A stretch of 64,000 nt of DNA from Lama glama (lineage: Eukaryota): the NCBI GenBank assembly GCA_028534125.1, contig CM052824.1:60450001-60514000 (forward strand). The letters are read 5' to 3'. The notes below the pieces were generated by a model. That model searched no databases and was not told the DNA's origin. It saw only the letters and a program-made list of their open reading frames with translations. Below are positions 1-64,000 of this stretch, piece by piece (within the stretch, counting starts at the first letter, position 1; the number at the start of each line of letters is the position of its first letter). The translations under genes and the position numbers were made by a program.

Positions 1-2069
1 GGCCGGGCAGCAGGGCAGGGCAGTGGGGCAGGGCTGGAAAGGGTGCCTAAGATGTGTCCACACACTGACCCGCCAAGAAAAGAGGGCCAGGCTGAGGGTC
101 TGGGGCACAATGCCAGGCCCTTCATCTCCAGAGCCCAGATCTCACACCTGGGCACACATACTGGCACATACGCAGGGGAGCCTCTTCCAACCAGACTTGG
201 AGACTTCCGGTTCCTGCTTCAGCTCACCCCCAAGTCCATATGCCACCATTCTCTTTGCCTGGATAAAGCTTCCCAGAATTCCTCACCTGAGACATCCCCA
301 GTCTCCCTTCAAAGGCCTCCTCAAGCATCACCTTCTCCAAGAAGCCCTCCCTTGGCACCCCTGCCTTTCCCTTCATCCCCCTAAGTCCAGTTCTTCTGAA
401 AAGCAGCAGTGTCTCAGCCTTCCCCAAAATGCCCACGTGCTCCCCAGGGCCCCTGCAGGAGCCGAAACGTATAGATTCCCTTTTAGAAATTATACAAGTA
501 GGAGGTGCTCCTTCAAGAAAATCTGGAGAATACAGACACAAGAAAAATGAATCGAATTTTTGCCCCAAAACTGTTGGCAATGGGGAGATGTCCCTCCACC
601 TCCCTGCCATGTCAGGTGGGCGTTCTGGCCATGAGTTGGCCTGTTCTCAGTGTACCTCCACTGTGGACCAAACTGTATCCCCAAAGTTACCTCCTCCGTG
701 TAAGGGTCTCCCCAGCCCCAATTTCAGCCCTCCTCCGGTCGCCTCAACCCCCCAGGGCAGGGGCCAGACTTCAGTCCCCTCTCAGCCCAGATGTCCCCAG
801 GTGTCTGCTGCCCCAGGGAAGGGAAGTGTCCTACAGTGGGGGGTGGGGGAGGAAAGAACCCCTCTGCATCCAGTTCTTTGGTCTGGGTTCGGGAGCTAAG
901 GTGGAGGGGCCTGGGAGTGGAGGGCGAGGGCCGGGGTTTCCTCCCCGCTGCCCCCTAGAGCACCCTTCCTCCAGGGCCCCCACCATGGTGCTCCCCTCTT
1001 CCTCCGGGGGCCGGAGGTTCCCACACCCTGGGCTCTCTGCCTTCGCAGGGACAAAGGCAGCCCGCATGCCTCGCAGGCTGCCTGAGAGCTGCGGCCGCCC
1101 TTTGTCCACTGTCCTGGCCACCCGCCATCTGGAGCTTGGCTCCGGCCAGGGGATCGATGCGGCCGGCCCCCAACACCCGGAGTTCGCATCACCCCTCCTG
1201 GGTCCAGTCTCCGGGCAGGCTCCACTCCGATCAGCGCCCAGGGCCCCCAGCCTGGGCCCTGCACACTCCTTCCCCCCCACTCCCCCCCCGCCCCCGCAGG
1301 TTGAAGTCCCAGCCCCCGCCCTCCCCCTCAGCGTGTGGCCTCAGCAACCTCTCTGTGCCAGTGGGCTCTTGGGGAAAGGCTACTGTCCTCAGGTCTACCC
1401 TGCCTACACTGGTAAACAGACCAGAGCCCTGTGCCCTGCCCAGTGTGTCATCCTCACCCTCAGAAATGTCAGCTTATCGTCATCCCCGTGCCAGCTGTCC
1501 CTGAGGACCTAGGACCTCTGCGACCCTCTGACTACTGCCTGTGAAGTGGGGCGGGGCACTCCCTGCAGGACAGTTCCGAGGAGGACTCCGTGTTCCCTGC
1601 CTGGTGCGTAGTGGGTGCTCGAAAACTGAGACTCTTACCTCCCCTCCACCCAACTCGTGCCTGGACCCCCAAGGAGAGACCCTAACCCCCTCCCAACCCC
1701 CAGCCAGACTCGGCAGCCTAGACGCCACCCCTCTGGTGCCTCCAGGGGTCCCACCTGGCCACTAGAAGGCCAGCCTCGCACCTGACCCTCCCCAGCCTGC
1801 CCACTCCCCACACTCCAAGAAAGAAACCCTCTTGGGACCAGGAACGCCCAGGCAGGGGACAGCCTGGTGCTCCATGAGACCCCGGGGATGGCGCCGCCTG
1901 CTCTGGGGACTCTCTTGTCTGGGCGGGGGTGGAGGCAGGGTGGGTAAGGCAGTGTCCCTCCAGCCCAGTCCTGCCTGCAGGGCACTGGGAGGTCTGGAGC
2001 AGGGTGGCCTGGGGCTGGACGGGGGAGTGCTGGTGGGAGGAAGTGTGTGGCTGTTCTCCAAGGAGTCCT

Positions 2070-2680
2070 CTTTTTTTTTTATTTTTTAAAATCATGGTAA
2101 AAACACATAACATAAAAGTTACCACCTCAACCGTTTTCAAGGGCACAGCTCAGGGGCATTAAGCACATTCACCTGTTTTGTGCAACCAGCCCCACCGTCA
2201 CCTCCAGAACCTTCTCACCTTCCCGAACTCCAACTCTGTCCCCACGAAACACTCACTCCCCGCCCCTCCCCAGCCCCCGGCCCCCACCCTCCTGCTTCCT
2301 GTCTCAGTGACTCTGACTCCTCCAGGGACCTCACAGAGGTGGGACGGGAAGGACTGGTCCTTCTGCGACTGGCTGACTGTGCTCAGTGGGTGGTTCCCGA
2401 GGGCCACTCATGCGGCAGATGTCAGAACCTCCTCCCTTTTCAAGGCTGAATGATATTCCATCATATGGATATAACACGCTTTGCTCATCCACTCCTCTGT
2501 TGATGGACCCTTGGGCTGTTTCCCCCTCTGGGTGAGTGCCAGCCATGCTGCTGTGAACGTGAGTGGACAAGGGTGTCTTCTGACCCTGCTTTCAGTTCCG
2601 TTGGGTTCTTAGCACAGGTGGAGTTGCTGGATCACGCAGTAACTCTGATGCTGAGGAACCACCACACGCTTCCACAGCGT
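2070..2680 (-). mobile_element. Ancient LINE-1 3' end fragment (L1MB-like)
   Basis: T-rich tail followed by typical L1M 3'UTR text (aaaacacataacataaaagttaccac..., gcattaagcacattcac..., ttttcaaggctgaatgatattcc..., gttgctggatca). Subfamily assigned from memory. Confidence 0.8.
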
Positions 2681-3185
2681 CATTCCCAACCAGAAGTCTT
2701 CAACTGACACTGGGAGCAAATGTCCCTGGACACTCCCATCCTGACCAAGGTGCCCTTTGCTTTGCAGCCAGTCTGGGAAGGGTGGAGTCAGGGGTGTGGG
2801 TTACGATCCCAGGTTCCTGAATTCTAGCATCACTGTACCCATGAGTGGTTTTGCTCCCATGTCCACAGGAAGGCACCTCGCCTCAAAGGGTGTTTCTGGC
2901 GGGGGGCATCACCACCTCCAGACACCCCACCGGAACCTTCTGCCTCTCAGACTTACCAAGCTCTTCAGGACGGGGGTAGGACAGATGCTCCCTCCTCCTT
3001 AAAGCCTTAGCTGGAGGAAAGACGCCCTCCCCAGCTTCTGGGGACAGACAAGGCGGAGGATCTGACCCCCCTCTACATTCTAGGATCCTTCTGCGCAAAG
3101 CTTGCCAGCCAGGAGCAGCCTGCAGCTCTCCCCTCCCCTCCCTCCTCCGCAGCCCTCCCAGGCTGCTGGGCCACTCACCTCGGAC

Positions 3186-3540
3186 GTGTGAGCCGGGAGC
3201 CCAGCGACTTTCCCACACTTTGGCCCCATTCACAGTGTTAAACGGCCCACAAAGGCCAGGCGTGTGCCTTGGAGGCCGCGCTGCCATCTGGCCCGCACTC
3301 GGGGAGGGAACGCGCCTTTCATCCGGCCAGGCTGGGACTTAACAGCATTCATTTCATATTTCCCACAACTCAAAATTGGATCAAAGCTGCTCCCCGCCAA
3401 AGGGGACGGCGAAGAGGTGGGGAGGAGCAGCCCCCTGGCCCCCTCCCCCCAACCCTCACCTCCACGCCAGCCCGCTGCGGGTGGGCACGCGGGCAGCTCG
3501 GGGTGGGGTGGGGGCTGGACCACGTCTCCTGGCACGTGTC
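3186..3540. promoter_or_regulatory. Candidate HES5 upstream enhancer (RBPJ and HES-type sites)
   Basis: TTCCCAC (reverse GTGGGAA) at 3210-3216 and 3360-3366; CACGCG at 3486-3491; TGGCACGTGTC at 3530-3540. Motif evidence only. Confidence 0.4.
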
Positions 3541-5997
3541 TTACTTGGGCTGAGAGCTGGCTTGGGGGAAGCGGCCAGGGCAGGACACACGCCCCAGCCA
3601 ACTGCCCCCTCCGCAGCTGGGGGCAGGGGGACAGGCCTGGTCTGCCTGCTGCCCTTGGTTCTGGGCAGACACCTGCCCCCCCACCGCCACTGCCAGCAGC
3701 CGGACGGGCAGGCACATGCGTGCTCAGGTTCGTTTCCTGCCAGTGGGGCCTGCCCCTTGTCCTGCCTTCCCTCCGCCTCGGCCAGAGCACCTCCTGAGTG
3801 CAGGTGTGGGGCTGGCAGGGTGTGGGCGACAGGGAAACTGGCACCTAAGTCATCCTGCCCTCCCCTCCAGAGCCCACCCACACGCAGGTGAGGAACCCGC
3901 CAAAATGTGCCAGCTGCCCAGCACCAGCCCCACTCTGGCTGCAGAAATGGCTCCACTGAGCATCACTGGGTCCCCCTTGCTACCTGTGGGACCTGCCAGC
4001 CACTGTCAACACCTGGGGCTGTAGAGCAGAAGGCGGGGCAGGCCCCTCCCCAGTTTGCCCAGGTGCCCTCTGCTCTTTTGCTCCAAATGAGGGCTAGATA
4101 TCTGTCGTGGGGTCGCATCTGCTCAGAGAGAACCCCAGGCTCAGGGGGAGCCTACTCAAGACCTCAGTGTCACTTGCCTCCCACAGCCAGCCTGGGGCCT
4201 GTGTTCCCTTCAAGAGAGATGCTTGGGGGGGGGGAGCAGGTACCAAAGGGTGAACAGGGGCTGCCTTCCATCCCCTTCCAGAGTCACCTGAAAGTTCCAC
4301 CTCAGGAGCCCCCCAGGCCTCGCCCACCCCAGCAGGTGGCCGGCTGGCTCGGGGGCTGCCTTGCACTGGCTCCAAGCCACGCCTGCCCTGGCACCTTCCT
4401 CCTGCTTCCCTACGGACCCCTCTCTGGGTGACCCAAGGTTCCCTGTGCTTCAGACTTCTTGAGCAGGCCCACCAAACAGGCCGCTCATCACCATGAGTCA
4501 CTGCCAAGCCTCTTGTTAAGGCCCTTCAATTCCCAGCCATGCTCAGATGTGGCTGTCGGCCAGGGAACTGCACTCCTGGATTTTACCTCTGATTAAAGAA
4601 CCCTGATGCCAGCTGCTGGGTCCCCTGGCTGAAGCCCTGCCTGCCCCTTGAACCTGGCTGTGTTCCGCCCTGCTCCTAGAAGTTGTCCCATCTCCATCCC
4701 CCTACCTCTATCCTGGCAGAACTAGATTCCTGGCTGCAGAGAATCAGAGGAAAGTGTTCCGGGTGGCGGTGGGGGGCTCCCAGCAGGCCCTCCCCTAGGG
4801 ACCCAGGGTGGCGCTCATGGCCCCCAAGCATCCACTGGCCTCAGCTGGGCTGTCTAGGTACCAGGACCATCAGTTCTTCCAGTGGGTCCCTAGGGGGTTG
4901 TCTGAGCTGGTACAGTATTTGTATGGGCTCCTGGCAGGAGCCTCACGTCTGCCCCCATGGTGCTCCCTTCTCCACCACCAGCAAACTGCCTAAGGACAGG
5001 AAACCCTGTAAGTGCCCACAGGGCTGTGCGGAGGGCAGCATGCAGCCGAGGCTTCCCCCCAGTCATGCAGGAGCAGTGACCACACACCTGTATCCAGCAT
5101 GTCCGAAGCCACACGCTCTTGCATGCTCCACAGACGGCCATGGTTGGACTCCCACCCAGATTGGGGTGGGGTGGGGCCCTGGAAGGTTCAGAGCTCCCCA
5201 GATGCTACAGTCTGATAAACTGCTGCTGGAGGATGGGGTGCAGTGGCTCCTGGGGGGACTGCCTAGGTGCCAGGCTCCATGCTGGGCATTTCAGGCACCC
5301 TGGCTCCCTAAAACTGCCCAAAGCCCAGCCAGGGAGGCACAGCAGGCAGTCCATTTTCTAGCTCTGAAGCCACGTGTCCCAGGTGACAGCTTGGGGACTT
5401 AATACATATGCCAGCAGGTCTGAGCCTAAGAGCCTGGGCCCCTCTTCCACTTGTGCAGAGGGAGCTGGCTATGCCTGCTCGGGTGAAGTGTGGCCTCCCC
5501 TGTCCCCTCCCTCTCCGCCCCAGAGAGGAGGGGAGCCGCAGGTCCAACAGGGAGGGTGCGTGGCCCCTGGAAGCTGCTGCTCTTGTGCATTCTAAAGCTT
5601 TTCCCTTATCTGCTCGCTCGTGGCCTCTGCCAGCCAGCAGCGGGGAGTCGCTGGGGAGGGGGGAGAAGGGAGAGAAAAGGGGAGGGGAGGGGCGCCGCTC
5701 CTTCCTGCCCCNNNNNNNNNNNNNNNNNNNNNNNNNNNNNNNNNNNNNNNNNNNNNNNNNNNNNNNNNNNNNNNNNNNNNNNNNNNNNNNNNNNNNNNNN
5801 NNNNNNNNNNNNNNNNNNNNNNNNNNNNNNNNNNNNNNNNNNNNNNNNNNNNNNNNNNNNNNNNNNNNNNNNNNNNNNNNNNNNNNNNNNNNNNNNNNNN
5901 NNNNNNNNNNNNNNNNNNNNNNNNNNNNNNNNNNNNNNNNNNNNNNNNNNNNNNNNNNNNNNNNNNNNNNNNNNNNNNNCAGCCCGCCGCCCGCGCC

Positions 5998-6003
5998 TAT
6001 ATA
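5998..6003 (+). promoter_or_regulatory. HES5: HES5 TATA box
   Basis: TATATA in CpG-rich context 86 nt upstream of the ATG; the rest of the promoter is in the gap 5712-5979. Confidence 0.75.
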
Positions 6004-6083
6004 GGGGCCGGGGTCGGCGCCAGCCCGGGACGCGCCCGCTCCGCTCCCTCCTTCCGCGCCGACTCGCCTCGCCCGCGCCAGGT

Positions 6084-6137
6084 ATGGCCCCCAGCACCGT
6101 GGCCGTGGAGCTGCTGAGCCCCAAAGAGAAAAACCGA
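6084..6137 (+). CDS. HES5: HES5 exon 1 (coding part)
   Basis: ATG...AACCGA|gtaagt. Confidence 0.95.
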
Positions 6138-6744
6138 GTAAGTGCGCGCGCAGCCTGCCCCCGCGACCCCCGCGACCCCGCGCCGCCGCGGCCGCGCTGA
6201 CGCCCCTCCTCCCACAGCTGCGGAAGCCGGTGGTGGAGAAGATGCGCCGCGACCGCATCAACAGCAGCATCGAGCAGCTGAAGTTGCTGCTGGAGCAGGA
6301 GTTCGCGCGCCACCAGCCCAACTCCAAGCTGGAGAAGGCCGACATCCTGGAGATGGCTGTCAGCTACCTGAAACACAGCAAAGGTGAGCCCGGCTCGGGC
6401 GGCCCCGGCCCCGGCCCCGCCGCGCGCCCCGCGCCCCGGCCCCACTCACCGCCTCCCCTCCGCTCCCCGCAGCCTTCGCCGCCGCCGCCGGCCCGAAGAG
6501 CCTGCACCAGGACTACAGCGAGGGCTACTCGTGGTGCCTGCAGGAGGCCGTGCAGTTCCTGACGCTGCACGCGGCCAGCGACACGCAGATGAAACTCCTC
6601 TACCACTTCCAGCGACCCGCGGCCGCGCCGGCCGCGCCGGCCAAGGAGCCCAAGGCGCCGGGCCCCGCGCCCGCGCCCACCCCCGCCAAGGCGGCCGCCG
6701 CTGCTGTGCGCCAGCCCGCCTGCGGCCTCTGGCGGCCTTGGTGA
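6084..6744 (+). CDS. HES5: Transcription factor HES-5 (bHLH-Orange-WRPW), 3 exons, 163 aa
   Basis: Exons 6084-6137, 6218-6383, 6473-6744 with GT-AG introns. [40 protein letters not shown]...[12 protein letters not shown]/...CGLWRPW*. Confidence 0.98.
6218..6383 (+). CDS. HES5: HES5 exon 2 (bHLH)
   Basis: cccacag|CTGCGG...AAAG|gtgagc. Confidence 0.95.
6473..6744 (+). CDS. HES5: HES5 exon 3 (Orange domain, WRPW)
   Basis: ccgcag|CCTTC...TGGCGGCCTTGGTGA. Confidence 0.95.
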
Positions 6745-7443
6745 CCCGCGGGAGCTGCGGACAGGCTGCCTGCCGGAAGGCCCAGAGGGCCAGCGCGATC
6801 CCCTGGCCTGGGGAAGGGCCTTCCCGTAGTCTGTCCCGCCCGCCCCCTCCCCGGCTTGGACGGGCCCCTTCTCCGGAAGGCTCTCTCCCCAAGCTGGCGG
6901 GCCAGCAGGAGGAACATTCTCAGAGAATGTGCGCGCAGCGTCCTTGTTTAGAACAATCAAGGCCCATCTTCTGCCAAATGTCTGACCCCATGGGGTTGCT
7001 CTGTGTTTGCATTTCAGCAAGTGACTTCTAGGAAGTCCCCACTGCCGGGTTCTATGATATTTGTAGGCGGCGGGGCTCAGCCAGCCGGCACCCCACGCGT
7101 AGAGGGCTTTCTTCAGGTCCGGTGCTGCCCGGCCAGTGGGCCTGGCGCAGGCCGTGCCGTGGGCACATTTGCCTTTTGTGAAGGCGAAACTCAAGGTGTA
7201 TCCTCATAGGAAAGAAAGTGTCAGCCTGGATGGGTGAGGACGGGCCAGGCAGAGCTGAGGCAGAGAGCCCTTGCACGTGCCTGGTTGTCTGGTGGGGTCT
7301 CAGTGGGCTGTGTGGGAAGGGTGGGGGTCTCCACCTCCCACAAAAAGAATTTCTGTGTGGGTGGGTGCACATGGGCACGAGTTGGTACTCAGAATGTGAA
7401 CTCTCCTTCACGTGGGAGCCACGGGACTTCTCTGCAGGCTTCT

Positions 7444-7449
7444 AATAAA
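7444..7449 (+). terminator. HES5: HES5 polyadenylation signal
   Basis: AATAAA 700 nt after the stop, followed by U/GU-rich sequence. Confidence 0.8.
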
Positions 7450-9299
7450 ATCTGACTATTCAGCCCCTCCATAGTCCGTCTCTTGTGCCTCACTCATGTC
7501 CTTGGCATCAGGCAGGCGGGGCTGCAGGGATGAAGGGGAGTGGGCACTATCGTGGTATCAAGGACACAGGTGTCCTTACCAGGGACCCTCTAGACACAGG
7601 AAGAATAGCCAGGCACCGGCTCAGGGACAGAGGGAGGGAAGAAAGAGAGAAGCTAGAAATGAGAAGAGGGGACAAGTCAGGAGGCGGGGGGGGGGGGGGG
7701 AGGACGAAGGGAGGAGATTGGAGTGAGAGGCAGAGAAGCAGGGGAGAGGCAGGCTGGAAGCAGAGAGGGCCTTGTGGACACATTAGCTTCCCTGGTGCAG
7801 TAGGAGGGGATGAGAGACCTGGGTTGCCGCCCTAAACCTCTGGCTAGCTCCTGCAGTGGGGAGGGGGGTAAATGATGCTACAGGACCTTCCAGCACTGTC
7901 CAACTGAGAGAGACCTGAAAGCCATAGCCTGCAGTGGAACTCTTGCTGCAGCAAAATAGTTTTAACTGGGTCAAACACAGATGTTTGCCCCACCAGGGCC
8001 CTCCCCGCACAGCCAGAGCCTCTGTCCCTGGACAAGCTCCTGGGGCACCTTGGCTGGCCCACAAGTGGCTGCCCTGCCCTGCAGGTTGACCACTCACCAC
8101 GGCTGAACAGGCAGTGCTGGTGATGAACCTGTCAAGGCCAGGCCCATGCCTCAGAAAGGGTATCTATTTTCAGACAGGCCACTGGGTGTTGGCTGAGTCT
8201 GCAGGAAACTGGATGCACGCCGGCTGGCCCTCCCCCCTTCCTGCTCGGCACCTCACTTCCCTCGGCCTCCCATCCCTCTGTCCACAGCACCCCTTCCAGG
8301 CCAGCATGGTGCTGCTAGGGGCCTTTGGGGTCCCTGCTGAGCCCTGAGAATGGTGAGCGAGGGACAGGGAAGCCCCTCCCCCATCCCACACATTTACTGC
8401 TTGTGTGGCAGGCAGGTCCTGCCCTCACGGGTGTCCCTCTGGCCAGGCTGACCTGCAAGGCTGCCTCCCCCATCCCGAGCCTTGCCTGGTGTGCTGAAGC
8501 ACCTTCTCCTCCCCTGAATCACCCCTAGAGCTCTGAATTTGTGCTGCTCACAGTCCTGCGCCCCCAGGGGCCCTGCCAGGCAGCTAGTGGCATGCTCAGA
8601 TGGAGGCTGAGGTCCAGAGACTCAAAGTAACTGGCCCAGGGTGACCTAGGAGGCAGGTGTCAAGGCCACCCTAGGGGCCCTCTGTCAGCCTCCAGCACTG
8701 AGCTCCTTCTCAGAGTGCCAAGTGCCTCTGATGGGTACACATCCCTTAAGAGCCTCCACACCTTCCAGGGTTTTCTAGCGACTTGTCCTGGAAATCACTC
8801 CCCAACACCACACAGGAGCTTTCTCAGCTCATTCCCTGCAAATTCCCATAGACTCCTTGTTTTGCCAGAAAGCGGCCTCCTCCAGGCAGGCTCCCCTGCT
8901 TTCCACTGCACTTTCTGAGGATCTCACCATCAAAGTACACATCCTCCCCAGCTGCAGGGGCATCTCCTACCTCTGGCGGGGGTTGGACTCCTAGAGGGCG
9001 GAGTCCCCGACTGCCCCTGTTTGCATGGGACTTTTAGCACCGACAGTCCTGCGCTCCTGGAGAACCAGGCTGGACCCTCCTGTGCAGGTGCCAGGCTTAC
9101 AGCCGCATTCACTGGAGGAGCAGTTCTCTGGTGGTCTGCAAAGCCCCAGGTGTCCGCTCTGCACTAGCTCAGATCATCTAAGGTCAGCATCATTGGGCCA
9201 GCTCAGTGAAAGAACAGAGACGACGACAGCCCAGATATTTTGTGTTGAGCTGTAGGGCCTCTGAGACCCGTGCCCGGGCCCTACCGAGTCGGCCCTCCC

Positions 9300-10250
9300 G
9301 CCACTGAGGGGCGGGGCCGCCCGAGAGCTTATTAGCATAATATATGCACGGGAGGCGTTTAGCAGTCAAATATATGCGCATATATCTCCATGGTTGATGA
9401 GGCTAGNNNNNNNNNNNNNNNNNNNNNNNNNNNNNNNNNNNNNNNNNNNNNNNNNNNNNNNNNNNNNNNNNNNNNNNNNNNNNNNNNNNNNNNNNNNNNN
9501 NNNNNNNNNNNNNNNNNNNNNNNNNNNNNNNNNNNNNNNNNNNNNNTCGCCGCGGGCGGGCGCGGAGAGCGGGGCGGCGGGAGAGGGAGAGGGCGGGGAC
9601 GAGGGCAGCGGGGCCGGCAGGCCGGGGCGGCGGCAAGGACGAAGGGCGGGGCGCGGGCCGCCGACCCGCACAGCCTATCGGGCCTTGTAGTCCGCGGCCG
9701 CCGGCGCGCACAGCCTATCGGGCTCTGTAGTCCTCGGGCCGCCGACGTGCAGGCTCGCTGCGGCGGCCGGACTACAGCTCCCGGCAGGCGCCGAGCGGCC
9801 AGAGCGTGGTATGCCGGGCCTCGTAGTCCCGCGGGAGAGGCGGCCCGGCGGCCGCTCAGGCATCCTGCCTCAGGAGGGTCGGCCGCTGCGCGGGGCCTCG
9901 TCCCGCCCGCGGGAGATCCGGGGCCCGATGTCTGGGGCAGGGAGTTTGGACGACCTGGGCGCGGACCTCAGGTCGAAAGCCCCCAGTGTCCCACCCCGAC
10001 GCGCTGACGCCTCCCTCCCTTTCTCAGATGAGGACGCTGAGGCGCGGGGACCCGGCTGGTCAGCGGTCAGCCGTCGGTCGCTGCCGCTTTGCCCGCGGGC
10101 CGGGGCGGCGGGCTTCCCGAGGGCAGCTCACCGGCGAGACGGCCTCGCACCTCCTAGTCGCGGCCCCAGCTCGCGTGGCCCGTCGTGGCCGCTCAGCACA
10201 CGCAGGAATCCCCAGAGGGGTTGGGCCGCCCTGCTCCCCTGTTCTTGGGG
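9300..10250. promoter_or_regulatory. PANK4: CpG island / PANK4 promoter region
   Basis: CpG-dense; GC box at 9308-9317; ACTACA-type motifs. PANK4 exon 1 is not found in called sequence and is inferred to lie in the gap 9407-9546. Confidence 0.7.
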
Positions 10251-12487
10251 TCACTCGAGTCAAGGGCTTGGGAGAGGGTGGCCTCCAGGGAAGTGGGGGG
10301 TGGAGAGGGAACACGTGCAAACGGCTCAGAGGGCGGGTGCTCCGAGGGGACTGGCCTGGAGGCCCGGCAGAGCCAGGCAGAGGGTGGGCATGGGCTGCGC
10401 TGGAAGCGTCCAGCTCGTCGCTCCGTGAGGGAGCCTGCTGGAGTGGCCCCTGGCTGGGCGTTGGGCCGGAGATGGTGAGCGTGGAGGCCCAGCTTGGGGG
10501 CTCAGGTCAGCCCCTGCCCCCCACCCCCAGCTCTGCCGACACCCCTATGTGACGCAGTCGACAGGTGTGTGCTCTGCCTCCCTAACCCTTGGGGGTGCTG
10601 CTCCAACCAGTCTGAAGTGTGCAGAAAACCTGCGGCCACAGGGCTTACTCAGCCCCGTGTTCTGCGTGGTCCCCAGAGGCCAGCTTGTAGCTGTGCAGGA
10701 AGGAGGGCCTGCCTGTCCTCCAGGCCAAGACTTGTCCGGGTTCCTTGGCAGAAGGGCACCCAAAGGGATATTTTCAGCCTCAGTATTTACCTCCTCTGAA
10801 ACCACCCTGGGTCTGGGTCCTCTTGTCTCCTGTTCTTCAAAGGACGTGTTCGTTACACTTTTGTTAGTGCAGCTGCTGGGAAGTCACAGCTTAGGGCAGG
10901 AGTCCTCAACCCAGGAATCCGCAAAGCTTGTCAGCAGAGTGGTTTAAAAGCAGGCTTCCCAGCTTCCTCTTCCCTCCCCAAGCCTCTCCATCCGGGAGAG
11001 CTCAGCTGAGCTGCTCTCCCCCTCGGATGTCCGCTAGGGGACTTCCCTCCTCTGGAGCCTCGGGGATGTTTCGTGTCTCAAGAGACTTGAAGCTGACTTG
11101 ACTCCAGGTTTCTCCTGGGTGGAGGGGAGGATCCCTCAGGTGAAGCCGAAGGGGCCACAGGGCGGTGATGTGCGCTGAGGGGTCGTTTCCCCGCTGGTGT
11201 CCGGCTTGGAAAGACAGCCCCGTGCCAGGCCCCCGTGGGTCTGGATGACCTGGAGGGTCTTGGCCCAGGCTCCTCCTGTCAGTCAGGGATGCTGTTGGTC
11301 CTGGGGTGGAGCGTGGGCAGGACAGGAGAGCCTGTGGTGTCCACCAGAGAGGATGGGGCTGTGCCTGTTCGCCTGGTCACTGCCCTGGTCTGGTGTGACG
11401 CGCAGGGGCCGGGGCCCGGTTGCCATTTGCTCTAATTCCAAGGGATCCTGAGAACAGAAGAGCTCTTCTGCCGCTGCAGACTCCTGCTGTCTGCTCTCTC
11501 AGTTCATTCCGGTCCCAGCTGACCACCCTGCTCCACCTGCACCCCAGACCTCCGTCTGTTACTTCCTGGTGGGCATAGGGAGAGGCGTCTGGGCAGTGCT
11601 GGGCATTGCCCCACTTGGGGTGTGTGATTTGTGGTGCAGAGAAACCAGCTCACCGCCCACGGCCCCCCACACACCCCAGTGCTTTGTGCTTCACTTGTGA
11701 TTTATAGCTGACTTACAGAACACATCCTCTGGAATTGGATCTCTGTGACCCAGGACTTTGTTGATGGGAACTTTTGATGAGCTTCTTAAGATGTATCTTC
11801 ATCCCTTTGTGTTGCCTGTCTGTTTAGGAAACTGTTCATTCACAGAGGTGAGTCGGGCAACGAGCGCTTCAGCGAAAGGCGCTCTGGGCCAGGCCAGGAC
11901 CGGGGGCGGGGAGGGGGAAGAAGGAGGCTTAAGACCAGGTCCTGCATCTTGAGCTCGTGGTCCGGGGCTGAGCACAAGCCCGTGACGTCATGGGCCCCTC
12001 TGCGGCCCAACGGGGTGGGCTGCAGAACATCCCCAGAGGCCTGTCCGCTGCCAGGCGGGCAGCTCCGACAGGACAGGTGTGACTGATCTCGGGGACGGAG
12101 GTTTGATTCCTGTTACCTGGAAGAGCTCTGGCCCTCGGACACCTCGGTGTTTCCAAATGTTCTCTGACTTGAGCGTTTCTCGTATGTTCCCCTAGTATCT
12201 TGTCACAGAGCAGCGGTTGCTAGTAACCTGAGCCGCCTCCTCACAGCCAGGGTTTTCCGCCGTGATTTGTCGAGCTTCCTGGGAAGGGCCGTTTGTTCCA
12301 AGGCCACTGCAGCGCTAAGCCTTCTGCTTCTCCCTGCCCTGCCACTCGAGGGCCTTCCCAGCTGTGGGTTACCTGGAGCCACACAAGCGCGTCCTGACCC
12401 GAAAGAGGGGCTCACCAGAGCTCTTCCTTGGAGAGGACTGCTCTGGGGTCTTTTTAACTTGTCCTGAAATGTGTTTCAGGCAAATAA

Positions 12488-24492
<12,005 letters not shown>

Positions 24493-24745
24493 GGCGCCTG
24501 CCACGCCGGACCGCTCTGCTCGTCACTTGTCAGGGACGGATCGCGACTGGACAGGGCGTCCGCGTTCGGATCGGAGTATTTATGTCGTGCTTCCGTGACT
24601 CAGAGCCGGGCGCGCCCGGGCGTGGGCTGGGCGCTCGTGGCTCGGGCTCGGTGTTTCTTTAACGCTGCCGTGTTCGTGGTGGGGAGGCACGACTCCTGTC
24701 CCGTGAGACGTTCGTATTGGAATATATTTAACTGTTAAATAGTCT

Positions 24746-24773
<28 letters not shown>
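24746..24773. repeat. (TA)14 microsatellite in PANK4 3'UTR
   Basis: Read directly from the sequence. Confidence 0.95.
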
Positions 24774-24779
<6 letters not shown>

Positions 24780-27495
24780 TAAATATATACGTACATGCCT
24801 CTGACGGAGGACACGGGAGGCTCGGGCACGCACCAAATAGTTTCCAGAGTGAGAACAGAGCCGTCTCTGCCTTCGCTGTTCGGTGTGAGAGCAGGCAGCG
24901 CGCCCGGGAAGCCTTGCTCGGTCTGGGCGCTTGCAGGCAGGCCCTGCCCACCCCTGTCCGGGAACCCGAGAGGGGGTTCCCTCCCTTTAGTTGCCTCTGG
25001 AAGTCTTAGGCCCACCTTGCCTGTGGGCCGTGACTGCTGCCCCATCGCGTGGCCTCCGTCATCTGTCCCACCCCCTTGCCCCTGCTCCCTCAGGCTCCCG
25101 CCCCAACGCGTCTGTCTGGGGAGGCTCCTGCTGCGTCCCCCACCCTCCCGGGCCCCGCAGCACACAGGAGGACAGAACAAGGCTCTGAGCAGCACTCCTG
25201 ACTCGGCTCGCTCGGAGGGCCCTTGAGGGCTCTCGGGCTTGGTGGCTGGTACCCTCTCCTGCTCAGAGCGTGTCGGGCCGCATGGGTTTGGTCACCACGG
25301 CCATGACAAGCGGGTGGGGGAGCTCACCGGGCCCGGCCTGGGGGTGCTGGGAGAGGGCGGGGCTCCCCCAAGCTGGGCGTGCCCCTCAGGGTGAGCCCCA
25401 GACGCCCATCACTACAGGAGAGCTGGCCTCGGGGTGAGCTGTGCGCCATCCGTCTCAGGAACAAAGCTACGCAGGGGACCTGCTGTTGTGGCCCCCAGGC
25501 CTTGGGGACCAACCCTGAGCACTGAGGAGACCCCACAGCCCAGTGCCCAGGCCCTCCTCACCTCTGGAGAGCCCAGGAACGCGGGGGCAGGCTGGGTAAG
25601 GGGAGGCTAGCAGGCCTGTGGCCTGTGGGGACCTGATCTGGCCCTTTCCCCACTGGTCTTTCTACCATCCTTTTCACCCAGACCCGCCCTGCACCCGCTG
25701 TCCTGCTGGGCCCCCTTCTAGGAGCCTGTGCTCAGCAGTGTGGGGCCTGCACTGAACCTCGGAGAGTGTGTGACAGGTCCTGCACCCCGCCAGCCCCCGG
25801 GGGACCCCTGTGCTGCACCCCAAGTCCTGCCTGCAAGTGGCTCCCAGACCAACCCCAAAGCACTTGCTCGTTGGCAGAGGCCTGGTCCTCCTGTGGGCGG
25901 CCGCCAGGGGGAGCAGGGGGCACGGCCGTGTGCCAGGCCGGGCCGGGCTTGCCTAGCAGGTAGTCCCTGTGTTCCCTTCTCTGTGAGCATGCCCTGACTC
26001 TGACCCCAGCACGGTTTGGCCCTGTGCTGCCATCAGCCCGCACCGCAACACGGCTCAGCTCCCTGCGGCCACCTTCGTGAGGCCTGGCCTGGCCCCCCCT
26101 CAGCCAAGGCTCTTCTGTGTCTTCTGTCCCTGGTGGTGGATCAGCGCTGGCCTGGCTGGTCTGGGGCTCTCGGTGCACAGGCCGCCTGGCCCTGACACCC
26201 AGGGGAGCTCCAGAGTCCCGGCCAGAGTCCAGCTCAGCCTGTGTTGTGACGTTCGGTGGGTGCTCTCACCTGTCGGGCCCCGGCCCTCAGGAGGGGGCTT
26301 CAGCACCCCTCCCTGGGGGTCCTGGGCAGAGGCTGGGAGCCTGCGGCGGCCACACTGTGAACAGGGCACCAGGGCTCTGAGCATAGGCTCCTGAAACCTC
26401 CCCGGCCCCCTGGTCCCCCTCCTGTGTCCCCCCACCCCTTTCCCAGCTGCAGCAGGAAGGCTCTGGGCCTCTTGGGAGCTGAGGGCAGCCGCCGGACGGT
26501 AACTGGGCACCAGGAGATGGCGCCCACCCAGGGTTGGGCGAGGTTTCCCGTCCCCGCATTTCTTCTGAGCCATGGCAGTCAGCCCTCACCCTCCTCCTGG
26601 GCTCAGACCTCTCAGGCCGAGTCCCTCCCTGCCCCGGCCCCGCCACTGGCAGGCAGTCCACCCCTTCAGTGCACCCGAGGTTGCAGGAGCCCAAACACCC
26701 CGCCTCGGTACTCCCTGTCAGGATGGGGCCATAGCTCCCCCAGACTGAGTGCCCCACAGTGGAGGAAGGAGGGGGGCTTCCTAGGTTCCGAGGAGTGGGG
26801 TGGGTCCCCGGCAGAGCCCCCCCCCAGGCCCCTTTGTGAATTTGGGCAGGCGGTCAGCACAGGTCCCTGGGGCCTGTGAGGGACACAGCAGGGAGAGCCC
26901 CCCAACTCAGCACCCATACCCACCAATCCAGCCTTTCAGACGTGGTGCCCAGGGCCTCTGACCCGAAGACAGGGCTTATCCTGGAGCAGAGGCCCGAGGC
27001 CTCCCCGAGCTGAGCCATGGGGGGGACTGCCCCAAGCTCCCTGCCAGTTGCACCCAGAGCGCAGTCCCTTACAGAGGTACTTGGGGTGTTCTGACACGTC
27101 AGGTGGCTCCTGTAGAGGCCAGATCCCAGGGGTAGCAGACAGACCCCCCCTTATGGCCCAGCCAAGCCCCTAGTTTCTCTAGGGAGGGACAGTCCAGGAA
27201 CTGTGTGCAGTGAGACTTCAGGGGAGGTCAGCCCCCACAGCTGGTGGTCCTCTGGCCTGGAGTCCCTGCCCAGGGCCATGGTCTGTCCCCAAAAAACGGG
27301 ACTGGGAGAGAGGGAAGGAACAAGGGTGTATGCTGGGGCTCATGGCTCCAGCTCCGGGGTGCCAGTCCAGCTAAGCCCTCCGTGGGCAGAGGTCAGTGGT
27401 CCTCTGGGTGCGGCACAGACTCTGGCCCGGGAACACTGGGTACACGGCCACGGAGGGAGTGGGCCAGCAGCGCCCGCGGAGCAAGCGTCAGCGTG

Positions 27496-27501
27496 TTTAT
27501 T
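27496..27501 (-). terminator. PLCH2: PLCH2 polyadenylation signal
   Basis: tttatt on plus = AATAAA on minus, about 440 nt past the stop. Confidence 0.8.
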
Positions 27502-27944
27502 GGAGTTTACGAAGAGTCTAAAACATCCCGTACAGAGCAGGGTTTGTGCAGAACAAGCTGCAGTCCGGGTGGGGGCACAGGCAACGTTCTGGATCACCCT
27601 GGGCACACGACAAGCATCCCCAGGGGCCTCGCGTGGCAGGGCCAGCAGACGCGCGCCGGCACACACCCTCGCAGCTAAAACCAGGTGGAAGTGGAGAAGG
27701 ACACGGCACCGTTTTTGTGTTGTAGAAGTTTTGTCTCTAAAAGTTAAGTATCTCTCTCTGTATACACAGATCTTAAAGCCCAGGGCGGGCTCCCTTCCTC
27801 CTCGGGAGGTGGGGCTGGGGGCCCAGGGGCACAGCCGCACCAGGACAGGCGGTGGCTTTGGGAGCGAGCAGCTGTGTCCTGCGCAAACACCGGCCTGCCC
27901 AGGCGCCGGGCTGCAGGGAGGGCACACAAGTTCCCCGGGTCTGC

Positions 27945-29218
27945 TCAGAGTCTGAGCAGGAGGCTGGGGACGGCAGCACCTGATGGCCGGTCAGCGGCAC
28001 CCTTGGTGGGGGCCAGCACATCCCCGCAGCCCTCTTGGCCCACGGAGCAGGCACCCTCAGGGGTGCCCCGCTCCTCCTCCGGGGGTCCCCTCGGGCCCTG
28101 CAGCCGCTGCTGCCGCTCCTGGGCCTGGCGGGCCCGGCTGGCAATGGCACGGACGCGGCTCTGGCTGCGGGAAGAGGAGCGTCGCAGGAAGCCTTGGCCT
28201 CCTGCCACCCCCTCCCCAGCTGGGCCCAGGCTGGTGGGCGACGTGATGTCACCGGCCTGCTGGAACCCTGTGAGCCAGCGTAGCTGCTCCGTCAGGGTGT
28301 CCGGCCGTGCACTCGGCCCTGCTGGCCTCTCCCTGGCCAGGCCCAGGCTGCAGCCCAGGCTCTCCACACGGGGGACAAAGTCATCGGCGGTCAGGTCCCC
28401 GAGGCTCTTGGACTTGGCAGCCACAGTGCAGTCCCAGAGGCCCACCAAGGGGAGGCGGCCCCAGGGCAGCCTAGGAGCTAGGGGGCGGGACTGTAGCTCT
28501 CCAGGCGCCACAGGCAGCTGGCCCGCAGCCCGCAGGTTGGGGTTGGATTTGCTTTTGGTCACAGTGGGCAGGTCCAAGTGGGCGGCTGAGGCTGAGCAGG
28601 TCCGCAGGGGGAGACGTCCTGCTGGGGCCCCTGTGAGGCTTTCACGGCCTGGGCCCAGGCCCGGCAGGGAGAGATCAATGACCGTGTCACTGGATGACAC
28701 GCTAGAGGATGAAGACACGCTGCCACGGTGGCTGCCTGGCTCCAGCCGCTGCCACAGCCGGTCATTGCCTGTGGCATCTGAGTACACGGTGGGACAGGGC
28801 CCAGCCAGGGGCCACCGCCCACCCGGGGACTCTGAGGGCACCTGCGCCTCACTCTTGGCCCTTCTGGGCAGATGGGTCCGGGGGTGGCCCCTGCTGTCTG
28901 TCTGGCTGCTGGGGGCCCCCTGGCCTGCCCTACCAGCGCCCCCGCCGCTGCATGCCCACTGCCTGCTTTCAGGGGCTGGCTCGGGGTTCCTGTGGCCCCA
29001 GGTCCTGAGCTGGAGGGGCCCAGAAGTTTCCAGAGCCAGCCCTGGAGGGCTCGCCGAGTTGGTGCTGGGACCTGTGGAGCACTGAGGCCCTCCAGGGGAG
29101 TGGCTAGGGGCGGCAGCCACCAGCGGTGGTGGGCCAGGACTCAGGGCTGGCTCCTCGGCAATGGTTTCCAGGCTGCACAGGGAGGAGACCGACCTCTGCA
29201 CAGAGAAGGGGCAGGTGT
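27945..29218 (-). CDS. PLCH2: PLCH2 last coding exon
   Basis: ctacag|ACACC...; [35 protein letters not shown]. Confidence 0.9.
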
Positions 29219-32200
29219 CTGTAGGGGAGAGAGAGGAGTGTGTCGGGGGCGTCCCTGTGGCTCCTATGCCCACAGGACCCCCCAGCCATCAGGCCCCTCC
29301 ATGTCCACACAGCTGTCCCCCGCCCTGCCCTCCGGCTCCACAGCTGCTGGGGATGCAGGAGGGAGACGGGCCCTGTGCCCACAGGCAGGGTCTACCGGGC
29401 CGGCCAACAAGGGGGCTGGGGCAGCTCAGGACACACGGTGGGGCCAGGCCCCGTTACCTGGCACTTGGCTGCGCTCAGTTCCTAACTAGGGAGGCAGCGT
29501 GGGGACAGAAAGGAGAACAGCGTGGTCAGCGTGGGGGTGGGGCTGGCCAGCGTGGGGGTGGGGCTGGCCAGGGGACAGACAGAGGCAAGGCTGGGCGGGT
29601 GCAGGGACAGAGCGGGAGAGGGCTCAGCTTCCAGCCCGCCCTCCCCAGGCTGGATCCGCTCCCTGTTCTGGGGGCCCCCAAGTTCTCTGTCACGCCCAGC
29701 TGGGAAGGGGTGGGGCTTCCAGAACAGAGCTGCTCCGGGCCTGCAGGCCTGAGTCCGTAGGGCCAAGTGCACATGCGATCTGCTCCCCTCGGCACTTTGC
29801 GAGCTGAGGCCCCACTGAGGCTCTGAGCCCTGTCCAAGAACCCACACCAGACTTCCCAGGGGACCGTGGTGCTGGCCGGGAGCTGGGACGCCTGCGGCTT
29901 GGCCCTGAAGGAGGTGGGAGGAGGGCCTGGAAGCTGCCCCCGGGTCCTAGCGGTCAGGCCGGGGAAGGAGACTCGGCCCAGGTACTGGGGCCCATGTCCA
30001 GAAGCCCAGCTCTGGGCTGTGGGCCTCAGCAAGCACAGCCTGGCCCTCAGACTGCGCAGTCCCCAAGCCGGGCGGGAAGCTCCAGGGTGAGTACGCCTGT
30101 GGCCAGACCTGCTCTCACTTCCCCAGCCCCTCTGGGGGTCAGATGAGGGGCCCACGGGACCAGCCAGTGGAGCAAAGGGAACGAAGGCACAGAGAGCACA
30201 TGGAGGCGATGGTCCGGACACAAAGCGCAGCGGGGACTCCTGGCCCAGGCCATGCGAGGGCGGTGGGGCCAGCACGGGGCGCTGCAGAGGAGCGTCTGGG
30301 CTTACCGGTGGGGAACACGGGGGATTTACTCCTAATCTCCTCCAGCCTTTGAACGAACAGGGCATTCATCTCCCTCTGCAGGGCCCCCGCCTGCCTGTGG
30401 GCGTCCTCAGGCCTGCAGGGGGCCCCCTCAGGGCTGCCCGGGCTGCTGGAGTCCGAGGACACGGAGTCGCTGCTGCCCAGGCCCCGCTGCTGGGCCCTGG
30501 GGCCTTTGGGGGCCCCTTTGCTTCTTCCAGGGGCGGCTCGGGGGGCCCCCAGCGAGTCCGCCCAGGCGGCACGGGGCTGCTGGCTGATAGCCACCTGCCC
30601 GCCCTCGGGCCCCGGGCTGGGCAGCCGCCCCCTCCGCAGGCCCTCGGCGTCCTCACCAGCGCAGGAGCCCACCACACACTTCATGCAGGTGGCGGCCATC
30701 CCCGCAGGCCCAGGGCCCTCGGGCGCACGCGGGGGCTGTTCCTGCACCGGGCTCCTCTCCGCTGGCGCCTTACCTCGGGGGCTGCGGCGGCCGGGCTCCT
30801 CCCGGGCCGGGGCCTCGGGAGCAGGGCCGGGGCTGGAGGGTGCCCTGTCGCCGGCCTCCCCCTCGTAGCCCACGTCCCGCATGCCCAGGACCAGCTCTGG
30901 GAAGGCCTTGCGGCCTGGCTTCTGACTCTTGGTTGGGGCGCTGGCTGTGCGCCGCAGGAGCCGCTGGCTAACGGAGGGCCGGGGCGGGGGCCGCCCAGCA
31001 GCATGACTGTCCAGGGAGCCGGGCTTTGGGCCTCGGAGGAACAGGCCTTTTAGGCCCAGAGCCTGCTTGACCTGCAAGAGAAGGAGACACATAGCGGACG
31101 GCCGGGCAGCGGGGCCGGGGACCGCCCAGCCCAGTCCAGCCACGCTCCAGCAGGGAGCGGCCTGGGTTGGGCCTGCTGCAGCCCGAGGGGCCAGCTTGCT
31201 GAGGGCACCAGCGGCTGCATCAGGCTGGGGCCACTCAGGGCTGTGCAGAAGGGAGAGGGTCCCCATGGCAGCTCTACCAGGGACAGCGGCTGCTGCGGCA
31301 GGGAGCCAGCGGGCGCTGGCGGGAGGGCTGCAGGTCTCGGAGCAGGTGTGCCAGGGAGGGCTGGATGGGGCAGGCCCAAGCAAGGACCTCGACCCTAGCC
31401 CTCAGCGGCCAGCTCTGGCAGAGCAGGCTGGCCCAGGCACTGGTGTGGAGGGGAGGACGGCCGAGGACCGGACAGAGCAAGCACCAGTCAGGTTCCCCCG
31501 GCCTCAGGCACCGCGGCCGAGGAAGCAAGCACAGCCAGGTGCAGACCGCGGTCGGCTAGCCCATGCTCCTGCCTGGCCCATTCCCCTGGAGAGGCTGCCT
31601 CTTCCAGGAAGCCCTTCTGGATTCCTGCCAGGCAGTTTTTCCCAGCCTCACCCTGCACTCTGGTCAGGGGGCCTCAAGAGCAGGGCCCCCGCTGGCTTGG
31701 TGCCCCCAAACCACTGCTCGCCCAGGGCCTTCCCGGACAGCCAGGCCCAGGAGGTCTGCGCAAGGCCTCTCCCTGCGGCCTCCCTGCCCAAAGAGGGTAG
31801 CCAGGGGCCCCCATGACCGGCCTGGGTCAACCCCAGAGAGGCCAGCAGGGTCCTCACATGCAGAGACCCTAAAAACAGCCATGGCTCCCCAGGGACACAG
31901 AGGCACCTCTACGCAGAGGCGGTAGTGGCCAGCACTTGAATCAGCTGCCCGATTCAAGATCCCAAATCCAGAGCAATTTGGTCAAAGTCGGCTGGAAAGT
32001 CATTTAGAAGAAGGTCCAGAATTCAAGCTCGGAGCTCCTGGTCCCTGGGACCTCCCCCTCACCCCTTGGCACAGACAGAGTCAGAGGGGCACACAGGTGG
32101 GGGTGCACAGAGAGAAGGGAGGGGAGAGGGAATAGGGTGCCGGCAGCTAGGGGCCCGGACATAGGGAAGGACAGGGCAGGGAGGAGGTACGGGAGTTGGA

Positions 32201-35200
32201 AAGACCAAGGGGCCGGAGGAGACGGGCCAGACCTTGGGCAGGACATGCAGGAGGCCTGGCTGAAGTCCTGGACCTGCCTCATAAATGCTGCTCTGTGCCT
32301 GAGGATGGCCCAGGGGACCCAGAATCACGTTCCAACCCATGTCACATGAGCTGACAGTCTCCAAGGTGCTACCAGGAGTCACAGATGCTAAGGGGGCGGC
32401 CTGAGCATGCAGTGGGGACGGCAGGCCGCGCACCCCGGTGCTGGGGTACCTTCAAGCTCCTAACAGGGCTGTGCTTCTAAAAGTAGACTTTGGACATAGA
32501 GAAGCCCACTGCAAGACCAAAGAGACAGAGTGAGGCCGTGAGACACCGACAGCGGGCACGGAGCCGCAGAGACGGAGACAGGACAGACAGGACGGACGAC
32601 AGATGCACGGCAGAGTTGGGAGGCCTGGGGGCCCACGTCCAGCCAGCCTCGGGGCCAAGGAGCAAGGCAGGAGAGAGACGGTTAGTGCTAGGCCTGCGAG
32701 GACCCCAACGTGTGCCTGACAGACCACCATGTATTATGGCCCTGCTGGGCCCTGAGCACAGAACCCAGGACCCATGGGCTCTGCAGACTGGGGAAGCTGG
32801 AGCGAGACCCCCATCCTGGGTAAACTGCTGGGGACCGGTGGGGATCTGGGGCAAAGCCAGATGCCTTCGAGGAGGGATGGAGAACCTGGGGACCCTGAGA
32901 AGTAGAAGGGAAGGCCCAGGAGAGATGGAAGGCGGGCAGGGGGTGCCCAGGAAGGGCTGTGGTGTCCATCTCCCGATGGCCACAGTGGCCCCAGGACGTG
33001 GTCAGGGCTGGCAGAGGTGTGCCAGGGGCCCAGCCACTCATTTCGCAGGTGGAGACACAGTCCCAGCGAGGGGACCGCTAGACCTCATGGCCCTGGGGGC
33101 GTGGATCGGGTGGGGCTGGGGCTGGCGCTGGTGCGCCCCTTCTGGGCAGCAAGTGGCCCTGCAGGTGGCACTCACCTTACCACTGATGTCACTGACGGCC
33201 ACGTGAACAAAGATGGAGGCCTCTTCCATCCCCTCCAGGTACACATGCCGATAGCCTGAAACAGTCTGGGTCACAGCTCACCCCAGCTCCTACCTGCCCA
33301 TGTCCCCCACACTCTACTTAAAGTTCCTAAGGCCCTGAATACAACCTGTGAGTCCAGTCCTGGGGCCTCTGCCTCCTCCAGGAAGCCTGCTGGTACTGCT
33401 GTGGCCTGCAGGGATCTCTTCCTCTTCCTGGAGACCGGGGGACTCCGCAGCTGGGTCTCCCCTCCCCCACCCTGTCTATGGAGTGCTGTGGTCTTGCACC
33501 CTCCTCCTCTGCTCCCTCCGTGTCCCCATGTCCACCCGTGGTAGGAGTCAACTCGCTGGAGGAGGCTAAGCCCTGCCCTGTGCTGGAGCCTTCTGCTGGC
33601 CTGCAGGGGATGCTGACCCAGGGCTCTGCCCTCCCCAACCGCTCCCACGGTGGCCCCCTGCCCACCTGGCATCATGCTGCTGAAGGCCAGCGTCCTTTGG
33701 CCGATGAAGTCACGCCCAATGGGGTCATGGTCCCAGACGAGGAAGCGCACCAGCGCTATCTCGGGCATGTGCACCGTGAACACCAGGGTCTCTTCCCACA
33801 TGGGGTTGAATCCTGGAGATCACCAGGAGGAAGTGTCACCTCTTGCCCCAGTGCCACCTCACAGATGGGCCTGTCCCCACCACAGCTCCAGCCGGGAGGC
33901 CAGCTGGGCCCATGCCCTCTCCCAGAGCCTCCTCCTGGGCTGGCCACCCGGCAGAGAGAAGCAAGCAACACCTAAAGGCCGGGCGGCCATCACTGGGCTT
34001 CCAGTCGGGGCGAGGGGCAGGCTGGCCGGTTACCTGGGTCACAGGAGGGGGCCCTCACCCTTCCCTTCCCAGCTGACTAGCAGCACCAGCACAGGAGCTG
34101 TGATGGCGCTGGGGGCACAGGCTGGCACCTGGGTGCCCATAGCCCCCTGCAGCCTGCCTGGGCCAGGACCCTCACCATTGTCGTCCACCACGCGGGTCTG
34201 CTCCTTGCTGCAGTCCACGGGGAGCCCAATGACCTCCACCTCCACGAAGGGGTCGATGATCTGCCACAGAGAGCGAGGGTGGCACCAGGGCCCGGCAGTT
34301 TCCCCAGCCCCCTCCCTGTGTGTGCCCAGGCCCCGCTACCTCCCCTCGGTCCCCCAGCATGGAGTCCCGTGGCTTGGGGAGCTGCTGCCCACTGATGATG
34401 CGAAGCACCAGCTGCTTTTTGAGCTGCCCCGGCAGGGGGTCCTCAGAGTTGGGGTTGAAGACACCTAGAGGGCCAGGGTGTGAGGCTGAGTGGGGAGGGG
34501 TGAGCCCCCCACTGACTCTCCAGGGTGGAGATCCCTCCCCTGCCTCTACCCCATCCACTGGACGGGGGCCCGGGCCCAGGAGGAGGAGGGAGGCAGCGTT
34601 GCAGTGCGGCGGGTGCCAGGTGGCTGTGCACCGGTCACCTCTGCAACCACCCTATGACGTGGGCCCAGGTCGTCCCCTCCCACCAGTGAGGCATGGGTCT
34701 CAGCACGTGTGTGAGGCCACGCTGCCTGTGGGCGGGGAGCCAAGTACTCTGGAGCCCGGTGGGTGGGAAGCTGGTGCCCAAGGGCAGGGCGGGGGGTGGG
34801 GGTGGGGGGCAGGGGCTGTTCACGTTCACAGCTGGAAGAGGTGAGTGCAGACAGAAGAGGGGTGTGGGCGGGCCAGGGGTAGAATGGGAAGAAATCCACA
34901 AGTGGTCTTCAGCACGTCAGAGGGAACGCTGAAGCGGGCAGGGCAGGGGTGGCCGGGGACTCCAGAGTCCCAGCAGGGTGGGGGGCCCGCCCTGTGCCCC
35001 CTGCGGTCTTCATGCGGCCGCCCCGCATCCCGGCCTGTGTCCTCACCCTGGCACATGCACTGGGGCTTGAGCACGTAGCCACAGCTGCCGTTGGCACTGA
35101 ACTTGGCCCGGTTCAGCTGCAGCATCCGCCCCTCCGACTGGTAGTTCAGGGCGACTGTGGGGAGGGCGGTGGGGCGGCCAGGTCAGCCTGCACGCTGCCC

Positions 35201-38200
35201 ACGAGCCCTCATCCGCCTACGTGCGCCGGGGCATCCCGGCAGGACCCTGCCCCCAGGTCCGGCGTCACCGCTCCCTCGCCCTGGGGTCCTAAGGGCTGGG
35301 TGCCCAGGCGGGGCAACCACGCCCAGCAGCCTTGGCTCCGCGCCGGCACGCACCCATCTGGCAGCCGGCGTTCCAGAAGGGCTGGGGGTTGTAGTTGCTG
35401 GAGTCCACGCGGTAGGAGGAGGGGTAGATGCGGGACAGCTGGTGCTGGTTGAAGCGCAGGTACTGCGCCGGTTTCTGCTGCAGGATCTGCTGGGCCCTGG
35501 TCTCGCTGAAGGACGACACCTGCCAGCTGGACGCCACTGCGGGCGCCGACGGGCGGCGTCAGGGGCAGCGCGTCGGGCCCCGCCCCCCACCCCGCCGGCC
35601 CCGTGCCCTGCTGGCCCCTCACCCTCCGTCTCCACGTCATGGGTGCCCACGGACTTGGTGTACTTCACCAGGTCCGAGAGGGCCCGGGACAGCTTCATGG
35701 TCTTCTTCTGCCGGGCAGCCCTGCGGGGAGGGCGGGCACGGGGTCAGGCAGGCCGGGCTCTGATTCATGCTGAATGTCCATCAGGCGTCCACTACGCCCC
35801 TGTGTTCCAGGTGTCGGGACACGCAGTGGTCACGCTGAGAGCTGACACGGTGGGGAGGGGCAGGTGCTGAGCCCACCAAAGGGCACTGACCGTGACGGGC
35901 TACGAAACGAGCACAGGACCCACCGGCCAGTCCAGCCCCTGCGCTCCGGGGTCCATGCCCCGGGCCCCCACGCCCCCTCCCCACTGTGCAGTCCCCGAGC
36001 CTGCGCGGCTGACTCCTGCTGTTGCCAGGACAGCACCTCCCCCACTGCTGTTTCTTCCAGGGGCCGGGGTTGGGGCAGGGCACTGACCCTCGGCTCTGGC
36101 TGCCTTGGGGGTCCAAGTCCTCGTCCCCCTCCTCCACGCTGGCTGCCTTCTTTAGCTTGCTGCTCTTTTTCTGTGCAGAACGAGGGCAGAGTCAGGATTT
36201 GCGGAGCTCCAGGCTTGGCCGGGCCATCAGCAGAGCCCGGGAGGGTGCTGGAGGTGGGCCTGCCGTCCGTGGGTCCGGGCGCCCACCTTGCAGGCCTGCC
36301 TGCCCCGTCCTCTGCCATGCCCTGCGCAGCCTGGGCACTGGGTGACCTGAGCTCTGGGCACTGGCCAGTGTGAGGCCACTTACTCCATCCAGCCCTGACC
36401 AGCACTCCAAACCTAGCACCTGCAGTCAGGAGATGCAGCCAGGAATCCCAGGGGCCCTCGAGGCTGGAGGAGACCCCCCCACCTCTGGCTGGTACAGGGG
36501 CAGCTGGTGCACTCGGGGGCAAGATGCATGCTGCGCTCTGGCAGGGCCCCGCCCAGGAGCCCCCAGACCTTGCGCTTGGAGAAGCTGCCCATAAGAAGCC
36601 GACTGTTCCGCCTGCTGGTTCCAGCATCGTCCCCGGACTCCACGTCCTCCTCGGCCTGGGAGGAGAGGAGACAGAGGGACGGGGTGAGCCCAGCCTCAGA
36701 CCAGGCAGCTCCTCCCTGCAGCCCCAGGCAGCCTTCCTGGAGGAGGGAGAACCAAGAGCGGGAGGAAGGGGGAGCCGGGCCCTGGGCTGGCTGCTGCCCC
36801 AGGCCCTGGTGGCACCGTCTCCAGCCCACCCTGGGTGCGCACAGGCAGCTGCCGGGAGCAGGGGCCTGAGAGCCAAGGCGAGGACCAGTGGAAACGCTCG
36901 CTCACGCGCCCGCATCAGCTCCCCGCGATGTGTTGTTTTAAACTCATTAAGTTCCCAGTTCTGACTATTTTTCCCGTGCATGGTGACTGCATAATGAATG
37001 TTGTCTGTGCATCTGGAACATTCCTCAGCTTGCCTGCTTATATAACCCTCACACAAGGGCCCTGCAGCCCCGGAGTCCTGGCCTGCTTCTTTACCTAATT
37101 AGACAAATAACTTGGGTCTGCTCCCCACAGAGTGGTGGCCGTTTACTGTTCACACTCAGGGCTGCGGCAGATCTCCTGAAGTCTCAGGGCTGAGCCTTCC
37201 TCTCTGCCGTTTAGAGAACTCGCGCATCAGGGGCTCCCCTCCTGGCACCCCTGCCCCTGCCCGAGGGGCCCCCGGGCCTGGCAACACCGCAGCCTGTCCC
37301 CCTCTGGGGCCAAGGCACAAACCCCTCGTCCATCCTGAAGCTCGTCACACCCCTGGAGCAGCTGGGAGCCTGTGCCAGGGTCCCCGAGGCCACTGCCACT
37401 GCCACTAGCCACCCCCCCACCTTCGCCAGATGCCCCCCAAACTCTCCCAACTTTGCTCACGATGTGCCCACCAGGGCGGGAGCTGGCTTCCCTCAGGCTC
37501 CCGGGAGCCGGGCACCTGTGGCCAAAGTTCTCCATTAGCCAGGGGCACACACATCTGCATACACGCTCCACCTGCACCTCTGCGAGCTTCTGCACTCGCC
37601 CCCATGGACGCCCCTGCACACCCCTGACCACAGCCCCGCCCGGCCGGCCTCCCACCCAGCAGAGGAGCAGAGCCCCTCAGGTTTGGGTTCAAGTCGCCTG
37701 GCAGAAGAGCCTGGAGCTTGGGCTGGGGATGCCAGCCCCGCCTCCCCCCAGCCCTGTGCCCAGCAGAGGCGTCAGCATCTGTCCCGACGGCAGAGGGCGG
37801 GGCAGCCACAGGGCCCATTACCTGGACATCTCCTCAGCTCACAAGCTGGGAAAGGGAGGACCTGGCTCGAGACAATGCCTGGCAGCGTCTGCCAACCCTG
37901 AGCTCCCACCACTCCACGGACCCCTGTCCACTCCCGCTCTGAGGAGCAGCTCAGCCCACGCTGCTCACTCCCATCCTTTGCCCTCTGCGGGGTCAGGACG
38001 GGCGCCTCTCTGGCTCCTACCTCGGACCCGGGCTGCCCCGCCGTGCCCCTCGGGCTTGGTGCTGCACGAACAGGCGCTGGTCCGGAGCCCGAGGCACAGG
38101 TGCCATAACCGACGTGCTCAGGACTGTCCGGTCCCACCTGCTTCTTTTTCTCTCCTTTTATTTTTCTCCTCCTATGATTATTCTTTCTTAATGGAAGCAC

Positions 38201-41200
38201 TGGGTATTGAACCCAGGACCACATGCGTGTGTTTCCACCTGCTTTTAGGGCTGTCTCTCTCCCGGGGCCCCCGGCTTCCCTCCTCATGCCTAGAGGGGAA
38301 CGCCGCTGCTGGCAGGTGCTGGAGGCCCTGTTCACGGTGAGTTTGGCACCGGAAGAGGTGGACATGCTTCTCAGCCCTTTAACCATCGCCTGAAGCATCG
38401 CTGTCACAATGCACACGAGCACCCATCAGTCTGGGCACCACCACCATCCTGAGGAAGTGTTGGGCCCATGGCTGGAATCCGCTGTCAGCCCCACACATAG
38501 CGAGCCGGCAGGGGAGGCGGGCCCCACCTCGCCCCCCTCAGGGGGTGAGGCAGCAGGGCCCTCCCACCCAGGACACAGCGCCCAGGGCACCTCTGCTCAC
38601 CGAGAAGTGTCTGCGCCTCAGACAGAGGGCAGCTTGCGGGGCCAGGCCCGGCAGGCGCGTTCTGACTGAGACGGTCTAGTCCTGACCTCACCTGGGGGCT
38701 GGGTCCCCCAAAGAGGAGCGGGCTTTTCCTAGGACAGCACCAAAGTCCCCTGGAGTTGTGCCCGGCACTGCAGACGGGCGTCCATCCCTTGCCCGTCCAT
38801 TGCTTCTTTGCCTCCAGATAGCCACTCCAGCTGCACCCCGGGCCTCCTGCCCCCTCCCACAGGGACCCTCACTAGGGCCCAGGGACAGGGGGGCCATGGC
38901 CTCGGGTCGTGTCCACAAACCTGCTGCCCAGATGCTCCCCTCAGAGAACCCCGTGGCTCCAGCCCCCTTGCCCCTCTGCCCCTGTCCGAGCAGGGTGGAG
39001 GGGTGGCTGGTGATGCTGTGGGGGCAGGGATGGGGTGGGGTTCCCTGCTGCCCAGTCAGCTCCCACACCTGGTAGCTTCCCTGAGCGCCCGTTGTCCCGC
39101 ACACAGGAGGCCACACAGACATGAGGTCCTGGGTCCAGACTGCCCTCCTGGGTGCCCACGCCCCGAGCCGGGTGTAAGCAGAGACCTCACGTCGTCCCCA
39201 CGGCCGGCCGCGCCATGCCGCACATGCTGCCCGCCTGCCCGCCAGGGCCACAGGCGCCCTGCGTTCACCTGCCTAGCCAGCGCGGGACTGAAAATAACCA
39301 ACCGCCCGTCGGCACGGGGCCAGCGGGACCCACCACACAGCCACCCTCACATTTCCGGGGGTGCCAGCTACCCCTTGTGCCCCCATGGGTGGGACACAAA
39401 CACCCACATCCAAAAATACTGTCCTGGAGGCACCCAGCACCCTACTCACCCAGCCCGGGAGAAGCCACCTTCCCAGGCCCCCCAGAACCTGGACAATGGG
39501 GGGTCGCACTAGAGGTACCACCGGGCCCCCCAAGAACAGGGCAACACTCCCCAGCCCTGCTCACCTGCAAAATGGGGTCTGCAGGGCCAACCAGCACCCA
39601 CCACCACCCCTGAGGCCACTCAGCTAACCTGACCGCCCTTCGGTGTTTGCTGGGCCCCCTCCAGCTGCACCCCAACTGCTCAGTGTCACTGACCCAGCCC
39701 GAGGCGCCCCACACTTCACACCTGCCATGACAGCCCCACAGCACTCTCTCCATGGGGGTCCTTCCCAGAGCTTCCCTGGGGGCCTCCGTGCAGGAGCATC
39801 AGGACAGCGGCCCAGGACTGACCCGGCTCCCGGGTGGGTGGGGCCTGGCCTCTGGCCCCAGGCTGTGCTCTAGGCTCTTCTGCAAGGAGGGGCAGGACCC
39901 TGTGGCCGCCTCTCCTGCCCACGGCTAGGGGAGGGTGCAGGCCTCCAGAGGTCAGATCATCAGCCACACAGACGGCCAGCCCCTGCCTGGCCACCTGCCT
40001 TGTGACACGGTGACGGCTGTGGGTCCCTCATGATGAGAGTCGGAACAGCCAGGTGTTCAGGGGGTCCTTGGGCAGAAAGAGCAGCAGTGGGCAGGTGTGT
40101 GTGTGCGGGTTCCATACAGGTTCCAGTATGCGTGTGGGCGTAGCTGTGCACAGGCCGTGTGCCCCAGGGCCCGGCCCAGCCACGGGCTGACCCCGCTGGC
40201 CTCAGAGGTCTCACCTTTTTGGCTTCTGCCCTGTGCCCGAGTTTCCCAGGCTGGGGCAGTGTGGACACGGTGAAGTCGCTCGGGTCCTCACAGTCCCGAA
40301 TCTTCGACTCCTTCAGTAGGGAATCCAGTTTCCTCTTGGCAATGTTTTCGACGCGCTTCCGATTGGTGGAGCCCTGCAGAAGCCAGCCAGCCAGGGCTCA
40401 GCCTCGGTGCTCAGCCATGCGGGCAGCAGTGGCGACAGACCCTGGGGTCTCGGGCAGGGCCGCAGGGGCCTGCTGGGAGCGGGGCCAGCGCCATCCCACC
40501 TGGACTGACACCCGCGCTGGCCACCGACTCCTACCTGCGTCCCGCTGCTGGTCCTCACGCCATCTGCCTCTCGGGATGTGGTTTGCCCCCAGGACCACAG
40601 ATGGTGCTGAGCAGGCCCTGGGCCCAGGCCTGTCCACCCTGACACCTGCCTCCCCGGGCTGCACAGTGCTGCCCATAGGGCCCAGCAGACCGCTCATCGG
40701 CGCCCGGCGGCCACTCTGGGCTCTGAGAGCTGCTTAGGAGCTCAGGATCTGGGAACCCCCCCACCAGCCACTATGTGCCTCGAGGAGATGGATGGGGGTG
40801 GGTGCAGCCCGCCTGGTGGGCCGGTGCCAGGGGCTGGCCTGGGGAGCCTCCAGGCACCCTCACTGTCTGAGACAGCCCCCAGTGTGGCCTTGACAAACCT
40901 GGACTCCTCCAGGCAGGGCCCAGGGTACGCCCAGGCTGGAGTGGGTGCGAGGTGCACATCACAGAGAGGGGTTTACCTCGCCTCCGGCCCGGCAGAGACC
41001 GAGCAGGCACGCCCAGAGCAGGACGGGTCTGCTGCCTCAGTTTCTAAAACAATCAGCCCGTCTGGCCGGGAACGCTCCTGCACGGCGATTTTCCCACCCG
41101 ATGGCCCCTCAGGGAGAAATAATGCCTTTACAGCGCCCAGAGGAGGGAAGATGCTAACTAGAGGGCCCCTCCAGCTCTTTGCTGCTGACTCCACAGCCCG

Positions 41201-44200
41201 GAGCGCAGTTCCCAGCCCCGGCCCAGCAGCTCGGAGCTCCTGACAGAGTGGGGGACGCAGGCAGGGGCGCCAGGCCCAGGCCCAGTGCACGCCCAGCAGT
41301 CTGGCAGCTTGCAAATCACCCTCAGAATCTGCCCAGTGGCCCTCGCCCAGCCTTGCCACAGCTCCCCTGCCCTCAAGGAGGCCCCGCCCCCACTCACATC
41401 CCCATCGAGGAGCTTGCAGTCATCGTCGATCTCATCTGCGCTGTCCTCGTCAGACACCTCGCCCTCCTCAGCATCCTCGCTGATGTTGGCGGGCAGCTTC
41501 TTGCCCTGGGGGAGGAGGTGGGCCATGGGAGGGGCCCTACAGGAAGTGCGGGAGCAGCGGCAAAGGGTAGGAGCCTTTGCCAAGCTTCCTTGTGGATCTC
41601 AGGCCGGGGCAGGGCCAGCCCACACCTCCCTATGGCAGGAAGGGAAACGCCAGGAGTCCGGAGGAGGGCCCCAGACTGAGTGGTCACCGTGGGAGACTGA
41701 AGACAGGCCAGGGGCAGGGATTGCCCTGATCCCTCAAATCTACCACAGGTCGTGTGGAACCCTAGCCTGGCTGGAGCAAGGTCCTACACCTGACCTGACC
41801 CCAGGTCCCCAGTCAGAGGTCAGAGGCTCAGCCCCGGGAGGGGCAGGCAGGGGCTCACCTTCACCAGGATCTTGCCCTTGAGCATCTGTGGAGACGGTAG
41901 CATGGTGGCATCCTCACTGGTCACTGATGACAAGTCCAGCTTGTCCCCAAGGATGTCGGTCAGATACTGGGCCATCTTCTTCTGCTGGATGACACTGCAG
42001 TGGTTCTCAATGGACAAGATCACTGGATACCTGGCCCCAAGGTGGAAGGAGCAGGGTGAGGCCAGGGGAAGGCTAGGCCCCACCGATGTAGGACCCCAGG
42101 CCACCTGCACCACTGAATGAGGAGGGATCTTCACCAGGAGCCCAAGATAGAAGGGGCTGCCAGCCACTCTGGGAGGGGGCTGTCATGGCTTTCAAAAGCA
42201 ACTGAGTGTGTGGGAAGGAAGCTGGGAGATCTTAGGGGTGGGTGAAGAAGACGTGCACTCCTCCCAATGAGAAAAACAAAGGCAATAGAAACTCCGTGAA
42301 AAACTAAAGGAAGCATTCAAGCAAGTCAGGGTTTAAAAATGATGTGAACTAAAATGAGGCGCAACGTGGAACAATGGATCAACTGTGAGAAAGATAATCC
42401 CATTCACCTAGTTACTGGAGACACTGTCCTGTGCATGGCCCTGGGGTCCCAACATTGGCCCCCCATAGCCTGGCACACACAATCTGGGGGGAACACCACT
42501 ACTGCCTGCATGGTACAGGATGAGGAGTGCAGCGCAGCATGGGGATTTTCATGATAACTTCTTCAATTATTTTTTCAGCCATGTGTACATTTACTTGGGG
42601 TTTTGCCAAAAAGCAATGTGATACTTTTAGAAAAGGTAAGTGACTCCAACCTACAAGTCATAAACTAGAGCAAGAGATGGGCGAGCCCCGTGATACAGAG
42701 AGGCAGGGCGTGGGGCAAAGGTGCTCATCTCCCCATTTCTCAGGCAAGGGACTGAGGTCCGGGGGAACCCCGTGCCTGAGAAGATTGTGCTGGCAGGTAA
42801 GGCACAAGCCCCACCCTGAGACCCCAGCAGGCCCCTGGCTCCTCGGCAGCTACAGGAGACCTGTGGGTCCCAGCCCCCTGCCCTGAGATGCCCCCCTCAC
42901 CAGCAATTCCAGAGGCCAGGCTCTCTCCCACTCCCAGAGCCTGGGCCGGATCCTCCTAGAGGGGCCTCTCTGTTTCTGTTTCTTAATTCAGCCTTGCTTC
43001 TCCTCCCTCCTTCATTCTTGGCCTCGCTGAGCAGACTTGGAGGCAACTAACAGTGAGGGAAGCCCATCTTCTATTTCCAGAAATGAAACTGGGTTCTGTC
43101 CCACGGGGCCTATAGCCACAGCAAACTGAGTCTGGATGTAGCTTCTTAAGGGCAGCTCATGCCAGAGCCACCATGTTGCAGGCATCAGACCCCAGGGGTT
43201 GCCCCGACGTGGGTGTGGATGGGGGCTGCTGACACACACTCTGTATGGCCCCAGCTTGTCATGCTGTTACTCCAGCACCCATCGCCTACCTTTCCCTGCC
43301 CTTCATCCTCAACAAGAAACCCAGTAACCAGCCCCTCGGCCACTACAGCCACTGCTTGCCCCAAAGGACGTGGGGGAGGGGTGGGAAGAGCCCCTGGCGC
43401 CCCTCCCCCCACCCCCCTGGGCCCGCCCCCTAGGCCCACCACTCACTCGTTCTTGACGAAGGCATATTTGTTGATGGTTTCAATGACGTCTTTGAATAGG
43501 ATCTTGGAGGTCAGGGTGTAGCCGTGGTGCACAATGGGCTCCCCATCAGGCCCATCCCAGCAGTCCACTGTCGGCAGGCAGACCTCGGTCAGCTCCAGGG
43601 GCCTGACCGCCAACCCCCAGAGACTCCCAGCCTGTGGACTCTAGTGGGAGGCAGCCCCTTGTTTCGGCAGGAGAAGCCTATCCCAGCCCCTGCCCAGAGA
43701 CTCCAGAGGGCTCTTCAGGGCCGCCCCACCTCCCACAGGAGATGTCGGCCCAGGGCCCAGGCCCAGCCCCCTGGGCTGACAGGGGGCGCGGGATCCCAGA
43801 GCCCGCAGCACTCACCCTCCACGCAGCGGCAGCCGGCCTGCAGGACCCAGGCATACATGTCTACCCTCGACTGGGACATGAGCTGGTCGCCCACGAGGTA
43901 GGTGTTGTGAGACGAGGTGATGAAGTAGTGGCTCAGTGGCCGCGTCATGTCCTGGTGCACGTGGTGATGCTCTGGGTTGAAGATGTCGCCGGCGGGGCTC
44001 CGTGTGTAGTTGGTGAAGCCTGCCGAGGGAACACAGCAGGACGCGAAGGGGCTCAGCCCCTGCATGTCGGTCCCACCGCCGGGCTCATCCCAGGACCCCC
44101 ACCCCCACGCCACGTGGATTTGCACACAGGCCGCCCATCAGCACCCAGCGGGCCCGGCAGGAAGGCTGGCCCAGCGCGCACCCACTCACCATCAATGCCC

Positions 44201-47200
44201 ATTGTCCCCTTCCTCTTGTTCTCTGGGCAGGGCTCAAACTGCTCAATGATGTCGCGGCAGCTCTCAAGAGTCACACCCGTCATCTAGGCCAGAGAAGGGG
44301 CTTGAGCCCAGGCTGGCCCATCTCTGGCCCTGGCCAGCCCCAGGTAGCCCCTCACCCCGCTCCAGAACAGCCACTGCCTTCCGCCTGCTCTCTGACCACC
44401 GTATCGCATGGGGCTGACCACAGGAGGCTGAGGCTCTGGTCGCTGCAGCGTGCTACCCGCTCTGGGGGCTCACTGGCCACCCTCATCGTCACCAGAGACT
44501 CAGGAGCCAGCAGACTACCAGTGGGTCACATGGCTTTGGAAGAGCTGGCGCCACTGCGGTCCTCGGCAGGGGAGGGGTCTGTGGCCTCCTCAGCTGGGCC
44601 ACCCCCCACCCCGCTGTGTGAGGGGTCCTGAGAACCGTGGACCAGGGTGGGCCAGCAGGGAGCAGGCCTGGTGGGAGAAGGCGCAGGAGAGCCCGGCCCC
44701 ACAGCCCACCTTGGAAGAACCCGGGCGGCTCTCCTGGCCCCCTGCTGCCTGCCCAAGTCCCCGGCGAGAAGGCTGCACGTGGCAGCCAAGCCCACAGCGG
44801 CTGTGCCCATCTGCACATCAGAGGCTGAGCGACCTCCCAGTGCCCCGCAGTGCAGCCCAGGCCGGGAGCCCCCAGCTCCCGGAGGCAGGCCCACCAACAG
44901 GGCCTCCTGGCCATCAGGAATGAGGGGGTGGGTATGGGCAGTGGAGGCGAAAGGGCAAATGAGGCCAGAGCTCGGAGCAGCTGTGGCCCCCAGAGGTCCA
45001 GAGTCCAGGGGTCAGAGCTCCAGCCACCCAGCTGGTGGACAGCTTTGGCCGCAGACTGGGGGGGTAGTTCTGCAAAGCTTAGGGCGAAGGTCGGGGAGCA
45101 ACGGGTGGGTCAGTTCTGCCCGTCCCAAACCAAGCCGCTTTCCTTCTCCCCACCCTAAGTGCACCAGCTGTTGGGACAGAGGCCCCCAGCCGCACTCCAG
45201 TGGCCAGGCTGGGAGCGAGTTGCCCTGAGCATCTCCCACCTGGGCAAGCACGACTGGGGGGAGGCAGGTGGGCTGCCACAGGAACAGAGCCCCAGAAGAC
45301 TGAGGGACCTTGAAAGCACATTCTGGGGAGACAGCCCCTGAGTCAGGCCCTGGGTTTGGTGCGGCCTCGTGGGGCCCTGGTGAGGGCAGGTCCCGGACAG
45401 ACAGCACCCAGACCAGCCTGGGTCCCGCAGCGTCCAGCCGCTGCTCCCAGTGCCCAGCCCCCAGCCCTGCCCAGGGGCCCAGTGGCAGCCGTGGAGGCGA
45501 AGGGAGCGGTGGAGGGCCCTGAGCAGTCCCCCGAGGCTGTCTGCTCCCAGAGACAGCGGGGGGCCTGAAGGTTGCCCCTAAATTCCACTCTCACCCAAAA
45601 GTGGGTCGGTGAGGGTCCCAGGAGTTACTCCCTCTCAGCCTGGGGGTAGGGCCGCATGCTGTCTGAGGTCTGAGCATGCCTCCCCTCCCCCACCACAGAC
45701 TGCCAGCCTCCGTCCACCGGAATGGGCAGGACCTGGTCACTGCCCAGGCCCAGGACAAGAGAGGCAGAGCCCAGGAAGCAGCTCAGAGTCAAGGGAAATA
45801 GACAGGACACCCTGCCAGCCCCAGAGCCCTCTGTGTGTCTGCTGGACAAGCGTTTGAGGGGAGTGGGCCCAGGGCTCTGGGCGTGACCTGGGCCCCCATG
45901 GCAGGACTTGGTGGGAAGGCTGGGCCATGGAACCCTGGTCCCAGGAGATGCTCAACACTAAAACAGGACCGCGGGCTCCCCTCTGGGAGCTCCAGGGGGC
46001 CACGGTCAGGCTGGGCCGCCCACCTTCCCCACCTGCTCGTGGCTCCTGTGGGACACACCCTGGAACAGGCTGGCGGGGCCACAACGGGAAGCAAGGCAGG
46101 TCCAGTAAGGGGACCTCGAGTGCCAGGCTGGTGCCCACCCTTCCCCCAGCCCTCAGCCACACCACGGACGGACGCAAATGCCCAAATGAGGTGAGGCCAC
46201 GTCCCCCAGGACCACCGCTCCTGCTGGGGAGCCCGCACCTTCTGCTCCACTTCCAGGAAGCGCTGCAGGTCGGCAGCATCCAGGTGGTCCTTGTGGCCAC
46301 TGTGGGCCAGCATGAGCAGGTAGAGGTCCCGGCGGGTGGACATCGCCTTGTAGAAGGCGCAGAACTCCTCGAAGCCCAGCGCCCCCTGCTGGTCGTCCGT
46401 GTCTGCTTCCTGTAAGGGGAGGCCTCTGGGTCCCCAAGTGTCCCACCTTGGGCCCCGACCACGAGGGGGCCTCCGGTCCACCCTGAGTCACGTTGCCCCC
46501 GCCCCCTTCCAATGTCACTACCCACGTCGTGGGCTCATGGGTGCTCGCCAAGCCCCGCAGTGCCGTCTGCACTGGGCTCCCCTCTGACTCTCCCACCAAG
46601 GAGCCACTGAGTGACCTGTTAACACAGACCCCACCTGCCTGCCTCCAAGCCTCCCGAGGGCAGCCTGCGTCGAAGCCGGAAGGCCACAGCCAGCCCCATG
46701 TCCCCGACCCCAGAGAGGCTCCCTGGAAGGCCAGCCCTGGAAGGCGCTCCTGGCTGCCATCTTTGCCCCGCACTGTGGCCTGGCACTGAGGTGGGCACCC
46801 AGCAGGACCCCAGCGTCTCACTCCAGGGCCGGAGTGCCCTCTCCAGGTGCCCGTGCTGAGGCTGGGACAGGGCCAGGTGGTAGGAGGGGCTGGCCCACAG
46901 CCACCTGCTCCAGGGCCCAGCAGAGGCCAGACAAGGACCCCAGTATCCATTCCAGGTTTGAGGGCAGCCCTGTGTCCAAGAGCTGGCAGGATGGACAGGG
47001 AAGGGCCCTCACTGAGGGTCAAGGGCTCTTTGGGACAGAACCGGGCTGGTAGCCCTCCCCGGGGGCCGTGGCTGGAGCTGGGCAGAGATGCCCGCAGGCC
47101 GCCCCGGCCTCCCACTGGGCTCTGCAAGCGGCACGTCCGAGGCGGCGACTCAAAATGCTCTGTGATGAGAGGCCCCCAGGAGCCCGAGAGGACGGACCTG

Positions 47201-50200
47201 GCCCCTCAGCCCCAGAAACACCCTCCACAGGCTCTGCGCTCTTCTCCCCACAAAGGAGACCGCCACGGCTGAAAGCACCCACCGGCCGGAGCCGCTCTGC
47301 TGAGCTGGGCTCAGAGCCGGCCCAGGGCACCCACTAGGGTGAGGGCCAGGGCCAGGGCCAGGCTAGGCCACGCCTCCCCCGCACTGGGGTTTTAGACTTA
47401 ACGAAATTACGCCCTTTTGCCCACCACAGTGACCTCTCCTTTGATTAGGCAGCTCAAGGCAGGGGGAACGATACTGAGATTTCTCGACAATAAAATTGAT
47501 GCTAATTATCAGAGCCACTTGGCCGGCTGGAGGTCTCCCCTGCGTCCCTGGGCTCCAGAGTGTCTGCAGGGGCAGCCATGCCCACGGGCAGGGAGGCCTA
47601 GGCACCTGGGGCCACCGGGGACAACGCCTGCCTAGGGTCTGGGGTCAGGAGCTCCTGGCCAACAGGCCCTTGCTCGCGCCTCTCGGGGGCCGGCTCTGAG
47701 CTGGCCCGCCTGCAGGTCCCAGAGGCCTCCTCCAGGTGGCCTGCATGCAGCCCAGACACAGCCAGGCCTGGAGCTGGTCAGAGGGCTTTGAGGGAGCCCC
47801 CCGTGCCTAGACAGCGCACGAGAAGGAAGTCCAGCCTCCTCACAGGAGGGGCAGGGGCTTCCCAGGGCTCCCGGCCGGGGGCATTTTCTTTCTTTCTTTT
47901 TTCCCACGCTATTTATTTTCTAATACCTTTACTGTGGCATGAGTCCTGCAGAGTAAGCTGCACATAATTCAGAGGTACAACTTGATGCGTTTCGATAGAC
48001 GTCTGCACCGGTGAAACCATCAGCACAGTCGAGACTCCGTCACTAACACCTCCACCACTTTTGGGGAGGGGGCAGGAGGGAGGTAACTAGGTTTATTTGC
48101 TTCCCCCTCTTTTCTAGATGGCGGTGCTGGGGATTAAGCCCAGGACCTTGTGTGTGCTAAGTACGCACTCTACCGCTGAGCTACACCCACCCCAAGGGGG
48201 CATGTTCAAGCCAGGACTTCACAGTGGACCTTCAGGCCCCAGGAGGCAGCAAGGGCTCACACCCTCTCTGTGAGGGGCCCTCATCTCTCATCCTGCCTCC
48301 GAGGCTCATCTGAGCCCCGGGTCCTAAGACAGCCTATTGCCCAGCACAGCTTCACAGGCCTGGAAGGGGCTGCTGACCCCACAGCTGCCCTTGGAGGCAG
48401 GGGAGGCAGGGAACTGGTGGGCTGCTCTGTGGGCCTGAGCCGTCTGCCTGCTCCTCACTGCCCAGACAGGCTCTGCTCCCTGGGGCCTCCAGGAGGGGCC
48501 CTGCGAGCCCCCAGCCCAGTCCTGCTGCAGCAGTCTGAGAGCATCCTGCTCCTCCGCACAGTCCACCGTGTGCACACAGACCCGAGGCTCAGAGCAGCTG
48601 AGCATGACCTTCTGCCCATCATGAGAGCACAGGAGGGAGCCTCCAGGGGCCACGCCCGGTGGAGCAGTTGGCTGTGTGTGCAAGCGAGCGTGCGTGTGTG
48701 TGTGTCGGGGTGTGGGGCCTGGGTCATGCTCACGGAACACTCTTTCCAGGCAGCAGCAAGACAAGTGAGGACGGAGAGCAGGGTCTGCTGGCCGAGTCCC
48801 ATGAACGGGGATCCGCTGACACAGCATCGCGCATCCCCCACCCCCGTTCCAGCAAGGGTTCCAGAACGAGACAAGCTGATCACAGACAGTAAGGGCTGCT
48901 GCTCAGCTAACGGATGTGTCTTCCTAGGTGCTCACACCAGGGTAGCTGGGGGCCAGAGGCTCCGGGGATGGGAAACTGGAGCTGCGGCCCACAGGGCAGG
49001 GCCGGTGCAGCCCACGACGGCCGGGCAGCTGTAGGAGGGGCGGGAAAGGGGTGCAGCCTCCTGTGGGTGGCTTCCCTCACTGACCCCGTGCCTGCCCAGA
49101 TGGCCACTGGCCTGGGGAGGCCCTGGGAGCCGCTACAGTGGTGCCTGCACAGCTGCAAGAGGTGGCAGCCTGGGGCATCCGACCGCCCGCCCCCCGAGGC
49201 CCAGGATGGTTGGCCGAGCTGCCTCCCCCGCCCCTTGCTGCAGCTGGGACCGGGCCAGCTGCTCCTGGACACACACAGCTGCGCCCCAGGTGCCCTCGCT
49301 TGCGCAGTATCCCTGGGCCTCGGCCCCGGGCAGCCCCACCAGCCTCACCTTGAACATCTGCTTCACCCTCTGCCGGGGCAGGTTCACATTCAGCTTGTGC
49401 AGCAGCTGTAGGACCTCGCCGATGCTCAGACTGCCGTCCCCGTTCTTGTCGGCCTCGTCAAACGTCTGCTTCAGCCACTTTGGGGCCAAGTTAGGGGCCA
49501 ACGTGGGTCCAGCAGGGCCGCCACCCCCCTCTCCCCGGGCAGGAAAGAGCCCCGCCCCCAGATCCGTGGGCCAGCCAGGGCCGGGAGCCCCACCCGCGCT
49601 GGACAGGGGTGCCCGTCCTGGGGCCTGCCCTGCGCCCAAGGATATTGGTCCCTGGTGCGCTGGCGGCGCGCTAGGCTGTCCTCGTCCCGGATGCCGGCCA
49701 TGAGGTAGCGTAGGCCGGTGACCCAGGTGCGCGCCTCGTCCCTGCTGGGCGAGACCAGGTCCAGCGACTCCCGGTGGCTGCCATGGTAGATGCTGAAGCA
49801 GCAGTTGGGGTCGAAGCTGCCGTCGGGGTGGCGCTGGAAGATCTCTGACTGCCGCCCCTCGCTCACCTCCTGGATGGAGTCGATGGAGACTGCGGGCGGG
49901 GCAGGGCACAGTCACAGCCTCCCCGGGGCCAGGTGTCCCCCAGCCGCAGCCCCGCGCTGTCACAGCAGCAGCTCGGCACAAACGCCCTCTGCCCCATGGG
50001 CAGCAAGGCTGGTGCCCCCGGGGTCTCCCTTCCTGTGGGAGGCTGGGGTGCTGGGGAGGGGCGGTTCAAGGGGTCCACCAGGCAGGAGGAGGAAGAAATG
50101 CAAACCTGCTGGTGAGCCGCCTCTCCCCGCTCCACCCTGACCATCAGGTCTGCTTTCCCGCCCTTTGGGAATGTAAGACGGAGAGGAGCTGCCTCCCCCC

Positions 50201-53200
50201 GATAGCCCCCTGGGTCCCGCTTCTGCATCCAGCCAGGCCTGCGGAGTGAGGCAGCCCAGACAAGCTAATTCCATCCGTCAAGCTCGGCCAGCGTGTCTAT
50301 CCATTCCGAGCAGACAATCGCGGGCCGGTGCAGCCGAGATCCAGTGGCCACCTCAGTAATGAACTCTGGCACCAGTGGGTGGGGGGCCAGGGTGCAGCGG
50401 AGTCCAGCTTTGTGTGCACCAGCTCAGGCTCCATCAAGATTTTCATTAGCGGCCAAAGCGCCTGGGGCACGCAGAGCCTCCGTTCAGAAGCTGAATTTCC
50501 ACGAGTAGATGAGCTCAAAAGGGTGCTTCTAGGGTCTGTGCTCGTGCGCGTGGCAGGGCCCCTCGCAGATGTGTGGGCACGCGTGGCCAGCATCCTCCCT
50601 GGGAGCAGGCAGCCCGGGCTCAGCACAGCCCGGACACCCACCACACCCACCCACACCCTGCCCGTCTCCCACGCCTCACCGGGGCAAGCGTGGTACCATT
50701 CTGGGCATTACCGTGTCCAGTGCAACGACAGTGGGGCTTCCCTACTCCTGCAGTGAGGGGTGGCCTCCCCATCTGTCCTCTGCCCTCAATGCCCCCTCTC
50801 CGGGAGCTCCCGGCTCCCCTGCTCCCCCAGCCATGCAAAGCCCCCGTCCTGGAGCTGCCTTCTCCAGCTCCCTAGGTGCACCGTGTGTTCATGGCAGGGA
50901 GGCAGGGGTTCTGGGCTCCAGATTAGGGGGAGCTGACAATCAGGAAACAGCTGCCCCTACACCGTGTTCCGCCCTCTCAGGGACCCCTGGGCCAATCAGC
51001 TCTAAATTCCCAGCTCTGTTTCCCCTAGTCCCTCCTGCTGGTTTCTGCCCTATCACCCCCACCCCCAGAGAAGCCTCCATGACCTCCACCCACCAGTCCC
51101 CTCTATGCGCCATCCTGTTTTCCTCATCACTCAACACGATGTGAAGTTATCCCACGTTAGGTGGTGTCGCCCACCTCACACTCAGAGACCAGCTTCACGT
51201 CGGCCAAGTTCCCTCAGGATGTCCAAGCCAGGAGCAGTGCCCGGCACAGAGCAGGGGCACTGGCCGGGGCACAGGGGCTCCTCCTTCCTGCCTGCACAGC
51301 ACACGGCAGCTCCACCTCCCTGGGGCCCCAGGGCAGCCCCAGGCCCCTCCTCCAAGACGCCCTCCCAGGGTGCTCCAGGGTGTGGCTCTCTCCTGGGCCT
51401 GTGGCGGCGGTACCCCTAGCAACCACTGGGCTGAGGCCCTGCCCGGGCACGCCTGGGTCTCTTCAGTCGCCAAAGCCAGAGGAAGGGAGGTAGGGTCCCT
51501 TCTCCCACCTATTAGGACTGTTCTGTGTCTCCTCTTGACCCGCAGGCCCCACCGCCTGGTCCTTGCACAAATCCTCACAGCTCAGGACACCCCTGCCATG
51601 CCCCTCTAGGCAGCCCTGCAGCCTCCACAGCCCTGCCAGCTGCTCGCACCCCAGGCGGCCTGGGCCAGCACTGGGCCCCGAGGTCCCCCCCGCAGTGTGC
51701 CCAGCGGGGACCCTCTCTCTGTTCAAGAGTGGTCTCACCTCCCCAGCATGATGAAGGTCCTTCGGCCTCTCGGCCCATCACAGGGCGCGGGAGCTGCTCA
51801 GTCTCCACCAAGCACCAGAGGGCCCTGCTAGGTGGGCAGCAGGGCCGGGGCCCTCCCCCTCCCCCACCCCTTTGTCCAGGGTCACCCTGGAGCTCCGAAG
51901 CCAGCTGAGCCCAAGTGCCAGGCCCGGAGCCAGCTGGAGACTCCCCTTCAGCTGCCCAGTGGCTGCTCTGGGAGCGACCCCTGCCCCCTGGTGCTGGCCT
52001 GGCCCCCCCCGCCTCACCCCACCCCCTGAGCTCCCCACTCACTCTTGGCCTTCTCGTTCTTGCGGGAGGGCCGCCAGCGGATGCAGGAGCGATGCTCGTC
52101 CAGGAAATAGAAGCGGACCAGGCCCTTGGAGCCGCCCCGGAGCTTCACCATCTGCGTCCCCGCCTGCATGGCACTCATGCACCGCTCCACTGCGGGCCCG
52201 AGGACCCCAGCACAGGGACAGACCGGCACAGGGACAGACAGACGGGGCACCCGTGAGCACTGCAGCCGCTCCCCTGACTCACCGCAGCCTCATGCCCACA
52301 CCCTGCATGCTCAGGGGGGTGCAGAGACCACCCATCCACCCACCCCCTACCAGGGAACCAAACTCGGACCCCCAGGTGCCGGCTCAGGTCACACGTCAAT
52401 CTGGGACCCTGCTCGAGGACGAGTCCACACAGAGGGTCAGGCTGATTCTGCCCAGTTGGGCTCCAGCCGCCCTCCCGACAGTCTGGGGCCTGAGGGCCAG
52501 GAGAGGTGCCAGCCGGGCCCCTGCTCCTCCCTGGCTCTGCCTGCTTTCAGAGGCCGTCCCACCCGCCCTCCACCAGCATGACCTGCCCAAAGGCTATGAC
52601 ACACGGGAGGACACATGGACGGGGTGCAGAGCCGGCTCTCAGAGCCACTGCCTAACGAGGCCTCCGTGCCAGGTACAGCGTGGGCTCCAGGGGGGCAGCA
52701 GGCGGGCGGCAGCCATAGGCTGCTCCTGGGAGCCCGCACCCGCTTCCTGTGGCGTCCTCAGGATGGCCGCCCTCCTCCCATGTGCCACAGGGGGACCCCA
52801 CACACATCCACCCCGGAGGCCATGGCCCCGTGCAAAGGCGTGGGTCTGGGAAGGTGCGGCACCTCAAATGAGCTCCAAGCCCAAACCCTTCCCCTTCACG
52901 CGCCCACCTGCCTTTCCCCCCAACCCTTCTGTGCATCCAGCCTCCCTGCAGCTTGCTCCCAGGTCCCAGTGGAGGGGGGAGCCCACCAGGACAGCAGCAC
53001 CCGGGGCTGGAGAGGCTGCGGGGTCTGGAAGTCCAGGCCAGGGTCAGCGGACTGGGCCCAGGGACATTTCCATCCTGGCCCCATCAGGCCCTTCACAACT
53101 GCTGCAGAAAGCGCAGGACCCACGTAATGAACAGAGTAATAAAACCCACGAGGTCCCCAGTGAGGGACCCTCAGGCAGCGCTTGCCGCCCATGGGCAGCG

Positions 53201-54180
53201 CCAGCCTCAGGGGATCAGTCAGTGAGGACTTCTCGGAGGAAGCCAATCCCTGACCTTGAACCGCAGACACTGCGGAGGGTGGGGGCAGAGCAGGGAGTGG
53301 CACCCAGGGAGGCTGGGCTCCACGGGAGACTTCGGGAGGTAAGGACCCAGCACCATGGGACGCAGGCAGCAGGAGGGAGGGGTGAGGCAGGAGACAGGGC
53401 AGAGCCAGGCCCCAGAGGCCTGGAACAAGGTTCCGGAAGGTGGTGCCTGGACCAGGCCCCATCTGCCAGCTGGAACAGAGGCCCAGCGGGGCAGGAGGGC
53501 AGACCCGAACGGGCCTTCTGTGGGCCGCCCCCGCCCCCCGAGACAGACATGCCACCCTCCCGTCACCTGCCGGAGTCTCACAGCAGCCAAGGGCAGTCTG
53601 CCTGCTGCGAAGGGCCATCATGTGCTGGCCTCACCCCACCTGCGCTGAAGGTGCCACTGCTCCCAAAGAACCAGAAACCCCCCCTCAGAGAAAGCTCTGG
53701 AGTTGCCTGGCGGCCCCCAGCACATCCACCGGGGCCCCACCTGCACCCCCCTTCCCCTCGACTCCTTCACCCCCTCCTTCCCCACTGCCCGCCTGGGGTT
53801 CTGCCTCCAGGCCCGAGTCAGGGTCAGAGACGCAGGCCAGGAGATGCTGCCGGGACCCCATGACCCCAGAGGGAGACCCGAGGGGTCAGGAGGTTACAGG
53901 TTTGAGTGGGGGTGGGGTGAAAGCCCCTGGGACCTGCACACCCCAGGAGCAGCCCCCACTCACCTGGTCCCGTGACCCTGGGGCTGGGTGGGGCTCTGGC
54001 CAGGGAGGATCAGGCCAGTCCCTGTCCCAGATGACCGGGCAGGCCGGCCCCCTTACCTAGTGGGCCAAGCTGCCACCGCGGGGACACAGCCACGCTCCCG
54101 CTGACCCAGAGGAAGGCCTCTGCCAGACAGGCCACTGTTCCCTTGGTCCGGCTAGGGATAAACGGCCAGAGGACGGACAT
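27945..54180 (-). CDS. PLCH2: Phosphoinositide phospholipase C eta-2 (PH, EF-hand, X/Y TIM barrel, C2, long C-tail); about 1413 aa using the short exon-21 donor
   Basis: 22 phase-consistent exons: VERCMSAMQ...(PH), [12 protein letters not shown] (EF), SSHNTYL and HHGYTLT (catalytic His), [13 protein letters not shown] (Y), C2, ...SLLLRL*. Confidence 0.97.
29458..29485 (-). CDS. PLCH2: PLCH2 28-nt cassette exon with in-frame stop (VRN*)
   Basis: ccctag|TTAGGAACTGAGCGCAGCCAAGTGCCAG|gtaacg. Confidence 0.7.
29527..29568. repeat. 21-bp tandem duplication (cagcgtgggggtggggctggc x2)
   Basis: Read directly from the sequence. Confidence 0.85.
30774..31071 (-). CDS. PLCH2: PLCH2 exon 21, short form (long form extends to 30306)
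   Basis: [11 protein letters not shown]...[12 protein letters not shown]; donors GTAAGG after 30774 and GTAAGC after 30306, both phase 1. Confidence 0.88.
33176..33255 (-). CDS. PLCH2: PLCH2 exon 20 (C2 end)
   Basis: [18 protein letters not shown]...SGK|gtgagt. Confidence 0.93.
33666..33812 (-). CDS. PLCH2: PLCH2 exon 19
   Basis: [23 protein letters not shown]. Confidence 0.93.
34176..34260 (-). CDS. PLCH2: PLCH2 exon 18
   Basis: [17 protein letters not shown]. Confidence 0.93.
34340..34464 (-). CDS. PLCH2: PLCH2 exon 17 (C2 start)
   Basis: [14 protein letters not shown]. Confidence 0.93.
35047..35154 (-). CDS. PLCH2: PLCH2 exon 16
   Basis: [18 protein letters not shown]...GYVLKP. Confidence 0.94.
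35354..35536 (-). CDS. PLCH2: PLCH2 exon 15 (Y domain)
   Basis: VSSFSET...[26 protein letters not shown]. Confidence 0.94.
35623..35720 (-). CDS. PLCH2: PLCH2 exon 14
   Basis: [20 protein letters not shown]. Confidence 0.92.
36088..36170 (-). CDS. PLCH2: PLCH2 exon 13
   Basis: [17 protein letters not shown]...SR|gtcagt. Confidence 0.88.
36569..36655 (-). CDS. PLCH2: PLCH2 exon 12
   Basis: [12 protein letters not shown]...SFSKRK|gtctgg. Confidence 0.88.
38143..38228 (-). mobile_element. Truncated tRNA-derived SINE fragment
   Basis: T-rich tail plus ggaagcactgggtattgaacccaggacc (B-box half, same family as 17511-17684). Confidence 0.6.
40215..40373 (-). CDS. PLCH2: PLCH2 exon 11 (X-Y linker)
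   Basis: [19 protein letters not shown]...AEAKK|gtgaga. Confidence 0.88.
41398..41505 (-). CDS. PLCH2: PLCH2 exon 10
   Basis: [25 protein letters not shown]. Confidence 0.93.
41859..42030 (-). CDS. PLCH2: PLCH2 exon 9
   Basis: [12 protein letters not shown]...[14 protein letters not shown]. Confidence 0.94.
43447..43567 (-). CDS. PLCH2: PLCH2 exon 8
   Basis: [24 protein letters not shown]. Confidence 0.94.
43816..44019 (-). CDS. PLCH2: PLCH2 exon 7 (X domain start)
   Basis: [24 protein letters not shown]...GCRCVE. Confidence 0.94.
44190..44283 (-). CDS. PLCH2: PLCH2 exon 6
   Basis: [18 protein letters not shown]...GID|gtgagt. Confidence 0.92.
46239..46409 (-). CDS. PLCH2: PLCH2 exon 5
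   Basis: [16 protein letters not shown]...EVEQK|gtgcgg. Confidence 0.93.
47885..48050 (-). mobile_element. Ancient L1 3' end fragment (L1MC-like)
   Basis: T-rich tail, then ...ctgcacataattcagaggtacaacttgatg...gtgaaaccatca, typical of L1M 3' ends. Confidence 0.55.
48058..48193 (-). mobile_element. tRNA-Ala-derived SINE (Vic-1-like)
   Basis: Shares ggaggtaactaggtttattt and ...ctaagtacgcactctaccgctgagctacaccc with the copy at 17511-17684. Confidence 0.82.
49349..49478 (-). CDS. PLCH2: PLCH2 exon 4 (EF-hand)
   Basis: [21 protein letters not shown]...QMFK|gtgagg. Confidence 0.92.
49479..49645 (-). other. PLCH2: U12-type (minor spliceosome) intron, AT-AA ends
   Basis: 5' splice site ATATCCTT; branch site CCCCTAAC about 12 nt from the 3' end; frame requires the intron to end ...CCCCAAA. 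Confidence 0.85.
49646..49889 (-). CDS. PLCH2: PLCH2 exon 3 (PH), followed by U12 donor ATATCCTT
   Basis: [11 protein letters not shown]...[11 protein letters not shown]...RTRD. Confidence 0.92.
52043..52189 (-). CDS. PLCH2: PLCH2 exon 2 (PH)
   Basis: [23 protein letters not shown]...RKNEKAK|gtgagt. Confidence 0.93.
54057..54180 (-). CDS. PLCH2: PLCH2 first coding exon
   Basis: [26 protein letters not shown]...WQLGPL|gtaagg; phase 1 joins the next exon. Confidence 0.8.
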
Positions 54181-56411
54181 GCCTCGATGATGGCCAAGGG
54201 TGTGCTCCCGGAGGCCAGAGAGGGCCAGCACCCCCCACCCCACCTCAGCAGCAGATCAGCCAGTGGAGGGCAGTCCCCTTCTCTCCTCTGCTTCTTCCTC
54301 CCCTTCACTGCCCTCTGAGGCCCCCGAAGGGCTGCTCCCAGGCCCCTCTGGCATTGACCCAACTATCACCTGCTGTCCCAAACGGCCCCCAGGACAGTCC
54401 ACCCGCCCACGCAGCCGGGCCACAGGGGGGTCCCAGCAGAAGCAGCATCCCAGGGTCTGGAGGCGGGGGAGCCACAGTGCCTCAGCCCGCCCCGCCCATC
54501 CTTTGCCCAATCCCCTGCATTAATCCAAGCCTGGATGCAGCCCAGCTGGCCAGAGGATTTAGGCCAAGGGAATTCCCAGCTGGGGACCAGGAGGGGACTG
54601 GGCAGGTGGCAGTGTCGTCCAAGGCCCCAGGCCACCAGCCCCCACACCCCGGCTGAGTAACGACAGGCCGGACAGATGGGTGGCCTCCCTGAGGACCCAA
54701 AGAGCACATCTGTGAGGCCTGGGGAGACGGTCCTCATGGGAGCCCATTGGGGGCGGCCTGGCCTCCCCACCATCCTCTCCACACTGATGCCCTGCACCAT
54801 CGCCGCCCAAGCCCCAGGAGAAGCCTCTGCTCTCACCCCACCTCTGCGGTACTCACGGGGAGCTCTGAGTGGGCTCCCCAAGACCCTGTGGGCCAGGAGT
54901 TGAGACAGAGCAGCAGTATCCTGCCCCCCTCGCCCCCGCTCCCCGCGGGCTGGAGACCCGGAGCCGAGTTGGGGTGGGGCTGCCTGGCCAGGCCTGTCTG
55001 ACCCAGGGAGGACCCAGGCCGCGCTGGGCCCCTTTCAGCTGTGACTCCCAGCACTGGCTGAAGGGTGCGGGTCCCCCAAGCCTGGGGGTAGCCGTCCCTG
55101 CCTCCCTCACCCAGCCCCAGGACCCGGACGGGTAGCTGCAGCCCCCAGACTCTGCTGTTCATCACAGAATGCTGCCCCCAGGGGCTGGGCTGGCCTGGGC
55201 CCGCTGCCCTCCTCATGACCGACCGGGCCTGGAGGAAGCGGACCGGACCCAGGGTGGACGTGCCTGCTTCCAGCAAACCAGACACAAGGGCCAGTCAAGG
55301 CCACACCAGCTAAGGCCCACACAAGGGCAGCTGAGGGCAGCAGAGCCCAGAAGGAGCCGTCTGCCCTGTGGGCAGCTCTGGGGCAAGCAGGGGAGACAGA
55401 GAGGGTGATAACACCCTCCTCTCGTGGGCCAGGGGCCGCTGGGTATCCCAGACTCCCAGGGAAGGCCTGCCTGGCATACAGTGACCCAAGGCCGGAGGGG
55501 CAGGACCCCACCCCAGTCACAGCAGCTGACAGCAGCAAGGACGGGAACCTTGTCCCCAGAGCCTCAGGGTCCTCCTGCCGCTGAGCCCACGAGCCCCCAG
55601 CCCCCCGGAGCCCCCTCCCGAGCACCACAGGTGCAGCACAGGTCCCTGTGTCCCCAGCAGCCTGTAGCAGTGCTGGGTTTGCAAGCCCCCATCCTCATGC
55701 CATGAACCCCACCGCTCCTGGGCTGTGCTGAGACAGGGGCAGTCACCTTGCCCTCCCCAGCACAGAGGGGAGGGGCAGGGGCCCAGGCCACAGAGCCAGG
55801 GACGGGAGGCACCAGAGGCCGGCAGCCTGGGACACTGGCTGAAGTCCGAGGTCAGGGAGGGAGGTGGCAGCAGGCTCTCAGGAGACAGCGATATGCCGTC
55901 TGGGCTGACCANNNNNNNNNNNNNNNNNNNNNNNNNNNNNNNNNNNNNNNNNNNNNNNNNNNNNNNNNNNNNNNNNNNNNNNNNNNNNNNNNNNNNNNNN
56001 NNNNNNNNNNNNNNNNNNNNNNNNNNNNNNNNNNNNNNNNNNNNNNNNNNNNNNNNNNNNNNNNNNNNNNNNNNNNNNNNNNNNNNNNNNNNNNNNNNNN
56101 NNNNNNNNNNNNNNNNNNNNNNNNNNNNNNNNNNNNNNNNNNNNNNNNNNNNNNNNNNNNNNNNNNNNNNNNNNNNNNNNNNNNNNNNNNNNNNNNNNNN
56201 NNNNNNNNNNNNNNNNNNNNNNNNNNNNNNNNNNNNNNNNNNNNNNNNNNNNNNNNNNNNNNNNNNNNNNNNNNNNNNNNNNNNNNNNNNNNNNNNNNNN
56301 NNNNNNNNNNNNNNNNNNNNNNNNNNNNNNNNNNNNNNNNNNNNNNNNNNNNNNNNNNNNNNNNNNNNNNNNNNNNNNNNNNNNNNNNNNNNNNNNNNNN
56401 NNNNNNNNNNN

Positions 56412-56685
56412 GGGGGGTGTGAGCACAGCTCAGGGAGGGGGAGTGTGAGCACAGCTCGGGGACGGGGGTGTGAGCACAGCTCGGGGAGGGGGGTGTGAGC
56501 ACAGCTCGGGGAGGGGGGTGTGAGCACAGCTCGGGGAGGGGGTGTGAGCACAGCTCGGGGAGGGGGGTGTGAGCACAGCTCAGGGAGGGGGGGTGTGAGC
56601 ACAGCTCAGGGAGGGGGGTGTGAACACAGCTCAGGGAGGACGGTGTGAGCACAGCTCAGGGAGGGGGGTGTGAACACACAGCTCG
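56412..56685. repeat. G-rich minisatellite, ~25-bp unit GGGGGGTGTGAGCACAGCTC(A/G)GGGA, about 11 visible copies, abutting a gap
   Basis: Read directly from the sequence; array runs into the 500-N gap. Confidence 0.95.
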
Positions 56686-59600
56686 AGGCTAGGACACCTG
56701 GAAAATATATTTTCTTTCAAGACCAGAGAGAGATCCTGAGACCCTACCTGACCAGGGTGCCTACCCCCAAGATACCCGAGGGGCTTCAGGGCCTGGTGGG
56801 ATGTGGAGGGAGCCCCTCCAGATGCCCCAGCTCAGCGTGCAGCACAGTGGGCTGGACCCTGAGCAGCTGCCCGGGGCAGGGAGCGCTGCCCACAAGCCTG
56901 GGCACCTGGTTCCCACGAGCCTCCCACTTAGCCTCTCTGAGGTCCCCAGCTGTCACCTCTCCCAAGGACAGACTGGGGTGGTGAGCACCACATGTGTCCC
57001 CTCACACACACTCTCACCTACAACCCAAGGCGAGCCAGGTCTGGACGACACAGCGCTGGGAAGCCTAGGCGCCATGCCCTGGGCCCGCCCTCCCCTCACC
57101 CTCTGCCCCCCCAGCCCCACCCGTGGACGCGTGGGCCCCAGCACCCATCAAGCGCTACATGAGCAAATGTTTACTTTTCCTTAAGGGCAAAAAAAGAAAG
57201 GAAGCAAGAGGGTTGGCCTATCCGGCTGGTGAGTCACTGGGGGTGTTCAAGCGAAGGGTGGGGAGCACCCCCAGCACCCCATGGGCGGGCCAGGCACTGC
57301 CCCCCACCCCATTCACCCCTGCAGGTGCTGCCTTGACCTGGGGCAAACGCTGGTTAGACTCTGGTCGGAGGCTCCGGGGAAAGCTGCCTCCGGGGAGTCC
57401 TCACTGAGTACCTGCAGCTCCTCCGTGGCCCTCGGGGCGGAGGCCGTCCCACAGGCTCAGTCCCCCCACACCCCTGGGAGGGGGGGCCTGCCCCCATCTC
57501 GGTTCCCCTGGAGCATCTGGGTGTCATCTGTTTGGACGACCCTGAGAGAAGGTGCTGGCGGCTGGAAATGAAGGCAGAACGGACAGCAGCCCTGCATCAT
57601 GGTCCACAGGCTCAGTCAGGTGTACAGCTCACCCAGACCCCTGGTGCTCTGCAGCCCCTGCCCCGTCGCTGGACACGTCCCCAACCCCAGAGGGGCAGGG
57701 CAGGCAGGAGTCCAAGGAAGGTAGGGAGAGGCTGGCCCAGAGTGGCCACTCAGGGCCAGACGGCATGCCTGTCCCCCAAGGATGGAGCTACCAGCCAGTC
57801 AATCCAGGCTGGCTCCCAAGAGTGGTACCCGATGTTTGGCCCACCCTGAGAGAGTCCCGTGTGCCCCAAACCCCAGGCCACCCTGGGCAAGTGCTGGCCA
57901 GCGTGATGACCAGGGCAGGACCAGAAGCCACAGCAGCCACGTGTGGGGGCCCAAGGAACCAAGAGGCCAGACCCGGACAATCCAAGGTCAGAGGAAGGCC
58001 CAGCTCCTCAGCCTCAGGAGGGAACCAAGGCCAGGGCAGGACAGGGCGCTTCGGGTGGTGGGGGCTTCGAGCCCAGGTCCCCAGGGTGGAGCAGCACCCC
58101 ACCTCTGTCTTCCCTCCCGCCCTGCAGGGAGCAGTCTGGGCTCCACGGTAGGCTGCCAGTCAGGGGCTGCCTGAGTCCCCAGCCCGGCCTAGGGGGTTTC
58201 AAAGAGGCCAGGCGGCACCGGTGACTTTGTCATCACCAGGAACAGGGCCCAGTGGTGACAGCTGAGTCACCATCCTGGGCTTTTTAAGGCACAGCTGAGT
58301 GCAAGGGGGCAACTGAGGTCTTTTTGAGGAGACAGGAGAGCACATGGCAGAGAACATGAGGTCGGGGTGGAGCACGGAGCCACGTGCCCCTCAACGTGCT
58401 ACCCCCCAGATTCTGCAGGTGTGGGGGCTGCAGCTGCACTGGGGGGACTCGGTGGGACAGGAGCAGGGCACCCGGCGGGGTGTGTGACGGGCTTCTGCCT
58501 CCTGGCCCGGTGGGGGGCCAGGGTGGGCCTCCATGTGCAACGGGGGACAGAAGGGGTCATGTCCCAGAGAGGGGCTGGGCCCTTCCAGGCTCTTCCTAGG
58601 AGGGAGGGCCCAGCAGCAGCCCCCACCCCACCACCGTCCTCCTGGGCAGGCAGCAGCTGGAGGAGGACAAAGGTCAGTAGGTGTTGGCGATGTGGTCCGA
58701 CGTGCAACCTGCTCCTGGTTCTTTGCTGAGCCCACCTGCAGCTACAGGCCCAAGGGGTGTGGGCTGATGGATGTTCCCGCACCGGTGTGTACTCTCCCAG
58801 GGCCTCCATCAGTCCCTGTCCATCTGTCTGCCTGCCTGCTCTCCTGGGAACAGCCTCCCAGGGGCGTGCACTGCCCAGTGCCTGCCCTTGCCCAGCTCCT
58901 CGGCCGTCCAGCTCAAGCCGGCAGGTCTCTGCAGAGCATCCCCTGGCCGGCGAGGCCAGTAGAGGATTCCCTGGGCAGGACCATCAGAACCCACGGGTGG
59001 GGCAGAAGGGGGCAGCCCCAGAAAGAAGCCCACCCCTCCACTCTTACGGTCCCCAAGCACCCGCCTCGCTCCAGGTCCCACTTCCGAAGACACATCAAGT
59101 GCCCCCGACTCAGCCCGACGACCCCCGGGGGCCGACGCGGCCTCCTCACAGACGCAGGCACCAACCCCCAATAACACCGAGCCCAGAATAGCCCACGATG
59201 CGCCACGTGCCAAGCTCCCGCCGAAGCGTGTAGCTGCACAGCTGCAGAGTCACCTTAAAAATACTCTCAACATGCACATGGAAACACACACCGCCCACGA
59301 GGATGCCTGCCCGGCCCGCGGCAGGTAGGGGGTGACGGCGGGGGCCCCGGCGGGAGGGGGCCCTACCCTCCGCCTCAGGGCTGACAGGAGGCCCCAGATG
59401 GCAGCGTGGGCAGAAGGGTGCCCTCCCACCCACGTCTGCGCAAGGGCCTGGGGCTCTGACCCTCCAGCCCTGCCAGCCCGGCCCCAGGACCTCCCGGAAC
59501 AGGCGCTCCCCCAGCGGGCAGCCCGGGCAAGCCCACCTTTGCAGGAAAGCAGGGCTGCCCCCGGACCCGAGCCGGGCCCTTCTAGGCCCTCAGCCCCAGT

Positions 59601-62600
59601 CTGCTCTCCTGCGCTCCCCGCACCAGCCCGGGGAGCAGCCAGGGAGCTGCTGCACCTGAGGGAGGCACAGGTGGGCCTGTCGGGCGGCCGGTCCACCGGC
59701 TCCACTGAGAGGGTGGCGGCAGCCACGTCCTCCAGCCGGGGCCTCTCCGCGTCCAGGGTGCAAGTCTGAGCCAGGGCAGGTCAGTGAGGCCCCTGCTGGG
59801 CCTCTGGCGCCTCCAGACCCAGGGCAGCTGGTTCCCAGTTCCAAGTGCCCACTGACCTCAGCTCCCAGGCCAGACGGTCCTGGACGGGCCGGCTCCCTGC
59901 ACTCCACAGCTGCTTCTCTTCAGCGGCCAGTCTCCTGCCGGCCTCCTGCCCACCGAGAGCCCAGCAGAGCCCAGGTGCTGCAAAGGCCAGGCCGTGAATG
60001 GCTTGGAGAAGCCCACCGGTGCCCAAATCCTCCTCCTCTCCAAACTCGGGGCCTCATGTGAGAGGGGAGCTCCAAGGGACCTGCTGGGCTCTGCACCCCA
60101 GGGTTGCGACCCCAGGATCCCCAAGAAGGCTGGAGCTGGCCAGGCCCACACAGGGCACTGCTGGGCCAGCCCCTGAAGAATGAGACGCCTGGGCCTCGGA
60201 CCCCCGGCGCCTCCACGGAATAACCCCCGCGCTACAGTCCCTCCCCCCGGGGCAGCCACGCTGGGCTGTGCGGTGACGGTGACCAGGGTGGGCTGTAGCA
60301 CCTGCATTTGGAAGCTCTGCTTGGACCCCAGGGATGCAGCTCTGCCAAGAGGGGTACGGGCTGGCCTTGCCCTTGGGGAGCAGAGCCCCCGCCTGACCCC
60401 CTCACCGCGAAGCCGCCCAAGGCAAACGCAGGGCCGCAGGCCTGCTGAGCCCCGCCCGCTGGCCTGGCCGGCGGCCACCTGCTGCTCTGGAATTTCGCGG
60501 CAGCTGAGAAAAGTGGGCCGCTGCCTGGCCTGGAAAACGGCTGCTCAGATACTGGCTCCCGTGGTCACGGGACCTGCCTCTGCGGCAGGCAGCCCGGCAA
60601 GGAGCCCCGCACAGCAGAGGCGCCCGGCCCCAGGCGGGGCTGAGCCCAGAGCCCCTTCCGCAGGGAGTGCCTGCCCACCGGGCCTGGGGAGGGTCTCGCC
60701 CACTGTCCTCTCCCCACCACCTCCAGGGGAGCAGGTCTGCCGGGCCCCAGCAAGGCTCAGGCATGGTGCTAGGTGAGGACGATGCTGAACCTCAGCTCTC
60801 AGGGCCTCCCCACCCCAGGGCTGGGGGCTTCCCTCGCCACCCTCTGCCCACTTGAGAAACGCAGGCAGGGCCATCCTAGCACCCCCTGCCGCACTGTTGG
60901 CCACAGTCCTGGGGACGCTGGGAGCTCCTGCAGCCCACCTCAGCTGGGGGGACATGGGGGACACACGCAGATAGGGCTGCTTCGGCGTCTACTGGAGTGG
61001 GGTGGCAGCACCCCTGGAGGCTGTGTGCACAGGCATGAGGACCCCAGAGAGGCAGCAGGACTTGGACACTTGGGCACGGCTCTCCTATGGGAGGACAGCT
61101 TGGGATGTGGACAGAAAGGTGGAGGGTCCTGCCCCAGCCAGGACTGGCCCTGCCCCTAAACCACGGTCAGCTTGCCCAGGGCTCCATGGCTCCTTCCATG
61201 AAGGCAAGAGGGACCAGCATCCAGCAAGTGCCCACTGCGTGCACAGACAGTCCTATTTAACAGACAGCCAAGGGTCTCGCTTGCTCCTCTGCCTGCCAGC
61301 CCCGGACCCTGGCAGTCACCCCACCAGGCTATGTCCTCATCTTTTCAGTGGAGCCATGACAGGGCCCAGGCATCTAGCACTGGAAATAACATGCCTGAGG
61401 GGGCCTCCCAAGACCCAGGCTGACAGGCTAGGCCCCAGGAAGGGAGGCCGGTCCTCCCTGGGGAGTTACAGCCAAGCCCTTCCCTACCTTCCAGGAGTTA
61501 CTTAGGCTAGGCGTCTCCCCAGGCCCATCTTCTGCTCCTGCGGGCGGGCAGGGACAGTGAGTGGCCTGTGAGGAAGCTCCCCTGCCTTTGCAGGGGAGCG
61601 TGGACCTGCCCCAGCCCCAGCCTCCCGCTGCTCACGGTGGCAGTGGCAGCTCCCAAAGCCAGTGACACTATGGCCGGGGCAGGAGGGGAGGGCCAGGACA
61701 GGAGGGGAGGGCCGGGGCAGGAGGGGAGGGCCACGACAGCCTTGAGGACCCTGGTCCCCCTCTGGCTGGCCCTCTCCCGGGCCCACATAAGGTCAGTAGC
61801 GGCTGCCCTTGAGCGGAGAGCAAACACTCCCACAGGCTGCTCTCCTGTGGGCAAGGGGGTGCCAACAAGCGTCCAGGGGAGCCTGGCCCAGGCACTTCTT
61901 TGGGAACCTCTGGTTTGCTCCTTGTAGGTTCCGGTCCAGTCCAGCACCCAGGCCTGGCCATTTCCTTGGCCTCATCTTTCATTTTGTAAACTTGGGTGAA
62001 CGCTGTGCCTGTGGATGGGACAGAGTGACAGCCCCACTCTGGGTACCTGCGGGCACCCCTCCCAGCAGAAGGCTGCCCTCCCCTGCGCTGCCAGAGGGGC
62101 TGATGGGCCTGCTGCCCAGACTAGAGACCCCGCCCAGCCTGGCGTGCCCAGGCCCACGGGGAGCACAAACTCCACTTCACAGGTTGGCATTTCTGAAGGA
62201 TGACAAAGATCCCGGGCTCTGAATGTGTTTTCTGTGTGAACAGACACTTGCTCACAGTGTGCCGGGTGCCAGCAGCCCCCTACAGCTCCCGCCTGAATCA
62301 TTGCCTCCCGGCAGCCCCGGTGCAGGTGGGGGCAGGGCTGGGGGCCCAGAGCACAACTTGGTCCAGGGCCCATGGGGCTGCCCACCCCTGTCCCTGGGAT
62401 GCTGGCTCAGCACCCCCACGGGCAGGGTCCAAGTCACAGTTACCAGGGAAACACTGCTCCCTAGAGCAGCAGACGCTCTCGGGGGTCCCAGCACCAGGAG
62501 ACGGTCCCTGGCCGCCCACACCTCAGACCTGCAGGGTGCCCACCACCCCCTCAGCGAGGAAAGTGGGGGTCTCGGCTCTGTGGGTGGTTAGCTGTGGCCC

Positions 62601-64000
62601 ATGGGGTCAGTTCCCAGGGCTGGAGGAAAGGCTACAAGGCGGCGGGGAGGGGGCCTCCCTGGGAGGCAGAGTCCGTGGAAGGTGCCGCTTGAGGGGCCAG
62701 GAGTCAACTGGGCTTCCTAGTGGCCAGCACTGCCCCGAGATCCATTTTCATTAGCCACATTCTCGGTGACAATTTCTAGCCCATCACTGCAGGTTGCAAC
62801 CCTTGGAGACACTCCCAAAACAACTGGGCGGGGATGGGGAGGCACCACTGAGCACAAGCACAGCTCTGGGCTCCAGGCCCCATAGTTAGGAGCCAGGCAG
62901 GCCCCGCGCCCCGTCCTCAATTCAGAGACGGTGGGTGGGGGGCGGGGCGGGAAGGTGTACGCCGGAGAGGCTCCGGGGCCCCTGGGCGATGTGGAGGCCG
63001 ACCGAGGCTCCCTCCGGACCACCGGCCCAGCCACTGCCCCTGCCTGGGCTCCGCTCTAAGCTGCACCCTGGGTCCTGCTTCCAGGGGACTGAGTAGTACC
63101 GGGAACCCCCTTCCCCTGAGGGCGAGCAAGGAAGCCCTGGCTTCGGGGGCACAATCACCCACTTCCGGCACGCTCCTCACCTTCTCTACAGGTTAACCCA
63201 TTTGCTCCACAATCACCGTCGCCCCTGCGGACAGATGAGGACACTGAGGCTCAGGGACCCATGCCCAGGAAGTGACGAGGCAGTGGCTCCAGGGCCTGTG
63301 GCCGAGGACCCCCGAGGGCAAAGCCGAGCAAACAGAAGGCTCAGGAGCACAGCGGGTGGGCCAGGAGGCACTGGCTGGGGCCAGGCTTGTGAATTCTCTC
63401 CTTTTCCGCTTCCTGAAGACTGCAGGGGGCATCTGCTCAGGGAGGCCTTTGGAGAAGGGGGGCGTTGGGCGATTGGCCCAGAACGCACCCTGTGCTGAGA
63501 GGCCACCGAGGAAGAAGGGAGCGGCGAAGACCGTCTCCTGAGAGACCGGAGGACGAGGAGGGCTTCCACCATCACTCGGCAGATGACCAACCAGGCCCCT
63601 CATGGGAGGGGCTCCCGGGCAGCTCAGCCACAGGAAGGGGACGACCACCTCTGACCAGCCTCAGGGTGCTGGACACCGCTGGGCAAGCGCTGTCGGCTCC
63701 CTGGGGGTCCCTGGTCAGGGCTGAGCTCTCGGTGCGGCGAAGTGCCCTCGCCACCCACATCCCAAGGCTCTCAGGGTCCAGGCGCTGGCCCAACCTCCCG
63801 GTCCAGGAGCCAGCGGTCAGCACTGGGCACTCAGAGTCAGAGAGGCTGAAGGCTGGCGGTTCTCCGGGGAACAGCCAAGTTCAGGAGAGCGACAGGGCCA
63901 GGGGAGCTCAAGAGAAGGGGAGGAGCAAGGGCAGCAGTGTCCCCACCAGACTGTGGCCAGGCCACAGTCTCTCATTTACTGCACTGCACGCTACGATTAG

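Follow-up and report, generated by a model that had tools for sequence, protein, structure and literature searches.

A conserved intron of PLCH2 (phospholipase C eta 2) with AT-AA termini lies between the PH domain and the first EF-hand in a 64,000-nt stretch of llama DNA (the window), and we consider it very probable that the minor (U12) spliceosome removes it in an ordinary and constitutive manner. Existing catalogues list the intron as AT-AA for human and as minor for both human and mouse. The view that it is remarkable or uncatalogued is not supported, given the AT-AA ends of the human intron in RefSeq, GENCODE and Parada 2014 and its entry as a minor intron in MIDB.

Features of the AT-AA intron and its setting in PLCH2

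The coding span of PLCH2 was delineated with an alpaca protein, which was 99% identical by tblastn to the last long exon of the gene (camel proteins, 97%), and every named match among the best 120 of 1600 protein matches was eta-2, with camelids ranking first at 99-100%. A search of PDB sequences gave 23 matches, with no PLC-eta chain among them. Exon 3, which is the third coding exon in the alpaca gene model according to tblastn, ends with the residues RTRD followed by the CA of a Gln codon (phase 2). Among the first 18 splice junctions of PLCH2, 16 were GT-AG, one belonged to the AT-AA intron and the script could not place the remaining one; the other introns mostly begin with GTGAG or GTAAG. 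The junction that the script could not place is located near 43570-43815, and past residue ~860 the alignment pieces overlap (30763-33277, minus strand); alternative exons or alignment ends are the probable cause. Besides, exon 3, in its PH-coding part, contains the motif GAG/GTGAGC (49861-49869, minus strand), which looks like a strong U2 donor and, judging from its sequence, might be used cryptically when minor splicing fails.

On the minus strand, the exon/intron boundary reads ...AGGGACCA/ATATCCTTGG... at 49646/49645 and the intron/exon boundary reads ...TTGGCCCCTAACTTGGCCCCAAA/GTGGCTGAAG at 49479/49478, the 3' end of the intron being CCCCTAACTTGGCCCCAAA and exon 4 starting with GTGGCTGAAG at 49478. 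The combination of the ATATCC donor and a 167-nt intron yields the in-frame peptide D-Q-W-L-K and makes the AA end obligatory with this donor, and three other 167-nt registers (AA-AA, TA-AG and AT-GT) give the identical peptide, with the U12 donor found only in the AT-AA register. The coordinates, termini and frame of a 167-nt AT-AA intron at the PH/EF-hand boundary, as proposed in the initial annotation, were all reproduced, and its U12-type assignment agrees with the donor, the branch box and the human and mouse listing in MIDB. The coordinates of these features are given in Table 1.

The donor ATATCCTT agrees with the U12 consensus RTATCCTTT at eight of nine bases (PMC1635337). The motif RTATCCTT occurs once in the window, when 0.45 occurrences are expected, and at least once in 35 of 100 shuffles, so its mere presence is weak evidence. 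What stands above chance is that the donor sits at the exon end and that a branch box follows at a suitable distance: the chance of finding RTATCCTT within 3 nt on either side of a given boundary is roughly 2.5e-5, and a CCYTRAC box would fall within a specified range of 7 nt with a chance of roughly 2e-3. Two GTATCCT motifs were also observed on the plus strand, at 7198 and 54916, with no exon boundary established at either.

The branch sequence GCCCCTAAC is weak, agreeing with TTCCTTRAY at six of nine positions, and the branch box differs from TCCTTAAC by two mismatches. In TAAC, the second A (49491) is the likely branch A and lies 12 nt from the AA end, compared with 13 nt for the first A. 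Both this distance, within the 11-13 nt characteristic of minor introns, and the AT-AN form of the termini, where AT-AA keeps the frame, correspond to an A-type minor intron. U2-type AT introns have a U1-like donor with A-A/G-A-G-T after the AT, not ATCCTT; a U2-type AT-AC/AT-AA donor was rejected as a candidate, the donor being ATATCCTT. AT-AN termini and the 11-13 nt optimum have been reported previously (PMC1635337, PMC3584512, PMC4176328), AT-AA has been documented among U12 ends (PMC1635337, PMC3584512, PMC1557818), and of the non-canonical ends of minor introns conserved in animals it is the most frequent (PMC10639083). The AT-AA introns of ABHD18, PIGB, MSH3 and RASGRP4 share with that of PLCH2 the ATATCCT donor, a U12 branch box and the AA end (PMC8280824, PMC1557818), whereas the branch box of PLCH2 is weaker than theirs and its acceptor lies within AAAG, with three possible registers.

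Table 1. Positions of the PLCH2 features in the window and of the paralogous introns in the llama genome
Feature	Position	Strand	Basis or remark
PLCH2 coding span	27948..54180	minus	tblastn with alpaca protein P0006, 22 aligned pieces
Coding exon 3, C-terminal half of PH domain	49646..49889	minus	PH_12, E 2.6e-8
Coding exon 4, first EF-hand, opens with G of Gln codon	49349..49478	minus	EF-hand_7, E 5.5e-8
U12-type phase-2 intron, AT...AA, 167 nt	49479..49645	minus	sequence and frame
U12-type 5' splice site ATATCCTT	49638..49645	minus	sole match in window
Branch sequence CCCCTAAC	49490..49497	minus	likely branch A at 49491
Frame-keeping acceptor AA, 12 nt from branch A	49479..49480	minus	sequence; human ATAA junction
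Overlapping +1 AG, 13 nt from branch A	49478..49479	minus	sequence
Overlapping -1 AA, 11 nt from branch A	49480..49481	minus	sequence; product QVAEADV-stop
TGA stop shared by retention and +1 splicing	49471..49473	minus	translation; 122 nt before next junction
Poor GC pseudo-donor TGG/GCGCAG	49634..49635	minus	joined to +1 AG gives QYPWWLK
Poor GT pseudo-donor CGG/GTGGGG	49592..49593	minus	joined to +1 AG gives ...PAR-WLK register
PLCH1 intron ATATCCTCC...TTCTTGACTTTTCTGCAA/G, AT-AA, 7797 nt (L011)	G000:C4:27104110-27111906	minus	
PLCD3-like intron, AT-AC, 343 nt (L013)			
PLCD1-like intron, GT-AG, 4596 nt (L009)			
PLCD4-like intron, GT-GG, 1107 nt (L010)	G000:C5:15697780-15698886	minus	

Catalogue entries, orthologues and public gene models

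The human PLCH2 junction is listed as ATAA and U12_ATAC-like, with a score of 84.9 and a length of 205 nt, and its support comprises eight cDNAs, 6, 11 and 12 reads in three columns and a GENCODE v17 transcript (Parada 2014, PMC4176328); RefSeq NM_014638 and others also annotate AT_AA for this intron (PMC8280824). Moreover, PLCH2 and Plch2 are recorded as minor-intron genes in MIDB, where the 12-nt human donor CCAATATCCTTG (score 99) and the human and mouse branch sequence TGGCCCCTAACT (score 68) are identical to those of the llama (Olthof 2019, PMC6717393); the matching signals are what identifies the human and mouse introns as the one in the window. The human intron is located at hg38 chr1:2479978-2480182 and hg19 chr1:2411416-2411621 (PMC6717393, PMC4176328) and the mouse intron at chr4:155006732-155006917 (PMC6717393), with lengths of 205 nt in human and 186 nt in mouse, compared with 167 nt in the llama window. 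Our literature search found the intron in tables and no discussion of it in main texts; the main text of Moyer 2020 mentions neither PLC nor AT-AA, and the supplement of Lin 2010 contains no PLCH entry.

Translations that run from exon 3 into the intron provide further evidence of conservation, since QYP follows the exon in 129 of the 229 proteins fetched, including named birds, a turtle and teleosts; this read-through fixes CA/RTATCC and is compatible with an AT or a GT start. In 15 proteins that read from the intron into WLKQTF, the last two intron bases could be deduced, giving Lys (AA) in 13, Met (AT) in two and Thr (AC) in none. The Lys cases are a pig protein, three vole isoforms from a single species and nine proteins without a name, two of which share a cluster; they are mammal-like where they could be placed, while the two Met cases are fish-like. 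The latter (P0213 and P0215) end in ...SLT(F/Y)DIM-WLK, an ending that implies a branch box of canonical appearance and AT as the last two intron bases, with a donor that is either AT or GT. Regarding the comparison of AA and AC as ancestral ends suggested in the initial annotation, these sequences indicate that the AA end is conserved in the mammals sampled and old in placental mammals. The position of the intron and its U12 signals are common to orthologues and paralogues.

An error in the llama assembly, with AC as the true end, would be in line with AC being the preferred end of AT introns (PMC4176328), although we regard it as having a negligible probability given that the human intron also ends in AA (PMC8280824, PMC4176328), that the pig, vole and unnamed mammalian proteins carry Lys (AAR) and none of the 15 carries Thr (ACN) before WLK, that the final base must be A for camel gene models whose peptide requires an AG immediately ahead of TGG, and that three sequencing runs contain 0.97-0.98 of 123 sampled words. 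Conversion of the acceptor from AA to AG by A-to-I editing was also considered and set aside, the seven edited sites in Table 2 of Parada (PMC4176328) including none in PLCH2.

Automated mis-annotation of this junction, anticipated in the initial annotation, is evident in public databases. Among the first 120 matches, 104 proteins were full-length (at least 500 aa; each represents a cluster and a species may contribute several isoforms, hence no species census), and 83 of these read DQWLKQT at the junction, whereas 21 were aberrant, comprising 15 with an intron-derived insert before WLK, four with retention of the whole intron and two with loss of residues. Two camel RefSeq models are included (XP_074233745.1 and XP_064350228.1), whose YPW insert corresponds to the GC pseudo-donor of the window joined to the +1 AG, and the register of the dromedary GenBank model KAB1268547.1 corresponds to the GT pseudo-donor joined to the same AG. 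The inserts vary by species (YPW, YPC, YPR, YPQ, YPWAPG, YPWAHR and longer), and this variation suggests the choice of a program rather than biology. Altogether, about one in five of the sampled full-length public PLCH2 proteins is aberrant at the PH/EF-hand boundary.

These models could alternatively be taken at face value if the major (U2) spliceosome removed the intron, either as a U2-type AT-AA intron or by joining a cryptic GC or GT donor to the +1 AG, since 15 full-length models contain intron-derived peptide directly before WLK. Besides, the pyrimidine fraction ahead of the acceptor is 0.70, resembling the 16 GT-AG introns of the same GC-rich gene (0.55-0.95), and the human intron was filed under U2 A-type, not in the U12 set (De Wolf 2021, PMC8280824). 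However, the U12 label in that study only reflects score thresholds on the donor and the branch point (PMC8280824), and the weak branch box would explain why one pipeline filed the intron as U2, while MIDB assigns the donor a score of 99-100 as U12 (PMC6717393). The inserts differ among species and depend on poor pseudo-donors, as if the program had taken the nearest GT or GC, whereas QYP follows the exon in mammals through fish and human cDNAs contain the AT-AA join (PMC4176328). Removal by the major spliceosome is, in our judgement, very improbable, and the human intron has probably been misfiled in a 'major-spliceosome' control set, given that MIDB and Parada class it as U12 and that its signals are of the U12 type.

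Dependence of the PLCH2 intron on the U12 machinery is hinted at by patient cells with mutated CENATAC, in which its retention rose from 0.068 to 0.53 with an unadjusted p of 0.011 (PMC8280824). That value is the lowest among 93 of the 97 rows of the CENATAC sheet, at a baseMean of 2.2 and with no adjusted p, and the counts behind this rise are low; in the same sheet, an SCN8A row changes from 0 to 0.5, and PLCH2 was barely expressed in the HeLa depletion experiment (PMC8280824).

Acceptor registers and the NMD question

The acceptor of the intron lies in an AAAG run with three overlapping ends (AA, AA and AG) at 11, 12 and 13 nt, of which the middle AA is the only one that keeps the frame. 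In minor introns, joint recognition of the donor and branch box by U11/U12 and a 3' end measured largely by distance from the branch A are established for the class, and the PLCH2 intron would be processed in the same way. All three ends fall within the optimum, and therefore distance alone cannot explain the choice among them. Human transcripts join at the middle AA (PMC4176328), and AT-AG appears to be disfavoured (PMC3584512), although an older survey of human U12 introns counted 11 AT-AG and three AT-AA (PMC1557818). By orthology with human, the same AA junction is presumably used in llama PLCH2.

Use of the +1 AG with the U12 donor (168 nt) gives RTRDHG-stop, an immediate stop in agreement with the frameshift predicted in the initial annotation, and the -1 AA register, which had been overlooked there, gives RTRDQVAEADV-stop with a 166-nt intron. 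Intron retention ends in ...PQSG-stop. The stops of the slipped or retained forms are located 109-122 nt upstream of the next junction. Transcripts are subject to NMD when a stop lies more than 50 nt ahead of a downstream junction, and the placement of these stops satisfies that rule, yet the same is true for most frameshifts and the property is unspecific.

In the initial annotation, the junction was considered rate-limiting or error-prone, with a +1 AG that could leak transcripts to NMD. A regulated version of this idea holds that the conserved AAAG keeps three acceptors within reach of the branch point, so that retention or one-base mis-splicing would affect a sizeable and adjustable fraction of transcripts and their destruction by NMD would limit the amount of PLC-eta2. 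Some observations are compatible with it: all registers lie at 11-13 nt and lead to stops before the next junction; AA was kept in 13 of the 15 read-through proteins, mammal-like where placed; and two rodent-like spliced contigs carry the -1 product and one carries a -4-like product. In addition, A-type minor introns show higher basal retention (PMC8280824), and the choice of U12 3' ends has been described as error-prone (PMC3584512).

The protein data, however, contain no +1 product among 229 proteins (taken from the best 120 out of 207 short matches and the best 120 out of 1600 long ones), and the -1 product, present in two of the 229 (two clusters, rodent-like), is the sole shifted adjacent register with any trace. 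Each of the -1 and -4-like contig products is possibly a sequence error. Plch2, expressed at 45 TPM in mouse cerebrum, is missing from the mouse table of 150 introns whose retention was seen in every replicate of a given tissue, and likewise from the mouse table of alternative splicing above 10% (PMC6717393). Moreover, retention in healthy human cells is 0.068 (PMC8280824), and in the supplement on RNU4ATAC disease PLCH2 was found solely in an expression table (PMC8034651). NMD and aligner bias could mask slipped forms in the protein, retention and splicing data alike.

Taken together, slippage followed by NMD is plausible though unremarkable, and the idea of a leak is unsupported. A regulated leak is accordingly unlikely, and it is equally doubtful that the placental AAAG acceptor beside a weak branch box acts as a one-nucleotide register switch in which the in-frame share sets PLC-eta2 through NMD. 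For an ordinary and constitutive minor intron, rare -1 or +1 slips or retention would generate premature stops, and NMD would clear these transcripts as noise rather than as regulation. The junction would represent new biology only if the leak were large and regulated, which current evidence does not suggest.

Paralogous introns in the llama genome

Four paralogues in the llama genome carry an intron at the same phase-2 position between the PH domain and the first EF-hand (Table 1), while two PLCL-like loci (L003 and L004) read through at this point without an intron. Names were given to the paralogues by matching sequences in human tables, as the donor and branch sequences of PLCH1, PLCD1, PLCD3 and PLCD4 in the genome resemble the human table entries. 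PLCD3 was located by protein search, the genome-wide donor pattern being uninformative with 1234 matches. The PLCD4-like intron combines the degenerate donor GTATCGAC with a strong branch box and requires its GG end for the frame, and the human and mouse PLCD4 donors also score low in MIDB, with values of 61-63 (PMC6717393). In PLCH1, the human intron is AT-AC/A (PMC8280824) while the llama intron is AT-AA/G according to the assembly, a two-base difference in the acceptor, and switches of intron ends between species have been described previously (PMC1557818, Table 3).

An intron whose first base is A would tolerate any last base, and the last base would thus be free to drift. Such drift fits the ends AA, AC, AG, GG and AT of the homologous introns in paralogues and other vertebrates. 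If the improbable register switch were to operate in PLCH2, the AA/G acceptor of PLCH1 (AC/A in human) would be a parallel case, and the introns of the five PLC paralogues would amount to an allelic series, provided by nature, for the selection of U12 3' ends. Overall, the five paralogues of a single genome, whose shared ancestral intron now has AT-AA, AT-AC, GT-AG or GT-GG termini, offer a natural series for the choice of U12 intron ends and for subtype switching.
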